From Bacteroidota bacterium (GTDB lineage: Bacteria; Bacteroidota; Bacteroidia; AKYH767-A; 2013-40CM-41-45), in assembly GCA_049363815.1 (NCBI GenBank), contig JBMQEM010000097.1, positions 1,925 to 65,924 of the forward strand: DNA of 64,000 bases. Direction: 5' to 3'. Under the pieces are notes generated by a model that ran no database searches, had not been told where the DNA came from, and saw only the letters and a list, made by a program, of their open reading frames with translations. The position numbers were made by a program, and so were the translations under genes. Below are positions 1 to 64,000 of this stretch, one piece after another. Numbering within the stretch: position 1 is the stretch's first letter; every line of letters starts with the position of its first letter.

Positions 1-1
1 T

Positions 2-526
2 CCTTACATGGGTGTTGGCAGAAACCTGGCTTATAAGAAAGATCTTTTTTTCAGAACCAAAGGATTTGCGAAACACAACCACATATTATCAGGAGATGAT
101 GATCTTTTTATCAATGAAAATGCTACTTCACAGAATACTTCCGTGGAATTAGACCCTGAATCTTTCACTTTTTCTGAAGCAAAAAAAACTTTTGGTGATT
201 GGTTTTCGCAAAAAAAACGACACATGAGTACGGCAGGGCATTATAAAGGCTCCCATAAGTTCTTTTTATTCATGAATTCTTGCAGTTCTCTTCTGTTCTA
301 TATGTTGCTGATTACCTTGTTAATACTGCGTTTTGAGTGGAAATTACTTTTATCTTTGTACGCAGGAATGTTACTCATACGATTACCGATTATATACTCA
401 TGCACAAAGCGTCTAAAAGAAAATGATCTTCTCTGGTCGTTTCCACTTCTAGAGATCATTCATATTGTATTGCAACCTCTCTTTTATATTGCTAACGTCT
501 TCACAAAACAAAAAACATGGAAGTAA
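2..526 (+). CDS. Glycosyltransferase family 2, C-terminal part (5'-truncated by window edge)
   Basis: Frame is open to the window edge (PYMGVGRNLAY). Contains SGDDDLF, a QxxRW-like QKKRH motif and C-terminal TM helices. Overlaps the next gene by 10 bp. Confidence 0.85.
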   Translation, partial: PYMGVGRNLAYKKDLFFRTKGFAKHNHILSGDDDLFINENATSQNTSVELDPESFTFSEAKKTFGDWFSQKKRHMSTAGHYKGSHKFFLFMNSCSSLLFYMLLITLLILRFEWKLLLSLYAGMLLIRLPIIYSCTKRLKENDLLWSFPLLEIIHIVLQPLFYIANVFTKQKTWK

Positions 527-1122
527 ACCCAAATCTCTCCGAGAAAGCACAGATCGACTATAAACTAGTCCAGATGGCCGTTAAAGGCGATCAAAAAGCT
601 TATGCGGAATTAATGCAGCGATATAAAGATTCGATCTACTTTATGCTGTTGAAGATGGTGAACAACCGTGATGATGCTGATGATTTAACGATCGAAGCAT
701 TCGGGAAGGCGTTCAAAAATCTTCATCAGTATACTCCTGACTTTGCTTTCAGCACATGGCTGTTCAAGATCGCTACGAATAATTGTATTGACTTCATTCG
801 TCGTAAAAGAAAATTCACATTCTCTATCGATAAGAATATGGAGAATGACAGCGGACAGGAAATGCAATTTGAAATAAAGTCTCCTATGTTAGATCCGGAA
901 GAGAAGATGATCAAGAAGCAGAAAGCAATCCTGATGCGCGATGTAGTAGAAAAATTAAAACCCCGTTACAAACGACTAGTTGAATTAAGATATTTTCAGG
1001 AGCGCTCTTACGAAGAGATCGCTGATGAATTAAAACTTCCTCTGGGAACAGTAAAAGCCCAGCTTTTCAGAGCAAGAGAGTTTTTGTATCAGATCCTGAA
1101 AAATCAGGAGGAGCAGATTTAG
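517..1122 (+). CDS. ECF (sigma-70 group 4) RNA polymerase sigma factor
   Basis: Region 2 motifs (DADDLTIEAF, FSTWLFKIATNNCID) and region 4 HTH (SYEEIADELKLPLGTVKAQLFRAR), 201 aa. Confidence 0.93.
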   Translation: MEVNPNLSEKAQIDYKLVQMAVKGDQKAYAELMQRYKDSIYFMLLKMVNNRDDADDLTIEAFGKAFKNLHQYTPDFAFSTWLFKIATNNCIDFIRRKRKFTFSIDKNMENDSGQEMQFEIKSPMLDPEEKMIKKQKAILMRDVVEKLKPRYKRLVELRYFQERSYEEIADELKLPLGTVKAQLFRAREFLYQILKNQEEQI

Positions 1123-1125
1123 TAA

Positions 1126-1198
1126 ATTTCGGATTTCGGATTTCTGAATGCGGATTGTGCTTACCTCAATCCGCATTCCGAAATCCGAAATCCGCAAT
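1126..1198. repeat. Intergenic palindrome built from heptamers (ATTTCGG)n / (CCGAAAT)n
   Basis: atttcggatttcggatttctgaatgcggattg ... caatccgcattccgaaatccgaaatccgcaat; the arms are near-complementary. Confidence 0.85.
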
Positions 1199-1208
1199 CC
1201 CATTTCAA

Positions 1209-1826
1209 TTGATTATTTCCGAACACTTCCCCAACCTTACCCCCAAACAATCCCTCCAATTCGCCCAACTCAAAGATCTCTATGAGTACTGGAATGAAAG
1301 GGTGAATGTTATTTCTCGACAGGATATCAAGAAGATCTATCTGCATCATGTGCTGCATTCGCTGGCAATTGCAAAATTGATTTCTTTCAAACCCGGTACT
1401 TCTGTTTTGGATGTTGGAACCGGAGGCGGCTTTCCCGGAATTCCTTTGGCGATTCTTTTTCCTGAAGTCAGATTTTATCTGGTCGATTCAATCGGTAAAA
1501 AAATTACGGTTGTAAATGAAGTGGTGAAAGGTATTGGACTGACCAATGTTTCTGCGGAAAAGAACAGGGCAGAAGACCTCAACCTGAATGTCGACTTTGT
1601 GGTCAGCAGGGCAGTTGCCCCGGTCAAGGATATCATTCACTGGACCACTAAACTGATCAAAAAAGGTGGAAATAATGACCTTCAGAACGGCTGGATCTTG
1701 TTGAAAGGTGGCGATTTAACTCAGGAAATTAAAGATTCCGGGCGGTCTGCTGATGAGTTTGAAATAAGCAATTGGTTTGAGGATGAATTCTTTGAAACGA
1801 AGAAAATTGTTTATATAACTGCCTGA
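1209..1826 (+). CDS. rsmG: 16S rRNA (guanine527-N7)-methyltransferase RsmG/GidB
   Basis: NVISR, HVLHSLAI, SAM motif LDVGTGGGFPGIPLAI, SRAVA, LKGG. Start placed at TTG 1209 because the longer ORF start (1155) lies inside the palindromic repeat. Confidence 0.93.
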   Translation: MIISEHFPNLTPKQSLQFAQLKDLYEYWNERVNVISRQDIKKIYLHHVLHSLAIAKLISFKPGTSVLDVGTGGGFPGIPLAILFPEVRFYLVDSIGKKITVVNEVVKGIGLTNVSAEKNRAEDLNLNVDFVVSRAVAPVKDIIHWTTKLIKKGGNNDLQNGWILLKGGDLTQEIKDSGRSADEFEISNWFEDEFFETKKIVYITA

Positions 1827-1851
1827 ATTTCAATTTTATAGAATAAATTAA

Positions 1852-1946
1852 AACACTAAGATCACTGAGTCTTTGGCACAAAAGCACTAACAATGAAATT
1901 ACTTCTTATCTGTGTTCTTGTGCTAAATTTTAGTGTTCTAAGTGTT
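1852..1946. repeat. Degenerate intergenic inverted repeat (9-bp units aacactaag/atcactgag)
   Basis: aacactaagatcactgag (1852) versus tttagtgttctaagtgtt (ends 1946). Confidence 0.55.
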
Positions 1947-1988
1947 GAAAATTTTGATTGATATTTTGATTGAAAAATAATTCAATTG

Positions 1989-2019
1989 TTTGGTGCATTT
2001 AAAATAAATCTTACCTTTG
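1989..2019 (+). promoter_or_regulatory. Bacteroidota housekeeping-sigma promoter of rpmH (-33 TTTG / -7 TACCTTTG)
   Basis: TTTG at 1989-1992, a 19-nt spacer, then TACCTTTG at 2012-2019, 32 nt upstream of the rpmH ATG. Confidence 0.8.
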
Positions 2020-2051
2020 CCGTCCTGTTTTTAGAGTAAATACTGAATAAT

Positions 2052-2207
2052 ATGAAAAGGACATTCCAACCTTCGACCCGAAGAAGAAAAAATAAACATG
2101 GTTTCCGTGCCCGTATGGCCACAGCTAACGGACGTAGAATCCTGTCTGCACGTCGTAGAAGAGGACGTAAGAAACTTACTGTTTCCAGCGAAAAGAACAA
2201 TAAATAA
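2052..2207 (+). CDS. rpmH: 50S ribosomal protein L34 (missing from the supplied ORF track)
   Basis: Translated by hand: [51 protein letters not shown], 51 aa. Confidence 0.97.
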
Positions 2208-2229
2208 TTCTCTATACCTATTTTTGTTG

Positions 2230-2262
2230 AACGATGCCGGCATTTTGTCAGCATCGTTTTTT
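2230..2262 (+). terminator. Probable intrinsic terminator after rpmH
   Basis: aacgatgc...gcatcgtt stem followed by a T run. Confidence 0.65.
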
Positions 2263-2275
2263 ATTTGGATTCATT

Positions 2276-2362
2276 TGCGCAAAATCTGCGAGATCTGCGG
2301 GAGAAAAAACACACAGAAATTTTTTCCCGCAGATCTCGCAGAACTCGCAGATTTTGCGCAGA
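2276..2362. repeat. Long palindrome built from ~9-bp CGCAGA-containing units
   Basis: tgcgcaaaatctgcgagatctgcgggagaaaaaa ... tttttcccgcagatctcgcagaactcgcagattttgcgca; the right arm has one extra unit. Confidence 0.85.
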
Positions 2363-2399
2363 AATAAATCATGCTAAATACGAACTGCTGAATTTTTCT

Positions 2400-3212
2400 C
2401 TACGCTTTTATCAAATGTGCTATCGCAGCCAGATTTTTTTCAGAGATCAATTGATGACCAGTCGGCAAAACATGCACCGTACAATTTTTTCCTAATCCCG
2501 ATTTGAATTTTTCTCCAAGCGATGGCGGCATTAATACATCATGCTTTCCGAAGAAGAGATCGACCTTGGTGTAGTTTGCAGCAATGATCTTTTTCACTTC
2601 TGAAAGATCAGGAATAATAAAACGATAGATCATCCAGCCATTATAAACTTTATCTCTCCGCAACTGATTCTCCAATGAATATTTTAAAAAACGAATCTTC
2701 TTTTCGTCAAGTAATTTTATTTTCTTTAATCCATTTCCAAAAGCGATCAAACGCTGCGGATCTTTGATCACTCTTTCAAAAAGTTTTTTGCCGAAAAAAT
2801 TCCTGGTCACAAAACGATACATCGTTGTCGGTTTCAATCCATCCGGCGCAAGTAAGATCAAACGATCGATCCGTTCTGACATGAACTGATAAAGCGTAAG
2901 CGCAACTCTGCCACCCAGACTGAATCCCATCACATCGTATTTCTCTGCAGGAAATTTATCCATTAACATTTTGTGAATGTCTTTGAATTGTTCAATGTCT
3001 AATCCGACTTCAACAGATTTCTGCGATGCCTTGCTGGACCCATGAAAAAACAAATTCACGGAAATTAGAGTGTAGTCCGTAAGTTCATTACTTAGTGGTT
3101 CAAATTCAGTGGCTTCATTGTCAAATCCATGGAATATGATCATTTTCTTCTGACCATTTCCGTAAGTGAAAATCTCTAAAATCTTGTCGTCAAGTTGAAT
3201 TTCTGTGCGCAC
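2400..3212 (-). CDS. Alpha/beta-fold hydrolase
   Basis: FHGF oxyanion motif, nucleophile elbow GFSLG, C-terminal His (PTGHQ). Confidence 0.88.
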   Translation of the reverse strand: MRTEIQLDDKILEIFTYGNGQKKMIIFHGFDNEATEFEPLSNELTDYTLISVNLFFHGSSKASQKSVEVGLDIEQFKDIHKMLMDKFPAEKYDVMGFSLGGRVALTLYQFMSERIDRLILLAPDGLKPTTMYRFVTRNFFGKKLFERVIKDPQRLIAFGNGLKKIKLLDEKKIRFLKYSLENQLRRDKVYNGWMIYRFIIPDLSEVKKIIAANYTKVDLFFGKHDVLMPPSLGEKFKSGLGKNCTVHVLPTGHQLISEKNLAAIAHLIKA

Positions 3213-3250
3213 GGGGTGAAATTAGTCCTTTTTTTGGCACTCAGATTTGT

Positions 3251-3346
3251 TTCCCGCAGAATAGCGCAGAATTCGCAGAATAGCCGCAGAAAATTATAAT
3301 TCGCAACTGTTAAATAGCCGCCATTCCGAAATCCGCAATACGAAAT
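3251..3346. repeat. Intergenic repeats: four CGCAGA units plus a CCGAAAT-family remnant
   Basis: ttcccgcagaatagcgcagaattcgcagaatagccgcaga (3251-3290) and ccattccgaaatccgcaatacgaaat (3321-3346). Confidence 0.75.
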
Positions 3347-3411
3347 AAAAAGTCGTTCATTATTTCGTCTTTTTGTCAATAACATTCTCTATTAAGAACA
3401 AACAAAACCCG

Positions 3412-3419
3412 TACTTTTG
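3412..3419 (+). promoter_or_regulatory. -7 promoter element upstream of carB
   Basis: Exact TAnnTTTG (TACTTTTG) 54 nt before the ATG; no clear -33 element. Confidence 0.55.
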
Positions 3420-3473
3420 CCTGACTTTTTTAGCCCAAAAGGCAGGAAGTCTCTAACCTTCTAACATTCAGTT

Positions 3474-6290
3474 ATGCCAAGAGATAATTCCATCAAATCT
3501 ATACTCATTATTGGAAGTGGTCCTATCATTATCGGACAAGCTTGCGAATTCGATTATGCAGGGTCTCAGGCTTCGCGCTCACTGCGTGAAGAAGGCATTG
3601 AAGTGACGCTCATCAATTCCAATCCGGCTACGATCATGACCGATAAGGTCACGGCGGATAATGTGTATCTGAAACCACTGACACGTAAATCGATCATTGA
3701 GATTCTGGAGAAACATAAGATCGATGCGGTGTTACCAACAATGGGTGGACAAACTGCCCTCAATCTTGCTATCGATTGTCAGAAGGCAGGCATCTGGGAA
3801 AAATACGGTGTGCGGATGGTCGGTGTTGATATCGACGCCATCAACATGACGGAAGACCGTGAGAAGTTTCGTTTGAGAATGCTTCAGCTTGGTGCAGGAG
3901 TTTGTAAAGGCCGGACTGCTACTTCTTTTCTTGAAGGAAAAGAGATTGCACAGGAAATTGGTTTTCCATTGGTAATTCGTCCGTCGTTTACACTCGGTGG
4001 AACCGGCGGAGGATTCGTTCATACGAAAGAAGAATTCGATACTGCATTGAACCGTGGTCTGCACGCTTCGCCTTTGCATGAAGTGTTGATCGAACAATCG
4101 ATCAGCGGCTGGAAGGAATTCGAATTAGAATTACTCCGCGATACTGCAGGAAATGTCATCATCATTTGTTCGATAGAGAATTTTGATCCGATGGGGATTC
4201 ATACAGGTGATTCCATTACAGTTGCACCTGCAATGACACTCTCTGATGTTACCTATCAAAAGATGCGTGACCTTGCCATCAAATGCATGAATGGTATCGG
4301 AAATTTCGCAGGTGGTTGTAACATTCAGTTTTCTGTTAATCCGAATAACGAAGAAGACATCATCGTAATTGAGATCAATCCGCGTGTATCCCGTTCATCT
4401 GCGCTTGCTTCAAAAGCAACCGGATATCCGATCGCAAAGATCGCATCCAAACTTGCAATCGGTTATAACCTCGATGAATTAAAAAATCAGATCACAAAAA
4501 ATACTTCCGCTTTCTTTGAACCGACACTTGATTATGTGATCGTAAAAGTTCCGCGTTGGAACTTTGATAAGTTCGTTGGAACTGATCGTCACCTCGGACT
4601 GCAAATGAAATCAGTCGGTGAAGCAATGGGAATCGGAAGAAGTTTTCAGGAAGCACTGCAGAAAGCTTGTCAGTCGCTTGAGATAAAACGAAACGGACTT
4701 GGAGCCGATGGCCGTGAGATCCGTGAGAAAGATGAGATCCTCGACAGCTTAGAACGTCCGAGATGGAATCGTTTGTTCCATATCTACGATGCATTCAAAC
4801 TTGGAATTGGTTTTAACACAATTCAAAAGCTTACGAAAATCGATCCATGGTTCTTAAGACAGATCGAAGATCTTATTCAGCTTGAAAAAGAAATTGAAAA
4901 ATATACAGTAGAAAATATTCCGCGCGACCTTCTGATGGAAGCGAAGAAAAAAGGTTATGCCGACAGACAAGTTGCGCATTTACTTCGTTGTCTTGAAAGC
5001 CAGGTCTTCAAAAAGCGTGGTGAACTAAATATTCGCCGTGTCTGGAAACTGGTTGATACATGTGCTGCCGAATTTGAAGCGAAGACTCCTTACTATTATT
5101 CCACTTTCGATGAGGAAAATGAAAGTATCAGCTCTGATAAAAAGAAAGTCATTATCCTGGGTTCAGGCCCGAATAGAATCGGACAAGGAATTGAATTCGA
5201 TTACAGTTGTGTGCATGGTGTTTTAGCAGCAAAAGAATGCGGGTATGAAACGATCATGATCAACTGTAATCCGGAAACAGTTTCAACTGACTTTGATATT
5301 GCAGACAAACTTTATTTCGAACCGGTTTTCTGGGAACATATTTATGAGATCATTGAACATGAAAAACCGTATGGTGTAATTGTTCAGTTAGGCGGACAAA
5401 CTGCTTTGAAACTGGCAGAGAAGCTGAATAAATATGGAATAAAAATTATCGGTACAAGTTACGAATCACTGGATCTTGCCGAAGACAGAGGAAGATTCTC
5501 CACTTTGTTAAAAGATCTTGGAATACCTTATCCCAAGTTTGCTGTCGTGGAAAATGCAGATCAAAGTGTGGAGCTGTCAAGGGATCTCGGATTTCCATTA
5601 CTCGTTCGCCCTTCATATGTGTTAGGCGGACAAAGCATGAAGATCGTGATCAATGAAGAAGAACTGGAAAGTCATGTGATCAAGATCCTACACGACATTC
5701 CTGACAATAAAATCCTTCTCGATCACTTTTTGCAAAATGCCATCGAAGCTGAGGCAGATGCCATTTGCGATGGAGAAAATTCATACATCATTGGTATGAT
5801 GGAGCACATTGAGCCTGCCGGAATTCATAGTGGTGATAGTAATGCTGTTTTACCACCATTCGATCTTAGCGATGGAGTGATAAAACAAATTGAAGATATC
5901 ACTCATAAGATTGCAAAAGCTATGAAAGTGATCGGACTGATCAACATTCAGTTTGCAATAAAGGGTGAAAAGGTATATGTGATCGAAGCCAATCCGCGTG
6001 CATCGCGTACAGTTCCATTTATAGCTAAAGCATATGATGAACCGTATGTTAACTATGCAACGAAAATAATGCTGGGTGAAAACAAAGTAACAGACTTCAA
6101 ATTCAATCCTACGAAAGTTGGGTATGCAATAAAAGTTCCTGTATTCTCATTCGACAAATTCCTCGATGTAAATAAAGAACTTGGTCCGGAAATGAAATCT
6201 ACCGGCGAAGCCATTTATTTCATAGACGATCTGAACGATGAGTTTTTCCAGAAAATTTATTCAGAAAGAAATCTATATCTGTCAAGATAA
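3474..6290 (+). CDS. carB: Carbamoyl-phosphate synthase large subunit (no C-terminal MGS domain)
   Basis: [18 protein letters not shown], duplicated ATP-grasp halves (second [15 protein letters not shown]), GPEMKSTGE; 938 aa. Confidence 0.97.
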
Positions 6291-6299
6291 TCAACAGTC

Positions 6300-6527
6300 A
6301 TGGTAAAGTTCATTTTAATAGTCATTGTTTTAATGTTGCTTTTCAGAGCACTTAGAAAATTCATTTTTTTCAGCGCACACAATGCCTTTAATCAGGCAGC
6401 ACAGGATTTTATGAAACGTCAGGAAGATCAGGATCGCCAACGCAAAGAAGAGGGCCGGGTATACGTCGATACCAAAGCACGTATCAATCCGAATGATAAG
6501 TTTGATGATTATGAGGAAGTGAAATAG
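6300..6527 (+). CDS. Small membrane-anchored protein (DUF4834-like)
   Basis: N-terminal TM helix, charged middle, C-terminal DDYEEVK tail typical of this Bacteroidota family; 9 nt after carB. Confidence 0.65.
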   Translation: MVKFILIVIVLMLLFRALRKFIFFSAHNAFNQAAQDFMKRQEDQDRQRKEEGRVYVDTKARINPNDKFDDYEEVK

Positions 6528-6528
6528 T

Positions 6529-6613
6529 GGTTACAGGTTTCAAGTTGAAGGTTTCAGGTTTAGTACCTGCAATCTTTAGAACATGGAACCTGAAACCTGC
6601 AAACTTTTAACCC
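6529..6613. repeat. Heptamer palindrome (AGGTTTC / GAAACCT family)
   Basis: caggtttcaagttgaaggtttcaggttt ... ggaacctgaaacctgcaaact. Confidence 0.7.
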
Positions 6614-6686
6614 TTTTCTTGAGGTTGCTGCCCCTTTCTAATACCTTATAATTTCCTATATTCGCTTCAAATTTTAAGGAAAATCC

Positions 6687-9167
6687 ATGAAAAAATACCT
6701 GCCACACGTTCTTGCAATACTGGCTTTTATTGTCTTTACTTTTCTCTTTTTCGCCCCGCTTTTGGGAGGAAAAGAACTTAAACAGTCGGATATTGCCAAC
6801 TGGCAAGGGATGTCGAAAGAGATCACTGACTTTCAGGAAAAAACAGGTGAATTTACTTATTGGACGAATTCAATGTTTGGAGGAATGCCTGGGTATCAGA
6901 TCTCGGCTGTTTATCCATTTATGATCGTAAAATATATTGATAAGATCATTACTCTGGGTTTGCCGACTCCTGCAAATTATTTATTTCTTCTGATGGCCGG
7001 TTTTTACTTTTTATTGATCACATTGGGGATCGATAAAAGAGTTGCCATCCTGGGTGCCATCGGTTTTGCATTCTCATCCTATTTTATCCTCTTTATCGGG
7101 ACCGGACATAATTCAAAAGCACATGCCATTGGATATATGGCTCCGGTCATAGCAGGGATTATCCTGACCTATAGAGGACGGATATTGCTCGGAGCTTCAA
7201 TTACAGGACTCGCCCTGGCATTGGAGTTATATGCAAATCACTTGCAGATCACCTATTATCTCATGATGATCTCTGTTCTTCTGGGAGGAGTATTTCTGTA
7301 TGAAGCTGTCATAGGAAAAAAGATCAAGGACTTCTTTAAAGCATCGGCTTTACTGGTAGTTGTTGCCGGTTTAGCTGTGGCGTCCAACATTACCAATCTC
7401 TGGGCTACCCAGGAATACGGTGAGCATTCAACTCGAGGTCCTTCTGAATTGACTGCTGACAAAGAAAATCAGACCACAGGATTGGATCGTGATTACATTA
7501 CTGACTGGAGTTATGGAATAGGCGAGACTTTTACTTTTTTGATCCCGGATTTCAAAGGTGGAGCAACTGAAGCTATTCAGACAAACAATAAGGATGTACT
7601 AAAAAGTGTTGATTCAAATTACCGGCAGTACGTCGGAAGTTTCGGTTCATATTTCGGTGACCAGCCATTTACCGGTGGGCCATTATATATTGGTGCCATT
7701 CTGGTCATGCTTTTTGTTGTCGGACTTCTGATCATTCAAGGACCGCTTAAGTGGTGGATCGTGGTATCAACTATCTTATCGATATTCTTAGGCTGGGGAA
7801 AATACTTTATGTCGTTCACAAACTTTTTTCTGGATAATGTCCCGGGATACGATAAGTTCAGGGCCGTAACTACGATTCTTGTCATCGCAGAATTAACCAT
7901 TCCATTAATGGCAGTTCTCGTGATCGATAAAATGATCAAAGAAGAAAATTTCTTTGCGACCTACCGTAAAAAACTCTTACTGGGTATGGGTGTTGTGATC
8001 GGTTTTGTATTGCTTGTAAAACTATCACCAGGTACTTTTACACGACTTTATACTGACAGGGAATATGAGCAAGTGTCATCATCTGTAAAAGGTCAGCAGA
8101 ATGCATCGCAGATCGTAGATGAATTCTTTGCTGCAGTTTCCACTGCCCGTGAAGAGATCGTAAGCAGTGATGCAGGAAGAAGCCTGATTCTACTTATACT
8201 CGCCGGCGCATTGATCTATGGATTCGCCAGATACCGGTTCAGGAAAGAATATTTTATTTACGGATTGATTGCCCTGATCGCAATAGATCTTATTGGTGTC
8301 GATAGGCGTTATCTGGATTCTGATTCTTTTGTAAAAAAATCAGTTAACAGTGCTCCTTTCCCTGAAACAGTTGCTGATCAAAGTATAAAACAAGATCCGA
8401 CGTTGAGTTATCGGGTATTGAATCTTGCAGCTAACACCTTCAATGATGCCAGCACTTCATATTATCACCAATCGATTGGTGGGTATCATGGTGCTAAGTT
8501 GAAAAGATATAAAGAGCTGATCGATTACAGACTTAATCCGGAGATGTCGTTATTGAGAACAGCTTTGCAAAAACCTGATTCTTCCTTTCAGCAAGTTCTG
8601 GGTGGACAATCAGCTTTGAATATGCTGAATGCAAAATATATTATTTACAATCCGGAATCGCAGCCTCTGGTTAATCCGGGCGCACTTGGAAATGCATGGT
8701 TTGTTTCTGAGGTGAAAGTTGTACCTAATGCAGATGCAGAGATCGCAGCTCTGAATAATTTCAATCCAAAAACTACTGCCATTGTTGATCAGCGTTTTTC
8801 GGATAAAGTTTCAGGAATAAGTGCAGTCAACGATTCTGCATCGACGATCAAACTTACATCGTATAAGCCTAATCACCTGACATATGAATCGAATTCTTCC
8901 GGTGACCATCTTGCAGTTTTTTCAGAGATCTATTATGATGAAGGTTGGAATGCTTATGTGGATGGTAAAAAAGTTGACTATGTACGTGCTGATTATGTGT
9001 TGCGTGCAATGAAGATTCCGGCGGGAAAACATCAGGTGGAATGGAAGTTTGAGCCGGAAGTAGTGTCAACAGGTGGCAAAGTTTCATTGGCTGGTTCAAT
9101 GTTGTTAATTCTCTTTTTCCTTGGAGTTGTCTACAAAGAAATTCAGTCAGCTAAAAAAGCGGAGTAG
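6687..9167 (+). CDS. YfhO-family polytopic membrane protein (GT-C fold glycosyltransferase)
   Basis: About 12 TM helices, QSDI..W.GM, WTNSMFGGMP, HLQITYY, GGYHGAKL and a large periplasmic domain; 826 aa. Confidence 0.85.
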   Translation: MKKYLPHVLAILAFIVFTFLFFAPLLGGKELKQSDIANWQGMSKEITDFQEKTGEFTYWTNSMFGGMPGYQISAVYPFMIVKYIDKIITLGLPTPANYLFLLMAGFYFLLITLGIDKRVAILGAIGFAFSSYFILFIGTGHNSKAHAIGYMAPVIAGIILTYRGRILLGASITGLALALELYANHLQITYYLMMISVLLGGVFLYEAVIGKKIKDFFKASALLVVVAGLAVASNITNLWATQEYGEHSTRGPSELTADKENQTTGLDRDYITDWSYGIGETFTFLIPDFKGGATEAIQTNNKDVLKSVDSNYRQYVGSFGSYFGDQPFTGGPLYIGAILVMLFVVGLLIIQGPLKWWIVVSTILSIFLGWGKYFMSFTNFFLDNVPGYDKFRAVTTILVIAELTIPLMAVLVIDKMIKEENFFATYRKKLLLGMGVVIGFVLLVKLSPGTFTRLYTDREYEQVSSSVKGQQNASQIVDEFFAAVSTAREEIVSSDAGRSLILLILAGALIYGFARYRFRKEYFIYGLIALIAIDLIGVDRRYLDSDSFVKKSVNSAPFPETVADQSIKQDPTLSYRVLNLAANTFNDASTSYYHQSIGGYHGAKLKRYKELIDYRLNPEMSLLRTALQKPDSSFQQVLGGQSALNMLNAKYIIYNPESQPLVNPGALGNAWFVSEVKVVPNADAEIAALNNFNPKTTAIVDQRFSDKVSGISAVNDSASTIKLTSYKPNHLTYESNSSGDHLAVFSEIYYDEGWNAYVDGKKVDYVRADYVLRAMKIPAGKHQVEWKFEPEVVSTGGKVSLAGSMLLILFFLGVVYKEIQSAKKAE

Positions 9168-9170
9168 AAT

Positions 9171-10469
9171 TTGAAGAAGGTTCTGATCATTACCTATTAT
9201 TGGCCACCTAGTGGCGGGGCAGGGGTACAACGTTCTTTGAAGTTCGTAAAATACCTGCCTGAATTCGGAATTGAACCTATCGTAATTACTGTTGATCCAA
9301 GTCAGGCAACTTATCCGATCATTGATGAGACATTGTTAAAAGAAGTCAAAGAAGAAGTACGAGTGATCAGGACACGTTCATTTGAACCTTTGAAAATTCT
9401 GTCAGCTTTGAAAGGGAAAGAGACGATTCCTCACGGTGGCTTTGCTAATAATAACAAAGAATCGATTACTCAAAAAACACTTCGGTTTATAAGAGGAAAT
9501 TTTTTTCTCCCTGATGCAAGAACAGGGTGGGTGCGGTTTGCAGTAAAAGCTGCTTCAGATGTTATAGAAAAGGAAAATGTCGATACGGTATTTATCTCTT
9601 CTCCGCCGCATAGTAGTCAACTCGTTGGGCTGGAATTGAAAAAGAAATATAAGATCCGCTGGATAGCTGATATGCGTGATCCATGGACAGATATTTATTA
9701 CTATCACGATCTGCTGCATACAAAATTTGCAGCGAAAAGAGATGCAGTGTATGAGCGGCAAGTTCTTGAGAATGCTGACGCAGTAATCAGCGTAAGTGAA
9801 CCGATCAATGATTTATTTCTTTCGAAATCTGATAAGTTGAGAAAGGAAAAATTTCATGTTATTCCGAACGGTTTTGATGAAAGCGATTTTTTCTCAGACA
9901 TAGAGGTTTCCAGAAAAGAGTTTGTATTCACCTATGTTGGAACAATTGCAGATAACTATAATCCAGGAATTGCATTTAAAGCTATTCGAAAATTCATTGA
10001 CGAGAATCCGGGGCTTAAAGTAATTTTACAGATGGTTGGAACATCCAGTTCGATCATTCAAAAATTGATCGATCAATATGGATTAAGTTCTTATACAGTT
10101 TTTATTGATCATGTCGATCATCAAACAGCTGTTAACTACATGAGATCTGCTGCTATATTACTTCTTTTTATTCCTGATATTCCCGGCGCTGACGGTATTC
10201 TCACCGGTAAATTATTCGAATACATCGGAAGTGGAAGGCCGATAGTAGGACTTGGACCTGTGCAAGGTTCTGCTGCCGCAATTCTTAATGCGTCTAACTC
10301 TGGAAAAATGTTTGACAGAAATGATTATGATCAGATTCTTCATTTTATCAATACTAACTTCAATAATTGGAAGTCTGGTATTACTGAAACTGGTAATCAG
10401 GTTACAAAATTGAAGTATACCAGAAAGAGTCAGACAGAAGAATTAGTAAAAATTTTATTAGGTCAATAA
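9171..10469 (+). CDS. Glycosyltransferase family 4 (GT-B)
   Basis: KKVLIITYYWPPSGGAGVQR, DMRDPW, IPNGFD, GKLFEY; TTG start 3 nt after the yfhO stop. Confidence 0.88.
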   Translation: MKKVLIITYYWPPSGGAGVQRSLKFVKYLPEFGIEPIVITVDPSQATYPIIDETLLKEVKEEVRVIRTRSFEPLKILSALKGKETIPHGGFANNNKESITQKTLRFIRGNFFLPDARTGWVRFAVKAASDVIEKENVDTVFISSPPHSSQLVGLELKKKYKIRWIADMRDPWTDIYYYHDLLHTKFAAKRDAVYERQVLENADAVISVSEPINDLFLSKSDKLRKEKFHVIPNGFDESDFFSDIEVSRKEFVFTYVGTIADNYNPGIAFKAIRKFIDENPGLKVILQMVGTSSSIIQKLIDQYGLSSYTVFIDHVDHQTAVNYMRSAAILLLFIPDIPGADGILTGKLFEYIGSGRPIVGLGPVQGSAAAILNASNSGKMFDRNDYDQILHFINTNFNNWKSGITETGNQVTKLKYTRKSQTEELVKILLGQ

Positions 10470-10472
10470 GAT

Positions 10473-11762
10473 ATGAAAGTATATATATCTCCTCTAATTA
10501 ACGGGTTGAAAATATATCAATATACTTTGTTATTGATCGCCTTTAATAAGGGCTTTGAAATTGAGTTTGTTCAACACCCAGATGAGGCAAGTTTAGTTCT
10601 GACTTCTGATATGGACTCAGAAGTTAAGATCTCTTCTGGTTTTTATGGAGATCTGGTAGCCGGGAAATTTAACCACATCCATCATTTTCACGATGAATGC
10701 TATATTAAAAATGAGAATGGTGAGATCGATTATTTGTCTACGATTTTTTATTGCGTTAATTCAATCCAGGAATATCATGCTTCTTCAGAGGACTTTTTGG
10801 GAAGATTTGAATTCAAGAATAGTTACCAAAAAAAGTTTGATAATATTAAAATCAATCATGTACAAGAATGCATTGATTCATTTGTCAGGAAATATTTAAA
10901 AATATCAGATGAAAATTTGGTTCGAAGAAAATCTGGTTTTGTGTTAACTCATGATATTGACAGCGTATATGGTTCAATAAAGGAAGATGGAATGTTTGCT
11001 TTGAGAAAAGGAAGATTTAATGATTTGCTTTCTTTATCAATCAGGCATATTATTGGTAAAGCTGATTGGTTGAACTTTGAAAAAATAATGAAAATTGAAA
11101 GCGAATACGAATTCAGATCAATTTTCTACTGGTTGCTGAAAAAGGATAAAATGAATGCAGATTATTCGTTTAGTAGCAGGGAAATGCAGCGACATTATTC
11201 AAACGTTAAATCGAATGGTTTTCAATCTGGCTTGCATAAAAGTTTGAGAGAAGACAGCATCAATGATGAATTGGCACTAATGGAAAGTGGTATAAATTCG
11301 AATCGATTTCACTTCCTGAATTTTACTTTACCTGAAGGATATGATCGGATAGAGAATTCAGAAATCAAATTCGAACTATCTTTGGGATTTACTGAGCAAT
11401 TTGGTTTAAGGAATAATTATGGTTTACCTTTCATTCCTTTTAACCTCAGACAAAATTGTCCTTACAATTTTCTGGAAGTTCCAATGCATATAATGGATAG
11501 AACATTTTTCAGAGACAGATTGAATATTGGAAATGTTACAAAGGAGTTGATTGTTTGGATTAATGAAAATCTGGAGAATTCGGTTTTTTGTCTTAACTTT
11601 CATAATAATTTCTTTTCTGAATTTAAATATGGTGGTTATATTGGATTGTACAAATCCTTACTGAATCACTTCAGAGAAACCAAATTAACTTGTTATGATC
11701 TGAATAAATTAAGTGTTGATTTTTATAAACCTCAACAGAAATTACTGGCAAAATTAAAGTGA
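10473..11762 (+). CDS. Polysaccharide deacetylase-like (NodB/CE4-type barrel) protein
   Basis: LTHDID, GLH, RFHFL, LSLGF, EVPMHIMD, LNFHN motifs in the C-terminal half. Confidence 0.7.
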   Translation: MKVYISPLINGLKIYQYTLLLIAFNKGFEIEFVQHPDEASLVLTSDMDSEVKISSGFYGDLVAGKFNHIHHFHDECYIKNENGEIDYLSTIFYCVNSIQEYHASSEDFLGRFEFKNSYQKKFDNIKINHVQECIDSFVRKYLKISDENLVRRKSGFVLTHDIDSVYGSIKEDGMFALRKGRFNDLLSLSIRHIIGKADWLNFEKIMKIESEYEFRSIFYWLLKKDKMNADYSFSSREMQRHYSNVKSNGFQSGLHKSLREDSINDELALMESGINSNRFHFLNFTLPEGYDRIENSEIKFELSLGFTEQFGLRNNYGLPFIPFNLRQNCPYNFLEVPMHIMDRTFFRDRLNIGNVTKELIVWINENLENSVFCLNFHNNFFSEFKYGGYIGLYKSLLNHFRETKLTCYDLNKLSVDFYKPQQKLLAKLK

Positions 11763-11771
11763 CCTAATATC

Positions 11772-12899
11772 TTGAAAGTACTCATACTTGATGCACAAAA
11801 TCAGAATACCCTTGCCATAGTCAGGCATTTGGGTAGGAAGGGCTATGTGGTAAATGTTGCAGGAAATAAGGCGGCATCATTGGCGTTTTACTCTAAATAT
11901 GTCAGTAAAAAAGTTATTCTGCCTGATCCAAAAAAGAAGAGTAAAGATTTCATCGACGCTTTGATAAATGAATTGACCGCAACAAAGTATGATGTTTTAA
12001 TGCCTGTTGGATTTAAGAGTTATCAATTGTGTGCAGAAAATCAGGTAGAGATAAAAAAATTAACTCACTTAGTTGTTACATCTTATTCTAATATTAAACT
12101 TGCTTCTGATAAAATTCTGACCTATGAACTTGCAAATTCACTGAATGTTCCTTGTCCCATAACGTACCGGATAGATTCCGAAACTAGTTTTCATGAGAAT
12201 GAAATTAAATTTCCTATAGTTATCAAGGCTCCTTTTGAATCAGGAAAGAATATTGTGGAGTATGCAAATGATCCGGATCAGGCTGCGGAACTATTTGGTC
12301 AAATGAAATCATCCCTCAATGGTGTGAATCCGATTGTTCAGAAGTATATTTCAGGTGACGGCTACGGTTTTTTTGCTTATTATAAGGATGGGAAGTGCAT
12401 GAAATATTTTATGCATCATCGAATCCGTGAATATCCTGTAACAGGTGGAGCAAGTGTTTGTGCAGAAAGTTTTTCGGACGATAAACTGAAAGAAGCAGGT
12501 ATGATTCTTCTGGACCATCTGAAGTGGAATGGAGTCGCAATGGTGGAATTTAAAAAGGATAATTCTGATGGAAAATACTATCTGATGGAGATCAATCCCA
12601 AATTTTGGGGCTCCCTTGAATTGGCATTATGTTCAGGAGTTGATTTCCCTGAATACATAATAATGGAAAAAAGGGGAGAAGCAGTCACAGAGGTCAATAA
12701 TTACAAAGAAAAAGTTATTTTCCAATGGATTTTGAATGGTGAATTGTTTCACTTTCTTGAGCGGCCATCCTCTTTTATCAGAATCATCAGGACATTATTT
12801 ATTTCACAAAAAGATTTCAGGTGGAATGATATAAAACCGAATTTATTTCAATTTGTAAATATCTTTGTTCATTATTATAAAAAAATCACTTCCAGGTAA
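11772..12899 (+). CDS. ATP-grasp carboxylate-amine ligase (D-aspartate-ligase-like)
   Basis: IKFPIVIKAP, VQKYISG, REYPVTGGAS, GVAMVEFK, MEINPKFWGS. Confidence 0.85.
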   Translation: MKVLILDAQNQNTLAIVRHLGRKGYVVNVAGNKAASLAFYSKYVSKKVILPDPKKKSKDFIDALINELTATKYDVLMPVGFKSYQLCAENQVEIKKLTHLVVTSYSNIKLASDKILTYELANSLNVPCPITYRIDSETSFHENEIKFPIVIKAPFESGKNIVEYANDPDQAAELFGQMKSSLNGVNPIVQKYISGDGYGFFAYYKDGKCMKYFMHHRIREYPVTGGASVCAESFSDDKLKEAGMILLDHLKWNGVAMVEFKKDNSDGKYYLMEINPKFWGSLELALCSGVDFPEYIIMEKRGEAVTEVNNYKEKVIFQWILNGELFHFLERPSSFIRIIRTLFISQKDFRWNDIKPNLFQFVNIFVHYYKKITSR

Positions 12900-13579
12900 T
12901 GTTTGCGATAGATTTTCATACACATACATACCATTCTTATGACAGTCTTATGAAGCCTGCCAGGATTCTTCAATTAGCTAAGGAAAGAGGACTAAATGGT
13001 ATTGTGATCAGTGATCATAATTCTATTCAGGGTGGTCTGGAATGTGCTGCTCTGAATAAGGATTCAGACTTTAAAGTTATTGTTGGTTCTGAAGTAAAGA
13101 CCTCAGTAGGAGATATAACAGGACTGAACCTCAAAGAAGAAGTTACAGCATATTATTTCAGTGAAGTAATACAGCAGATCAAGAATCAAGGGGGGCTGGT
13201 TCTTCTGGTGCATCCATTTTATAGCCATAGGTTAAATGAGATCAATTATTCTTCTATTGATCTTATAGAAGGTTATAATGCCCGGGTGCCAATAGGGAAG
13301 AACGAACAAGCAATTGCTCTTGCAAAGGAACACAAGATTCCATTTGTTGCCGGAAGTGATGCTCATTTATACAATGAAATTGCAAATTGTCGCACATTTT
13401 TCAATGACATGAATACCCTTTTGTTGCCGGTAAAATCTGAATTCAAAAGAAATACTTTTTATTCTGAAGTAATTAGTCAGGGAATTAAAGTCTTAAAAAC
13501 AAGGAGTGGAAAGAATTTTTACAAGTGGGTAAAATGGGCGCCGGTTTATTTATATAAAAGGGCAAAAGAAAAAAGTTAA
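12899..13579 (+). CDS. PHP-domain metallophosphoesterase
   Basis: DFHTHT, ISDHN, GSEV, VHPF, EGYNAR, AGSDAH; the start overlaps the previous stop. Confidence 0.88.
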   Translation: MFAIDFHTHTYHSYDSLMKPARILQLAKERGLNGIVISDHNSIQGGLECAALNKDSDFKVIVGSEVKTSVGDITGLNLKEEVTAYYFSEVIQQIKNQGGLVLLVHPFYSHRLNEINYSSIDLIEGYNARVPIGKNEQAIALAKEHKIPFVAGSDAHLYNEIANCRTFFNDMNTLLLPVKSEFKRNTFYSEVISQGIKVLKTRSGKNFYKWVKWAPVYLYKRAKEKS

Positions 13580-15408
13580 ACAAAATTGTTCAGCCAATAG
13601 TTTAATCCTCCGACTCTCCATAAAATATGGGCTAACTTTTCATTTCCGGCTTTAAACTCCTTTATTAATAATTTAATTTTATTCTGATCAAGCATTTCAA
13701 GTTTACTGAAATCCTGTTCAATTAAAAATTTCATTTCAGTCCTCAGCCATAGGGCACCAGGTGTAGTAAAACCTTTTTTATCTTTTCTGTTTGAAACCAT
13801 TTCAGGAAGTGTTCCTTTCATTGATTCTCTCAGAATATACTTTGTGATGCCATTGTGTATTTTGTCTTCATTACATAAACTCAACCCAAATTCAACTAAT
13901 CGGTGATCAAGAAATGGAACCCGGGATTCAATTGAGAATGCCATACTATTCCTGTCTTCGAAATGAAGCAAAGAGGGTAAAAGTGTATTGAAAAGAAGAT
14001 GGTACAGAAAATTATCTACTTTATTTGATGATTTATTTTCAAGATTGAATGGTGCTTCTTTGCTTTTATCTTTAGAAAGCCAGGGTTGGAAATATTTATA
14101 TTCAAAAGTATACAATTGTTGTTCATTGAACATTGAACTTAAACCTGATTTTAATAATACATCGAAGGTCTTTCCAAAACCCAGATTTTGTTGTGACTTG
14201 TAATCTTTTAATAGATTTAATGCTTTGCCAACTTTTAAATTGTGTGTGAGGTTTCCTATTTGCCTGTAAAAAGTATGCATGTAACCTGACAGATATTCAT
14301 CTGAACCTTGGCCATCAAGTAATACTTTCATTTTATGCTTGGCTGCAAGTTGCATAACATAGTATTGTGAAATATCTGATGACCAGTTAGTAGGAGCATC
14401 CAGATGAAAACACATTTTATGAAAACATTCTCTCAGATCATCATTCACCGGAGAATAAGTGTAGTTTGAGATTTGAGGATACTTTTCGATTACGCTATTG
14501 ACCCATGGTCTTTCATCAACTGCATTTTCTTCTTGATAAAAAATAGTAAATGTTTTAAATTTTACATCAGGGTATTTTTTACCAACCATTGAAGTGATGG
14601 ATGATGAATCGAGTCCTCCGCTTAAGCATGCTCCAACTTCTACATCGCTTCTCATGTGCAGATCGATGCTGTCTGAAAACATTCCGGAAAATTTTTCTCG
14701 CTTTTCTTCAAATGTCAGATCTGATTTTACCATTAAATCCGGTTCCCAGTACTTCTCAATTTCTACCTTTCCGTTTTTAAAAATCAGATTTGAACTCTCC
14801 GGCAAAGCTTTGATTTTTGAAAAGTATGTTTCATCCTGATAAACTACCCAACCTAATTGTAAGCCTCTTTTGATCTGATTCAGGTTAAGATCATTGCTAT
14901 AAAGTGGTGAAAACTTTAATGGCTTATATTCTGAGGCGAAATAAAATTTGTTGGACTCACTGATATATAGAAACGGTTTAATTCCAAACCGGTCCCTGCT
15001 GCAGAAAAGTGATTTGTCATTGCTATCCCAAATTGCGAAGGCCCACATTCCAACGAAACGTGTGACGCATTTTGTTCCCCAGGCCAGATACGAATTGAGA
15101 ATAACTTCCGTATCTCCATTAGTAACGAAATGATATCCCAGAGCTATTAGTTCTTTTCTGATCTCAAGATAATTGTAAATTTCTCCGTTAAATACTATCT
15201 TCAGATGGCCTTTAACCATTGGCTGATTTGCGGTGTCTGAGAGATCAATGATGGTTAAGCGGTTATGACCAAGCGTTAAGGAATTTTCTGTTAGTACTGA
15301 CCTGTTATCTGGTCCACGATGACTTATTGATTCCAACATCTGATAAATTAGTCGATTGGCATCGTTACTTGTTATACTTTCATCATAAAAGCCGGAAATT
15401 CCACACAT
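13576..15408 (-). CDS. asnB: Asparagine synthase (glutamine-hydrolysing)-family amidotransferase
   Basis: Mature N-terminal Cys (MCGISG from 15408), HRGPD, GHNRLTIID, FNGEIYN, RDRFGIKP, LSGGLDSS, DGQGSDE, ESRVPFLD. More likely a glycan amidotransferase than the housekeeping enzyme (inference from context). Confidence 0.9.
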   Translation of the reverse strand: MCGISGFYDESITSNDANRLIYQMLESISHRGPDNRSVLTENSLTLGHNRLTIIDLSDTANQPMVKGHLKIVFNGEIYNYLEIRKELIALGYHFVTNGDTEVILNSYLAWGTKCVTRFVGMWAFAIWDSNDKSLFCSRDRFGIKPFLYISESNKFYFASEYKPLKFSPLYSNDLNLNQIKRGLQLGWVVYQDETYFSKIKALPESSNLIFKNGKVEIEKYWEPDLMVKSDLTFEEKREKFSGMFSDSIDLHMRSDVEVGACLSGGLDSSSITSMVGKKYPDVKFKTFTIFYQEENAVDERPWVNSVIEKYPQISNYTYSPVNDDLRECFHKMCFHLDAPTNWSSDISQYYVMQLAAKHKMKVLLDGQGSDEYLSGYMHTFYRQIGNLTHNLKVGKALNLLKDYKSQQNLGFGKTFDVLLKSGLSSMFNEQQLYTFEYKYFQPWLSKDKSKEAPFNLENKSSNKVDNFLYHLLFNTLLPSLLHFEDRNSMAFSIESRVPFLDHRLVEFGLSLCNEDKIHNGITKYILRESMKGTLPEMVSNRKDKKGFTTPGALWLRTEMKFLIEQDFSKLEMLDQNKIKLLIKEFKAGNEKLAHILWRVGGLNYWLNNFV

Positions 15409-15428
15409 AATGCTGTTAATTGAGATGG

Positions 15429-15436
15429 CAAAGTTA
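15429..15436 (-). promoter_or_regulatory. -7 promoter element of the asnB-like gene
   Basis: TAACTTTG on the minus strand 20 nt upstream of ATG 15408, which supports that start over 15444. Confidence 0.55.
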
Positions 15437-15564
15437 ATAATCAAAGCATATAATTTGTTTGATTATTGAAGAATTGTTTTATTTTTGCTCTGTTGAGAAT
15501 AAGAGCAAATTATTTTTCGCCTCTTTGGAGCTTTATTTTTAACTATCCCATAATCAATTAATAT

Positions 15565-18240
15565 ATGAAAAAAAGTATTCTGCTTTCGGTATTTCTATTT
15601 GGCTCTTTATTAACTTTTTCCCAACCGGCGCTTTTATGGCAAAAAAACTATGGTGGAAGTCTTCGCGATGAAGTGGGAAATTTTGATAATGATTATGACG
15701 GAGTAGATCGTTGCATCGCCTTAACTAACGATGGTTTTGTATTCGTTGGAACATCTCAGTCAAATGACCTTGATGTAACTGGGGCGCATGGTGGTAAAGA
15801 TATCATGGTCATGCGTTGTGATTCGTCAGGAGCAATATTGTGGTCTAAACTTATTGGTGGCTCTGATACTGATGAAGGATGTTCAATTCTTTCAACCAGC
15901 GATGGTGGAGTTGCTGTATGTGGATTCAGTTCATCGGTTGATGGTGATTTTACAGGACACATTGGAACAGTTGATTATGATATAGTGATCATTCGGATGG
16001 ACGGACAGGGAAATATTCTCTGGATAAAAAATTACGGTGGTTATTCTGAGGACCGCTCTTATTCTTTTGTTGAAACAGCCGAAGGTGGCTTCATGGTTGC
16101 CGGCACTACTTCATCAAACGATAGTATGGTTACAGTGCAGAATGGATATTCAGATGTATGGGTATTTAAAACAGATTTCTCCGGTTCCATATTATGGGAA
16201 AAGTCATACGGTGGGTCTTCTTTAGATTGGGCCAATTCCATTTTCCTTACAGCAGATCAGGGAGCAATAATTGGTGGCTACACGCATTCAAGCGACAGTA
16301 TAATTACCACATATCACGGTGGAAGTGATTACTGGGCTGTACGGATTGATAGTAACGGTACTCTTTTATGGAATCAGTGCTTTGGTGGAATGGGGAATGA
16401 TTGGGGTACCGGTATTACCCAGACTTCAGATGGAGGATTTGCAATGGTTGGTCTATCATTATCGAGCGATACCTTAGTTACTGATCATCACGGTGGGCGT
16501 GATAGTTATGTTGTCAAATTTTCGGATCTAGGAATTCTTCAATGGCAGAAGTCTGTAGGAGGTACCAATTTCGAAGATGGTTATGATATTTTTGAAGATC
16601 TCGATGGGAATTTGATCGTTGGTGGAACTTCAATGTCATCCGATGGTGATTTTATTGGAAACTTCGGTTGGTGGGATTACTTTGTAATAAAACTTGATAT
16701 GATCACAGGATCCAAGATCTGGAGTGCTTCATATGGTGGTAGTTCTGCTGATTATGCTATTTCCATTATTCCTGATGGAAATGGAAGTTATCTGATTGCC
16801 GGAAATTCTAAATCTTTAGATTTTAATGTTGATTCAAATTATGGTGATTGGGATATTTGGATCGCCAAATTAACCAATAATTATAATGTTGTAAGTGGAC
16901 AGTATTATGTGGATATAAATGGTAATACAATTTTTGATGCAGGTGATCAGGCACTTTCTAACCGATTGGTTTCTGATACAATTAACAGCTATTTTGCATT
17001 TACAGATTCATCAGGTAATTATGAATTTTTAATTGCTGACACCGGTACATTTTCCTATTCGCCTGTAGTGCAACAATATTACACGGTAACTCCAACATAT
17101 CATACCTCTTCATTTACTTTGTTGAATACAACAGATTCCGGAAAAGATTTTGTCGCTGCTCCAATCCCAGGTCTTGTTGATCTTCAGATTGATTTAATTG
17201 CCTTAACCAGATTCAGACCAGGCTTTTCTGTATCTTATATGTTAAGCTACGAGAATGTTGCTACTGCAAATGATAGTGGAACGATTATTTTGGTTCTTGA
17301 TACCAATTTGACTTTTGACAGTGCTTCTGTTTCACCGGATCTCATCAATGGCGATACGTTGATTTGGTATAATATATTAATGGAACCAAATCAGGCAGGT
17401 AGCATTGTGATCTATGCAACAATAGATCCAACAACTCCAATTGGAACAAATATCATTACAACTGCATCTGTTGAAAATTCAGTAGGCGTAACAGATGAGT
17501 ACCCAGCTGATAATAATACTATCTGGACTGGACTCACAACAGGATCATTTGATCCAAATGATAAAGCGGTCTCGATTGACAAAATTTATACAAACCAATT
17601 CCCGAATGTTCCTTTCTTGAATTACGTTATAAGATTCCAGAATACAGGTAATGATACAGCCTTTACTGTTGTAGTTCGTGATACAATGTCTTCGATGTTT
17701 GATATGTCTACTTTCTCAATGATAGAATCAAGTCATCCTGCAGTAGTGGATTTTCAACCATTGACTCGTACAATGACCTTTACATTCTCAAATATCCTTC
17801 TTGCAGATAGTAATATTAATGAGCCGATGAGCCATGGTTTTATTCATTACAAAGTTAAACCTGTTGCAAACCTTTCTGATGGAGACAATATTGAAAATAC
17901 TGCCGGAATTTATTTTGATTTTAATCCGCCTGTAATTACTAACACAGCTGTTACTCAAATTCTCTTACCTACAAGAATTAATCAAATCAGTGATTTTAAA
18001 TTTGGTTTGTATCCAAATCCATCATCAGGTAAACTTAACATTACCTTGGCCGAAAATTATATCAATAAGAAAGTTTTCGTACAAATAGTTAATTCTCTCG
18101 GTGAAATTGTTTATTCTAAAACAGAATCACTTTCTAAAAACAGAATTGAACTTAATACTTCTGACTATCGTAACGGCTTATATATAGTGCGCGTTGTAAT
18201 TGATGATAAAACAGCATCCAAACAATTTATTAAACAATAA
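15565..18240 (+). CDS. T9SS type-A cargo: beta-propeller repeats + SdrD-B-like + DUF11/DUF7619-like Ig domains + CTD
   Basis: Signal peptide with Gln at +1, about 7 W.K.YGG...D repeats, SFDPNDK..YVIRFQNTG, C-terminal LYPNPSSG...KQFIKQ. Confidence 0.85.
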   Translation: MKKSILLSVFLFGSLLTFSQPALLWQKNYGGSLRDEVGNFDNDYDGVDRCIALTNDGFVFVGTSQSNDLDVTGAHGGKDIMVMRCDSSGAILWSKLIGGSDTDEGCSILSTSDGGVAVCGFSSSVDGDFTGHIGTVDYDIVIIRMDGQGNILWIKNYGGYSEDRSYSFVETAEGGFMVAGTTSSNDSMVTVQNGYSDVWVFKTDFSGSILWEKSYGGSSLDWANSIFLTADQGAIIGGYTHSSDSIITTYHGGSDYWAVRIDSNGTLLWNQCFGGMGNDWGTGITQTSDGGFAMVGLSLSSDTLVTDHHGGRDSYVVKFSDLGILQWQKSVGGTNFEDGYDIFEDLDGNLIVGGTSMSSDGDFIGNFGWWDYFVIKLDMITGSKIWSASYGGSSADYAISIIPDGNGSYLIAGNSKSLDFNVDSNYGDWDIWIAKLTNNYNVVSGQYYVDINGNTIFDAGDQALSNRLVSDTINSYFAFTDSSGNYEFLIADTGTFSYSPVVQQYYTVTPTYHTSSFTLLNTTDSGKDFVAAPIPGLVDLQIDLIALTRFRPGFSVSYMLSYENVATANDSGTIILVLDTNLTFDSASVSPDLINGDTLIWYNILMEPNQAGSIVIYATIDPTTPIGTNIITTASVENSVGVTDEYPADNNTIWTGLTTGSFDPNDKAVSIDKIYTNQFPNVPFLNYVIRFQNTGNDTAFTVVVRDTMSSMFDMSTFSMIESSHPAVVDFQPLTRTMTFTFSNILLADSNINEPMSHGFIHYKVKPVANLSDGDNIENTAGIYFDFNPPVITNTAVTQILLPTRINQISDFKFGLYPNPSSGKLNITLAENYINKKVFVQIVNSLGEIVYSKTESLSKNRIELNTSDYRNGLYIVRVVIDDKTASKQFIKQ

Positions 18241-18270
18241 GGGAGCTGATTCATCAAGGTAAAATAGTTT

Positions 18271-18324
18271 AAACGTTAAAGGGGTTTAAGGTGTCTGTCT
18301 ACACCTTAAACCCCTTTAACGTTT
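18271..18324. terminator. Perfect 24-bp inverted repeat between convergent genes (bidirectional terminator or REP-like)
   Basis: aaacgttaaaggggtttaaggtgt-ctgtct-acaccttaaacccctttaacgttt. Confidence 0.7.
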
Positions 18325-18362
18325 TATTTCAAATTCTTTTATTTCGTAAGACGAAAGTCAAT

Positions 18363-19229
18363 TTACGACTTTACAAAAACCTCCGAATAAAACTTCCTCG
18401 ACTTCAAGTCATAATGATTTCCTTTTGCCATCACATGGACGGTCAGGTTTTCAATGGATAGGGGAGAACCTTCTTTCAGATCTGCAATGTTGTTATGACG
18501 GATGTTGTGACCATCGATCACAATGATCAATCCGCTACCTATTGCTTCCATATAACGGCCTTCTGAAATTAACACTCCCGTATCTTCACCAAGTCCGATA
18601 CCGATGCATGATGGATTGGCAGCTACAGCTTGCGTCAATCTGCCGAATCTGTTTCTTGTTACAAAATGTGAATCAATGATCACATCTTTTATAAACGCAA
18701 GTCCGGTAGTGATCTTTACCTCTCCTTTGAATAAAGCTTCTGAACTGCTACCCTGATAGATCATAGTATTCGACATAGCCATTGCACCGGCACTTGTTCC
18801 TGCAATGATGAAAGTTTCTTCATGCATGTAACGGTGGGTCAGGATCTCAAGAAATTCAGTCCCGCCGAAAATGGAAGAAAGCCGTAGTTGGTTTCCGCCA
18901 CTGAACATAACGCTGTGACATTTTTTTATTCTATCGATCATTTCAGGCTGCATTGCATCTTCTCGCTTACGGATATCCATCACACGGATATTCGTACAGC
19001 CTAATTTCTTAAACGCATCCAGATAATTCTGACCAATTTCTTCAGGTATTGAAGAAGCACTCGTGATCACTTCAATATAGGAATCATGACCACCGGCTTC
19101 ACTTACGATTCTGCTGAGTATCTGTAATTCAAAAAAATTAAGATTATTCTTTTGAGTAAAATTCGGTTCCGGTTCAGTCCCTTTGTCTTCCGCTCCACCA
19201 ATGGAGATAAGCTTTCCCTTAGGAATCAT
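18363..19229 (-). CDS. cphB: Cyanophycinase (intracellular serine peptidase S51)
   Basis: LISIGGAEDK, FSGGNQLRL, GTSAGA (Ser), IDSHF (His), GLGEDT (Glu); no signal peptide. Confidence 0.93.
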   Translation of the reverse strand: MIPKGKLISIGGAEDKGTEPEPNFTQKNNLNFFELQILSRIVSEAGGHDSYIEVITSASSIPEEIGQNYLDAFKKLGCTNIRVMDIRKREDAMQPEMIDRIKKCHSVMFSGGNQLRLSSIFGGTEFLEILTHRYMHEETFIIAGTSAGAMAMSNTMIYQGSSSEALFKGEVKITTGLAFIKDVIIDSHFVTRNRFGRLTQAVAANPSCIGIGLGEDTGVLISEGRYMEAIGSGLIIVIDGHNIRHNNIADLKEGSPLSIENLTVHVMAKGNHYDLKSRKFYSEVFVKS

Positions 19230-19257
19230 ATAAATTTAATATTTATTAAACAGTGGG

Positions 19258-19265
19258 CAAATATA
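19258..19265 (-). promoter_or_regulatory. -7 promoter element of cphB
   Basis: TATATTTG on the minus strand 28 nt upstream of the cphB ATG. Confidence 0.6.
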
Positions 19266-19419
19266 GGAATACATGCGCTCTTGGGAAGGCTTTATATCAC
19301 AGTTATTCACTCTTTTTCTAACACTTCAACCCCCTTTTTTTAAATTTTTTAAACTTTTTTTTGGAATTTCATAAAATCTCGCTACTTTGATACGGAAATC
19401 CACCACAAAAATCCACTTT

Positions 19420-22074
19420 ATGAATATACTTGACATAAGGGTCATGAAAGGCCCGAATTATTGGTCTATACGTCGTCACAAATTAGTTGTGATGAAATTA
19501 GATATTGAAGAGCTTGAAGATTTACCTACTAACAAGATTGCAGGATTCTCTGAACGACTGGAAAAAGTTTTTCCTTCTATGTATTCACACGAATGTTCTG
19601 AAGGACACGCTGGCGGATTTTTCAAAAGAGTAAAGGAAGGTACTTGGATGGGTCACGTTGTAGAACATCTTGCCCTGGAAATCCAAACGCTTGCAGGAAT
19701 GGATTGTGGTTTTGGACGTACCCGTAGCACAGGCCAGCATGGAGTGTATAATGTTGTCTTCAATTACATGGAAGAGAAAGTCGGGATCTATGCTGCTAAA
19801 GCTGCAGTCAGAATAGCCGATGCTCTGGTAAAAAATATTCATTACGATCTTGCCGATGATATCCAACGCATGCGTGAGATCCGTGAAGATGACCGTCTGG
19901 GTCCTTCAACAGGTTCTATAGTTGATGAAGCGATCAAGAGAAAAATTCCTTGGATAAGATTAAATAAACATTCACTTGTTCAACTTGGCTACGGTAAAAA
20001 TCAACATCGCATCCAGGCTACTGTTGCCAGCACAACTTCATCGATTGCAGTTGAAGTGGCATGTGATAAAGAAGAAACAAAAAATTTACTGGAAGCAGCT
20101 TCCATACCTGTTCCTCGCGGCCGGGTCGTATATGATGAAGAAGATCTTGAATCCGCAGTAAGAAGAATTGGTTATCCGATTGTCCTCAAACCTGTAGGTG
20201 GTAATCATGGTCGTGGTGCAACTATCAATGTACAGAACTGGGAAGAAGCGAAGGAAGCTCTTACACTTGCGAAACGAGTATCACGTGGTGTGATCGTTGA
20301 AAAATTCATCACCGGATATGATTACCGTTTATTGGTTGTCAATTATAAATTCATTGCCGGTGCTAAACGTACTCCGGCAATGGTCACAGGTGATGGTGTA
20401 CATACCGTACAACAACTCATCGATATTGTAAACAGCGATCCGCGCCGTGGATATGGTCATGAAAAAGTTCTGACTGCGATCAAGATCGACGATACTACTC
20501 TTGCAATGTTGCAGGAAAAAAATCTCACACTTGAATCTGTAATTCCAAAAGGAGAAGAACTTCACCTGAAACGGACTGCCAATCTTTCTACCGGTGGAAC
20601 TTCAACTGATGTTACAGAGATCGTACATCCGTTCAATGTTTTTCTTGCTGAACGTATTGCCCGTATCATCGGACTCGATATTTGCGGTATTGATATCATG
20701 AGTCCTGATATCCGTGAACCTCTTCATGAAAATGGAGCGGCTGTCCTTGAAGTAAATGCCGGACCTGGTTTCCGTATGCACATAGCTCCTGCAGAAGGCC
20801 TGCCTCGTAACGTGGCTGAACCTGTCATCGATATGCTTTATCCACCCGGAAGTACAGCACGTATTCCTATCATTGCTGTTTCGGGAACAAATGGAAAAAC
20901 GACAACAACACGGTTGATCGCTCACATTGTAAAAACAATGGGACATAAAGTAGGTTTCACTACAACTGATGGAATTTATATTCAGAATCAAATGGTGGAA
21001 AAAGGTGATTGCACCGGTCCGCTGAGTGCTGAATTTGTTCTCCGCGATCCAACAGTAGATTTTGCTGTACTTGAATGTGCGCGTGGCGGTATACTTAAAG
21101 CCGGACTCGGATTCCATAATTGCGATATCAGTATCGTTACGAATGTTGCTGCCGATCATCTTGGATTAAAAGATATCAATACTCTTGAAGAAATGGCTCG
21201 AGTAAAAAGTGTTGTAGCTGAAAGTATTCTTCCGGAAGGAACCTGCATTCTGAATGCTGATGACGATCTGGTCTATGATATGCGCAGAAACATAAAAGGC
21301 AATGTTGCATTGTTCAGTCTGGATGAAAATAATCCACGTATAATAAAACATACAGAGGGCGGCGGACTTGCAGCCATTGTTGAAAACGGCTATGTGACGA
21401 TCTGTAAAGGAACATGGAAGATCAGAATTGATAAAGTGATCAATATTCCGTTGACGTTTTCCGGTAAAGCTGTGTTTATGATCCAGAATATTCTTCCGGC
21501 TGTACTGGCAGGATTTATCCGTGGATTCAAAGTAGATGATATCCGGTTGGCGCTTGAAACATTTATCCCTTCACCGACACAGACACCGGGCCGGATGAAT
21601 ATGTTCCAGTTCCGCAATTTCAATGTCATGGTCGATTATGCACATAACCCTGCCGGATTCCAGGCGATAGCCAGGTTCCTTGACAGGATAGAAGCTAAAC
21701 CGAAGGTTGGAATCATTGCAGGAGTAGGGGACAGAAGAGACGAAGATATCGTTCAACTTGGAACAGTTGCTTCACAGATGTTTGATGAGATCATCATCCG
21801 TCAGGATAAAAACCTGCGCGGACGAAGTGAATCAGAGATCATAGATCTTATGATGAAAGGTATTCAAACGGATGATCCGAAAAAGAAAGTGATGATCATT
21901 CCGAAAGAATCCGAAGCGATCGATCATGCAATCAAAAATGCAAAGAAAGGTGCTTTTATAGTAATCTGTAGTGATGTCGTTCCTGATGCTTTAGAGCAAA
22001 TACTTAAATACAAAGAGGAGGAAGATAATTTTGCAATTCATAAAGAAGATATTCCTTCTCCAACAATTATGTAA
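19420..22074 (+). CDS. cphA: Cyanophycin synthetase CphA1
   Basis: N domain (GPNYWS, LGPSTGSIV), ATP-grasp domain (KPVGGNHGRG, NLSTGG, EVNAGPG), Mur-ligase-like domain (GTNGKTTT, LECARGG, DYAHNP). The start at 19420 puts the Cx19HxxEH motif at C59/H79/E82/H83. Confidence 0.96.
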   Translation: MNILDIRVMKGPNYWSIRRHKLVVMKLDIEELEDLPTNKIAGFSERLEKVFPSMYSHECSEGHAGGFFKRVKEGTWMGHVVEHLALEIQTLAGMDCGFGRTRSTGQHGVYNVVFNYMEEKVGIYAAKAAVRIADALVKNIHYDLADDIQRMREIREDDRLGPSTGSIVDEAIKRKIPWIRLNKHSLVQLGYGKNQHRIQATVASTTSSIAVEVACDKEETKNLLEAASIPVPRGRVVYDEEDLESAVRRIGYPIVLKPVGGNHGRGATINVQNWEEAKEALTLAKRVSRGVIVEKFITGYDYRLLVVNYKFIAGAKRTPAMVTGDGVHTVQQLIDIVNSDPRRGYGHEKVLTAIKIDDTTLAMLQEKNLTLESVIPKGEELHLKRTANLSTGGTSTDVTEIVHPFNVFLAERIARIIGLDICGIDIMSPDIREPLHENGAAVLEVNAGPGFRMHIAPAEGLPRNVAEPVIDMLYPPGSTARIPIIAVSGTNGKTTTTRLIAHIVKTMGHKVGFTTTDGIYIQNQMVEKGDCTGPLSAEFVLRDPTVDFAVLECARGGILKAGLGFHNCDISIVTNVAADHLGLKDINTLEEMARVKSVVAESILPEGTCILNADDDLVYDMRRNIKGNVALFSLDENNPRIIKHTEGGGLAAIVENGYVTICKGTWKIRIDKVINIPLTFSGKAVFMIQNILPAVLAGFIRGFKVDDIRLALETFIPSPTQTPGRMNMFQFRNFNVMVDYAHNPAGFQAIARFLDRIEAKPKVGIIAGVGDRRDEDIVQLGTVASQMFDEIIIRQDKNLRGRSESEIIDLMMKGIQTDDPKKKVMIIPKESEAIDHAIKNAKKGAFIVICSDVVPDALEQILKYKEEEDNFAIHKEDIPSPTIM

Positions 22075-22143
22075 GTGATTTCCATTCCTGTCTTATTAAG
22101 ATAGAAAAATAGATAGAGCACCATCCCGATAACTATCGGTACA

Positions 22144-22178
22144 CAAGAAGACCACGGATCAATTCCGTGGTCTTCTTG
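22144..22178. terminator. Perfect 15-bp hairpin downstream of cphA
   Basis: caagaagaccacgga-tcaat-tccgtggtcttcttg; no clear U tract. Confidence 0.5.
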
Positions 22179-22389
22179 CGAATAGGCGATCTTGTTTATT
22201 TTATTTATGTTGATCGAGAATGCCATTTTTTTAAACAATTCCACCTGACAAATATTTTTTCAAACTCTTCTTACATTAGTTTTTTGGCCTTTAATGTTAA
22301 TTATTGCCCTTTTTTTTTGATTCTTGGAACATTTTTCATCCGATTCGAGTAAAAAATCGATAATTCTTACAGTTAATTCTCTTAACCCT

Positions 22390-25300
22390 ATGCTGACTTT
22401 TACTCAAACAAGTGAAACCCACAGTAGTATGCGTCCTTTCCTTCGCAGACTCATTTTGATTATTTCGATTGCAGCTACTCTTGGGATCTTACCTCGAAAA
22501 GCATTTGCAACACACATGGCAGGAGCAGATATTTCCTATACCTGTCTGGGTGGAAATTCTTATAGAATAGAATTGACATTTTATCGAGACTGTGCAGGTT
22601 CACAAGCACTTTCTGAAGTCTATCTGGATTTTACATCAGCCAGTTGCGGACAGTCGTTTCAACAGACATTGGTTGTAGAAGATAGTTCGGAGATTGCTTA
22701 TCCCTGTCCATCACAAACAACAAAATGTACAGATCCGAATTCCCCAAACCCCGGCATTAAACAATATATCTATTCACAGATAGTAAACCTTCCTGCACAG
22801 TGTAATGACTGGATCATAGGGTGGGAGTACTGTTGCCGGAATTGTGATATCACAACTATGGTGCAGCAGACTCCTTGTGTAGAAGGATCGAATCCCGGTC
22901 TTTACATTGAGACCACACTTGATAATCTGAATATCACTTGTAATTCTTCACCTGTATTTTCAAATATTCCGATTGCCTTTGTTTGTGTCGGGCAACCCTT
23001 TACATATAATCACGGTGTGATCGATCCAAATGGAGATTCTCTTGTTTATTCGCTTGTGGATCCATTGACCAGCGATTCATTCCATAGCCCGATCCCTTAT
23101 TTACCGGGATTTTCAGCTACTAATCCAATAACATCTTCTACAGGTGTAACAATAGATGCAGTAACAGGAGATATTTCCTTTACTCCAACTCAACAGGAAG
23201 TTGGTGTTCTTTCCGTACTCGTACAGGAATACAGAAATGGTGTATTGATCGGAAGTGTGGTGCGTGATATGGAAATTTATATCACTCCGTGTACAAATAA
23301 TATTCCTACAGCCACCGGAATAAACGGATCCAATTCCAGAGATACAACCGTTTGTCCGGGAACTTCTTTCTGCTTTGATATTTTTTCGGATGATATAGAT
23401 TCTAATCAGGTCGTTACAATGACCTGGAATCAGGGTATTGCCGGAGCAACATTCACTGTTACCGGTTTCCCTTTTCCTACCGGAGAATTTTGCTGGACAG
23501 CCCCATCTGTCAATGTAAGTACTTTACCATACACATTTACCGTTACTGTTACCGATAATGCTTGTCCAAGTAATGGATATCAGACTTATTCTTTCAATAT
23601 ATATGTCAATACTCCAATTCAAAGTGTCAGTACAACTGATATTTCATGTAATGGAGCGGCAGATGGTACTGCAACTGCATTAACTACCAGTCCGACGGGT
23701 AATTACTCGTTTTTGTGGACACCCGGAGGACAAACCACTCAAACAATCACCGGATTATCAGCAGGAAATTATTCTGTTTCTGTCATTGACAGTGTGAGCG
23801 GATGCTCTGCGTCTGCAACAACAACGATTGTCGATCCTCCTGTGATCACTGATAGTATTTTTTCAACAGGAACTCCGTGTACCGGTAATGGTTTTGCCGT
23901 AGTATTCGCTTCAGGCGGTACCGGTGCATTAACTTATAGCTGGAATACAGTTCCGCCAACACTGAATGATACTGTCAGTGGATTATCCGCAGGCACCTAC
24001 TTTGTTACTATCACTGATGCAAACGGTTGTTCAGTTACAGATTCTGTAGATGTAGCAACAGGACCAAGTTCAGTTGTGGTAACAGTTGATACTGTTGCAA
24101 CATTGAATTGTTTTACGGATACTACCGGTTTTGCAAGTGTTTCGGCAACAGGTGGAACTCCCGGATACACTTATGTATGGAATACAGTGCCCGTTCAGAC
24201 AGGTCCGCTTGCCACTAATTTATCGCCGGGAATTTATACTGTAACAGTCACTGATTCTGTAGGATGTTCTTCAACTCAGAACGCCAATGTCTCTTCACCA
24301 CCTGCAATTGTCTTGACCGGAACCAGTACTCCTGCCGGATGTAATCTTGCTGATGGTAGTGCCACTGTAAGTGTAAGTGGAGGAGTTCCGGGATATTCTT
24401 ATACCTGGGATACGCTTTCAGTAACTACACCAACTTTAAATAATGTTCCAGCAGGAATCTATACTGTCACAGTTCTTGATACAAATAATTGTATTTCATC
24501 ACTTGATGTAGCAGTATCAAATACTACTATTCCACCTCCTGCTGTAAATATTGATCAGATAATTGCATGTAATGGAAATTCAAATGCAACAGTGATCATC
24601 GTCCCTCAGGGCGGTACTTCACCTTTTACTTTTACATGGGATGGATCTGCTTCAAATGATACCATTACCAATCTTGGCGCCGGAACATACATTGCAGGAG
24701 TAACTGATTCTGCAGGATGTTCTTCATTTACAACGATAGTAATTACAGAACCTGCTGTTCTTGGAGTAAATCTGCTTTCAAGCACCGCAAGTTGTTTTGG
24801 CGAAAACAATGGCCGGGCAATTGTTTCTCCGGCCGGCGGAACAGGTCCTTATACATATTCCTGGTCACCGGTAGGTGGCAACGATTCAATTGCTCAGAAT
24901 TTACCTCCTGATACTTATGTTGTAACAGTTACTGATACGAACGGATGTACTGCTACAACTTCAACTGTGATCACGGAAAATACTCAGATAAACATTCTTG
25001 TTGTCTCAACAGTAAATGCAACTTGTCATGGAAGTAATGACGGTTCAATCGATCTTACGACAACAGGCAGTAACCCATTATCATTTAACTGGAATCAGGG
25101 CGAAGCGTTTACCGAAGACCTTACAAATATTGATGCCGGTCCATATACTGTTGTTGTAACGGATGGGGCAGGTTGTACTTCTTCTTTAACAATCAGTGTT
25201 TCCCAGCCTCCGGCAATACCTGTTGATGCTGGTGTTAGTACATCGATTTGTAATGATGCAGATTCATATCAGTTAGATGCTAATTTGGCTCCCGGAACAA

Positions 25301-26235
25301 CCGGGGTTTGGTCGACATCAACAGGTGGTGTGACCTTCAGCAGCTCAACTGATCCAGATGCTATGGTATTCAATTTAAATCCGGGACAAACATTTTTAAC
25401 CTGGACGGTATCGGATGGTACTTGTCAGGCTTCACAAACTATTACGATATCGTATAACAATTCCATTTTCTCAATCGCTGGAAACGATGTTCAGATCTGT
25501 GACTTTGGTTCTGCTCAATTGAATGGAAATCTACCTTCAACTTTCACAGGTTACTGGTCAGGTTTTCCTGTTACATTCAATGATTCAACGTTGTATAATG
25601 CAACAGCCAATGCTAGTGTTTACGGAACTAACGAACTTATCTGGACAATTGTAAACAGTCAGTGTGTCGATACTGATACACTATTATTCATTGTCGATGA
25701 ACCAGTAACTGCAGATGCGGGGCCTTTTGATATCGCTTGTGAAAACAAGGGAGAAGTAGTAGCGGTCTCACCTTTCGTAGGTTCAGGTCAGTGGAGTGTT
25801 TATTTTCTTGATACCAATGCAACAGCAACTTTTGTAGATCCGACAATAGAAAATACAGAAGTCAATAATCTGCATCTTGGTTTGAATAATCTTGTATGGA
25901 CAGTTGTCAATGGTGTTTGTACAGCATCTGATACAACTTCACTTTATTATGACATTGCATGTGAACTTGAATTACCAACCGGTTTTACACCAAATGGTGA
26001 CACTTATAATGACGGTTATGAAATCAAAGGCATTGAAGGTTATCCTTTAAATGTATTCAGAGTGTTCAACCGTTGGGGGAATGAAGTTTATACAAAAGAG
26101 GACTATAAAAATACTGACTGGAAGGGTCAGAATAACAGCGGAAATGAATTGCCGGAAGCAACTTACTTCGTGATCCTGGAAATCAAGAACACAGAGATCA
26201 AGCTAAGTACTTACGTTGACCTTCGTAAAAATTAA
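22390..26235 (+). CDS. T9SS type-B (gliding-motility-associated CTD) surface protein with SprB-type repeats
   Basis: Signal peptide ..KAFA/THMAGAD, Cys-rich N-terminal domain, C.G..DG.A...GG..Y.Y.W repeats, CTD PTGFTPNGD.YND..FNRWG. The start may be 22390 or 22429. Confidence 0.9.
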   Translation: MLTFTQTSETHSSMRPFLRRLILIISIAATLGILPRKAFATHMAGADISYTCLGGNSYRIELTFYRDCAGSQALSEVYLDFTSASCGQSFQQTLVVEDSSEIAYPCPSQTTKCTDPNSPNPGIKQYIYSQIVNLPAQCNDWIIGWEYCCRNCDITTMVQQTPCVEGSNPGLYIETTLDNLNITCNSSPVFSNIPIAFVCVGQPFTYNHGVIDPNGDSLVYSLVDPLTSDSFHSPIPYLPGFSATNPITSSTGVTIDAVTGDISFTPTQQEVGVLSVLVQEYRNGVLIGSVVRDMEIYITPCTNNIPTATGINGSNSRDTTVCPGTSFCFDIFSDDIDSNQVVTMTWNQGIAGATFTVTGFPFPTGEFCWTAPSVNVSTLPYTFTVTVTDNACPSNGYQTYSFNIYVNTPIQSVSTTDISCNGAADGTATALTTSPTGNYSFLWTPGGQTTQTITGLSAGNYSVSVIDSVSGCSASATTTIVDPPVITDSIFSTGTPCTGNGFAVVFASGGTGALTYSWNTVPPTLNDTVSGLSAGTYFVTITDANGCSVTDSVDVATGPSSVVVTVDTVATLNCFTDTTGFASVSATGGTPGYTYVWNTVPVQTGPLATNLSPGIYTVTVTDSVGCSSTQNANVSSPPAIVLTGTSTPAGCNLADGSATVSVSGGVPGYSYTWDTLSVTTPTLNNVPAGIYTVTVLDTNNCISSLDVAVSNTTIPPPAVNIDQIIACNGNSNATVIIVPQGGTSPFTFTWDGSASNDTITNLGAGTYIAGVTDSAGCSSFTTIVITEPAVLGVNLLSSTASCFGENNGRAIVSPAGGTGPYTYSWSPVGGNDSIAQNLPPDTYVVTVTDTNGCTATTSTVITENTQINILVVSTVNATCHGSNDGSIDLTTTGSNPLSFNWNQGEAFTEDLTNIDAGPYTVVVTDGAGCTSSLTISVSQPPAIPVDAGVSTSICNDADSYQLDANLAPGTTGVWSTSTGGVTFSSSTDPDAMVFNLNPGQTFLTWTVSDGTCQASQTITISYNNSIFSIAGNDVQICDFGSAQLNGNLPSTFTGYWSGFPVTFNDSTLYNATANASVYGTNELIWTIVNSQCVDTDTLLFIVDEPVTADAGPFDIACENKGEVVAVSPFVGSGQWSVYFLDTNATATFVDPTIENTEVNNLHLGLNNLVWTVVNGVCTASDTTSLYYDIACELELPTGFTPNGDTYNDGYEIKGIEGYPLNVFRVFNRWGNEVYTKEDYKNTDWKGQNNSGNELPEATYFVILEIKNTEIKLSTYVDLRKN

Positions 26236-26268
26236 TCTATAAAATTGAAGCCACAAAAAATCTATAAT

Positions 26269-27198
26269 ATGAAGAGGATTTACATTTCAGCTTTGCTGAT
26301 GTTTTTTAGTGTAGCCGGCTATTGTCAGCAGGACATTTTAGTTAGCCAGTACATGTTCAATCATTTACTTTTGAACCCTGCCTACGCAGGAAGTAAGGAC
26401 TATATGATGGCAACCTTACTTTACCGTAAGCAATGGGTCGATTTCAAAGGTGCACCAACTACACAGGTGGCTTCTTTGCATGGACCGGTAGGTTTAACAA
26501 AATTCGGTTGGGGAGCATCTATCAGTCATGATAAGATCGGAGTTACTGACCGTACAGATGCCTACCTTAATGCTGCATATCATCTTCCGGTTGGACCGAA
26601 GATGAAATTGAGTCTTGGCTTAAGAGCAGGGGGTGGATATTATAGTTATAAAAACAGTGATCTCATCTATTGGGATTCTAACGATCCGCTTTTTGCAGGA
26701 GATAAAACAAGTAAGTTTATTCCGAATTTAGGAGCCGGAGCATATTTGTATACAGACAAGTTTTATGCTGGCGTTTCTGTTCCGAATGTCATTTCTTATG
26801 ATACCACGAAAGTACTTAGTTTAAATATGAGTGGAAATGTTGTTCCTAATCAGGTGCGCCATTATTTTGCTACTGCAGGTGTTGCAATAGAAGTGAATCC
26901 GGATGTGGTGATCAAGCCAAGTGTGCTTGTGAAATATGTTCAGAATGCTCCTGTTGAAGCCGACTTTAATGTGAATTTTTTACTTGCACAGGTTCTTTGG
27001 GTAGGAGGTAGCTATCGTACGGGAGACAGTTTTGTTGCATTGCTTGAATTGCAATTGACAAAGAAATTCAGATTAGGATATAGCTATGATTTTACCACAA
27101 CTGATATGAAAAACTATTCATCAGGCTCGCATGAGATCATGATCGGTTATGATTTCGGATATGATATCATGAAAGTTAAAACACCACGCTACTTCTAA
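26269..27198 (+). CDS. PorP/SprF-family T9SS outer-membrane protein
   Basis: SQYMFNHLLLNPAYAG, YRKQW, GYSYD, GSHEIMIGY; lies directly after a type-B CTD gene. Confidence 0.92.
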   Translation: MKRIYISALLMFFSVAGYCQQDILVSQYMFNHLLLNPAYAGSKDYMMATLLYRKQWVDFKGAPTTQVASLHGPVGLTKFGWGASISHDKIGVTDRTDAYLNAAYHLPVGPKMKLSLGLRAGGGYYSYKNSDLIYWDSNDPLFAGDKTSKFIPNLGAGAYLYTDKFYAGVSVPNVISYDTTKVLSLNMSGNVVPNQVRHYFATAGVAIEVNPDVVIKPSVLVKYVQNAPVEADFNVNFLLAQVLWVGGSYRTGDSFVALLELQLTKKFRLGYSYDFTTTDMKNYSSGSHEIMIGYDFGYDIMKVKTPRYF

Positions 27199-27250
27199 TT
27201 ATTTGTAATATCACACATTGCATTAACAAAGCTTGTAAAAACACCATCGA

Positions 27251-29149
27251 ATGAATAAAAAATTATTGTCTGTTGCTCTCCTGGCTGCTGCTTTTCTTTT
27301 AACCGGCTGCGCAAGTTATCATCTTAGACAGGGAAATCGTCTTTATAAAGACCTTGCTTATAGCATGGCCATTGAAGAATATCAAAAAGGCCTTAGCAAA
27401 AAAGAGAATGCAGCAGCACGGATCAATCTTGCTGAAAGCTACAGGAAGATGAACAATCTTCAGAAAGCAGAAGAAGAGTATGCCAAGGTGGTTTTACTCC
27501 CGGAAGCTGAACCGATCCATAAATTGCGTTATGGCCAGCTTCTTATGAGAAGCGGAAAATATGTTGTAGCCCGTTCATATTTTGAATTGTATCTGCAGGC
27601 AAATCCAAACGACCAGGCAGTTGCGAAATTGAAGTCAAGCTGTGACAGTATAGAGATCTGGCAAAAAGATTCTGCTAAATACACGATACAATCATCTTCC
27701 CTGAATTCAGGGCAAAGTAATTTCAGTCCGGTATGGTACAAGGATGGTATTGCATTCACCAGCGACAGAAATTCAAAAGCAAAGAATTATGCCTGGACCG
27801 GTCGCCCGTTTCTTGAAATGTATTATTCAAAAGGAAATCTGGAAAGCGGTTTTGCAAATCCAACTCCTATAGGTGAGATCAATGGTGTTTATCATGATGG
27901 TCCTGCTACTTTCAGTTCAAAAGGTGATACAATGTATTTCACAAGAAATAACTATGTGAAAAAGAAAGTAGAGAAATCTTCAGAAGATGTTGTTGATCTT
28001 AAGATCTTCAGAGTTGTTAAGAAAGATACTTCATGGACTGGACTTTCGGAATTTGAATACAATAGCAAAGAATACAGTACTGGCCATCCGGCTTTGAATG
28101 CTGATGGATCTAAAATGTACTTCGTCAGTGATATGCCAGGAGGGTTAGGTGGAACTGATATTTATGTTGTTGAAAGAATGAACAATGCTTGGAGTAAACC
28201 TGTAAATCTGGGACCAAATATCAATACACCTTATAATGAAATGTTCCCGATGATCTGGAAAGATTCAATTCTTTATTTCAGTTCTGAAGGCCATTATAAT
28301 ATGGGTGGACTGGATATTTTCTATAGTGGGAAAGATCAGAATTCCTGGAAGGAAGCCCGCAATATGGGTTATCCGCTTAATACCAGTTTCGATGATTTTG
28401 GAGTTGCTTTAAATGACAGCGGCACTGCCGGAATCTTGTCTAGTAACAGGAATGCAAAGAATACCATGCAGGATAACCTGTACACTTTTACAATCAACGA
28501 TCTCCGCTTCTCGCTTGAAGGAATTGCAGTGGATAAAACCACACAGGAACCGGTTGCAGGTGTAACAGTTGAATTGACAAATACAATTACCAACAAAAAG
28601 GAAAGTGTGATCACAGGACCTGACGGGAAATTCTATTTCAAATTGAATCCTGAAACTTCATATAATGTTGTTGGAACTAAAGACGGATACTTCACAAATA
28701 CTGAACCAGTGACCACTGTTGGAAAGATCAGAAGTGAGAATATGTTTGTGAAGTTAAAACTGGAACTGGAACGAATCATTGTGGACAAACCTATCGTTTT
28801 GAAAAATATCTATTACGATCTTGATAAATGGGATATCCGACCGGATGCTGCTTTGGAACTCAATAACCTTGTCCAGATCATGGAAGAGAATCCGGCTATC
28901 AGTATTGAATTAGGATCTCACACAGATTCGCGTGCAGATGATAAATACAACGATGTTCTTTCACAGAAACGTGCGGAGGCGGCTGTCAGCTACATCGTTT
29001 CTAAAGGTGTAAGTCAGTCAAGGATCACTGCAAAAGGTTATGGTGAAACTCAATTGGTGAACCGCTGTTCTAATAATATCGCATGCTCTGAAGAAGAACA
29101 TCAGGCAAACAGAAGAACGGAGTTCAAAGTGGTTTCAATTGCGAAATAA
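27251..29149 (+). CDS. PorE-like lipoprotein (TPR + PD40 propeller + carboxypeptidase-regulatory-like + OmpA C-terminal domain)
   Basis: Lipobox LLTGC, TPR helices, PD40 repeats (YFVSDMPGGLGGTDIY), OmpA motif SHTDSRA..YN..LSQKRA..NRRTEF. Confidence 0.9.
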   Translation: MNKKLLSVALLAAAFLLTGCASYHLRQGNRLYKDLAYSMAIEEYQKGLSKKENAAARINLAESYRKMNNLQKAEEEYAKVVLLPEAEPIHKLRYGQLLMRSGKYVVARSYFELYLQANPNDQAVAKLKSSCDSIEIWQKDSAKYTIQSSSLNSGQSNFSPVWYKDGIAFTSDRNSKAKNYAWTGRPFLEMYYSKGNLESGFANPTPIGEINGVYHDGPATFSSKGDTMYFTRNNYVKKKVEKSSEDVVDLKIFRVVKKDTSWTGLSEFEYNSKEYSTGHPALNADGSKMYFVSDMPGGLGGTDIYVVERMNNAWSKPVNLGPNINTPYNEMFPMIWKDSILYFSSEGHYNMGGLDIFYSGKDQNSWKEARNMGYPLNTSFDDFGVALNDSGTAGILSSNRNAKNTMQDNLYTFTINDLRFSLEGIAVDKTTQEPVAGVTVELTNTITNKKESVITGPDGKFYFKLNPETSYNVVGTKDGYFTNTEPVTTVGKIRSENMFVKLKLELERIIVDKPIVLKNIYYDLDKWDIRPDAALELNNLVQIMEENPAISIELGSHTDSRADDKYNDVLSQKRAEAAVSYIVSKGVSQSRITAKGYGETQLVNRCSNNIACSEEEHQANRRTEFKVVSIAK

Positions 29150-29167
29150 AATCATAAATAAGTTGAG

Positions 29168-29197
29168 AAAAAGACCGGTCTATCCGGTCTTTTTTTT
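29168..29197 (+). terminator. Intrinsic terminator
   Basis: aaaaagaccgg-tctat-ccggtcttttttt. Confidence 0.85.
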
Positions 29198-29341
29198 GCC
29201 CAAAAGTGTCTGGTTTTAGAGAGAAAAATGTTGAAAAGTGTGTTTAAATGATTAATGTGTCAGGGGATAGGAGAGCCTTAAGTTTTATGAACTTTCCAAC
29301 TTATTATAAATGGACAGTTCTGTCTTTTAACACACAAATTC

Positions 29342-32300
29342 ATGATTCAAAAAACTACATTTTACGGACGCATTCTTTCCCGGTTGATCTTTATCGTTGT
29401 CGTCTTGTTTGCTACATTTTCTTCTTTTCAAGCTTCTGCTACGCATTCGTCCGGTGCCGATCTTCAGTATACATGGGTCAGTGGAAATACATTTAAAGTT
29501 ACTGTGTCATTCTACAGAGATTGTGAAGGTGTTGCTGCACCGGCAACAATTACATTGAATGCTAAGTCTACATCTTGTTCGAGAAATCAGAACTATACAT
29601 TGAATTTAGATGCCGGAACCGGACAGGAAATCACATTTCCATGCCGGACGGTAATTACAAAATGTACAAGCTCCGGTTCAGCAAACGCCGGGTATCAGCG
29701 TTATGTATATTCAAACAACATAACCTTACCCCAGCAATGTACGGACTGGGTCATGAGCTTTTTTGTGTGTTGCCGAAACTGCGCGATTACTACTTTGAAT
29801 AACCCATGTTCTGACAATATGTATATCGAAGCAACATTGAACAATGTGGTTGCTCCAAGAAATAATTCAGCTCAATTCACTAACATTCCTGTTGCATTGA
29901 TTTGTGTGAACCAGAGCTTCACATACAATCATGGTGTGTTTGATCCTGATGGTGATTCTTTGGTTTATTCATTCATTACACCGAAAACCTTCAATACTTC
30001 TACCAATACAGTTGGATCCGTAACTTTCAATCCGGGATTTTCAAGTACCAGTCCACTCACTTCAAGTCCTGCCGTTACTCTGGATGGAACAAACGGAGAT
30101 ATAACCATGTTCCCTACTGTAAATGGCGAAATAGGTGTTTGTGCAATCATGGTGAGGGAATATCGCAACGGAGTATTGATCGGAAGTGCGATCCGTGATA
30201 TGCAGTTTCTGACAAGGATCTGTAACCCGAATTTTCTTCCTACTTCAACAGGGATCAACGGAACAGGAACTTTTGAAGCAACAGTCTGTCCGGGTTCAAC
30301 AATCAACTTCACAGTAAGTTCTGCTGATCCCAATGCAGCAGATACAGTAGTAATGTCATGGAACAATTCAATTTCTACTGCAACTTTTAATACTGTAGGG
30401 GCTAAGTTGCCGGTAGGTACTTTCAACTGGACTCCAACACTAGCTGATGCACGCGCTCAACCTTATACATTCATCGTCATCGTTCGGGATAATGCTTGTC
30501 CTTATGCTGGGTCACAAACTTATTCATTCATCATAAATGTGCCTGTCATTACAGCTTCTGTTTCAAGTCCGACTTTCTCAGGTTTCAATGTCGCATGTAA
30601 TGGAGCATCAACCGGAGCAATTACAGCTACTGGCGGCGGTGGTACGACTCCATATACCTATTTGTGGAATCCTTCAGGACAAACAACTCAGACTGCTACC
30701 GGTCTTGCGGCCAATACTTACTCTGTTACTGTTTCAGATGCAAACGGCTGCACCAAATCTGCATCAACTACTTTAACCCAACCTCCGACATCAGTCTCTG
30801 CATCCATTTCAGGTTCGACAAATGTTACCTGCTTTGGTGCGTCAAATGGTACTGCTACTGCAACATCAACAGGTGGAGTTTCTCCTTATACTTACTCATG
30901 GTCACCAAGCGGACAAACAACTGCTACTGCCAGCGGATTAGGTCCGGTAAATTATACTGTCACTGCAACAGACGTGAATGGTTGTACCAGCCAGCAATCT
31001 GTGTTGATCTCACAACCGACTGCTTTAGGTGCTGTCGTTTCTCAATTCGATAATGTGACTTGCCGAAATAATGCCAATGGAAGTATGACGATTGTACCAT
31101 CAGGTGGTACTGGTCCATATACTCATCATTGGTCGAATGGTGATACAACTGCAGCGATCACAAACCTTGGACCCGGCAATTATACTGATACGATCCGTGA
31201 TGCTAATAATTGTGTGTTTCTGATCAGTCAGACAATAACTGAACCTCCGATTGTTCTTGGAATTCCTGCATCTTCTGTTACAACATCAAATGTAAATTGT
31301 TTTGGTGGTGCCGATGGTACTGCTTCTGTAAATCCTGCCGGTGGAACTTTGCCGTATGCTATTACATGGTCCAATGGTGACACAGGAACTGTTGCCGATT
31401 CATTGATCGCCGGTAATTATCAGGTTACAATCGTCGATGGAAATAATTGTTCGTTTGATTCAACTATTACCATCACTGCTCCAAGTGCACTTTCTTCTTC
31501 ATTTGTTAACTATGCAACAACTCCTGGTGGTACTGATATCGCATGCTTCGGGCAAACAACAGGACAAGCAAAAGTTACGGTTACCGGAGGAACTTTTCCT
31601 TATACCTATTCCTGGTCCAATGGAGCAACAGTTGATTCAATCATAAATGTTGGAGCAGGGATCTATAACGTTACTGTTACTGATGACAATGGTTGTACTC
31701 AGATCATGACTGACACCATTACTGAGCCTGCTGTTTTAGGAAACGTTCTTAATGTCCGTCATGTCGCTTGTAAAGGCGAGTCAAGTGGATATATCATTGC
31801 AAATGTTGCAGGTGGATCACCGGCTTATTCTTATGCCTGGACACCAAACATCAGCAGTAATGACAGCGCCTATTTGATTCCCGCAGGATTTTATTCTTTG
31901 ACAACAACAGATCTGAATGGATGTACCAGAATCGACACGCTTACCATCACTGAGCCCGATACACTTGTTCCACTTATCCTGCCATCAACATTCATTGGTG
32001 CAGTTAACCTCCGTTGTTATGGAGATTCCAGTGGATCTGCAACTGTAACGGTCTTCGGAGGAACACCACCGTTCACTTACCAGTGGTCAACCGGTGCAAC
32101 AACTGTTGGTATTACCGATCTGATTGCTGATAAAGTTACTGTCCGTGTAGAAGATTTTAATGGTTGTTCAATTGAAAAAGACACCACACTAACACAACCA
32201 CCACCATTCCAGCATTTGTCTGATATCGAGGACCCGCTTTGTTTTGGTGATTCATCCGGGTATATCAAAATAAACTTGTCAGGCAGTACTCCGCCATATA

Positions 32301-35056
32301 CATATGCGTGGAATACCGGGCAAACAACAGATTCAATTGGTGGTCTGACTTCCGGATCATTTTATGTAATTGTAGAAGATGTAAATAATTGCCAGGACAG
32401 TCTGAATTTCACGATGGCTAATCCTGATTCAATCATTGTGCCTGCAATAGTTTCAGATTATCAGGGTTATAATATCAGTTGCAACGGTGGAACTAACGGA
32501 AGTATTGAGGTCTTCCCGTTTGGAGGAGACAATAACTTCACCTATACATGGTCGAGTTCGCAGACAACAGACAGTATTACCGGTCTAAGTGCTGGTACAT
32601 ATGATCTGACCATTCTTGATGGTCGTGGTTGCAGAAAGGATACAAGTATCGTAATGACTGAACCTCTTCCTCTGAATTTAACTTTATTGCCGGATACATT
32701 TGTAGGTGGTACAAACGTCAGATGCTTTGGTTACAATGATGGTGGAGTTCATTCAACTGTGATCGGTGGAGTTTCACCATACGAATATTTATGGTCGAAT
32801 GGTGATGTAGCTGATTCTGCTGTCGGACTATCGACCGGAACTTATATGTTGACAGTAACTGACAGTAACGGATGTATCATTCAGGATTCAGTGGATATTA
32901 TCGAACCGGATTCAATTGCACTTGCTGCCATCGTTCCTGATTTCAACGGATTTAATATTCCTTGTTTTGGTGACACTTCTGCCTGTATCACATTAAATAT
33001 GATCGGTGGAAATTCTCCATTTACTTTTGTCTGGGATGGGGTCGATACCCTTACCGTTCCAACGAGATGCGATCTTGGTGCTGATACACTCAATATAATG
33101 ATCCTCGATGGTAATGGATGTTCACTTGATACATTCTTTATAATTTCAGGCCCGCCTCCAATCGGTTTCAATTCTGTTCTCTCAGGATTTGGCAGTTACA
33201 ATATAGATTGCTTCGGGACGAATACCGGATCGATCGATGTTACAATGACAGGTGGAGTAAGTCCTTACAATTATTTATGGACAACTAGTGATACATCTGA
33301 AGATCTTACCAGCATTGGTGCCGGAAGTTATCAGGTCAATGTTATGGATGCAAATGGCTGTATCGATTCAGCTTCTTTTACACTTACCGAACCTGCAGAA
33401 CTGAGTGCAACTGTTTCCAGTACACCTACGACCTGTGGTCTTGATAATGGAACAGCAACTGCCATTCCTACCGGAGGTGTTTTACCGTATACTTACGCCT
33501 GGACAGGCTCACAAACAACATCGACTGCAACCAATTTGCCGGCGCAATTGTATTTCATTACTGTTACAGATAGTTTAGGTTGTATTTTCAGCGATGTTGT
33601 CAGTGTTACAGCAAGTTCTCAGGCTGTAGTGTCTGTAAACTCTTTTGTAAATAATACCTGCTTCGGTACCAGTGAAGGCTCTGCTACAGCAACTTTAACA
33701 GGTGGCGTTGCACCGTTTTCCTATTTATGGTCGAACGGCGATACAACTTTTACAACCGATAGTCTTGCTGCAGGAAGTTATACTATTCAGGTCACTGATT
33801 CGAATAATTGCATTTCTACAGGAAGCGTTACGATCACCGAACCAAATGCATTCAGTTTTACATACAGTGTCAATAATGCATTTTGTAACGGTGCAAATAA
33901 TGGATCAGTCACTGTAGCAGTTACCGGTGGAACAGGTTCATACCAGTTTAACTGGTCGAATGGTGATCTTGGTACTTTTGCTGACAGTTTACCTGGAGGG
34001 TATGTAAGTGTTCAGGTTACCGATAGCGTAGGTTGTACATTGATTGATTCTGTAAATATTATTCAGGGAACTTCAATCAGTTCAACAATTGCTGCATCAA
34101 ATGACGTTTCCTGTTTCGGCGGAAATAATGGTTCGGCATCTGTCAACGCTGCAACCGGTGGAATAGGGCCTTTGACTTATACCTGGTCAAATGGTGATAC
34201 TGGTTTATCAACAAATAACCTTGTCGCCGGTGTTTATACAATGGATATCGTTGATTCGGTAAATTGTTCTCTGACGTTGACTATCACGATCAATGAACCT
34301 CTTCAGCTTGCTCTCAATCTTGCGTCAACAAATGTGACCTGCTTTGGCGATAACAATGGTATAGCCGATGCACAGGTTGCTGGTGGTACCGGAACTTACA
34401 CATATGCATGGACTCCGAATATTTCAACTGCTGCCACACTTACTAGCTTGAGTCCCGGAACTTATTCTGTGGTGATCACTGATCAGAATTTGTGTACAAC
34501 CAATTCATCTGTTACGATCACAGAACCAAATCAGATCGTTTCAGATGCAGGCCAGGATATCGGTGATTGTGAAGAATCATTTATACTAAATGCTACATTA
34601 AATTCTCCTTACAATGGTCTGTGGTCAGTTGTAACCGGTACTGCAAACTTCTCGGATGCGACATCGCCTTTAACTACTGTTTCAGGACTTACATTGGGTG
34701 ATAACCTTCTTTTATGGACAGTCACAGACGGAACTTGTTTCGGTTCCGATACTTTATTGGTAAGGAGAAATACAGATGCAGAATGTGAACTGGAAATTCC
34801 AACAGGTGTAACACCTAATGATGATGGAAAAAATGATGCATTGGTAGTTCATGGAATTGAAAGATATCCGGATAACATCCTGACCATCTATAACCGTTGG
34901 GGAAATCTTGTTTACCAGAAAGAAAATTATGCTAACGAATGGGTAGGGCAAAATGATTCTAACGAATTACTACCGGAAGGAACTTACTTTATAGTTCTTG
35001 TCATAAAAAATACTACTATCCAGATGACATCGTATATCGATCTTCGCAGACAGTAG
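29342..35056 (+). CDS. Second T9SS type-B surface protein with many SprB-type repeats (1904 aa)
   Basis: Signal ..QASA/THSSGAD, the same Cys-rich N domain as 22390, roughly 15 SprB-like repeats, CTD PTGVTPNDDGKND..YNRWG. Confidence 0.9.
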   Translation: MIQKTTFYGRILSRLIFIVVVLFATFSSFQASATHSSGADLQYTWVSGNTFKVTVSFYRDCEGVAAPATITLNAKSTSCSRNQNYTLNLDAGTGQEITFPCRTVITKCTSSGSANAGYQRYVYSNNITLPQQCTDWVMSFFVCCRNCAITTLNNPCSDNMYIEATLNNVVAPRNNSAQFTNIPVALICVNQSFTYNHGVFDPDGDSLVYSFITPKTFNTSTNTVGSVTFNPGFSSTSPLTSSPAVTLDGTNGDITMFPTVNGEIGVCAIMVREYRNGVLIGSAIRDMQFLTRICNPNFLPTSTGINGTGTFEATVCPGSTINFTVSSADPNAADTVVMSWNNSISTATFNTVGAKLPVGTFNWTPTLADARAQPYTFIVIVRDNACPYAGSQTYSFIINVPVITASVSSPTFSGFNVACNGASTGAITATGGGGTTPYTYLWNPSGQTTQTATGLAANTYSVTVSDANGCTKSASTTLTQPPTSVSASISGSTNVTCFGASNGTATATSTGGVSPYTYSWSPSGQTTATASGLGPVNYTVTATDVNGCTSQQSVLISQPTALGAVVSQFDNVTCRNNANGSMTIVPSGGTGPYTHHWSNGDTTAAITNLGPGNYTDTIRDANNCVFLISQTITEPPIVLGIPASSVTTSNVNCFGGADGTASVNPAGGTLPYAITWSNGDTGTVADSLIAGNYQVTIVDGNNCSFDSTITITAPSALSSSFVNYATTPGGTDIACFGQTTGQAKVTVTGGTFPYTYSWSNGATVDSIINVGAGIYNVTVTDDNGCTQIMTDTITEPAVLGNVLNVRHVACKGESSGYIIANVAGGSPAYSYAWTPNISSNDSAYLIPAGFYSLTTTDLNGCTRIDTLTITEPDTLVPLILPSTFIGAVNLRCYGDSSGSATVTVFGGTPPFTYQWSTGATTVGITDLIADKVTVRVEDFNGCSIEKDTTLTQPPPFQHLSDIEDPLCFGDSSGYIKINLSGSTPPYTYAWNTGQTTDSIGGLTSGSFYVIVEDVNNCQDSLNFTMANPDSIIVPAIVSDYQGYNISCNGGTNGSIEVFPFGGDNNFTYTWSSSQTTDSITGLSAGTYDLTILDGRGCRKDTSIVMTEPLPLNLTLLPDTFVGGTNVRCFGYNDGGVHSTVIGGVSPYEYLWSNGDVADSAVGLSTGTYMLTVTDSNGCIIQDSVDIIEPDSIALAAIVPDFNGFNIPCFGDTSACITLNMIGGNSPFTFVWDGVDTLTVPTRCDLGADTLNIMILDGNGCSLDTFFIISGPPPIGFNSVLSGFGSYNIDCFGTNTGSIDVTMTGGVSPYNYLWTTSDTSEDLTSIGAGSYQVNVMDANGCIDSASFTLTEPAELSATVSSTPTTCGLDNGTATAIPTGGVLPYTYAWTGSQTTSTATNLPAQLYFITVTDSLGCIFSDVVSVTASSQAVVSVNSFVNNTCFGTSEGSATATLTGGVAPFSYLWSNGDTTFTTDSLAAGSYTIQVTDSNNCISTGSVTITEPNAFSFTYSVNNAFCNGANNGSVTVAVTGGTGSYQFNWSNGDLGTFADSLPGGYVSVQVTDSVGCTLIDSVNIIQGTSISSTIAASNDVSCFGGNNGSASVNAATGGIGPLTYTWSNGDTGLSTNNLVAGVYTMDIVDSVNCSLTLTITINEPLQLALNLASTNVTCFGDNNGIADAQVAGGTGTYTYAWTPNISTAATLTSLSPGTYSVVITDQNLCTTNSSVTITEPNQIVSDAGQDIGDCEESFILNATLNSPYNGLWSVVTGTANFSDATSPLTTVSGLTLGDNLLLWTVTDGTCFGSDTLLVRRNTDAECELEIPTGVTPNDDGKNDALVVHGIERYPDNILTIYNRWGNLVYQKENYANEWVGQNDSNELLPEGTYFIVLVIKNTTIQMTSYIDLRRQ

Positions 35057-35069
35057 AATAGCAAAGTCT

Positions 35070-35107
35070 AAAAAAAATCCCGGTTCAGATGAGCCGGGCT
35101 TTTTTTT
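35070..35107. terminator. Bidirectional intrinsic terminator between convergent genes
   Basis: A run, cccggttc-agat-gagccggg, T run. Confidence 0.8.
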
Positions 35108-35116
35108 CTTTTTTTA

Positions 35117-36460
35117 TCAGATCTTAACAATTGATCTTGTAACTTTTTTATTGTCGAAGATTAAGTTGATGGTGTATGTGCCACTTTCCCTGATCTTTTC
35201 ATTTTTATAGACATGAACATTTTTCCCTTTCGGAGCATCGAATGATTGTACGTCAACCACTTTTCCGGATTCATCACAGATCTGTATCCAGACCTTGCCT
35301 GACTTAGGTAAAAAATATGCTACGTCAAATGATTTGTCAAATGGTAATGGATTGATCTTTTCAATTGCCAGATTTGTTTCGTTTTGCATTTTAATTGCTG
35401 CAAGGGAATGCGAAATGAATTTTCCATTGATAAATGTTTGACGTAATCTGTAGTAAACAATTCCTGTTGTGGCCTTTGTTTTATCTGTATAAGAATATTC
35501 TTCTGTTTCTTTCATGTCCGGATTTACCGGTACATTGGCAACATTCATAAAATCAACACCATTTATTGAACGCTCGATTGTAAATGATTTTATTTTATCA
35601 TTCACAGAAGTTGACCAATGTATCTTGATCCCGCCCTCTTTTTCTTCTAGCATAAAATTTAAAAGTGATTCAGCCAGAGGAGCTGTATTTCCTGCTGTTC
35701 TCACTATAAGGTTGTCTAGAATTGCAATGTCTTTTCCGTCACCATTTATACCTTTTGCTATTGTAACTTTACCTGCATTCTTCCAGGAAAGGGGAGTGTT
35801 CGGCGAATGCTGATTTGACCACACAATTACACTGTTTACAAAGATCTCAGCTTTTCCTTTCGATGGATTGTAAATAAAGCGATAGTTCCTGAAGTTCATG
35901 TCAAAAGGAATTTCATATTCAGTTTTTATTTTGAATGATTCAATTCCGCCTCGTTTATTTTCAAGTCTGTAAGCTATACTTATAAAACCATTCTCAAATC
36001 CAAAGTTAAATCCATTTTCCCGTGAAAAGAAAGAACCGCTTTTTTCATTTCTGCTATAGTCGATGCTGATATCAATTCCTTCCTGATTCCATAACTCTGT
36101 ACCTTCAATTTCAAGATCAATGTCTTTACCATTTGGTCCTGGTGATAAACCACCCGTAGATGATCTTCCTCCTGGCATTGAGTGAGCTTCTTTACTAACA
36201 GAGATGGCATCAGGACCTAATGTTGCTGTTGTTACAGGATCTTTCTCCCAAGTAAATTCTGTTAATATATCTCCATTCCCTAAAGTGGCTCCGCTTCCTT
36301 CGCCTCCGGTTGCAGTTGCTCTGGTCTTGCTGACATTGTTAACATTCAGATAGACCATTATACCTGCTGTAATTGTAAGCATAAATGAAACACCACCGGC
36401 CACAAGAAGTAGTCTTGCCCTGAGTTTGTTTTTTTGTTTATGCCGTTGTCTGTTTTTCAT
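35117..36460 (-). CDS. Secreted protein with ConA/LamG-like domain, Ig-like domain and type-A T9SS CTD
   Basis: Basic N region plus hydrophobic stretch; beta-rich middle; W.TS..D....F.IERS..G..F domain; degenerate CTD (INPLPF...GTY.....KVTRSIVKI). Confidence 0.65.
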   Translation of the reverse strand: MKNRQRHKQKNKLRARLLLVAGGVSFMLTITAGIMVYLNVNNVSKTRATATGGEGSGATLGNGDILTEFTWEKDPVTTATLGPDAISVSKEAHSMPGGRSSTGGLSPGPNGKDIDLEIEGTELWNQEGIDISIDYSRNEKSGSFFSRENGFNFGFENGFISIAYRLENKRGGIESFKIKTEYEIPFDMNFRNYRFIYNPSKGKAEIFVNSVIVWSNQHSPNTPLSWKNAGKVTIAKGINGDGKDIAILDNLIVRTAGNTAPLAESLLNFMLEEKEGGIKIHWSTSVNDKIKSFTIERSINGVDFMNVANVPVNPDMKETEEYSYTDKTKATTGIVYYRLRQTFINGKFISHSLAAIKMQNETNLAIEKINPLPFDKSFDVAYFLPKSGKVWIQICDESGKVVDVQSFDAPKGKNVHVYKNEKIRESGTYTINLIFDNKKVTRSIVKI

Positions 36461-36478
36461 TGTGTCGGATCTTGAATG

Positions 36479-39400
36479 TTAGTTTTTAATCACCTTTTTC
36501 GTGATTCGCTCATTTGCACTCTCAATTATTAAAATATATGTTCCTGCCTCAAGGGCATCAAGATTTGTAATTTCAATTTTATTTTCACCAGGATCTGACT
36601 GATAATCTTTCTGGAATTTTGTTTTTCCATCACTACTGATCAATTGTACTGTTGTCTTCTGACTGGATCCTGAACTTAAATTTATTCTCATTTCATTTCT
36701 GAAAGGATTCGGAGAGACAGAATTTATTGAAAGATTTTTTGAAGTGCCTGATGGCATTACTCTGGCTATCTTAGAATAGATAAATGACCCATCTGGTGCG
36801 ATCTGTTTCAATCTATAGTACGATTCCGTACCTGTATATGAAATGTCGTCATAGGTATAATCTCGTATCTTGCTGTCAAATGAAGCTCTTATCTCATCAA
36901 TTGGATTAAAGTTAATTCCATCACCACTTCTTTCTACAATGAATTTTTCAATTCCTTGCTCTGATTGAATATGCCAGTCAACGGATACCATATCGTCGAC
37001 CAACTTTGCACTTAGTTCAATTGAAGCCACAGCAACAGATGCTATCGTCCAGTCCTGATATAGTACAGTATTATTGATAGTGATGGTTCCCTTTGATTGT
37101 CTTGTTCCTTGCGCACTTGCAGGAGTAATGTTCCAGCCTGTACCTGTCCATTGGATAATATTCAATTCTCCATCTGACATTGGTGAGCCAAGTGTGTTTT
37201 CTGTACCTAAATATGTAAGCGTGATATTTGCTTTTACTCCCGGACCTGTGAAAGACCACCATCGGTCAACAACATGCTCTGATGCGAATGGAACTCCGCC
37301 AGGGAAAGTCATGTCAAGTGCAGGGTAGGGTGTATTAGGAATATTTGTAGCACGGGTACTTACTGTAATCGTTCTTCCTAGTCCCGTCGTAACTGTAAAT
37401 TGAACAGGAATGAATTTATCTTCTGAGACCCCAAACGGAATTTCATGTACTCCTGTCGAGAGGTTTTGCCAACGGACCTGACTGTTGTTGATAGGCGTAG
37501 TGCCTTCACTAATAATAAAACCTTTACTTCTTTTTATCGCCGTCGCCTGACCGTTTTCTAATGTAATTGTTTTCGCATTTAATTTTAAACCACCTGATTG
37601 AAGGTCAAGTCTTGTCCTTACGATCACATTGTCACCGGAAAGTGCGGCTCTTGCATTACTTGCAGACTGAAGATTGATTTTCAGGATTCCATATTTCAAA
37701 GATTCGTTGTTACTTGAAGTTGATAACCCTGTTACTGAAATATTTTCTGATCCGGAGTATTCTACGATACTATATGGATGCAATTCATAACTTAAATTTC
37801 CTGTCAGAACAATTGCTCCATCGTTCGATAAGGCACAGAACCCATTCGGATTACAAGTTGAAATAGTTCCTCCTGAATCAACAACCAGTTTTGAAAAACC
37901 GTATTGCTGATTAGATTTTATTTGCCCTTTATTCAGTGCCAATGTTGCATTGTTTTTTACCTGCAGCATATTTATACCGGACTGATCATTTGATGAAAGT
38001 AAGAATGTGCTATTGTTTACCAATACCTTGCTTCCTGGTTCTATTTTCTGAATCAGATTTTCAATGTTAGAAGTACTCCCTGTTCTTGAATAGGCCTGGA
38101 ATCTAGGTGAACAATAACTAATTGTACCGAAGGAATTTGCAGTTCCTGTGCTGGTTCTGGTGATCTTACCTGTTCCTGAAAAACTGACAGATGAACCAGC
38201 AAGATTTAATTTATTACTGACCGTTGTGTATTGACTGTTATTATCCAGGTTTATGATTCCTCCGGATTGGGAAAATGCACCTTTTACCGTCAATGAAATA
38301 ATATCTGAAGTAGCCGATGTCTGATTGTTATGATAAATCAATTCGCCACCGCTTTGATTGAATTCTTTCCATACCTCAACTGAACCAGAACCCTGATTGT
38401 TTTTGATTGACAAAATTCCACCGGTGACCTTCATGCTGTCAATTGAAGCTGTTAATGCACCATTGTTTTTTGAAAGCGATAATGACCCGCCATTCATTTT
38501 TAAACTTTTCTTTACAGTCAATTGAATGTTATGCGAAGCGATCAAAGCTCCGTAGTTCAAACTATTTGTACATCCGTTAATTTCGAAATTACCGTTGATA
38601 GTGATCTCTTCATTTCCGGAAGAAGCAGAACTGGTCACCTCTGCACTTTGGATACCGTTCACGATAAAATCCCCGCCGATATTCATATTTAAGGTGAGGT
38701 TATTTTGTGTGCCCGAGATACTTGAAAGTGAGGTGCCACGGAATTTATCGTTTGCATTTTGAAAGTTGATCTTGAAATTCCTTGTCACATTGAAATTTCC
38801 CGTTGCACCGCCTGTATGACAAGCTGTTTGCCCCATGAATATTCCACCATTAAGATTCAGATCACCGATAGTCGCAGTAAAGGAACCGGAGTTCAATGTT
38901 GCAATGTTGTATAGAATCCGCGTATCTCCTGAATTCTGAGTATAGCTTCCTGTAATAGTTAAAGTAGCGTTGCCATTACTAACGTTCGGAATTCCTGTGT
39001 TATTAATGATCTTGACATTTCCTGAATTGGAAAAATTTCCGGTTACCTGTACGTTAATATTTCCATTGCCATCATTCAGTCCATAAAATACTCCACCATT
39101 GTTGGTGATATTTGTACACGATAAGTTAAATGAAGAAGCATGAGTTCCATTATGTCCGTAGAAAACAGAATTTGCATTCTTCAGCACTATATTTCCTATT
39201 GTTGTATTTGATATGGTTCCTGATTTATCAAGTGTCACCCAGCCCTGATCTATGGTAAGTGTACCAAGGATCCTGTGATTCTCAAATTGATTATTCTGAT
39301 TCCATTCTACTATTGAATTATTTCCTCCCGGTGAATTGATCTCGAGATTTCCGAAATTGCCTGTGACCTTTTCTCCAAGAGGAGTAGTGTAGTTGTACCA

Positions 39401-39919
39401 GTTTTTTATGATCAGATTACTTCCTGCTTCAAAATTCTCAACACAACTTGTAAATAAAGTTGCTTCTGCAGAAGTGTTGATGGAAGGATCCCAGATAAAA
39501 GTCCCGCCTGAACTTATCTTGAAAGAACGACCGATCGAACCAACGGTGATCATTCCTTTGTTCATATTCATACTTCCGCTGATCGTAATGTTACCACCAA
39601 TAGCAATTCTGATGTTCTGGCCCAATGTCAATTGACCTGTTGGAAACACAGTAAGATTCTGACACGCTGCATTAGAAGGAATTGTTACTGATGTTGAATT
39701 TTGAATCGTAACATTATCTCCTGATCCCGGTACTCCGGCAGGATTCCAGATTGCAGGATTGCTCCAGGCACCGGAACCGATAGATATTTTTGATCCTGCA
39801 AATACTTCTGCAGGAAGGAGGGAAGTGAGTAAGAATATACAGACTAATATTTTCTGTAAGTTTTTAGACAATTTCTCTGAAATTCGTCCAAAGTGCGTAT
39901 GTATTAATGCTTTTTCCAT
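36479..39919 (-). CDS. Large T9SS type-A cargo (G8-like N-terminus, Gly/Asn-rich beta-helix/solenoid)
   Basis: GSGAWSNPAIWNPAGVPGSGDNVTI; repeated L.I.G.F...GG motifs; CTD VSPNPF...GTYIL....KKVIKN. Confidence 0.8.
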   Translation of the reverse strand: MEKALIHTHFGRISEKLSKNLQKILVCIFLLTSLLPAEVFAGSKISIGSGAWSNPAIWNPAGVPGSGDNVTIQNSTSVTIPSNAACQNLTVFPTGQLTLGQNIRIAIGGNITISGSMNMNKGMITVGSIGRSFKISSGGTFIWDPSINTSAEATLFTSCVENFEAGSNLIIKNWYNYTTPLGEKVTGNFGNLEINSPGGNNSIVEWNQNNQFENHRILGTLTIDQGWVTLDKSGTISNTTIGNIVLKNANSVFYGHNGTHASSFNLSCTNITNNGGVFYGLNDGNGNINVQVTGNFSNSGNVKIINNTGIPNVSNGNATLTITGSYTQNSGDTRILYNIATLNSGSFTATIGDLNLNGGIFMGQTACHTGGATGNFNVTRNFKINFQNANDKFRGTSLSSISGTQNNLTLNMNIGGDFIVNGIQSAEVTSSASSGNEEITINGNFEINGCTNSLNYGALIASHNIQLTVKKSLKMNGGSLSLSKNNGALTASIDSMKVTGGILSIKNNQGSGSVEVWKEFNQSGGELIYHNNQTSATSDIISLTVKGAFSQSGGIINLDNNSQYTTVSNKLNLAGSSVSFSGTGKITRTSTGTANSFGTISYCSPRFQAYSRTGSTSNIENLIQKIEPGSKVLVNNSTFLLSSNDQSGINMLQVKNNATLALNKGQIKSNQQYGFSKLVVDSGGTISTCNPNGFCALSNDGAIVLTGNLSYELHPYSIVEYSGSENISVTGLSTSSNNESLKYGILKINLQSASNARAALSGDNVIVRTRLDLQSGGLKLNAKTITLENGQATAIKRSKGFIISEGTTPINNSQVRWQNLSTGVHEIPFGVSEDKFIPVQFTVTTGLGRTITVSTRATNIPNTPYPALDMTFPGGVPFASEHVVDRWWSFTGPGVKANITLTYLGTENTLGSPMSDGELNIIQWTGTGWNITPASAQGTRQSKGTITINNTVLYQDWTIASVAVASIELSAKLVDDMVSVDWHIQSEQGIEKFIVERSGDGINFNPIDEIRASFDSKIRDYTYDDISYTGTESYYRLKQIAPDGSFIYSKIARVMPSGTSKNLSINSVSPNPFRNEMRINLSSGSSQKTTVQLISSDGKTKFQKDYQSDPGENKIEITNLDALEAGTYILIIESANERITKKVIKN

Positions 39920-39928
39920 GGTTTCTGT

Positions 39929-40237
39929 TTATTGAGCATTAACAACTTTCCTCTCACGAATGAGAATTGCGTGTTCGCTATTGATCTTTTGTTGAATTAT
40001 AACCGGATTTTCCAGGCTCGTTTCATTCGTAAATTCCTGGTCAGAAACCTTTACAACCTCTATCGGTTCGTTGGCTCGTGCCTGTGAACTGGAAGGATTA
40101 GAAAAATTCATTATAACAAGCCCCAGAGCTGTCATTGATAATAATCCTGTACTGATCAACAGCACTGCTTTCATTGATATCCGTAGCTTTATTCGCGACT
40201 TCAATCCCGGTTTCTGCTTGTTCTTTGCTGGTTTCAC
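39929..40237 (-). CDS. Small hypothetical exported or membrane-anchored protein
   Basis: Basic N region, hydrophobic segment and ..SQARA site; 9 nt from the downstream gene. Confidence 0.65.
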   Translation of the reverse strand: MKPAKNKQKPGLKSRIKLRISMKAVLLISTGLLSMTALGLVIMNFSNPSSSQARANEPIEVVKVSDQEFTNETSLENPVIIQQKINSEHAILIRERKVVNAQ

Positions 40238-40411
40238 TTTTGATATATTTTTGGTTATATCGATTTACGATTTTACCTACCAAAAGTCATTTGCTAGTAG
40301 ATGGAGTTATTACAACTGTAAGAAAATGGAACTTTAAAGTATAATATGTTAAAAGAAGAATGAAAAAAGGTGTGTGAAGTTTGAAGAACAAAGTGTGTGG
40401 AGAATAAGCAT

Positions 40412-40443
40412 AAAAAAACGGAACTGAGCGAGCTCAATTCCGT
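40412..40443 (-). terminator. Intrinsic terminator after the sigma54 activator
   Basis: Minus strand acggaattgagc-tc-gctcagttccgt followed by T7, about 25 nt past the stop. Confidence 0.8.
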
Positions 40444-40468
40444 GGGTAGTTTCCTTAATCGTTTATCT

Positions 40469-41656
40469 TTATGAATTCACGAAGACCAGGTCTTCGGGAA
40501 GAATGGTATTGTTTTCAGACATGATCGCAGCTCTTTCGATGACCGCTTTTAATTCCCTGATATTACCGGGCCAGTTATATTCCAAAAGGAATTTTGTTGC
40601 CTCTTTGCTCAACTGGATGTTTGGCATTCTGTTTTCTTTGCAGAAATCTGCAAGGAAATTTTTTGAAAGCAGGACAACATCATCGCCTCTTTCCAAAAGA
40701 GTAGGTAAGTGGATCAGGAATCCTTGCAGACGATAGAATAGATCTTCTCTGAATCTTCCTTCTTTAACTTCTTGTACCAGGTTTTTATTTGTTGCAGCGA
40801 TTACGCGGACATCCAGTTTAATTGACTTATTACTTCCGATGCGGGTGACTTCTTTTTCCTGAAGTACTCTCAGGAGTTTTGTCTGCATCATCATATCCAT
40901 TTCACCGATCTCATCAAGAAAAATAGTTCCCTCGTTAGCCTCTTCAAATTTTCCTATCCTTCGGTCACGTGCATCTGTAAAGGCACCTTTCTCATGCCCG
41001 AACAATTCACTTTCAATAAGGTCTTCAGGAATGGCTCCCATATTAACTGTAACAAATGGCTTTTTTGCTCTTTGTGAATTATAATGGATTGCCCTTGATA
41101 CCAGTTCTTTTCCAGTTCCGCTTTGTCCGGTTACCAAAACCATGATATTGCTCTTCTCAACTTTCTGGATCAATCGAAGTACTTTTAATACCGGACTGCT
41201 ATTACCTAAAATGTTATTGTATTTATTACGGTCGATGACGATTTCTTTTAAAGCATCATTCTCCTGTTTCAGATATACGGTTTTACAAAGTGTCTTTACG
41301 GAATTTTCGAGATTTACTAAGGCATTATCATTCTTTATAATATAATCAGAAGCACCTTTTCTGTACGTGTCAATCACTACATCGATCTTTTCCTGACCGG
41401 AAACCATAACGCACTGAATATTGTCGTTATAATTTTTGATCTTTTCCATCAGTTCAATTCCATTCATTCCGGGAAGCATATAATCGATCGAAACGATATC
41501 GGGGTTCAGGTGTAAATTGCTTAAACAATCCTGAGGTGACATGAAATGTGTTACTTCGCAATTATCGAGTTTTTCCAAGGTCTTCTTGATCAAACTTCCC
41601 AGGAAGTGATCATCCTCTACTATAAATACTTTTATAAGTCCCATTGTTTTAAACAC
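40469..41656 (-). CDS. Sigma54-dependent response regulator (REC + AAA+), no C-terminal HTH
   Basis: REC (EDD, IDYMLP), Walker A GQSGTGKE, ESELFGHEKGAFTDA, Walker B FLDEIG, FREDLFYRL, WPGNIREL; stops at ILPEDLVFVNS. Probable ATG at 41644. Confidence 0.92.
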   Translation of the reverse strand: MFKTMGLIKVFIVEDDHFLGSLIKKTLEKLDNCEVTHFMSPQDCLSNLHLNPDIVSIDYMLPGMNGIELMEKIKNYNDNIQCVMVSGQEKIDVVIDTYRKGASDYIIKNDNALVNLENSVKTLCKTVYLKQENDALKEIVIDRNKYNNILGNSSPVLKVLRLIQKVEKSNIMVLVTGQSGTGKELVSRAIHYNSQRAKKPFVTVNMGAIPEDLIESELFGHEKGAFTDARDRRIGKFEEANEGTIFLDEIGEMDMMMQTKLLRVLQEKEVTRIGSNKSIKLDVRVIAATNKNLVQEVKEGRFREDLFYRLQGFLIHLPTLLERGDDVVLLSKNFLADFCKENRMPNIQLSKEATKFLLEYNWPGNIRELKAVIERAAIMSENNTILPEDLVFVNS

Positions 41657-41757
41657 TTTTATGTGAATCTTTTTATGCTATTGGAGACCTTTTTGTTGCG
41701 TTTAAGCCTTTTTAAAACGGTACATTTACTACCTTAATCTTACACTTTTATCTCCCT

Positions 41758-42909
41758 ATGAAAAGCAGGTTGATTTTAACAATTATCGTGATTTTCCTTG
41801 CTACACCTCTGTGGATGAGGATAGGATGGGAATTTTCGCCTAAACGAAAGCTAAACCTGCTCATCGTCGATAAGACGGTACTGAACTCCAATAGTTTCAA
41901 ACACCGCTCGATAAACTGGATCCTGGATTACGAAAAATACATCAAACCTGACGGTTCTTTCTACGATATCAACAACGACTATTTTGGTTTTTTCCCAAAA
42001 GAAGATGAAAGGTATCAGATTCATGATTTTGAAAAACTTGATGAACCCGAAGTGGATAGTATTTCTAAAGTATACAATCTTGCCTATTTCGCCGATACCT
42101 ACGGAGTCCTTGGAAATGAATGGTATTCGCACAGAGATATTAATGATAATTCAGAAAGTATTTATGGCGGATTAACAGAGAAGGATCTGCTCCTCATGAC
42201 AAAAATGAAGAGTAAAAATAAACCGGTCATTGCTGAATTCAATACCATTGGTTATCCGACACCGGTTGATATGCGGCGGCAGTTTGAAAAATTATGGGGC
42301 ATAGAATGGACAGGATGGATGGCAAGACATATTGCATCACTTGATACTCTAAATAATCCTGACCTTCCTAAATGGATAGTAAGGGCTTATAAAAAGGAGC
42401 ATAACGGTGTCTGGAATTTCAAGAAAGATGGAATGCTCTTCATCCATGAAACCGGCAAGGTGCTGGTGCTGGAAATGGGCAAAGAGTTAAATGACGCCAT
42501 CCCGAAGATCTATACGGATAAAGTGAATCAGGAAGCTTTTGATGTACCTGCAGTGATGATCTATCCGTACTGGATCGATATCATGGTAAATAAAAATGAT
42601 ACCAATAATGTCATTTCAAAATATGTACTGGGAACTAATCCTGCCGGAGAAGCTTTGCTCTCTGCAAATGGAATCCCAAAGATCTTTCCTGCGATCATTC
42701 ACAGAAATAAAGATTTTCAATTCTATTATTTCTGCGGTGACTTTGCCGATAATCCAACAAAGTTCCGTTTCGCTAAACTGTCAGGAATTACGACTCTGAA
42801 GTTTTTAATGTATAATGCAGTTGATGTGACAGATAGAAACAGATTTTTCTGGGAGTTTTACCTTCCGATGATGAAAAAGATCTTAAAGAAAAGTTATACT
42901 TCGATTTAA
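41758..42909 (+). CDS. Hypothetical membrane-anchored periplasmic protein (DKTV / ADTYGV motifs)
   Basis: 383-aa ORF with an N-terminal hydrophobic anchor; I cannot assign a family with confidence. Confidence 0.75.
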   Translation: MKSRLILTIIVIFLATPLWMRIGWEFSPKRKLNLLIVDKTVLNSNSFKHRSINWILDYEKYIKPDGSFYDINNDYFGFFPKEDERYQIHDFEKLDEPEVDSISKVYNLAYFADTYGVLGNEWYSHRDINDNSESIYGGLTEKDLLLMTKMKSKNKPVIAEFNTIGYPTPVDMRRQFEKLWGIEWTGWMARHIASLDTLNNPDLPKWIVRAYKKEHNGVWNFKKDGMLFIHETGKVLVLEMGKELNDAIPKIYTDKVNQEAFDVPAVMIYPYWIDIMVNKNDTNNVISKYVLGTNPAGEALLSANGIPKIFPAIIHRNKDFQFYYFCGDFADNPTKFRFAKLSGITTLKFLMYNAVDVTDRNRFFWEFYLPMMKKILKKSYTSI

Positions 42910-42925
42910 AAAATGAGATAAAATA

Positions 42926-42970
42926 AAAAATGAAGAATGATCAGTAGTTCATTCTTCATTCTTCATTTTT
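42926..42970. repeat. Heptamer palindrome (AATGAAG / CTTCATT) between convergent genes
   Basis: aaaaatgaagaatga-tcagtagt-tcattcttcattcttcattttt. Confidence 0.75.
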
Positions 42971-42983
42971 AATTTTGTATTTC

Positions 42984-44420
42984 CTAGCTCTTTTTAGCTG
43001 CTCTGGTAAATCCCTGTCTTTTCATTTCACCCCAGTTTTTAACTCCCGTCATAAGGTCAAGATTTCCTCTGATAGCATAATAAACGGTGAGTGGGTGAAT
43101 AAATAATGGTTCGATCAAAGCTGTACCAAGCAACCTGAGGATATCGCGTTTCTTTTTGTACTGATGGAAACTCAACTCTTCAAAGAGGATTGCTGCTGTG
43201 GAGTACATGATCGCAAAGGCATAGATCAATAAAAATAGTACGACAAACAATTCAACGTTCAGGATTCCCAAAAAAGCCATCATGATGAGGTAAAGGAATG
43301 CAGTCGTTTCTACGATAGGAGCCATGTATTCAAACAATAACCAGAATGGCATACTTACCATTCCAAGAAATTTGTACTTCGGATTAAAGATGAGCTTTTT
43401 ATGGATCCACAACGTCTCTGCTGTTCCTCTTGTCCAGCGATTTCTCTGCTTACTCAGGATCTTAAAATTGTTCGGTGCTTCTGTCCAGCAAAGGGGATCG
43501 GGAAGATACACTACACGATACTTTTCTTTCCGCTCTTCCATGTACCTCCGCATCCTGATCACCAGCTCCATATCTTCGCCAACTGTATTATGATTGTAAC
43601 CACCTGAATCAATTGCAATCTTCTTATCGAACATTCCAAACGCTCCTGAGATCAGAATCAGTCCATTTAACCTGCTCCAGGCCATCCGTCCCAGTAAAAA
43701 TGCACGGATATATTCAAGAACCTGTATGCGTGGGATAATTTCAGTAGGCAAATTTACTTTGGTGATCTTGCCTTCATTCACCTCACATGAGTTGGCGATA
43801 CGAACGACACCACCTACAGCAATTACTCTGTCGGTTTCTGTCTGCTCCATAAATGGTTTGACCATTTTAAGCAGCGATTCATACTCTAGAATACAGTCTA
43901 CGTCAATTGCGGCAAAGATTCCGTATCTGGAAATATTTATCCCGGAATTCAGTGCATCCGCTTTTCCGCCATTGACTTTGTCAACAACTGTCAGTTTACT
44001 TAATGATGGAATAGTGGATTTATAAACAGCCCGAATCGGTTTTGATGCTATCTTTTCTTCAAAGGCATATGGTACAGGTTCCAGATCATATGCCTTGATC
44101 ATCAATTCAAGTGTATTGTCCTTGGAGCCGTCATTGACGATGATCACTTCGAAATTCACATAGTGAATATTCAGTAATGACCTCACATTTTCAACAATGG
44201 TTTTTGATTCATTGTATGCCGGTGCAATAATGGAAATAGATGGAGCAGAAGGCGCAGCAAGAATATCACGATAGTCTATAAAGCTGTTCCGGCGCATGTA
44301 ATTGATAATATCAAATGCGGAAACAGTTGACAGGATAAAGTAGGTGCCAAACAAAATACAGCTGTAGACCAAAATAAAATGATCTGCAAACTTTGTAAAA
44401 TAATAGAAAAACAAACCCAT
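42984..44420 (-). CDS. Processive GT2 polysaccharide synthase (PgaC/IcaA-like topology)
   Basis: One N-terminal TM, PAYNE, VNDGSKD, KVNGGKADALN, DVD, SGAFGMF, VGED, QRNRW (QxxRW), then about 3 TMs. Confidence 0.9.
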   Translation of the reverse strand: MGLFFYYFTKFADHFILVYSCILFGTYFILSTVSAFDIINYMRRNSFIDYRDILAAPSAPSISIIAPAYNESKTIVENVRSLLNIHYVNFEVIIVNDGSKDNTLELMIKAYDLEPVPYAFEEKIASKPIRAVYKSTIPSLSKLTVVDKVNGGKADALNSGINISRYGIFAAIDVDCILEYESLLKMVKPFMEQTETDRVIAVGGVVRIANSCEVNEGKITKVNLPTEIIPRIQVLEYIRAFLLGRMAWSRLNGLILISGAFGMFDKKIAIDSGGYNHNTVGEDMELVIRMRRYMEERKEKYRVVYLPDPLCWTEAPNNFKILSKQRNRWTRGTAETLWIHKKLIFNPKYKFLGMVSMPFWLLFEYMAPIVETTAFLYLIMMAFLGILNVELFVVLFLLIYAFAIMYSTAAILFEELSFHQYKKKRDILRLLGTALIEPLFIHPLTVYYAIRGNLDLMTGVKNWGEMKRQGFTRAAKKS

Positions 44421-44423
44421 AGT

Positions 44424-45578
44424 TTATAACCTCCTGTCACGAGCGTGACGAATCATTAATTGTAGTTGCGGTCCGGATTGATTGAATATGGATTCAATCA
44501 CCTGTTCACCGTTTGTATGTATGGAAAGAAGGGAGCGGACTGCCTGGATGGAAACCAGGTAATCTTCAACCGGCTGACGAATGATCTTCTCCAGTACAGG
44601 AATTGACTTCGAGCTTCCAATTATTTCAAGCGTTTTTAATATTTCAGTCTTTAGTGTGAGATTTTCCAATGGGTAGATCTCCAGCAATGATTCTTCACCG
44701 TCTGTTGCACTTAACTCCCTTAATGCACGGATCACTGCTAATTTCAGACGCATATCCTGGCTCTTCAGCAGAACCAGCAATGTTTTAATTGATTCCCTTT
44801 GTCTGAAACGCCCTATCATTTGTATGCAGAAAATGACAACGTCTTTGTTAGTTGAATTCAACCAGAAACTAAAATCAGGGATCATCTTTTCCGGCATTTT
44901 GGTCAGCATGTTGTAGATGTTTGCTGAATCCCAGTCAGACAAGTGTTCTGTTTCCTTTGCAAGAAAGGCAAGCGGATCGGTGTCGCTTAATTTCATAAGC
45001 GCAATCCTTGTTTCCATCCTCAGGATCTCATTCTTGCTGTTCAGAAATCCGCTGATTTCATGATAACCGGATCTTACATTCATGATCGCCAGTTCTTTCA
45101 TGCCTTTGGCAATGATGTACCAGCGCTTGCTTTTTAATTTGACCATTGAATCTTTTTCAAACCCAAGGTATCTGTAAATTTCTTCCAATCGTTCTGCAGT
45201 TTCACCGGTGAAATTTTCATGCAGATGTATTATCTCATCAAGCAGGGTAGTGCGGTTGAAAGGGATTTTCAGATCCGCCTTGTCAACCATCGACAAAACT
45301 TTCTTCTCTGTCAATCCTTCATCAAATAACAACTCACGAAAAACCGGCTGATACTTTTTTAGAAGTTCTGTCTTTTTGTTCAGCCTTTTTGTCTTGTAAA
45401 TTCTGCTTCCCATTATCACACCCAAAAGAATGAGAATAATGATCATGAATAGAATGGTTACACCGATCAGGATCCTGATATGTACAGGAAAACTATAGAT
45501 AGATCGTCCTACCTCATCTACAGAATACTGCAGATCAGAAAAATTCATTTGAAGAAATATGGACGATAGAAATTGCAA
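44424..45578 (-). CDS. Single-TM protein with cytoplasmic HEAT/ARM-like repeats
   Basis: TM helix at about residues 33-57, then helical repeats (LLVLLKSQDMRLKLAVIRALREL, LKTLEIIGSSKSIPVL); 3 nt from the GT2 start. Confidence 0.8.
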   Translation of the reverse strand: MQFLSSIFLQMNFSDLQYSVDEVGRSIYSFPVHIRILIGVTILFMIIILILLGVIMGSRIYKTKRLNKKTELLKKYQPVFRELLFDEGLTEKKVLSMVDKADLKIPFNRTTLLDEIIHLHENFTGETAERLEEIYRYLGFEKDSMVKLKSKRWYIIAKGMKELAIMNVRSGYHEISGFLNSKNEILRMETRIALMKLSDTDPLAFLAKETEHLSDWDSANIYNMLTKMPEKMIPDFSFWLNSTNKDVVIFCIQMIGRFRQRESIKTLLVLLKSQDMRLKLAVIRALRELSATDGEESLLEIYPLENLTLKTEILKTLEIIGSSKSIPVLEKIIRQPVEDYLVSIQAVRSLLSIHTNGEQVIESIFNQSGPQLQLMIRHARDRRL

Positions 45579-45585
45579 ATTGATA

Positions 45586-46947
45586 TTAGTTGTTTAATTG
45601 TTTATTCAGTTCTTCGATCTGATTTTCAATAGAGATTCTTCTGGCATTCAGGAAGGACTTAAGCCCCGGAATAAAATTTCCCGGATCCAGCGGATCACCA
45701 ACAGTCGTATTTATGTTCGTGTCAAAATCGGTGTTTGAATACATTTTGTTGACATCGGCATAAACTGAGACCCGGATCCTTAAGCTTATACTGTCTATTT
45801 TCTGATTAATTACTTCTTCGCTGAAATGTTTCCGGAGAAGTTCATTCATGATTGCGAGATATCGTTTCTGAATGATCTTATTGTCGCCTAATGTTTTTTC
45901 CAGCAATGGGCGTGGCTGATGGTATGGAACTGAATCCGGCACAAGGATATTTAGGTTCTCCAGTTGACGCAAAGGCATAACCGGATTCCATGCAGCAAAA
46001 CTGTAGTTTCCATCTAAGGAGATCCATTGCCATTTAGAAGTTACTGTATCATGATAGAGAAAGAAGTTGTGCGGATAGAACATATTATACGCATCGATAT
46101 TGCCTATAATATTGTTGACAGCCCATGCTCTCAGGCATTTGTCAAGATTGAAAGCTGATTCCAGTTTTTTTGTATACTCTTCATTTGTGGCAACTGTATC
46201 GTTGATCAACCTGATGAATTTCACAAGATCTGTCCAGTCGTTCTTTTTGGTATTATTCTTCAGCACATATCGATTCCAGTATTTCATCGGTTCGTTTCCA
46301 AAATATACAAAGTTGGCTTGAGGTTCACCTTGAAATAAATTTCCTGCCGAACTATTGAACCGGGTTTCCAAAAACACCTTGTCAATACTTTCATTCACTA
46401 AATAGAGTCCCCAGTATTTATCATTCAGATAGACCTTAGCATAAGTAGCCCGGGGTGCCGGTAATCCTTCACTATTCAGAATGTCGAGGTACAGTTTCTC
46501 GCGCATCATGGAAGGATCTTTGAAATTATTGGTAAGGTTCAATTCTTCTATTCCGTGAAAATCCTGACCCTTGATGAACTTATTGAATTTTAATCTGAAT
46601 GGTTTTTTCTTTCCGGGATAAAAATCGTATGATGATTCACCTTTAAAACGCACACCGGTAGAGTAGAATTTTTTATTATCAATGATCACATTGGCCTGAA
46701 GATAATTATTCAACTCCAGTGAGTCCATCATCTTTTTGTTATAAGTGAGTGAATCCCAGAAACTGCATTGAGTAAAGTTGATTCGAATGACATGAATAGA
46801 ATCTTTCTCGAAAAAACTTTTTCCATAGTCTTTCTTCGAAGTTTTTTTCGTGCCCTCTTTTGCCTGAGCAAATACATCTGCCTGACTAAAAAGTGTCAGG
46901 AGCAGGGTGACTAGTATATATTTTCTTAGCATTTCTATGTGGATCAA
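45586..46947 (-). CDS. CotH-family secreted kinase
   Basis: Signal peptide (..VFA/Q), GVRFKGESS, KKPFRLKF, LNL.NNFKDPSMMRE, YWGLYL..ESID, NIDAY..HN, W.WISLDGNYSF. Probable ATG at 46932. Confidence 0.88.
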   Translation of the reverse strand: MIHIEMLRKYILVTLLLTLFSQADVFAQAKEGTKKTSKKDYGKSFFEKDSIHVIRINFTQCSFWDSLTYNKKMMDSLELNNYLQANVIIDNKKFYSTGVRFKGESSYDFYPGKKKPFRLKFNKFIKGQDFHGIEELNLTNNFKDPSMMREKLYLDILNSEGLPAPRATYAKVYLNDKYWGLYLVNESIDKVFLETRFNSSAGNLFQGEPQANFVYFGNEPMKYWNRYVLKNNTKKNDWTDLVKFIRLINDTVATNEEYTKKLESAFNLDKCLRAWAVNNIIGNIDAYNMFYPHNFFLYHDTVTSKWQWISLDGNYSFAAWNPVMPLRQLENLNILVPDSVPYHQPRPLLEKTLGDNKIIQKRYLAIMNELLRKHFSEEVINQKIDSISLRIRVSVYADVNKMYSNTDFDTNINTTVGDPLDPGNFIPGLKSFLNARRISIENQIEELNKQLNN

Positions 46948-48290
46948 AAAACTGTTTTAAGCGTGATACCTGTTATGACTCTTTTGGTATAAATTGTAGT
47001 TGCATCTTCTGCGTCACCACTAAGTCCTGTAGTTCTTAATGGCTCTCTTGATAAACCGCAATCAATTTTTATTACCCATCTTCCGAATGCACTTTTCTGT
47101 GCTTCAATTCCGGCAGAGTAGGAGCGGGTTTGAATTCCCTGCTCAAGTTTGGCAGATTCGTCCGGTGATTTACCACGGCTCAGTTTGATCCCAAGGTAAT
47201 TATCACCATCGCCGAAATATTTCCGGGCTGCAACAATCATCGTCAGTGATGTGTTTTTCAGAGAAGTTGATTGAAATGTCGAATCTGTTTTGGGATTGAT
47301 ATAAGCCCTGAAACTAAACCAGTAATCTTTGTAATAATTTCCTAAACTGGTTGTATAGAAAGATGAACTTGCTTTAAATGTCTGGTAACGGATCCCTGCT
47401 GAATATTCAAATCCGGCAGGAAGTTTAAAATAAAATTCCGCGCCATACTTTTCTTTCGGGAAAATGTCGTCGTATGCATAACCGACAAAAAGATTGGCAT
47501 AGATCTTCTTGGTAAAGTGCGCATAACTTTCTACTTCATACTGAAAGCCTCGCTTTTGAAATTTATTTGCCGTGTTGATCCTCATTGTAAGAGAACCAAA
47601 TGTAAAGTTCCTTCCAACCTGGGCTGAAAGAAATTCCTGTGGGTCTTTTCCGAATGAAAATTCATCGACAGAATAACTGGTCTGGAAATTATTGTTCAGA
47701 CGCTTGCCTTCAAGACTGTTCATCAATTGCAAGGCCTCCTTGTTTCCGGGATTAAAATCCAGGATTCTTCTCAATGTCAGGGCGGCATTTCCTTTATCAT
47801 CCAGTTTCATCTGGAGCTTTGCCTTTTTCAGAAGCAACTCCTCCGAGTTAGGATAATAGCTTAAAGCAATCTTTAAATAGTCATTAGCTACCTCATAATT
47901 CTCACTCCAGAATTCTACATCAAAAAGTGCACTCAAAGCCTCCTGATCGCTTTCTTTCTCGATCAATACACGGCTCAATTCCGTTCTTGCCATATCATAG
48001 TTTTTCTGCCACGTATAAGTCCTGGCTAAAAACGTACGTACATCATAATAATTTGGTTTTTTCTCAAGTATCTTCTGGCAAATTCTTCTGGCCTGAGTGT
48101 AGTTGTCATTGAAACTTAACTCTCGTGCTTTTTTGAAAAGCGCATCAAGATCTGTGGTATCAGTAACAATGACCAATGTGTCTGATGCCTTAGTCTGGGC
48201 TGAGCTCGTAAGGCTGAAACCGGACAGGGTCAAAATCAAAAAAATCAAAAAATGGTTGACTCTGAGCTGCATTTTCATTTTTGAATTCAA
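46944..48290 (-). CDS. TPR + YaiO-family outer-membrane beta-barrel
   Basis: Signal peptide (..SSA/Q), 3-4 TPR helix pairs, then an amphipathic beta-barrel (FQYEVESY, IFPKEKYGAEFY, SAGIRY) ending in Phe. Confidence 0.8.
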   Translation of the reverse strand: MNSKMKMQLRVNHFLIFLILTLSGFSLTSSAQTKASDTLVIVTDTTDLDALFKKARELSFNDNYTQARRICQKILEKKPNYYDVRTFLARTYTWQKNYDMARTELSRVLIEKESDQEALSALFDVEFWSENYEVANDYLKIALSYYPNSEELLLKKAKLQMKLDDKGNAALTLRRILDFNPGNKEALQLMNSLEGKRLNNNFQTSYSVDEFSFGKDPQEFLSAQVGRNFTFGSLTMRINTANKFQKRGFQYEVESYAHFTKKIYANLFVGYAYDDIFPKEKYGAEFYFKLPAGFEYSAGIRYQTFKASSSFYTTSLGNYYKDYWFSFRAYINPKTDSTFQSTSLKNTSLTMIVAARKYFGDGDNYLGIKLSRGKSPDESAKLEQGIQTRSYSAGIEAQKSAFGRWVIKIDCGLSREPLRTTGLSGDAEDATTIYTKRVITGITLKTVF

Positions 48291-48652
48291 TATGATTTCA
48301 TCAGAAGCCTCTTCACCCTGACGGAAAGTTCGTTCGGACTAAATGGTTTTGTGATGAAATCATCTGCTCCCAATTGAAATGCTTCCAATACAGTTTTTTC
48401 TAAACCAATTGATGAAACTATAATAATCGGAACTTTTATATTCAATTGTTTTCTTACCTGATGAACGATCTCCAGCCCGGTTAAATAGGGCATCATGATA
48501 TCGGTAATAATAATGTCGGGTCTCAACTTATCGATCTTTTCAATCGCCTCTTTTCCGTCCTTAGCAAGTATAACTTCATAGCCCTCTTTTTCAAGCTTGA
48601 ACTCTACCATTTTAAGGACCATTTCATCGTCTTCGCAAACTAAGACCTTCAT
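48287..48652 (-). CDS. Single-domain response regulator (REC only)
   Basis: CEDDE, IITDIMMP (phospho-Asp), FITKPF; 121 aa with no output domain. Confidence 0.93.
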   Translation of the reverse strand: MKVLVCEDDEMVLKMVEFKLEKEGYEVILAKDGKEAIEKIDKLRPDIIITDIMMPYLTGLEIVHQVRKQLNIKVPIIIVSSIGLEKTVLEAFQLGADDFITKPFSPNELSVRVKRLLMKSY

Positions 48653-48742
48653 TATTTTGTGTTTGTTTTAAAGCGGCTGCAAGATACTATTTTATCCCAC
48701 CAATTAAGAGAAAATAGACTCCTGAGAACTTGTTTTTTTACT

Positions 48743-51172
48743 CTATTTAAGAGTGGTTAATTCTGTTCGCAGTTGAGCATATGCCTGACTTGTTCTTGAC
48801 TCAATTTCTATGAGCAGTTCATCAACTGCAGGCTCTCTTAATTCTTTCTCATTCATCATTTCAACCTTGGTCAATGCATTCTGTATCTCAGACATTCCCA
48901 TATAACCAAATGAAGGCTTGATTCTGTGTGCCACCTTCCTGAATTCATCCCAGTTTTTATTTTTGAAATGACCATACATTTCTGTGATCGCTTCCGGTGT
49001 TTTATTCAGGAACATTTCTATCATCTCTATCACAAAACTTTCGTTTCCTTCTGCAATTTGTTTCAGATAACTGAGGTTGATCTTCGGTGCATTCAGGAAA
49101 TGATTGATCGATTCTTTTGAAGGAGTAACCGGTGAGGAATTTCCTATTGATGCTCCTGTATCGCTATTTTTATTTGATTGAGTTGAAAGTTTCACTCCCG
49201 CTGTTTTAGGTTCAAAATGAGTATTTTGAACTTGTTTCAACGAAGAATTTTCACTTTGGGTTAGGGCAATTATCTTTTTCTTTAAATCCAGAGGATCGAA
49301 AGGTTTGTTAATATGATCGTTCATTCCATGATCCTTGCATTTCTGCTTTTCAGATGCCGTAGCATGGGCTGTCATGGCCATAATGGGAACTGAACAGAAA
49401 GGTTCCGGTAAAGTAGTCCTGATCGTTTTTGAAGCAGTTAAACCTTCCATGACAGGCATTTGTATGTCCATCAGAATCAGGTCGTAATGACCATTTTTAG
49501 CCAGTTTTACTGCTTCTTCGCCATTGTCGGCAAAGTCGATCGTAGCCTGCCAGTCTGAAAATATCTTCCTGACTACCAATTGGTTAATCTTATTGTCTTC
49601 GGCGATAAGAATCCTCAGATGAGAGATGCTTGCATCACTTTCTTTCTGAACTTCGACCTTTCTGACTGATTCCAGAATAGGGTAGTCGATATGAAAAGAA
49701 AAAGTTGTGCCTGTTCCCGGTTTACTTTTAACTTGAATTTCACCGTTCTGAAGTTCAATGAGTTTTTTTACAATCGTAAGCCCAAGACCGGTTCCACCGA
49801 ATTTCCTTGTCGTTTCAGAACTTGCCTGAGTAAAACTGTCGAAAATGGTAGAGATACTTTTTTCCGGAATACCAATTCCTGAATCTCTTACTTCAAATTG
49901 AACGGTGACCTTATCATTTATTTTCTGGCCCGCCCTGGCAATTATTCTCACTTCACCTTTTTCCGTGAACTTGATAGCATTACTTATCAGATTATTGATG
50001 ATCTGTGAAAGTCGGGTAGGGTCACCGCTGATTGCAGCAGGTAGTTTTGGATCTACTTCCGATACCAGCTGAATTCCTTTCTCATCTGCTTTCGCCTGGA
50101 ATAATTCAATTGCATGTCTGACAGACTGATTCAGGTTGAATGGCACATTTTCAAAAGTCATCTTACCGGCTTCAATCTTTGAGAAGTCTAGAATATCATC
50201 AATGATCACCATCAGATTATCAGAACACATTTTTATTGAATTCAGATAACCGGATTGTTCTTCATTCAAATTAGTATTAAGTAAAATTCGTGTCAGACCA
50301 ATAATTCCATTCATTGGCGTGCGAATCTCATGACTCATATTTGCAAGGAAGTTTTCCTTGATCTTTGCTGTTTCTTCTGCAAGTTGCCTTGCATTTTCTA
50401 GCTGTTCCTGAATGCGCTTATGTGCAGTTACATCAGCTGCAATTCCGATCACACCTATAATGGCATTATCATTGTCGCGTATTGATGTATAAAAGATCTC
50501 GAAATATTTTTTCCCCCATTCAGCAACGATCTTCACTTCCTTTCCTTCAAGTGCCTGATGAAAATACTCCTGTTGAATAGGTATTTCTTTAGAGAAATTT
50601 GCCAGAGGCTGATTGATGAATTTTTCTTTATCAATCTTTAATTCTTCCAGTCCCTTTCCTTCAAATAGTGTGAACTCACTGTTTTTGTTCAATGCAAATA
50701 GGATGATAGGGGAATTGGCAACCACTGCTTTCAACTGATTTTGAGTTGTGCTTAGTTGTAATTCAAGCTCGCGCTGACGTGTCGCCTGTTCTTTCAGGTT
50801 AACCATGTACCGCACACTTTGTGCAATACCTTCACCTGTTAAAAGATCTTTCGGGATGTAATCATTCGCTCCGGTCTTCATTGCTTCAACAGCAATTTTC
50901 TCATCACCTTGACTGGTAACAATAATGATCGGAGACTGATTTCCGGAACTGCGGATCTCTTTCAAAAGATCAATACCTGTTCCACCCGGTAAGTTATAAT
51001 CAAGAAATATACAGTCGTACTCCTGATCCTTTGTAGCAGCTTTCCCACTTTCATGGTCCTCTGCAAAATATAAATCGTGATTAATGCTTGCACTTTTCAA
51101 TGCCTTCTTAATGATCAACCGATCCAACTCGTCGTCCTCGACAACAAGTATCTGAAATTTTCTATCTGCCAT
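48743..51172 (-). CDS. Cytoplasmic hybrid histidine kinase REC-PAS-HisKA-HATPase-REC-Hpt
   Basis: REC1 (FLDYNLP), PAS-like domain, NMSHEIRTPMNG, NLISNAIKFT, DSGIGI, GGTGLGL, REC2 (LMDIQMP), Hpt (VAHRIKPS); no TM segment. Confidence 0.93.
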   Translation of the reverse strand: MADRKFQILVVEDDELDRLIIKKALKSASINHDLYFAEDHESGKAATKDQEYDCIFLDYNLPGGTGIDLLKEIRSSGNQSPIIIVTSQGDEKIAVEAMKTGANDYIPKDLLTGEGIAQSVRYMVNLKEQATRQRELELQLSTTQNQLKAVVANSPIILFALNKNSEFTLFEGKGLEELKIDKEKFINQPLANFSKEIPIQQEYFHQALEGKEVKIVAEWGKKYFEIFYTSIRDNDNAIIGVIGIAADVTAHKRIQEQLENARQLAEETAKIKENFLANMSHEIRTPMNGIIGLTRILLNTNLNEEQSGYLNSIKMCSDNLMVIIDDILDFSKIEAGKMTFENVPFNLNQSVRHAIELFQAKADEKGIQLVSEVDPKLPAAISGDPTRLSQIINNLISNAIKFTEKGEVRIIARAGQKINDKVTVQFEVRDSGIGIPEKSISTIFDSFTQASSETTRKFGGTGLGLTIVKKLIELQNGEIQVKSKPGTGTTFSFHIDYPILESVRKVEVQKESDASISHLRILIAEDNKINQLVVRKIFSDWQATIDFADNGEEAVKLAKNGHYDLILMDIQMPVMEGLTASKTIRTTLPEPFCSVPIMAMTAHATASEKQKCKDHGMNDHINKPFDPLDLKKKIIALTQSENSSLKQVQNTHFEPKTAGVKLSTQSNKNSDTGASIGNSSPVTPSKESINHFLNAPKINLSYLKQIAEGNESFVIEMIEMFLNKTPEAITEMYGHFKNKNWDEFRKVAHRIKPSFGYMGMSEIQNALTKVEMMNEKELREPAVDELLIEIESRTSQAYAQLRTELTTLK

Positions 51173-51374
51173 TTGTAAATGTGTTTATGCTCAAGTTTTG
51201 TAAGCATATTATTTTACTTGAATGGCTGTTTTACGTTAATCACAAAACCTTTTAAATATTACGTTTTTCTCGTATAAATTGAAAAAAAGACATGGTTTCT
51301 TACTTTTTATTTGATTTTCGTTATTCGTCTTTCGTCTTTCGTGTGTGTTGTATTTCTTTTGCGAAATTAATGAT

Positions 51375-51480
51375 GGGGTGTAGTCTGAAAATAAAGTTTG
51401 AGGTGTAGCCTGAAAATAATGTTTGAGGTGTAGTCTGAAAATAAAGTTGGGGTGTAGTCTGCAGACTACACCCCAACTTT
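51375..51480. repeat. Three tandem 24-25-bp repeats ending in a perfect 38-bp palindrome (REP-like)
   Basis: ggtgtagtctgaaaataaagtttga units at 51377, 51402 and 51427; aaagttggggtgtagtctg|cagactacaccccaacttt at 51443-51480. Confidence 0.9.
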
Positions 51481-51511
51481 ACATCGTTTAAAACGATAGA
51501 CGATTTACTGT

Positions 51512-52906
51512 TTACTTCTGAACAAAAAAGAAATCGATCAGATCAAAAAACTGCTGAACACTGTATGGTGATTTTTGAGACATGTATTCATCAATGGCGG
51601 CTGAGATCTCTTTTGGAGTAATGTAGCCGTTCAGATCAAGATCCAGTCGTCTGTAGATAGCAGGAATTACAGTATGTTCTTCCGGATTGGCAGCTGCTCT
51701 GTCATTCGACCATTTCTGTTCTACATCAGGTTTACGCTCTGCAAGTTTATCAAAGGCACGCAGGTATTCGATCACAGCAGGTAATGCTGCAAGAGAATCT
51801 TTTCTGAATGCCTCTTCGATCATTTCTTCTGTAATTGTAACACCTTGTTCGTTCACAACTGCATAAGCGGCACTGTTCAATTCCATGTCACGGTAATCAG
51901 GAATTCCATCGTCATCTTTGTCGAGTGGTTTACCGCTTCCATCCACCTGGTTAGAAGCCGGAGTTGCAGAAGAATCGTCGTTCACATCAGAAATTCCATC
52001 ACCATCAGCATCATCGCTGGTCAGTTCTTCAAAGTTTACACCTCTCACATCCGGTACATAATTGTAGCGGCTGTTTTTTCTGTCTCTTTCTGCACCGAAG
52101 TCGATCCGGAAAGCTACAGAAGTAAAGAAAAACTTGTCTTTTTTATCGTTGCCTTGGCGGCCTTCAATCCCTTCAGGAGTCATGCCGTCAATATAATCTG
52201 TATTGGTAGTGTGAAGAATCGAACTGAAATCCAATGAACATTTATTGCCCATTTTAAAACGGACACCGGCGCCTATCGGAAATCCGATGGCTGACTCTTT
52301 GTATTTTCCGAATCCGTCAATGTTGGCATCCCGCAGACTTGTTTCATAATCATAGTCTCTCCGTGTAACAGGTGAGTTGGAATTATTTGAAGATTCCGGA
52401 GCGTTTCTGACAGAACCATCCGACCAGTAATAGTAGAAATTACCATTTGCATCAAATAGATCTGTCTTTGAACGGAATGAAAGATATTCAACACCTGCAG
52501 TAACGTAAGGGATCAGAACCTGGTCACTTCTTTTTTTGCTGATCAATTCATAACGCACACGTAAACTTTGTGAAAAGACAGAGGCTTTAAAGTTTGCATG
52601 TTTATCAACTGTATTTTCTTCACCTGTCATTCTTCCTGATAAGAAGAATAATCCAAATGATAATCTTCCTTCTGTATGATTCTGAATACTGAATTCCAGA
52701 CCGGAATGAGCAGTAAATGGTTGGTTCAGTCTGTTGTAACCAATGTCACCATTGAAATTCATCACACCCTGAGCAATACTGATTGCAGGCAATTTGAAAC
52801 TGCTCTTCTTTGCCGCATCCTGTGCGGAAGAATTTGTTGCAAAAAGTAAGATGAATGCTAAAGAGCAGGAGAGAAGGATACGCATTGTGTGGTTATTAGT
52901 ATTCAC
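51512..52906 (-). CDS. Outer-membrane beta-barrel protein with TSP3-like Ca-binding repeats and a C-terminal EF-hand
   Basis: Signal ..SSA/Q; barrel strands (FPIGAGVRF, TDYIDG, FTSVAFRIDF); DADGDGISD and DKDDDGIPDYRD; DLDLNGYITPKE. Confidence 0.7.
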   Translation of the reverse strand: MNTNNHTMRILLSCSLAFILLFATNSSAQDAAKKSSFKLPAISIAQGVMNFNGDIGYNRLNQPFTAHSGLEFSIQNHTEGRLSFGLFFLSGRMTGEENTVDKHANFKASVFSQSLRVRYELISKKRSDQVLIPYVTAGVEYLSFRSKTDLFDANGNFYYYWSDGSVRNAPESSNNSNSPVTRRDYDYETSLRDANIDGFGKYKESAIGFPIGAGVRFKMGNKCSLDFSSILHTTNTDYIDGMTPEGIEGRQGNDKKDKFFFTSVAFRIDFGAERDRKNSRYNYVPDVRGVNFEELTSDDADGDGISDVNDDSSATPASNQVDGSGKPLDKDDDGIPDYRDMELNSAAYAVVNEQGVTITEEMIEEAFRKDSLAALPAVIEYLRAFDKLAERKPDVEQKWSNDRAAANPEEHTVIPAIYRRLDLDLNGYITPKEISAAIDEYMSQKSPYSVQQFFDLIDFFFVQK

Positions 52907-52911
52907 TGATT

Positions 52912-54141
52912 CTATTGATTGATTTTCTTATTTGACTGAGCCTGACTAACAGGAATTCTTTCGCCGTTATCATAAGCAACTATGAAAGCATCTTTTACCA
53001 GTTCCCTTGTTTTTGTACCAAATGCTTTTGCCTCTTCGTAAGAAGAAAAACTTCCGATAATATATTTCTTCCAGCCTTCATGATTGGTCAGTTCGACATT
53101 GTCTGTCACCTTATATTTTTTCTCGAAAAACTTTCCGTTTCTGGAAGGACTTTTTCGTGTAGCACAGATCTGTACTTTATAATAAACACCGGACTGTGGT
53201 GCAGGTAAATTCAGATCCATTGATCTATCTGCAGTAGCATTTCCGGAAGTGTTGTTTTCTTCAAGAACCTTAGCTGCCATCATTTGCCTTTCGTTTTCAC
53301 TGCTGATCAATGCATCTATGATCGAATCGGGTGTGGCTTCATCTGCTATAACTTCTGCACTTCTCTCAGATTCTGTCTTGTTTTCATTGGTTCCATACAC
53401 CAACATACCATTGATCTCAGGAGCAGTTTTCGATGATGATGAATGAACCAGGTATGAAATTGTAAACGATGATTCAACAGGAAAGGTTGTCCATGAAAAC
53501 ACTGCTTTCTGTCCTTCAAAAGTGAAAGTAGAACCATGTGTTTCTATTGCAGATGCATTAAAGTTTATAGGAATATCATCAATAAACTGCGCTCCGCTTG
53601 TTTCCTGATTTGGATGAATCGTTAACTCAACTCTGTATTCACCTTTATCCGGATTGACACTGATCAGTTTTCGTTCTACATCCGGTCTGTCCTGAACCGC
53701 ACTTGCAGAATTACTTACCATAATTTCAATAGGGTCTAAGGCAAGTTTCTGAGTTTTTTCGTCCTGGATATAATAGAAAAGCCCGTTAACTACTTGTTTG
53801 CCGTCAATGTTGGCATCAACTTTTACCTTATAGGAAACTGTAAAGACTTCATCTGCAGGGAGGGAGATCCAGATAAATTTAGCACTCTCTTCATCATTGA
53901 TAAATTGTGCTTTTCTGGTTTCAACTGCTTCTGCTGAAAATCCTTTCGGGAGAAATTGTTGCAACCTTGCAAAGCCGGATTGATTTCCTTTATGAACAGT
54001 AAGTGTTACAGTGAATTCAGTTCCGGGCTTTACCTCTGAAGGAAATGTCTGTTCTACAAAGATCTTTGAATCAGGAGTGACAAAGATCGAAGCAATAAAG
54101 ATCGATAATGCCGAGGCAAACAGGAGTACGATTTTAATCAT
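52912..54141 (-). CDS. Exported protein with two Ig-like domains and a C-terminal SPOR domain
   Basis: N-terminal hydrophobic segment, two similar beta-sandwich units, C-terminal YYKVQICA...WKKYIIGSF..YEEA....DAFIVAY..GERI. Confidence 0.72.
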   Translation of the reverse strand: MIKIVLLFASALSIFIASIFVTPDSKIFVEQTFPSEVKPGTEFTVTLTVHKGNQSGFARLQQFLPKGFSAEAVETRKAQFINDEESAKFIWISLPADEVFTVSYKVKVDANIDGKQVVNGLFYYIQDEKTQKLALDPIEIMVSNSASAVQDRPDVERKLISVNPDKGEYRVELTIHPNQETSGAQFIDDIPINFNASAIETHGSTFTFEGQKAVFSWTTFPVESSFTISYLVHSSSSKTAPEINGMLVYGTNENKTESERSAEVIADEATPDSIIDALISSENERQMMAAKVLEENNTSGNATADRSMDLNLPAPQSGVYYKVQICATRKSPSRNGKFFEKKYKVTDNVELTNHEGWKKYIIGSFSSYEEAKAFGTKTRELVKDAFIVAYDNGERIPVSQAQSNKKINQ

Positions 54142-54246
54142 TGGGCTTGAATATTATTCAGGCCTCAAATTAGTTTAACAATTGAAACTTCTCCGAATGA
54201 AAATGATTCAGTTATCCAATGTCAAATGTTGATAACCACTCGCTTA

Positions 54247-54954
54247 TCAGAAGTTGGGTTTCAACAGGTATCTGCTGTAAAAGTCGTTGATGTGTTTCAC
54301 CGCGTGGTCCGCGTCATCCGCTAGGAAGACGAGGTCGAGGTCTGCAGGATTGATCATTTTTTCCGCCACTAAAACGGTCTTGATCCAGTCAAAAAGTCCG
54401 GCCCAATATTCTTTTCCGGCCAAAACGATTGGAAACTTTCCGATTTTTTTAGTCTGAATTAACGTTAAGGCTTCAAATAATTCGTCCATTGTTCCAAATC
54501 CTCCCGGTAATACGACAAAGCCCTGTGCATACTTAATGAACATTAGTTTTCGCACAAAAAAGTAATCGAAGGTGATCAGCTTATCAGGGTCTATATATGG
54601 ATTAGAGCTTTGCTCAAAAGGCAACTCAATATTCAAACCGACTGATTTACCACCAGCCGTTTTTGCTCCTTTGTTTGCAGCTTCCATAATGCCCGGACCG
54701 CCGCCGGTTATAATTCCATAACCTTCTTTGGTCAGTTTATAAGCGATCTCTTCTGCAAGGTGATAGAAGTGGTGATCAGGACTTGTTCTTGCTGAACCGA
54801 ATATCGAAACACAGGGTCCGATCTTACTTAGTTTTTCAAAACCATCTACAAATTCAGACATGATCTTGAAGATCTGCCATGTATCGTGAGCTTTAATTTC
54901 CTGCCAGTCTTTATCCGAAAACGCACGTCGGATCTTTAATTCATCGTAATTCAT
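54247..54954 (-). CDS. LOG-family nucleotide phosphoribohydrolase (TIGR00730-like)
   Basis: VSIFGSAR, TGGGPGIMEAAN, YFFVRK, PGGFGTMDE. Confidence 0.92.
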   Translation of the reverse strand: MNYDELKIRRAFSDKDWQEIKAHDTWQIFKIMSEFVDGFEKLSKIGPCVSIFGSARTSPDHHFYHLAEEIAYKLTKEGYGIITGGGPGIMEAANKGAKTAGGKSVGLNIELPFEQSSNPYIDPDKLITFDYFFVRKLMFIKYAQGFVVLPGGFGTMDELFEALTLIQTKKIGKFPIVLAGKEYWAGLFDWIKTVLVAEKMINPADLDLVFLADDADHAVKHINDFYSRYLLKPNF

Positions 54955-54993
54955 TGAGGTGTTTTTATATATTTTAATCGGCTATCACCTTTG

Positions 54994-55046
54994 ACCTTTT
55001 ACCCTTGACCAATTTATAATCTGTAAATTGGTCAAGGGTAAAAGGT
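54994..55046. repeat. Perfect 23-bp inverted repeat with heptamer substructure
   Basis: accttttacccttgaccaattta-taatctg-taaattggtcaagggtaaaaggt. Confidence 0.85.
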
Positions 55047-55059
55047 GAAGGTTCGCGAA

Positions 55060-55091
55060 GTTGGGGCGCAGTCTGCAGACAATGCCCCAAC
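55060..55091. repeat. Degenerate second copy of the 51443-51480 palindrome
   Basis: gttggggcgcagtctg|cagacaatgccccaac. Confidence 0.8.
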
Positions 55092-55100
55092 ATTGAAGCC

Positions 55101-57971
55101 TTAGTTTAACGCAGCCTTCTTTCTAAGGTTGCCTGTTTTTTGAGTAATTGAAAGCTCGGTTTTAAGGAATTCTGCCGTAATACTGTCCTTATTATTAATG
55201 ATCTGCCTTGGTGTCCCTTCGCAGACAATTGTGCCTCCACGCATACCGCCTTCAGGGCCAAGGTCGAAAATGTAATCGGATGCTTTGATCATATCCATAT
55301 TATGTTCAATGACCATAACTGTATTTCCTTTATCCACCAGACGGTTCAGAACATCAAGTAAAATTCTCACGTCCTCAAAATGCAAGCCGGTTGTAGGCTC
55401 ATCGAGTATGTAAAAAGTATTTCCCGTATCCCGTTTGGATAGTTCTGATGCCAGTTTCACCCGTTGTGCTTCACCACCACTTAGTGTCGTGCTTTGTTGT
55501 CCAAGTGTCACATAGCCTAAACCAACTTCTGCAAGAGTTTTTATTTTCTGTAAGATATGCGGCATGTTGTTGAAAAAGTTTACAGCTTCTTCTATACTCA
55601 TATCAAGAATATCACTGATTGATTTTCCCCTGTACCTTATTTCGAGCGTTTCACGATTATATCTTTTGCCCCGACAGGTCTCGCATTCTACATAGACATC
55701 CGGAAGAAAATTCATTTCTATTACTCTCATTCCACCACCCTGACAGGTTTCACATCGTCCGCCTTTTACATTGAAAGAGAATCGTCCCGGTTGATATCCG
55801 CGGATCGCTGCTTCAGGTAATTGCGCAAACAAATTTCTGATGTCTGTAAATACACCGGTATAGGTTGCAGGATTTGATCGCGGAGTTCTTCCAATTGGTG
55901 ACTGGTCGATCTCAATCACTTTGTCGACGTGTTGTAATCCTTTTATTGATTTGTATGGAAGAGGCTTCTGAACTGAATTGTAAAAATGCTGATTCAGGAT
56001 CGGGTAAAGCGTTTCATTGATCAATGATGATTTACCGCTTCCTGAAACTCCTGTAACACAAATTAATTTTCCAAGATGAATTTTTATACTTACATTTTTC
56101 AGGTTGTGACCGGTGGCATCTTTAAGCTCAATATATTTGCCATTTCCATCTCTGTATTTTAATGGAGCAAAAATAAATTTACGTTCACTCAGGTAATCAG
56201 TCGTCAGACCGGGCTGCTTCATGATCTCTTCCGGAGTTCCCTGTGCCACTATATTTCCTCCATGTACTCCTGCACCCGGACCCAGATCGATCACATAATC
56301 TGCAGCAAGTATGGTTTCTTTATCATGCTCAACAACGATCACTGTATTGCCTGCATCCCGTAATTCCTGTAATGATTTTATCAAACGGACATTATCTCTT
56401 TGATGCAAACCTATGCTCGGTTCATCAAGAATATATAACACACCGACCAGTTGTGATCCGATCTGTGTAGCTAAACGGATCCGCTGTGTTTCACCACCGC
56501 TTAAAGTTTTTGAACTTCTGTTGAGTGTAAGATAATCCAGTCCGACATCAAGTAAAAACTTTATCCGTTTGCGGATCTCCTTGATCACTTCTGTCCCGAT
56601 CTTTTTTTGCTTTGCAGAAAGTTTGTCTTCCAGCTTTGAAAACCAGTCGCCCAGGATCTGTATATCCGTATTTGCAAGCTCAGAAATATTCTTATTGTTG
56701 ATCTTGAAATAAAGAGCTTCTTTTTTCAGCCGGTCTCCATTGCATTCCGGACAGGTCACATGTTGCATGAAACCCTGGATCCATCTTTTCATGGAAGGAG
56801 AAGCCGATTCATTTTCCTGATTGACGATGAAGTTGACAATTCCTTCGTAAGTCGAAGGCTGATGATAAGCACTTCCCGACTGGTCAGAAGCGACATTTAA
56901 AACATCATCTGAACCATAAAGAATAATATTGAGTGACTCTTCTGGAATTTCATCAAGTGGTGTAGACAAGTTGAACTGATACTTTCTTCCCAATGCCATG
57001 AGTTGTTTGAAGATCCAGTTGTCCTTCTGCGGCCCAAGTGGAATGATTCCTCCGGCCTTGATGGATTTTTTGAAATCAGGAATTATACTTTTAATGTCAA
57101 CTTCTGTAATTGTTCCAAGTCCGTTGCACCTTTTGCATGCACCATATGGTGAATTGAATGAAAAGGTATTTGGCTGGGGTTCATCATACGATATTCCGGA
57201 TGTAGGACACATCAGGTGTCGACTGTAATAATTTTCTTTTTCCTTTCCATTCTCAATGATCATGATCGATCCCTTGCCTAATTTCATTGCAAGGGTGAGT
57301 GATTCATTCAGGCGTTGTTGTATTCCCGGCCCGATCTCAAGTCTGTCGATCAGTAATTCAATGTCATGGGTCTTATATCTGTCTAATTGTAATCCTTTTT
57401 TCAATTCAACCAGGTTTCCATCATTGCGAACCCGTAAATATCCTTGTTGTGATAATTGCTCAAACAATTCCCGGTAATGACCTTTTCTTGCTTTAACCAA
57501 AGGTGCAAGCAACATGACCTTCTTGCCATTGAATTTCTGTATGATAAGCTCAATGATCTGTTCGTCGCTTAGCTTGATCATCTTTTCACCGGTCGTGTAA
57601 GAATAGGCTTCAGATGCTCTGGCAAAAAGCAATCTCATGAAATCATAGATCTCTGTAATGGTTCCTACAGTGGACCGCGGATTCAGATTGGTTGTCTTCT
57701 GTTCAATCGAAATGACAGGGGAGAGGCCATTGATCTTGTCAACTTCCGGCCTTTCCATATTACCTAAAAACTGTCGGGCGTATGCTGAGAAACTTTCAAG
57801 GTATCGACGTTGTCCTTCTGCATAGATCGTATCAAAGGCTAGTGAAGATTTTCCACTACCGCTCAAACCGGTAATTACGACCAGTTGATTTCGTGGAAAA
57901 GTAAGATCAATGTTTTTTAAATTATGTACCCTCGCCCCGTAAATTTCCAGCAACTCTGTTTCTTCCGACAT
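55101..57971 (-). CDS. uvrA: Excinuclease ABC subunit A
   Basis: GARVHNLKNI, GLSGSGKSS, CxxC zinc modules, LSGGETQR / LSGGEAQR, LDEP. Confidence 0.98.
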   Translation of the reverse strand: MSEETELLEIYGARVHNLKNIDLTFPRNQLVVITGLSGSGKSSLAFDTIYAEGQRRYLESFSAYARQFLGNMERPEVDKINGLSPVISIEQKTTNLNPRSTVGTITEIYDFMRLLFARASEAYSYTTGEKMIKLSDEQIIELIIQKFNGKKVMLLAPLVKARKGHYRELFEQLSQQGYLRVRNDGNLVELKKGLQLDRYKTHDIELLIDRLEIGPGIQQRLNESLTLAMKLGKGSIMIIENGKEKENYYSRHLMCPTSGISYDEPQPNTFSFNSPYGACKRCNGLGTITEVDIKSIIPDFKKSIKAGGIIPLGPQKDNWIFKQLMALGRKYQFNLSTPLDEIPEESLNIILYGSDDVLNVASDQSGSAYHQPSTYEGIVNFIVNQENESASPSMKRWIQGFMQHVTCPECNGDRLKKEALYFKINNKNISELANTDIQILGDWFSKLEDKLSAKQKKIGTEVIKEIRKRIKFLLDVGLDYLTLNRSSKTLSGGETQRIRLATQIGSQLVGVLYILDEPSIGLHQRDNVRLIKSLQELRDAGNTVIVVEHDKETILAADYVIDLGPGAGVHGGNIVAQGTPEEIMKQPGLTTDYLSERKFIFAPLKYRDGNGKYIELKDATGHNLKNVSIKIHLGKLICVTGVSGSGKSSLINETLYPILNQHFYNSVQKPLPYKSIKGLQHVDKVIEIDQSPIGRTPRSNPATYTGVFTDIRNLFAQLPEAAIRGYQPGRFSFNVKGGRCETCQGGGMRVIEMNFLPDVYVECETCRGKRYNRETLEIRYRGKSISDILDMSIEEAVNFFNNMPHILQKIKTLAEVGLGYVTLGQQSTTLSGGEAQRVKLASELSKRDTGNTFYILDEPTTGLHFEDVRILLDVLNRLVDKGNTVMVIEHNMDMIKASDYIFDLGPEGGMRGGTIVCEGTPRQIINNKDSITAEFLKTELSITQKTGNLRKKAALN

Positions 57972-57997
57972 TTTTTCTGAATCGATTTTTGAACTTG

Positions 57998-58005
57998 CGA
58001 AGGTA
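57998..58005 (-). promoter_or_regulatory. Possible -7 element of uvrA (TAnnTTCG variant)
   Basis: TACCTTCG on the minus strand 26 nt upstream of the ATG. Confidence 0.4.
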
Positions 58006-58191
58006 AGGAAATTTGTTCTAATTGTTTATTGGATTCAGGGTGTTTAAAGTGTATTAGGTGTTGTGTAGTATCATTAACTATTACAACACTTTAAACCCGA
58101 CAATCGCATAAAACCAGTTAAACAATAATCTCCCATCAAAATAAAATCCCAATTTCTTCGTTCCCACAAATATTCCTTTCTTTGCATCTAT

Positions 58192-59244
58192 ATGAAATTT
58201 AGAAAACTACTAACCGCAGCTTTCATTCTGGCTGTAAATCATTTCAGTTTTTCCCAGTCCGGTGGGGCTATTGGCGGTAATTATGTTTATCAATACCTGA
58301 ACATTCCTTCCTCTGCAAGGGTAGCTTCTCTTGGAGGTACTTATATTACAGTAAAAGATGATGATATCAACGTAGGAATGCAGGCTGCCTCTTTGTTGAA
58401 TTCTGAGATGAACAAAGCTCTTACCTTTAGCGGAGTGTCGTATGCTGACGGAATAAAATTTGGCAATGTCGCTTTTGCAAAACACTTTGATAAACTGGGA
58501 ACGTTTCTGGCATCGATGAATTACGCCGGGTATGGACAGTTCATGGAAACAGATGAGTTTGGTAACATCACTGGAACTTTTAAAGCGTCTGATTATGCAT
58601 TGACATTTGGTTATGGCCGGGAACTCAATAAATTTTTCAGCTACGGTGCTGCCTTGAAGTTTCTATATTCCGATTACTACATTACTAATTCATTTGGAAT
58701 TGCTGCAGATCTCTCTGCGACATTCTGTGATACGACCAGAAAAATTACGGCTACGATTCAATTCAGAAACATTGGAAGTCAACTGAAGAATTATGTCGAT
58801 GGAGCCAATGAACCATTACCAGCAGAAGCTTTGATAGGAATTTCTAAACGTCTTGCTCATACACCACTTCGATTCAGTCTTACCTACAGGCATCTTGAAA
58901 AATTTGATCTATCTTATGAAGACCCTCTTGATCTGGGTGATGTGGATCCGGTGACCGGTGAAGCACAGGTTAAAACCATTGACTTCTGGAATAAACTTTC
59001 ACGTCATTTTATTTTCGGAGCGGAAATTCTGATCACGAAAAATTTCCATATCAATGGCGGTTATAATTTTCAAAGAAGAAAAGAGTTGCAGGTTTCCAGC
59101 CGGCCCGGACTTACAGGATTTTCTTTTGGTGTAAGCATGAAGATCAGCAAATTCATTATCAGTTATGGAAGGGCCAGTTATCATCTTGCAGGTGGAGCGG
59201 ATCATTTTTCGATCACAACGAACCTCGCGGAATTTGTGAAATAA
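58192..59244 (+). CDS. porQ: Type IX secretion system protein PorQ
   Basis: YQYLNIPSSARVASLGG, FTASDYALTFGYG, SKRLAHTPLRFS, GYNFQRRKEL; PorV/PorQ-type barrel. Confidence 0.8.
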   Translation: MKFRKLLTAAFILAVNHFSFSQSGGAIGGNYVYQYLNIPSSARVASLGGTYITVKDDDINVGMQAASLLNSEMNKALTFSGVSYADGIKFGNVAFAKHFDKLGTFLASMNYAGYGQFMETDEFGNITGTFKASDYALTFGYGRELNKFFSYGAALKFLYSDYYITNSFGIAADLSATFCDTTRKITATIQFRNIGSQLKNYVDGANEPLPAEALIGISKRLAHTPLRFSLTYRHLEKFDLSYEDPLDLGDVDPVTGEAQVKTIDFWNKLSRHFIFGAEILITKNFHINGGYNFQRRKELQVSSRPGLTGFSFGVSMKISKFIISYGRASYHLAGGADHFSITTNLAEFVK

Positions 59245-59424
59245 TTCAAAAGTTAAAAGTCAATTTGCAGATTTCTTGAAAGTGATCTGTGAAAATACTC
59301 ATAAAGGAATTTAATTCTGCATGTTTCTGTAATTGTAAAATATAACTCACCATTGTTATCCTCTTTTTGCTAAAAAAAACGATTAGAATCCCAAAAAGTC
59401 GCTAATTTTTTCTTTCTTTGCCAA

Positions 59425-60174
59425 GTGGCAACAATTCTCCATCCATCTAAAACTATGAACCTTTCGCCAGGACCGATTGCGGGGAAAATTATTATCGCAA
59501 TTGATGGTTATTCTTCATGTGGAAAAAGCACCATGGCTAAAGCAATAGCTAAAAAGATGGGGTATCGTTATATTGATTCTGGAGCAATGTACAGGGCAGT
59601 GACTTTGTTCGTGCAGCAGCATGGATTAAGTCTGGAAGACCTGCAAAGCATGAGTGATGCTCAACTGGAAGCAATGCTTGATCACATTCATGTTACTTTT
59701 CATATCAACCCTGAAAATGGACTTTCAGAAGTTTACCTTAATGAGATCAATGTAGAAAAGAAGATCCGTGACCTGAAAGTCTCTGATTGGGTGAGTCCTG
59801 TCAGCGCTATTCCTGCGATCCGGCACCGGATGGTGGCCTTACAACAAGGTTATGGCAAGCAAAAGGCAATCGTAATGGATGGACGGGATATTGGTACAAA
59901 AGTTTTTCCTGATGCTGAATTGAAAATTTTTATGACTGCAAAAAAAGAAGTCCGTGCAAAACGTCGCTTCGATGAATTAAACCAAAAAGGTTTTATGGTC
60001 ACGATGGATGAAGTGTTAAAAAACATCGAAGACCGCGATCACACAGATACTCACCGAGCTGAAAGCCCTTTGAGAAGAGCCGATGATGCTATTATTCTCG
60101 ACAACTCTGATCTTTCAGAGCAGGAACAGTTTGATTTTGCTATGAAACTGGTTAATGAGATATGTAATAAGTGA
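59425..60174 (+). CDS. cmk: Cytidylate kinase
   Basis: IAIDGYSSCGKST, DSGAMYRA, MDGRDIGT, RDHTDTHR. The true start may be ATG 59455. Confidence 0.96.
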   Translation: MATILHPSKTMNLSPGPIAGKIIIAIDGYSSCGKSTMAKAIAKKMGYRYIDSGAMYRAVTLFVQQHGLSLEDLQSMSDAQLEAMLDHIHVTFHINPENGLSEVYLNEINVEKKIRDLKVSDWVSPVSAIPAIRHRMVALQQGYGKQKAIVMDGRDIGTKVFPDAELKIFMTAKKEVRAKRRFDELNQKGFMVTMDEVLKNIEDRDHTDTHRAESPLRRADDAIILDNSDLSEQEQFDFAMKLVNEICNK

Positions 60175-60260
60175 AATTAAGTGAAAAGTGAAAAGTGAAA
60201 AGTGAAAAGGGGCGAGGACCTTTGATTGTGTCATCACTTTTCGTTTTTCACTTTTTTTCA
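60170..60260. repeat. Heptamer tandem repeat (GTGAAAA)x4 with a degenerate inverted arm
   Basis: gtgaaaagtgaaaagtgaaaagtgaaaa ... tcacttttcgtttttcactttttttca. Confidence 0.8.
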
Positions 60261-60268
60261 TACTTTTG
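60261..60268 (+). promoter_or_regulatory. -7 promoter element directly upstream of ispH
   Basis: Exact TACTTTTG ending 8 nt before ATG 60277. Confidence 0.5.
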
Positions 60269-60276
60269 CAGTAATA

Positions 60277-61167
60277 ATGAAAGTCACCATCGACACCTTT
60301 TCCGGTTTTTGTTTTGGAGTTGTTTATGCAATTCAAAAAGCTGAGGAAGAGTTAGCAAAATCAGGTTCTTTGTATTGTTTGGGCGATATTGTTCACAACA
60401 ATATGGAGGTGGAAAGACTTGGGAAAAAAGGTCTGAAAGTGATCAATCATGATGACCTTAAGAGTCTTCATGATTGCAAAGTCCTGATCCGTGCCCATGG
60501 TGAACCACCTGAAACTTACCAGACAGCTCTTCAAAATAACATCGAATTGATAGATGCCTCTTGTCCTGTTGTTCTCAAACTACAACACCGGGTAAGAGTA
60601 AGCTATGATGATGTGCTGGAAAATGACGGGCAGATCGTTATCTATGGAGAGATCGGACACGCTGAAGTGAATGGTCTCGTCGGTCAAACCAATGGAAATG
60701 CTATCATTGTCAGATCAGAAGATGATATCCACCTGATCGATTTTTCTAAACCCGTCACGCTTTTCTCTCAGACAACGAAGAGTAGTGCCGGTTTTTCAAA
60801 AATGAAAAAACTTATTGAGGAGTTATCTGAAAAGGCTGTACAGAAAGAAATTTCAGAAGAATACATGGTTTCTAATGATACCATTTGTCGTCAGGTTTCC
60901 AACCGTGAACCGCAGTTGCGTAAATTTTCACATGAACATGATGTAATTCTTTTTGTCAGCGGAAAGAAAAGCTCCAATGGAAAAGCCTTGTTTGAAGTCT
61001 GTAAATCTGAAAATCCAAATACCTATTTTATTTCTTCAGATGAAGAACTGGACTTTAACTGGCTAAAAGGCATAAATAAAGTCGGCATCTGCGGAGCGAC
61101 GTCAACACCGATGTGGTTGATGGAGAAAGTGGCAGAAAAGATTGAACTGGTTGCTCCTGAACTTTAA
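60277..61167 (+). CDS. ispH: 4-hydroxy-3-methylbut-2-enyl diphosphate reductase
   Basis: SGFCFGV, IVHN, IRAHG, DASCP, HAEV, DTIC, SSNG, GATSTP. The supplied ORF start (60226) is repeat-derived. Confidence 0.95.
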   Translation: MKVTIDTFSGFCFGVVYAIQKAEEELAKSGSLYCLGDIVHNNMEVERLGKKGLKVINHDDLKSLHDCKVLIRAHGEPPETYQTALQNNIELIDASCPVVLKLQHRVRVSYDDVLENDGQIVIYGEIGHAEVNGLVGQTNGNAIIVRSEDDIHLIDFSKPVTLFSQTTKSSAGFSKMKKLIEELSEKAVQKEISEEYMVSNDTICRQVSNREPQLRKFSHEHDVILFVSGKKSSNGKALFEVCKSENPNTYFISSDEELDFNWLKGINKVGICGATSTPMWLMEKVAEKIELVAPEL

Positions 61168-61337
61168 GAAGAAAACTCAAATATTGAAAGGATTAAAAAT
61201 TCTCTTTTTAATCGATTTTAAAGGTTTTTCAATTATAACTCTAGAATTCCAGAATTCATCCCAAATAAATTCATAATTTCAAGCTAATGCCGTTAAAAAG
61301 ATTCTCTTACGGGCTTTTTTCGTTTGAATCTTTTTGA

Positions 61338-61345
61338 TACATTTG
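61338..61345 (+). promoter_or_regulatory. -7 promoter element of rpsA
   Basis: TACATTTG 51 nt upstream of the ATG. Confidence 0.65.
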
Positions 61346-61396
61346 CGTCCCTATAAAAAAGAACCGAAATCAAACCCTTATAACATTAAAATTTAA

Positions 61397-63232
61397 ATGA
61401 TTACAGAAGAAATCACTAATCCTGCCCCGGCCTATAATCCGGAGCCATTTAACTGGGATTCCACTAGCAATAAAGGTGCTGGGGAATATTCAGCGGAAGA
61501 GCGTACTAAAATGGAACAACAGTACGACCAAACTCTTAGTGCCGTTGTAGAACACGACATCGTTGATGGTAAAGTTGTATCTATTTCATCAAAAGATGTT
61601 CTGATCAACATTGGCTACAAATCCGACGGATTAGTGGCATTAACTGAATTCCGCCATATGCCAGACATTAAAGTCGGGGATAAAGTGGAAGTTTATGTAG
61701 AAACACAGGAAGACAAAAATGGTCAGTTGATCCTTTCACACAAAAAAGCTCGTGCTCTTAAATCATGGGATCGCGTCAATGCAGCTTTGGAAGGTGATGA
61801 GATCATTCAGGGATTTGTTAAATGTCGTACAAAAGGTGGACTTATCGTAGATGTATTCGGAATCGAAGCATTCTTACCTGGTTCACAGATCGATGTTAAA
61901 CCTATTCGTGACTACGATCAGTTTGTAGGAAAAACAATGGAGTTCAAAGTTGTTAAGATCAACAATGAATTCAAAAACGTTGTTGTCTCTCACAAGGTTC
62001 TTATCGAAGAAGAATTAGAACAACAAAAAGCAGAGATCATGAAGAAACTTGAGAAAGGTCAGGTTCTTGAAGGTACTGTTAAAAATATCACATCGTACGG
62101 TGTGTTCATGGATCTTGGTGGTGTTGATGGTTTACTTCACATTACTGATATCTCTTGGGGTCGTATCACTCATCCTGAAGAAGTTCTTAAACTTGATCAG
62201 AAGATCAATGTCGTTATCCTTGACTTTGATGATGAGAAAAAGCGTATCGCTCTTGGTTTAAAACAACTTACTCCGCATCCTTGGACGCAGCTTAGCACTG
62301 ACCTTAATGTTGGTGATAAAGTAAAAGGTAAAGTTGTTGTTATCGCTGACTACGGTGCTTTCGTTGAGATCGCTCCGGGCGTAGAAGGACTTATCCACGT
62401 TTCTGAAATGTCATGGTCACAACACTTACGTTCACCACATGAATTCTTAAAAGTTGGTGACGAGATCGAAGCTGTTGTATTGACACTTGATCGTGAAGAG
62501 CGTAAAATGTCTCTTGGACTAAAACAATTGAAAGCAGATCCTTGGATCGATGTTGCTACTAAATACCCAGTTGGTTCTAAACATACAGCTACAGTGAAAA
62601 ACTTCCAGAACTTTGGAGTATTCGTTGAGTTGGAAGAAGGAATCGATGGTCTTGTGCATATCTCTGATTTATCATGGAGCAAGAAGATCAAGCACCCATC
62701 TGAATTTACGAAAGTAGGAGAGAAGATGGATGTTGTCGTTCTTGAAGTGGATCCTGAAAATCGTCGTTTGAGTTTAGGTCACAAACAACTTGAAGAAAAT
62801 CCTTGGGATGTATTTGAATCGATCTTTACAGTTGATTCAGTTCATGAAGGAACCGTTCTTAAGATGGGAGAAAAAGGTGCATCTGTTGCTTTATCTTATG
62901 GTGTTGAAGCATTCGCTCCAAGCAAACATATGGTGAAAGAAGATGGCAAAATGCTTAAAGCCGATGAGAAAGCTGACTTCAAAGTAATTGAATTCAGCAA
63001 AGATCAACGTAAGATCGTTGTTTCTCACTCTCGTATTCACGAAGAAGTTTCTCAACAGACACGTGTTGCAGAAGGATCAGCAAAAGCTGCTGACCGTGAA
63101 GAAGGAGTTAAAGCAGTTAAGAAAGTAAAAGATAATCAGGAGAAAACTACTCTTGGAGATCTAAGCGTTCTTAGCAACCTTAAAAATGAAATGGAAGCTG
63201 CAGAAAAGAAAAAAGGCGACAGCGCTGAGTAA
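61397..63232 (+). CDS. rpsA: 30S ribosomal protein S1
   Basis: Six S1 repeats (AFLPGSQID, DGLLHITDISW, EGLIHVSEMSW, GLVHISDLSW). Confidence 0.98.
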   Translation: MITEEITNPAPAYNPEPFNWDSTSNKGAGEYSAEERTKMEQQYDQTLSAVVEHDIVDGKVVSISSKDVLINIGYKSDGLVALTEFRHMPDIKVGDKVEVYVETQEDKNGQLILSHKKARALKSWDRVNAALEGDEIIQGFVKCRTKGGLIVDVFGIEAFLPGSQIDVKPIRDYDQFVGKTMEFKVVKINNEFKNVVVSHKVLIEEELEQQKAEIMKKLEKGQVLEGTVKNITSYGVFMDLGGVDGLLHITDISWGRITHPEEVLKLDQKINVVILDFDDEKKRIALGLKQLTPHPWTQLSTDLNVGDKVKGKVVVIADYGAFVEIAPGVEGLIHVSEMSWSQHLRSPHEFLKVGDEIEAVVLTLDREERKMSLGLKQLKADPWIDVATKYPVGSKHTATVKNFQNFGVFVELEEGIDGLVHISDLSWSKKIKHPSEFTKVGEKMDVVVLEVDPENRRLSLGHKQLEENPWDVFESIFTVDSVHEGTVLKMGEKGASVALSYGVEAFAPSKHMVKEDGKMLKADEKADFKVIEFSKDQRKIVVSHSRIHEEVSQQTRVAEGSAKAADREEGVKAVKKVKDNQEKTTLGDLSVLSNLKNEMEAAEKKKGDSAE

Positions 63233-63277
63233 TTTTTTCTGAACGTTCGAGATTCGTAATCCGAATCGAAATAATTT

Positions 63278-63307
63278 AAAAAGCCGTCCATTTTGGGCGG
63301 CTTTTTT
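63278..63307 (+). terminator. Intrinsic terminator after rpsA (probably bidirectional)
   Basis: aaaaagccgtcc-attttg-ggcggcttttt. Confidence 0.85.
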
Positions 63308-63372
63308 ATTTGTTTGTAAGTGTACTTCTTTTACTTTTCACTTTTTGTAATCGGTAAGTAGTAATTAGTTAA

Positions 63373-63675
63373 TTAATAAATCACCTGTTTCTTAGCCGCT
63401 CTTTCCGTCCGCCGCAATTCACGACTAGGTTTTACTTTTTCCTTTCGTGGTGTAGTTTCGGTTCTTAGATGTTTTTTTTCGCGTAGCAGTTTTCTTTCAA
63501 GTGCTCTTTGTCTGCGTGCTTCTTTCTTCTTTAATTTTTCAGACTTGTTATTATTTTGAAATTCTGTAGTCTGTTGCACTTTATTTTCAGAATTGGTTGT
63601 TGCCGGATTCTGTGCATGTGACATAATAAACGCGAAAAGTGCGATTAAAGTAATTTTTAGCTTTAAAGTTTTCAT
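63373..63675 (-). CDS. Small secreted Lys/Arg-rich protein
   Basis: Signal peptide ..MSHA/Q, then a polar linker and a highly basic helical tail. Confidence 0.75.
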   Translation of the reverse strand: MKTLKLKITLIALFAFIMSHAQNPATTNSENKVQQTTEFQNNNKSEKLKKKEARRQRALERKLLREKKHLRTETTPRKEKVKPSRELRRTERAAKKQVIY

Positions 63676-63699
63676 TATTGATCTATTTGTTTCTTATTT

Positions 63700-63715
63700 T
63701 GCAGAAAGTGTGCCA
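63700..63715 (-). promoter_or_regulatory. Sigma54 (-24/-12) promoter
   Basis: Minus strand TGGCACACTTTCTGCA has exact GG-N10-GC spacing and matches TGGCAC-N5-TTGCA at all but one position; 24 nt upstream of the ATG. Confidence 0.7.
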
Positions 63716-63837
63716 TGGGACTTATTACCACAGTTGGAAGTACAGAGATGAAGGTACTTTTGACTGATAAGACTCTGATAAAAAATTATTGATCTTACTT
63801 GAATTGCTAAAATTTAATTCTCCTTTATTATAAAAAT

Positions 63838-64000
63838 ATGACGCAACAACAAAAACTGGATTTTCTGAAAAATGCATTTCCTGATTTAGTCAGAAAAGCA
63901 GATCCTTCAATTAAGCCGGCTTGGGGCAAAATGAACCTCCAACAAATGGTCGAACACATGAGTTATGCAGTACGCAATGCCAATGGAAAATTATCATTTG
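63838..64000 (+). CDS. DinB-like / DUF1569-like protein (3'-truncated by window edge; absent from the ORF track)
   Basis: MTQQQKLDFLKNAFPDLVRKADPSIKPAWGKMNLQQMVEHMSYAVRNANGKLSF.., with a WGKM...QM..H motif. Confidence 0.7.
   Translation, partial: MTQQQKLDFLKNAFPDLVRKADPSIKPAWGKMNLQQMVEHMSYAVRNANGKLSF

Follow-up and report, generated by a model that had tools for sequence, protein, structure and literature searches.

The gene at 40469..41644 on the minus strand of the window, by which we mean the whole stretch of 64,000 nucleotides that was analysed, encodes a group-5 bEBP according to its domain architecture (R and C domains, no D domain), and it can be counted as a genuine, though not exotic, representative of the FlgR/CtcC type. 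Judged from the comparison of orthologues, the HTH-less form is an evolved state that is conserved across one order of uncultured Bacteroidota. The reading that we favour, with reasonable rather than high confidence, is that of a functional two-component sigma-54 activator, which would have lost its Fis-type HTH in an order-level ancestor and would act from solution on shared sigma-54 promoters without the need for an enhancer. The gene, its domains and its 3' end are as follows.

40469..41644, minus strand: HTH-less REC-AAA+ sigma-54 activator gene (family A), 391 aa, stop codon at 40469-40471
41330..41629, minus strand: receiver domain, residues 6-105, with D11, D54 (phospho-acceptor), S82 and K104
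41228..41323, minus strand: long helix of NtrC1/NtrC4 type, residues 108-139 (receiver helix 5 plus linker), from the AF2 model and fold matches
40712..41212, minus strand: sigma-54 interaction AAA+ domain, residues 145-311, with Walker A (173-180), GAFTDA (220-225), Walker B (244-245) and R299
40487..40693, minus strand: AAA+ lid domain, residues 318-386, with sensor II (WPGNIREL...IER)
40418..40443, minus strand: intrinsic terminator with an 11-bp stem and T7, 25 nt past the activator stop

Architecture and conserved end point of the activator

The open reading frame covers 40469..41656 (minus strand) when a GTG is taken as start, whereas the ATG at 41644 appears to be the likelier start codon and yields the protein of 391 aa; a database protein of 391 aa is 100% identical over the whole length. 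A Pfam search of the protein detected Response_reg (residues 6-105), Sigma54_activat (145-311) and AAA_lid_14 (318-386) but no HTH_8, with the match to PF00158 reaching E = 1.9e-71 over profile positions 1-167 of 168. The C-terminus is located 26 residues past WPGNIREL. NtrC-type profiles could be aligned only to about position 377 of 463; the alignments with TIGR01818 (NtrC), NF008469 (AtoC) and NF049963 (FlgR) each stop at about profile position 377, and the scores stay below the curated NCBIfam cut-offs (371 vs 558.6, 367 vs 714 and 352 vs 750 bits, respectively). Receiver, Walker A/B motifs, GAFTDA loop, R-finger region and sensor II had been described as intact in the earlier note, and their key residues are invariant in an alignment of 27 sequences: D11, D54 and K104 of the receiver, G173-K179 of Walker A, D244 and E245 of Walker B, G220, F222, T223 and A225 of the L1 loop (GAFTDA, nt 40970-40987), R299 of the arginine finger region as well as R363 and R371 of sensor II.

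The AF2 model of the activator (pLDDT 89) displays the long linker helix 108-139 and a complete lid, and its closest folds are 1NY5, 3DZD and 4L4U. These structures belong to NtrC1 and NtrC4 from Aquifex aeolicus, which are the best matches in sequence as well as in fold and share the long helix between receiver and ATPase. Alignments with their receiver-plus-ATPase constructs, 1NY5 for NtrC1 (inactive state) and 3DZD for NtrC4, extend over 385-389 columns; hence, the activator can be regarded as a natural equivalent of the crystallised 'RC' fragments. However, NtrC1 and NtrC4 possess a C-terminal HTH and bind enhancers, whereas the activator spans only their crystallised receiver-plus-ATPase part.

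The earlier note had taken the truncation for evolved, and the end points of the orthologues agree with this view. All orthologues, which show 59-100% identity and come from many independent assemblies of the genus, of its family and of three more families within the order, share the same terminal residue. Every one of them ends 25-26 residues past WPGNxREL and carries an invariant GAFTDA (120 protein clusters from about 50 genomes), and the C-terminal residues are conserved as well. The terminator that had been noticed about 25 nt past the stop is an intrinsic one (40443..40418, minus strand), and in some orthologous loci the next gene begins 4-8 nt past the activator stop. Likewise, the reported absence of an HTH remnant stood up to a tblastn search of 39800-40620, for which the 19 nearest relatives with an HTH supplied their tails as queries (best E = 0.14). 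The alternative of a pseudogene left by truncation, or of an artefact of the assembly, could only refer to the short length of the gene; with the same end point conserved over such a range of identities and assemblies, conserved C-terminal residues and a terminator or the next gene directly following, its probability is negligible, and a nonsense mutation or artefact is rejected because the end point is conserved.

Known systems and activator families in Bacteroidia

The AAA+ motifs, the GAFTGA-type loop and the presence of sigma-54 in the genome place the activator among the bEBPs, and the features of group 5 were found in the receiver with phospho-acceptor Asp, the conserved absence of a DNA-binding domain and, by genomic evidence, the adjacent kinase; this group has been defined previously (PMC7175178). 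The proposed likeness to FlgR and CtcC is borne out by the R + C architecture without HTH and, for FlgR, by the matching GAFTDA loop. FlgR from Helicobacter pylori (FlgS/FlgR) is a group-5 bEBP that also consists of receiver and sigma-54 AAA+ domain without a DNA-binding domain, and its L1 loop is GAFTDA, functional despite the replacement of G5 by D (PMC3162934). The NCBIfam FlgR model is within the top three profile matches of the activator; nevertheless, the score is far below the cut-off (352 vs 750 bits), and the closest relatives are HTH-bearing Bacteroidia regulators. The lineage thus differs from FlgR, so the resemblance is regarded as convergent. FlgR is phosphorylated by a cognate cytoplasmic kinase and the activator is paired with a predicted hybrid kinase, whose REC-PAS-HK-REC-Hpt phosphorelay differs from the FlgR system. 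Moreover, the genome lacks flagellar genes and the activator is not the only one in the cell, unlike FlgR. CtcC from Chlamydia trachomatis (CtcB/CtcC) has the same R + C composition without DNA-binding domain; it shows ATPase activity, and genes related to the envelope and to secretion are under its control (PMC7482065). It belongs to another phylum, has a simple kinase and is the sole bEBP of its genome, whereas the activator is associated with a hybrid kinase.

In the phylogenetic tree, the clade of the activator (family A) is sister to a family of about 450-aa HTH-bearing Bacteroidia proteins (family H, SH-aLRT 100), so the HTH was lost secondarily. The uncharacterised family H shares 47-53% identity with family A, and several of its genes adjoin HK809-like kinase or Hpt genes, as in family A; however, its members carry a tail of 60-70 residues with the HTH (..GKSTIYRM..) and the canonical GAFTGA loop. 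A second REC-AAA+ family (family B) is separated from family A in the tree. While family A was found in one order only, family B is nearly class-wide (226 of 251 class genomes, including Flavobacterium and Hymenobacter). Its members, for example the 387-aa proteins of Flavobacterium psychrophilum and Hymenobacter spp., have the architecture of family A and a loop in which G5 is also replaced (GAFTSA or GSFTSA), but their genes are orphans without an adjacent kinase. Family B is mostly HTH-less, with HTH_8 kept in about a quarter of the orthologues. Since both families are, at least mostly, devoid of the HTH, its loss is recurrent in the class, and the sequence comparisons indicate that receiver-type activators of Bacteroidia have become HTH-less on at least two occasions. 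To our knowledge, reviews name only FlgR, CtcC and FleT as sigma-54 activators without DNA-binding domain, all of which come from bacteria that are host-associated or specialised and have tiny regulator sets. Activators of this kind are not rare in Bacteroidota; with families A and B they are widespread, though apparently uncharacterised (no characterised HTH-less activator of Bacteroidota was found in the searchable literature). In an order of free-living Bacteroidota, the HTH-less design thus represents the conserved condition of one regulator family, and the second independent, mostly tail-less family extends over the greater part of the class, with Flavobacterium species that are fish pathogens or model gliders among its carriers.

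A check of the genome found the presupposed rpoN intact, encoding 490 aa with AID, CBD and DBD. It also contains one sensor-less AAA+ plus HTH_8 activator, which is encoded on contig C189 between miaB and lptE. The family B gene most probably lies in the assembly gap between contigs C81 and C111; the statement that the genome has only two activators was dropped for this reason. With other activators in the genome, the activator is not the sole switch, and the role as a global sigma-54 switch suggested in the earlier note is unproven.

Partner kinase, mode of action and rival explanations

The genes around the activator that are relevant for its possible function are given below.

48743..51172, minus strand: hybrid histidine kinase REC-PAS-HisKA-HATPase-REC-Hpt, probable cognate kinase from domains and synteny
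48287..48652, minus strand: single-domain receiver, RgzB-like, 121-aa, second candidate Hpt acceptor, in the block between kinase and activator
42984..48290, minus strand: polysaccharide-type block YaiO barrel/TPR - CotH - HEAT - GT2
41758-42909, opposite strand: gene that together with the polysaccharide block separates kinase and activator
35117..40237, minus strand: downstream genes for a 102-aa protein (Arg/Lys-rich anchor), a 1146-aa protein with T9SS tail and a 447-aa protein (Arg/Lys-rich anchor)
40261..40321, minus strand: palindrome TTACAGTTGTAA (40310-40321) followed exactly 40 nt on by a CGTAAAT box (40263-40269)

The polysaccharide block and the gene at 41758-42909 split the kinase from the activator in most, not all, orthologous loci. 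In eight loci without the polysaccharide block (L055, L061, L090 and L068-L072), the kinase is situated directly upstream of the activator at a distance of about 5-165 nt. This arrangement in relatives makes the hybrid Hpt kinase very likely the cognate kinase, and the partnership with the neighbouring Hpt kinase assumed in the earlier note thereby gained genomic evidence. The genes at 35117..40237 adjoin the activator in nearly all orthologous loci. The layout of kinase and small receiver resembles RgzA/RgzB of Flavobacterium johnsoniae, an unorthodox Hpt kinase with an adjacent single-domain receiver that controls aggregation and biofilm behaviour (bioRxiv 10.64898/2026.07.01.735801). The likeness is one of layout; the input domain of RgzA is GAF, whereas the kinase in the window has REC-PAS, and the RgzA/RgzB paper mentions no sigma-54 activator. 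If the activator acts from solution, hybrid Hpt kinases that have a single-domain receiver as their only known partner would gain a transcriptional output that can be tested.

According to the favoured reading, the HTH was lost in the common ancestor of uncultured Bacteroidota from freshwater and wastewater that form a lineage at the level of an order. The hybrid kinase (48743-51172), a cytoplasmic protein, would hand the phosphate via its Hpt domain to D54, the phosphorylation of which would undo an NtrC1-like lock of receiver and linker and permit the assembly of the AAA+ ring. The ring would then contact region I of sigma-54 by the GAFTDA loop and open promoter complexes from solution without an enhancer. 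Lacking a DNA-binding domain, the activator could not choose among promoters and would act on whatever sigma-54 promoters exist; these are apparently few in the genome and would be shared with family B and the HTH-bearing activator. The predicted promoter of a gene for a secreted thioredoxin-like protein on another contig may be the best candidate for such a shared target. The T9SS-cargo and polysaccharide genes nearby probably do not belong to the direct targets of sigma-54, and it is probably the same kinase or an ECF-type promoter that co-regulates them. If such activators act from solution, the choice of sigma-54 promoters in Bacteroidia would be set by promoters and activator dosage rather than by enhancers, which would also alter the approach to the three unassigned activators of F. 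psychrophilum.

Other modes of action have to be weighed against this reading. It might be that the HTH-less receiver-ATPase and the miaB-linked AAA+-HTH protein form mixed rings, in which one provides the signal input and the other the DNA targeting. FleQ/FleT and HrpR/HrpS are precedents for mixed activator assemblies. Hetero-oligomeric bEBPs are known, with FleT being mentioned in PMC7175178. The domain sets of the two proteins are complementary (REC-AAA+ without HTH and AAA+-HTH without sensor), the HTH was lost repeatedly from receiver-type activators, and all 301 genomes of the phylum sample contain a sigma-54 activator, counted irrespective of its type. However, the two AAA+ domains share no more than about 44% identity, the miaB-linked gene has neither a family A nor a family B gene next to it, and FlgR and CtcC function without such a partner; we consider mixed rings rather unlikely. 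The class-wide extension, in which receiver-ATPases repeatedly drop the DNA-binding tail, coexist with one sensor-less HTH activator and dock as mixed rings or jointly gate a small regulon, with an RgzA-like hybrid kinase in this lineage feeding the tail-less activator and a small receiver that steers polysaccharide synthesis, is decidedly speculative and should be viewed as improbable. If such a split or shared design were true, the aggregation and surface programme would be coupled to sigma-54.

It is very unlikely that the activator serves as phosphate sink or negative modulator, competing with the single-domain receiver for the Hpt domain or capping the rings of other activators. Two nearby acceptors for one Hpt and the absence of a sigma-54 promoter nearby would be in line with such a role, but a pure sink would not keep the ATPase and sigma-54-contact residues, which are all invariant in the family, and some activator orthologues occur without the single-domain receiver. 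Recruitment by a DNA-binding protein, for example a binder of the TTACA-N2-TGTAA palindrome, with direct control of the T9SS-cargo operon is judged highly improbable, too. In its favour, synteny between the activator and the cargo genes downstream is strict, the palindrome is fixed at 40 nt (or 51 nt) from the CGTA box across orthologous loci, and three further operons of adhesin type in the genome have this palindrome upstream. On the other hand, we know of no AAA+ bEBP that acts on ECF holoenzymes. A GG-N10-GC element does not exist at this site, and the CGT box indicates an ECF sigma factor and not sigma-54, corresponding to the ECF-type motif SM6 (PMC9723704). The sequence 40261..40321 points to a conserved promoter architecture of the ECF-sigma type for the downstream operon.

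Candidate sigma-54 promoters

A conserved -24/-12 promoter was not detected within 10 kb of the activator in 25 orthologous loci, and in the window no sigma-54 promoter was detected before the 102-aa/T9SS operon, the 383-aa gene, the kinase or the activator. One further site had been put forward as promoter in the window.

63701..63715, minus strand: TGGCACACTTTCTGC, weakly evidenced candidate sigma-54 promoter, 25 nt before the gene of a 100-aa Lys-rich secreted protein

This site has one mismatch, and the count in the window is at chance level (2 found vs 2.5 expected). The gene that follows is present in only 2 of 19 genus relatives, and in both of them the orthologous sites read TGGCACATTTTCTGT and have lost the -12 GC. 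The site was rejected as sigma-54 promoter on these grounds.

Genome-wide, canonical sigma-54 sites are barely enriched (20 vs 11 in the reversed control), and some relatives do not retain the -12 GC of candidate promoters. The chaperone genes, which are sigma-54-driven in F. psychrophilum, were rejected as targets, since no -24/-12 site occurs within 300 nt of dnaK, grpE, clpB or groEL. The sequence TGGCAGAAATATTGCA precedes a DUF1573-like gene array on contig C128; its TTTTGGCA part is conserved family-wide, as is a TTCAT..CTTCAT motif located upstream, while the -12 TTGC is kept in only about 10 of 25 genomes, and its function as sigma-54 promoter is doubtful. The sequence TGGCACnGGCTTTGC was encountered repeatedly, in 17 of 37 family genomes, and is part of a PstS-like gene, where it encodes GLGTGFA. 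Its motif-critical synonymous positions are kept in 15-16 of 16 genus genomes whereas other synonymous positions vary, which is suggestive of a sigma-54 site but ambiguous, given that ascertainment bias and codon effects might contribute. The best candidate for a sigma-54 promoter, which is not near the activator locus, appears to be the -24/-12 site TGGCAGGATAATTGCC before the thioredoxin-like gene on contig C111. In a comparison of four genomes from three genera in all, two of the three relatives retain this site although the flanks have diverged, and the third relative reads TTGT at -12. A thioredoxin-family gene is also part of the mapped sigma-54 regulon of F. psychrophilum (PMC9723704).

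Domain architecture and end point of the activator

The minus-strand open frame 40469..41656 of the window was confirmed as a real gene, for which the ATG at 41644 is the likelier start codon; this gives a protein of 391 amino acids, and a 391-aa database protein matches it with 100% identity over its full length. The following features were assigned, the three domains by Pfam.

Residues 6-105, minus strand: receiver domain
Residues 145-311, minus strand: sigma-54 interaction AAA+ domain (E = 1.9e-71)
Residues 318-386, minus strand: AAA+ lid
Nucleotides 40970-40987, minus strand: GAFTDA loop

The Pfam search of the protein found no HTH_8, and its alignment to the NtrC, AtoC and FlgR profiles stops near position 377 of 430-463, with scores well below the curated cut-offs. 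In an alignment of 27 sequences, HTH-bearing outgroups among them, the receiver residues D11, D54 and K104, Walker A (G173-K179), the loop residues G220, F222, T223 and A225, Walker B (D244/E245), R299 and the sensor-II arginines R363 and R371 are invariant. The AlphaFold2 model is confident (pLDDT 89.1); a 32-residue helix (108-139) connects the receiver to the ATPase, and the chain stops directly past the sensor-II helix. The closest PDB folds are receiver-plus-ATPase fragments of NtrC1 (1NY5, inactive state), NtrC4 (3DZD), NtrX and LuxO, and the alignments span nearly the full length, hence the natural activator corresponds to the engineered 'RC' (receiver + ATPase) fragments of classical activators. 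The FlgR/CtcC-like architecture proposed in the earlier note, with R and C but no D domain, was thereby borne out: receiver, AAA+ domain, lid and GAFTDA are present and HTH_8 is absent.

That note had also regarded the truncation as evolved, with a terminator close by and no HTH remnant behind it, and all three points held. A strong terminator (11-bp stem, T7) begins 25 nt past the stop, and the HTH tails of those 19 relatives that are closest among the HTH-bearing ones, used as queries against the 800 nt downstream, matched nothing above noise (best E 0.14). Among the 120 best protein clusters (77-100% identity) the length is 388-391 aa, except for a few whose N-terminus was called longer, and PF02954 occurs in none of them. 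Whole-genome searches recovered an orthologue in almost every genome sampled from the genus and its family (f1). Three more families of this order also have it, with identity falling to 59%, and the open frame closes at the same place in each case. All extracted sequences carry the GAFTDA loop and end 25-26 residues past WPGN(I/V)REL, where the last residues form a conserved ...EDL(V/I/T)F tail. At three loci only 4-8 nt separate the stop from the start of the following gene. In a sample of 300 genomes from the rest of the phylum, outside the order, no orthologue was found; the best matches there have 43-53% identity and open frames of ~450 aa. By these comparisons, the truncation is an evolved and ancient state.

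Two minor observations concern single loci. In L060, the simple terminator right past the activator stop is replaced by a long series of short repeats of the GTGAGTA / TTTTCAC type, which together make up an extended inverted repeat. In four loci on long-read MAG contigs (L054, L056, L071, L073) several genes align only piecewise (kinase, GT2, HEAT; in L073 also the receiver part of the activator), which probably reflects long-read frameshift errors, not real decay.

The probable partner kinase and locus order

Most orthologous loci share the following order, given with the coordinates in the window.

48743-51172, minus strand: hybrid kinase REC-PAS-HisKA-HATPase-REC-Hpt
48287-48652, minus strand: 121-aa receiver
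42984-48290, minus strand: YaiO/TPR barrel, CotH, HEAT protein and GT2 synthase (polysaccharide-type block), followed by a 383-aa gene on the opposite strand (41758-42909)
40469-41644, minus strand: activator
Beyond the activator: small protein with Arg/Lys-rich anchor, ~1100-aa T9SS-tail protein, 447-aa protein

The stretch 41758-48652 (single receiver, YaiO/TPR barrel, CotH, HEAT, GT2 and the opposite-strand 383-aa gene) is present in part of the family only. Eight loci (L055, L061, L090, L068-L070, L072 and, partially, L074) lack the polysaccharide block and the small receiver, and there roughly 5-165 nt separate the kinase end from the activator. Because the kinase directly precedes the activator where the block is absent, kinase and activator can be regarded as the conserved core pair and the block as an insertion. 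Several genes of family H, the ~450-aa HTH-bearing regulators of Bacteroidia, also have kinase, REC or Hpt genes as neighbours, with 25-44% identity to the hybrid kinase, hence the gene arrangement fits an inherited kinase-activator module. The gene-neighbourhood comparison found no kinase adjoining genes of family B, a second REC-AAA+ family. In layout alone, the kinase and the small receiver resemble RgzA/RgzB of F. johnsoniae. A preprint describes this pair as an unorthodox kinase with an Hpt domain and a receiver of a single domain, under whose control cells turn into aggregating 'zorbs' and ~15% of the transcripts change; it does not mention sigma-54 or an AAA+ protein (bioRxiv 10.64898/2026.07.01.735801).

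Origin of the tail-less activators and their place in the genome

In a maximum-likelihood tree of the shared receiver-ATPase region, the tail-less clade of the window activator (family A) is monophyletic (SH-aLRT 99) and sister to family H with its canonical GAFTGA loop (support 100). The GAFTDA of the activator is no defect, since the same G5 to D replacement is the form in FlgR of Campylobacter and other epsilonproteobacteria (PMC3162934, Fig. 3 legend). Its FlgR-like loop is regarded as convergent, because the nearest relatives of family A carry GAFTGA. Family B also swaps G5, mostly for S. Since HTH-bearing GAFTDA proteins exist in Poribacteria loci, loss of the tail and replacement of G5 go together only as a tendency.

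Family B forms a separate clade (support 100) of ~385-aa receiver-ATPases with a GAFTSA, GSFTSA or GSFTGA loop and WTGNIREL, and it appears as a weaker match in almost every relative. Across the class it was detected in 226 of 251 sampled genomes and 137 of 152 genera (E <= 1e-125), including Hymenobacter cavernae, H. crusticola and many Flavobacterium species such as F. psychrophilum; the Flavobacterium proteins have 387 aa, no HTH_8, and are annotated as "sigma-54-dependent Fis family transcriptional regulator" or "NtrX". The open frame is shorter than ~440 aa in roughly three quarters of the 150 best matches; all 16 short proteins inspected were without HTH, and all seven long ones inspected (453-467 aa) have kept a Fis-type HTH. 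Given that family A and the mostly tail-less family B are separate clades, these comparisons indicate that receiver-type sigma-54 activators of Bacteroidia have lost the DNA-binding domain at least twice and that the tail-less state is common there. This class-wide pattern of HTH loss is the most useful by-product of our analysis, and the near-ubiquity of family B weakens any claim that HTH-less activators are rare in Bacteroidota. In the searchable literature, only FlgR and CtcC are listed as R + C activators, and FleT as being without both R and D (PMC3162934; PMC7175178); no description of an HTH-less activator in Bacteroidota was found there, and a transcriptome study of F. psychrophilum counted three PF00158 proteins, neither assigned nor dissected (PMC9723704). 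The window activator thus fits the group-5 bEBP architecture and is an independently derived member of that group, in a phylum for which no characterised one is known.

The host genome contains a complete rpoN, whose presence the earlier note had wished to see checked. The PF00158 search revealed two true activators in the assembly, the window activator and a 414-aa protein with AAA+, lid and HTH_8 domains but no N-terminal sensor, whose gene sits between miaB and an LptE-like gene. No family B gene was found in the assembly; by synteny, its flanking genes in two relatives are the counterparts of the first gene of C111 and of the gene with which contig C81 breaks off (at 25554, the contig end), hence the gene, coding for 384-386 aa in the same genus, almost certainly sits in the gap between them. 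Three activators, two of which have no tail, are therefore likely in the organism, and the window activator is not the sole switch. Of the proposed global switch driven by the neighbouring Hpt kinase, the kinase as likely partner is supported by the conserved pairing and the direct adjacency in eight loci; the global role is weakened by the HTH-bearing protein and the probable family B gene.

At the level of sequence, receiver, ATPase, sigma-54-contact loop and lid are intact, the absence of the DNA-binding domain and the linkage to the hybrid Hpt kinase are conserved, and sigma-54 is intact. By analogy with NtrC1/DctD-type and FlgR/CtcC-type activators, D54 would be phosphorylated through Hpt, which would release the receiver/linker lock and permit ring formation; the GAFTDA loops would then engage sigma-54 region I, and open complexes would form without enhancer binding, so that specificity would reside in the promoters and the activator concentration. 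The activator may work by itself or may join the sensor-less, HTH-bearing protein in mixed rings.

Candidate promoters and targets

In 25 orthologous loci, the 10 kb on either side of the activator showed no conserved GG-N10-GC element, nor did the window have one between its genes. The sigma-54 promoter suggested before at 63701-63715 was not borne out: the site is at chance level within the window and reads TGGCACATTTTCTGT, with the -12 GC missing, in the two relatives retaining the small gene. Genome-wide there are only 20 exact TGGCA-N6-TTGC sites versus 11 for the reversed control, three of the 20 in proper upstream positions. The sites discussed below are as follows.

C111:10585-10600, minus strand, outside the window: TGGCAGGATAATTGCC, 25 nt before a secreted thioredoxin-like gene
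C128:4142-4157 (loci L168-L192), minus strand, outside the window: site upstream of a DUF1573-like array
C66:27238-27253, minus strand, outside the window: TGGCACAGGCTTTGCT, in the GLGTGFA codons at the 3' end of a PstS-like gene
40261-40321, minus strand, in the window: palindrome and CGTA(A/G)A box

The first of these ranks above all other candidate sigma-54 promoters of the genome. It is kept in two of three relatives examined (one of the same genus, one of another) with unalignable flanks, the third having TTGT at -12, which makes four genomes from three genera in all; its distance to the family B gene, as seen in relatives, is about 5.5 kb. The sigma-54 promoters that were mapped by experiment in F. 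psychrophilum include that of a thioredoxin-family gene (PMC9723704). The tandem array of DUF1573-like secreted proteins is preceded family-wide by conserved TTCATnnTGCCTTCATAG and then (A/T)CTTTTGGCA; the -24 half is kept throughout, the -12 TTGC in only about 40% of genomes, and the site could be either a decaying sigma-54 promoter or another kind of site. The recurrent TGGCACnGGCTTTGC lies within the PstS-like coding sequence. The site there lies about 100 nt ahead of a gene for a TPR protein; exact matches to it occur in 17 of the 37 genomes of the family, and within the genus the synonymous positions required for the motif are fixed and others variable; it may be a promoter inside the coding sequence or a codon coincidence, and remains ambiguous. 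No such -24/-12 site was found at the host heat-shock genes, whose F. psychrophilum counterparts are sigma-54-dependent. With so few candidate sites genome-wide, the sigma-54 regulon of the lineage looks small.

Between the terminator and the downstream operon, the 12-bp palindrome TTACA-N2-TGTAA (40310-40321, within TCTTACA-N2-TGTAAG) is conserved, followed by the CGTA(A/G)A box at exactly 40 nt, or 51 nt in three loci. Both are kept in nearly all orthologous loci ahead of the operon for the small protein with Arg/Lys-rich anchor and the T9SS cargo. The arrangement resembles an ECF-type promoter preceded by an operator. We read the operon as ECF-driven, not as a direct sigma-54 target, because in F. 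psychrophilum a CGT box at -10 (motif SM6, PMC9723704) marks ECF-sigma promoters that drive T9SS genes. Three more operons in the genome have this palindrome in front of them (C23:26063, C66:12080, C115:15622); they encode a small anchored protein, a giant T9SS protein or a TonB-dependent-receptor-like protein.

Follow-up and report, generated by a model that had tools for sequence, protein, structure and literature searches.

The window, by which we mean the whole 64,000-nucleotide stretch of a Bacteroidota genome analysed here, raises the question of what an exported member of the CotH kinase family does within an exopolysaccharide (EPS) operon of a bacterium that does not form spores. The initial annotation had proposed that this protein phosphorylates either the polymer or the export machinery. 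Based upon its operon position and its alternation with another enzyme in sister operons, we consider, with moderate confidence, that the exported CotH is an accessory of the EPS system that phosphorylates the nascent polymer in the periplasm. The locus is composed of the following features.

48743..51172, minus strand: hybrid histidine kinase, REC-PAS-HisKA-HATPase-REC-Hpt by Pfam, first gene of the co-oriented run
48287..48652, minus strand: stand-alone receiver (REC) protein (PF00072, E-value 2e-29), its stop overlapping the start of the barrel gene
46944..48290, minus strand: TPR and YaiO outer-membrane beta-barrel protein, putative polymer exporter (PF19413, E-value 1e-41; TPR repeats; TIGR04390), directly upstream of CotH
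45586..46932, minus strand: CotH-family kinase-fold gene, 448 amino acids, stop at 45586 (PF08757; phmmer to 5JD9; AF2 and Foldseek)
44424..45578, minus strand: single-pass membrane protein with cytoplasmic HEAT repeats (PF13646, E-value 3e-12), 7 nt downstream of CotH
42984..44420, minus strand: PgaC/IcaA-like processive GT2 synthase (GT2 families, Chitin_synth_2), with which the operon ends
42921..42968, bidirectional: terminator-like hairpin in the gap where the GT2 and X383 genes converge
41758..42909, plus strand: X383, an N-terminally anchored periplasmic protein, convergent on GT2 here and the first operon gene in Marinifilaceae

The open reading frame at 45586-46947 on the minus strand had been assigned to the CotH family, and this assignment held. 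PF08757 was its sole Pfam match (E-value 6.1e-58; 197.3 bits against a curated cut-off of 23.8 bits; profile positions 1-307 of 322) and B. cereus CotH (5JD9) was matched by phmmer with an E-value of 1e-19. Alignment of orthologues moved the start from the mechanically chosen TTG at 46947 to an ATG five codons further in (46932), which lies 11 nt past the TGA that closes the barrel gene upstream. The AF2 model (pLDDT 90, pTM 0.87) has the atypical protein-kinase-like fold of 5JD9/5JDA, which were its top Foldseek matches (E-value 8e-23, TM 0.86 on the target, rmsd 3.2 Å). The model also contains a long C-terminal helix (residues 424-447), and the alignment revealed many invariant aromatic residues in the protein. 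A kinship of fold with the Fam20 family, which had also been claimed, was not reproduced: no Fam20 or POMK family was matched in Pfam and no such chain was among the Foldseek top 50, so the link between CotH and Fam20 is one made in the literature alone (PMC7821199).

The residues and signals on which activity and export depend were located as follows.

46012..46095, minus strand: CotH catalytic core, aligned to B. cereus CotH and invariant in relatives, codons checked
46093-46095, minus strand: D280 codon, catalytic Asp, aligning with B. cereus D224
46066-46071, minus strand: H288-N289 codons, aligning with B. cereus H228-N229
46012-46014, minus strand: D307 codon, metal-binding Asp, aligning with B. 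cereus D247
46867..46932, minus strand: CotH signal peptide (residues 1-22; SPI cleavage predicted at VFA/QA), read from sequence

The numbering of the active site follows PMC7821199 and the alignment to 5JD9. D280, N289 and D307 match the B. cereus enzyme and were invariant in an alignment of 50 CotH relatives, in agreement with the earlier description of the motifs as intact-looking; mutation of D228 or D251 of B. subtilis CotH, which correspond to B. cereus D224 and D247, abolishes kinase activity (PMC7821199). Throughout a clade whose members diverge to as little as 40 % identity, none of the family-wide catalytic residues K109, K110, D139, R144, D280, N289 and D307 varied; two further residues beside the catalytic Asps, N283 and Y310, were specific to the clade. 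The signal peptide, MLRKYILVTLLLTLFSQADVFA/QA, is of the Bacteroidota type, and an N-terminal export signal was found in 49 of 50 clade members, approximately 40 of which carried an SPI site with a small residue followed by Gln (Lys), a few a lipobox and a few a signal anchor. As had been stated, the protein does not carry a T9SS tail, since a Pfam search returned no match to the Por_Secre_tail domain. Judged by its residues, the window CotH is apparently an exported and catalytically active enzyme, and the three kinds of export signal predict an extracytoplasmic location throughout the clade.

The hybrid kinase, the REC protein, the TPR and YaiO barrel, the membrane-anchored HEAT (TM-HEAT) protein, the PgaC-like GT2 and X383 together form a Bacteroidota synthase-dependent exopolysaccharide system. 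CotH occupies the slot originally described, between the export barrel (46944-48290) and the HEAT/GT2 pair (42984-45578). It is separated from the barrel gene by 11 nt and from HEAT by 7 nt; HEAT and GT2 are 3 nt apart, and the REC and barrel genes overlap. The synthase has transmembrane segments at both ends, as expected of a membrane-embedded processive enzyme, and its nearest NCBIfam family was PgaC_IcaA (E-value 1.5e-40, below the cut-off of that family), while the YaiO match identifies a putative outer-membrane TPR and beta-barrel exporter in the same operon. Pfam detected no c-di-GMP receptor (PilZ, GGDEF or GIL) among the proteins of the operon, which has REC and TM-HEAT instead. The HEAT protein spans the membrane with residues 36-54, after which comes a K/R-rich stretch, and its gene adjoins GT2 in systems with and without CotH alike; the REC protein likewise heads the module in both, the barrel gene adjoins CotH in related loci and the hybrid histidine kinase is kept upstream in the lineage of the window. 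X383, which had no Pfam or NCBIfam match, was present in at least 38 loci with CotH and in six without. It was considered as a missing hydrolase or deacetylase, and this was dropped, the fold matches of its AF2 model (pLDDT 86) to ThuA/GATase1-like proteins being weak (TM about 0.35/0.5).

The initial interpretation was borne out in part: CotH is a conserved member of a polysaccharide operon and no accidental neighbour. Of 79 loci, 62 kept the order TPR-YaiO, CotH, HEAT, GT2, with CotH identities as low as 40 %, and carriers occurred among Pollutiaquabacter-like MAGs, Marinifilaceae, Bacteroidales, Chitinophagales and one Flavobacteriaceae MAG. Cultivable carriers include Marinifilum fragile/breve, Labilibaculum filiforme and Ancylomarina longa. 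The operon-linked CotHs formed a single clade (SH-aLRT 100), outside which fell nine paralogues from the same genome and, also for comparison, 16 CotHs that are not linked to the operon; the window genome encodes about 11 further CotH paralogues in other contexts. Loci L063-L079, where CotH identity falls below about 40 %, were rejected as further examples, as these are paralogues beside genes for T9SS-tailed proteases, GH3-family proteins and LysE-type transporters. As a qualification, most homologous operons do not contain CotH. Of 401 Bacteroidota genomes, about 90 have the core system of REC, HEAT, GT2 and TPR-YaiO, in most cases with no CotH, and among 80 sampled synthase-bearing genomes none had the CotH of this operon. 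Because the core system mostly occurs without it, CotH is a dedicated, lineage-specific and optional accessory of the system rather than core machinery. A literature search found no paper tying YaiO barrels, TM-HEAT proteins and GT2 synthases together, or CotH to YaiO, and we regard the REC, TM-HEAT, GT2 and TPR-YaiO set as a previously undescribed system that is widespread in Bacteroidota and has interchangeable decoration modules.

The strongest evidence for a phosphate decoration of the polymer by CotH is its exclusive alternation with another enzyme. A survey of the slot in homologous operons, which had been suggested as a check, revealed that an LtaS/OpgB-type sulfatase-like gene is often there and never alongside CotH: a multi-TM PF00884 'sulfatase' phosphotransferase was present in at least 14 of the best 29 CotH-less loci, compared to 0 of 62 CotH loci (Fisher P=7e-9, a value that ignores phylogeny and is inflated by shared ancestry). 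The nearest relatives of the PF00884 domain were LtaS and phosphoglycerol transferase I. It occurred in two forms, either fused to the synthase in proteins of 1221 and 1145 amino acids or as a Sulfatase and TPR gene of approximately 800 amino acids between GT2 and the barrel; the Flavobacteriaceae-type REC-HEAT-GT2-Sulfatase/TPR-barrel operon is an example of a sister operon with such a gene. The synthase tree, which was inferred by a quick tree search rather than a careful maximum-likelihood search, forces only three or more independent gain or loss events for CotH versus the sulfatase-like gene; within it, the synthase of the CotH-bearing locus L045 was sister (support 96) to three synthases accompanied by a sulfatase-like gene. 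Since this position is often filled in CotH-less sister operons by a lipid-dependent phosphotransferase, the probable role of CotH is to phosphorylate the polymer outside the cytoplasm. Many operons carry neither gene and, as the 80 synthase genomes without CotH also indicate, the modification, if real, is dispensable.

In the mechanism we propose, CotH would act in the periplasm on nascent polymer in transit between synthase and barrel, where it would place phosphate on sugar hydroxyls, resulting in an anionic polymer. This kinase chemistry would replace the LtaS/OpgB-like transfer of phospho-alcohol groups from membrane lipids in sister operons, whose polymers would be expected to carry phosphoglycerol or phosphoethanolamine. 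BcsG produces phosphoethanolamine cellulose and OpgB/MdoB places phosphoglycerol on periplasmic glucans; together with LtaS, these are membrane-anchored transferases of the alkaline phosphatase superfamily. They resemble the proposed role of CotH in decorating glycans in the periplasm with a phosphate-containing group, and their homologues fill the equivalent place in sister operons. However, they have no kinship of sequence or fold to CotH, and they draw their group from phospholipids without a soluble donor, whereas CotH would move bare phosphate. Fam20B and POMK (SgK196), the xylose kinase and O-mannose kinase of the eukaryotic secretory pathway, are also kinase-fold enzymes that act on glycans outside the cytosol, although these use ATP imported into the Golgi/ER.

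The polymer system itself most resembles PgaABCD, which makes poly-beta-1,6-GlcNAc, in having a GT2 nearest to PgaC/IcaA and a TPR and beta-barrel exporter like PgaA; where PgaABCD has the periplasmic modifying enzyme PgaB between synthase and exporter, the window operon has CotH. All matches were far below equivalog cut-offs, however, the window barrel is of the YaiO type, REC and TM-HEAT replace PgaD and c-di-GMP, and the operon contains no PgaB-like deacetylase. Compared to the spore-coat CotH of B. subtilis and B. cereus, the window CotH shares the Pfam family, the fold, the catalytic Asp, the His-Asn pair and the metal-binding Asp, but is only 22 % identical and has an additional N-terminal beta-hairpin/helix region and a C-terminal helix. 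Spore-coat CotH is made in the mother-cell cytoplasm, whereas the window protein is exported by a signal peptide in a Bacteroidota host without spores, amid polysaccharide-operon neighbours and with no CotB/CotG-like Ser/Lys/Arg-repeat substrates nearby; it does not, therefore, fall within the spore-coat functional class.

Gram-positive pel loci offer a second, independent association of a secreted CotH with an unrelated synthase-dependent system, in which cotH, a polyphosphate polymerase (VTC) gene and a DUF4956 gene are accessories, as in SIR_1592-1594 of S. intermedius (PMC7112168, PMC12345266). The two systems have in common a secreted CotH-like protein with synthase-dependent EPS and an association with VTC/DUF4956. 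They differ in that Gram-positive Pel is made by the GT4 PelF with PelDEG rather than a PgaC-like GT2, and in that the window represents a Gram-negative envelope with an outer-membrane TPR-barrel, a CotH without FN3 or any other extra domain, and VTC/DUF4956 genes that are unlinked in the window genome and missing in some relatives. Deletion of the CotH-like gene in Gram-positive Pel reduced the Pel signal and aggregation (PMC7112168, PMC12345266), although the modest phenotype of the S. intermedius mutant (PMC12345266) counts against a role on the glycan. Between the Pel and GT2 systems, the polymer and not the machinery is the common denominator for CotH.

The initial annotation had also asked what might donate phosphate in the periplasm, and the question proved apt. 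To our knowledge, the periplasm has no ATP source or pool. A TLC-type ATP/ADP exchanger was considered as a supply of ATP, and none was found in this genome and 35 related genomes, by a search that was weak as it had no positive control. VTC and DUF4956 genes directly follow this CotH clade in three loci (L044, L046 and L047) and in these alone; in the window genome the pair is adjacent (VTC, C112:82-837; DUF4956, C18:9366-end) on contigs other than that of CotH. Labilibaculum filiforme and M. caeruleilacunae are carriers of the operon that also have VTC-DUF4956. Of 49 genomes that encode this CotH clade, 40 have VTC, versus 62 of 401 in the phylum sample, where, on a comparison of the lists by hand, all 62 VTC-positive genomes were CotH-positive. 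However, seven Marinifilaceae genomes (isolates) and two MAGs keep the CotH operon without VTC, and 94 CotH-positive genomes in the phylum sample also do not have it, which rules out VTC polyphosphate as an obligatory donor. Polyphosphate is not a universal donor, because those seven Marinifilaceae keep the operon without VTC; supplied via the window genome's VTC-DUF4956, it is the leading candidate in this organism, and ATP or another compound may also be the phosphoryl donor. The fullest version of our proposal, in which this clade is the first periplasmic polysaccharide kinase, acts on a PgaC-type polymer during its export with a donor other than cytoplasmic ATP, most likely polyphosphate made and exported by VTC-DUF4956, and is a functional alternative to LtaS/OpgB-like enzymes, is offered tentatively, as a possibility somewhat on the unlikely side.

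Glycan phosphorylation must be weighed against the alternative, which we consider rather unlikely, that CotH is a kinase of periplasmic proteins: acting on X383, the TPR domain or its own N-terminal tail, it would control or build the export machinery and leave the polymer unmodified. Characterised CotH enzymes are solely protein Ser kinases of an ATP-containing cytoplasm, which autophosphorylate and whose substrates are Ser/Lys/Arg-rich repeats (PMC7821199); this precedent counts against the glycan, and Whitfield et al. suggested protein phosphorylation by the Pel-linked CotH (PMC7112168). The mature N-terminus of the window CotH, TKKTSKKDYGK, is a conserved S/T/K-rich linker of low model confidence, and a disordered loop of X383 (residues 117-135) has Ser or Thr at position 132 in both CotH-bearing lineages versus one of six homologues from CotH-less systems. 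Yet X383 S134 varies inside the window's own lineage, and X383 is missing from the CotH operons L045, L051, L058 and L046/47. Alignment columns of the barrel protein contained no Ser/Thr specific to CotH-bearing systems, which rules it out as a CotH-specific phospho-acceptor, and the HEAT protein was ruled out by a topology that places its HEAT domain in the cytoplasm, so no candidate protein substrate emerged from these two. Moreover, CotH alternates with a phosphotransferase of the glycan/lipid type rather than with a protein regulator, and no protein of the machinery is common to the Pel and GT2 systems and so available as a substrate in both.

Kinase folds are also known to support other chemistries, such as AMPylation by SelO and glutamylation by SidJ, and the CotH fold could instead carry out polyphosphate-dependent phosphotransfer or place a nucleotide or other group onto the polymer. 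The want of a known periplasmic ATP supply, the co-occurrence of VTC with CotH in the phylum sample, the three operons that include VTC-DUF4956 and the clade-specific N283 and Y310 beside the catalytic Asps all favour this, whereas the catalytic and metal-binding residues are those of the ATP-using B. cereus enzyme, the 94 CotH-positive genomes and the nine with this very operon that have no VTC speak against it and the CotH family offers no biochemical precedent; we judge it unlikely. Pseudokinases are common, and the long C-terminal helix and the many invariant aromatic residues might suit a catalytically silent chaperone or scaffold that binds the polymer and hands the chain to the TPR-barrel, but the invariance of every family-wide catalytic residue down to 40 % identity is unexpected for a dead enzyme and makes this very improbable. 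That CotH is a mere passenger, functionally unrelated to the polysaccharide system, might be argued from the many homologous operons without it and from the paralogues elsewhere in the genome; the recurrence of the same slot in 62 loci across several orders, the monophyly of the linked CotHs and the intergenic gaps of 3-11 nt render it hardly credible.

In summary, the periplasmic EPS modifications known to us are deacetylation, acetylation, epimerisation and phosphoethanolamine addition, all of which avoid a soluble energy donor because the periplasm has no ATP pool that we know of. A conserved and apparently active kinase-fold enzyme between synthase and exporter challenges this donor-free picture of the periplasm. 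It provides a concrete case, in cultivable Marinifilaceae, for the role of secreted CotHs in non-sporulating bacteria, and the same case bears on where extracytoplasmic kinases obtain their phosphate. If true, a polyphosphate-fed CotH would represent a general bacterial way of powering kinase chemistry outside the cytoplasm.

The minus-strand ORF at 45586-46947 in the ORF list of the window was confirmed as a CotH-family gene, with CotH (PF08757) the one Pfam domain in the protein and nearly the full model matched (E 6.1e-58; score 197 bits, cut-off 23.8). When 13 and later 49 relatives were aligned, the start moved to ATG 46932, five codons inside the mechanically assigned TTG start and 11 nt past the TGA of the upstream barrel gene, which gives a product of 448 aa. 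The gene belongs to an operon of six genes in the same orientation, listed here as found by domain searches and followed by the gene for X383, a periplasmic protein.

48743-51172 (-), hybrid histidine kinase
48287-48652 (-), REC-only protein
46944-48290 (-), TPR and YaiO beta-barrel outer-membrane protein (barrel)
45586-46932 (-), CotH (PF08757), between the barrel and HEAT genes
44424-45578 (-), single-pass membrane protein with HEAT repeats (TM-HEAT)
42984-44420 (-), PgaC/IcaA-like GT2 synthase
41758-42909 (+), X383, N-terminally anchored, across the terminator from GT2

From REC to GT2 the junctions are a 4-nt overlap and then gaps of 11, 7 and 3 nt, and a bidirectional hairpin directly follows GT2, which bears out the placement of CotH between the export barrel and the synthase module in the initial annotation. 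X383 had no family match in Pfam and NCBIfam searches, and its model (pLDDT 86) weakly resembled ThuA-like and glutamine-amidotransferase-like folds. The Marinifilaceae operon starts with the X383 homologue, which indicates that X383 belongs to the system, and X383 is a conserved, predicted periplasmic component of operons both with and without CotH. A sigma-54 activator gene (REC + AAA+; 40469-41656, -), with no detectable DNA-binding domain in its product, adjoins X383 across the window's lineage, but not in Marinifilaceae. In one CotH-bearing lineage the HEAT protein has 938 aa and a LysM peptidoglycan-binding domain (homologous locus L059:9600-12416, +).

B. cereus CotH (5JD9/5JDA) was the sole PDB match by sequence search (E 1e-19) and gave the top structural matches (E 8e-23; target-normalised TM 0.86; rmsd 3.2 Å; 22% identity) to an AlphaFold2 model based on an alignment of 50 sequences (pLDDT 90; pTM 0.87), followed far behind by CtkA, HipA and lipid kinases. 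No Fam20 chain was among the top 50 structural matches, so the often-quoted CotH-Fam20 relationship, on which the idea of a glycan kinase drew, is here taken from the literature (PMC7821199). In the 5JD9 alignment, D280, H288-N289 and D307 correspond to B. cereus D224, H228-N229 and D247, the two aspartates being numbered four positions ahead of B. subtilis D228 and D251, at which substitutions eliminate kinase activity (PMC7821199). The catalytic motifs, previously described as intact-looking, are conserved together with K109, K110, D139, R144, N170, G175 and Y177 in the CotH clade, in a further 26 CotH sequences and, without exception, in the aligned B. cereus enzyme. Their invariance in a clade diverged to about 40% identity argues for catalysis; the operon-linked CotH is apparently an active enzyme, and a role as a scaffold is improbable. 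The clade-specific N283 and Y310, three positions past D280 and D307, respectively, could be the mark of a distinct substrate.

A signal peptide, as first annotated, forms the N-terminus; it is of the typical Bacteroidota kind and ends VFA/QA. An export signal was seen in 49 of 50 clade members, about 40 with a small-residue/Gln(Lys) site, four or five with a lipobox and a few with a longer signal anchor, and since orthologous copies of one domain thus rely on three kinds of export signal, CotH is placed outside the cytoplasm. As Pfam searching found no T9SS C-terminal domain, again in agreement with the initial annotation, the periplasm is the simplest reading of its location. The HEAT domain is cytoplasmic by the positive-inside rule and so out of reach of a periplasmic enzyme, which ruled out the HEAT protein as the CotH target.

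Scanning the prokaryotes with one genome per species yielded 79 loci encoding CotH relatives, in 62 of which CotH had one or more of the barrel, HEAT and GT2 genes as neighbours, usually in the order barrel-CotH-HEAT-GT2. The carriers were the window's own lineage, a large group of uncultured relatives of Candidatus Pollutiaquabacter within the Bacteroidia, together with cultured Marinifilaceae (Marinifilum, Ancylomarina and Labilibaculum), Bacteroidales and Chitinophagales MAGs and one Flavobacteriaceae MAG. The other 17 loci had a CotH of less than about 40% identity in unrelated surroundings. In the CotH-domain tree the 62 linked proteins, and one from a contig too short to show neighbours, formed a single clade (SH-aLRT 100), to which neither nine paralogues encoded in the window's own genome nor the unlinked CotHs belong. 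This indicates that the association with the operon is not due to chance and, by phylogenetic inference, defines the operon-linked CotH as a distinct orthologous subfamily; that CotH is unrelated to the polysaccharide system is very hard to credit. In the own genome (3.8 Mb) secreted CotH proteins have expanded greatly, with about 12 CotH-domain genes (11 places besides the operon CotH); most occupy open frames of 450-3000 aa, and four or five group as a clade of their own.

Among 401 evenly sampled Bacteroidota genomes, 90 carried GT2 synthase homologues (E ≤1e-40; 35-60% identity). CotH of the operon clade was found in none of the 80 of these tested, where the best matches were paralogues of 30-37% identity, never adjacent to the synthase; on this distribution CotH is classed as an accessory of the system, not core. 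Gene maps of 26 CotH-less loci showed a recurring core of REC, TM-HEAT, GT2 and TPR-YaiO, often with X383 and the hybrid kinase. In a quick search, CotH-bearing systems were scattered in several places on the synthase tree, the starred branches of which force at least three gains or losses of CotH.

The survey of this slot in homologous operons, suggested in the initial annotation, revealed a putative counterpart. Several synthase homologues of about 1150-1230 aa end, after extra TM helices, in a Sulfatase domain (PF00884; E 1e-33 to 1e-40), and Flavobacteriaceae-type loci have, between GT2 and barrel, a gene of ~800 aa whose product has a Sulfatase domain preceded by five hydrophobic segments at the N-terminus and followed by TPRs at the C-terminus. 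The nearest curated families were LtaS and phosphoglycerol transferase I (OpgB), with scores far below cut-offs, and the nearest structures 3LXQ and LtaS. LtaS, OpgB and BcsG transfer phosphoglycerol or phosphoethanolamine from membrane lipids to extracytoplasmic glycans, and the sulfatase-like proteins share the predicted architecture of such enzymes. At least 14 of the 29 best CotH-less loci had such a domain in reach of the synthase, compared to 0 of 62 CotH loci (Fisher p 7e-9, shared ancestry ignored), and the synthase tree places L045, a Flavobacteriaceae locus with CotH, as sister (support 96) to three synthases that come with a sulfatase-like gene instead. Many operons have neither gene. 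The system is thus seen in three forms: bare, with a putative lipid-dependent phosphotransferase, or with CotH.

Homologous synthases with a multi-TM LtaS/OpgB-like Sulfatase protein as fusion partner or as the product of the following gene, sometimes with its own TPR module, occur at L119:7903-11568 (+), L126:6058-9495 (-) and L136/L138-L143; such systems with a predicted in-built phosphotransferase are an undescribed family. L138 (G307:C19:140500-160000) has two tandem HEAT-GT2 modules, the first followed by Sulfatase/TPR and barrel, the second with a GT2 of 45% identity to that of the window and no exporter of its own.

The alternation of CotH with the putative phosphotransferase is our strongest argument, one from analogy, and points toward CotH acting on the polymer through a modification that involves phosphate. 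We give a glycan target about an even chance. A protein of the export machinery, the other target first proposed, is unlikely. Position 132, in a disordered loop of X383 (117-135; pLDDT <50), is Ser/Thr in both CotH-bearing lineages that have X383, and in one of six CotH-less homologues; as several CotH operons lack X383, the loop is a weak lead, and the barrel protein has no Ser/Thr conserved solely in CotH-bearing systems. Autophosphorylation could occur in the conserved Ser/Thr/Lys-rich mature N-terminal tail of CotH itself (residues 23-37; 46822-46866, -; QAKEGTKKTSKKDYG; consensus KKxKDxGK), modelled with low confidence, which recalls the Ser/Lys/Arg repeats phosphorylated by Bacillus CotH (PMC7821199).

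It is rather doubtful that the main story is non-canonical chemistry or an unusual phosphate donor. In Gram-positive bacteria, genes for a secreted CotH-like protein, a polyphosphate polymerase of the VTC type and DUF4956 lie next to pel operons (PMC7112168), and a Streptococcus intermedius mutant lacking the CotH-like gene showed, in one medium, less Pel signal and less aggregation (PMC12345266). Neither study sets out a mechanism. As the Pel machinery has no relation to that of the present operon, what the two share is a secreted polysaccharide. The own genome has one VTC gene (contig C112:82-837, -) and one DUF4956 gene (contig C18:9366-9962, -), both outside the window, adjacent across a contig join (55-nt overlap of C18 end and C112 start), with no CotH in the vicinity. 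Their neighbours are small ORFs (146, 192 and 223 aa) encoding secreted proteins or lipoproteins. CotH was present in 156 of the 401 sampled genomes and VTC in 62, and on comparison of the two genome lists all 62 had CotH; VTC without CotH apparently never occurs in this sample, and CotH without VTC often does. The two lie within a few kb of each other in many of these 62 genomes. Of 49 genomes with operon-clade CotH, 40 had VTC, including 35 of 35 from the window's lineage, and three Bacteroidales MAG loci had the order GT2, barrel, CotH, VTC, DUF4956. VTC is missing from seven Marinifilaceae isolates and two MAGs that retain the CotH operon; strict dependence was rejected on this basis, and polyphosphate export is not a general requirement. 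No TLC-type ATP/ADP exchanger was found in the own genome or 35 related ones, by a search that gave no signal in control genomes either. Polyphosphate export is the best candidate donor in this organism, judging from gene content.

In summary, the CotH gene apparently encodes a dedicated, exported, active accessory enzyme of a Bacteroidota synthase-dependent polysaccharide system. The polymer-modifying role first proposed is partly supported, in that the slot comparison points toward phosphate decoration, but not as a core function of the system. A literature search found no publication describing this REC/TM-HEAT/GT2/TPR-YaiO system or linking CotH with YaiO. The cultured Marinifilaceae are a realistic route to experiments on the role of a CotH that joins two known kinds, the CotH accessories of exopolysaccharide loci and the periplasmic polymer-modifying enzymes.
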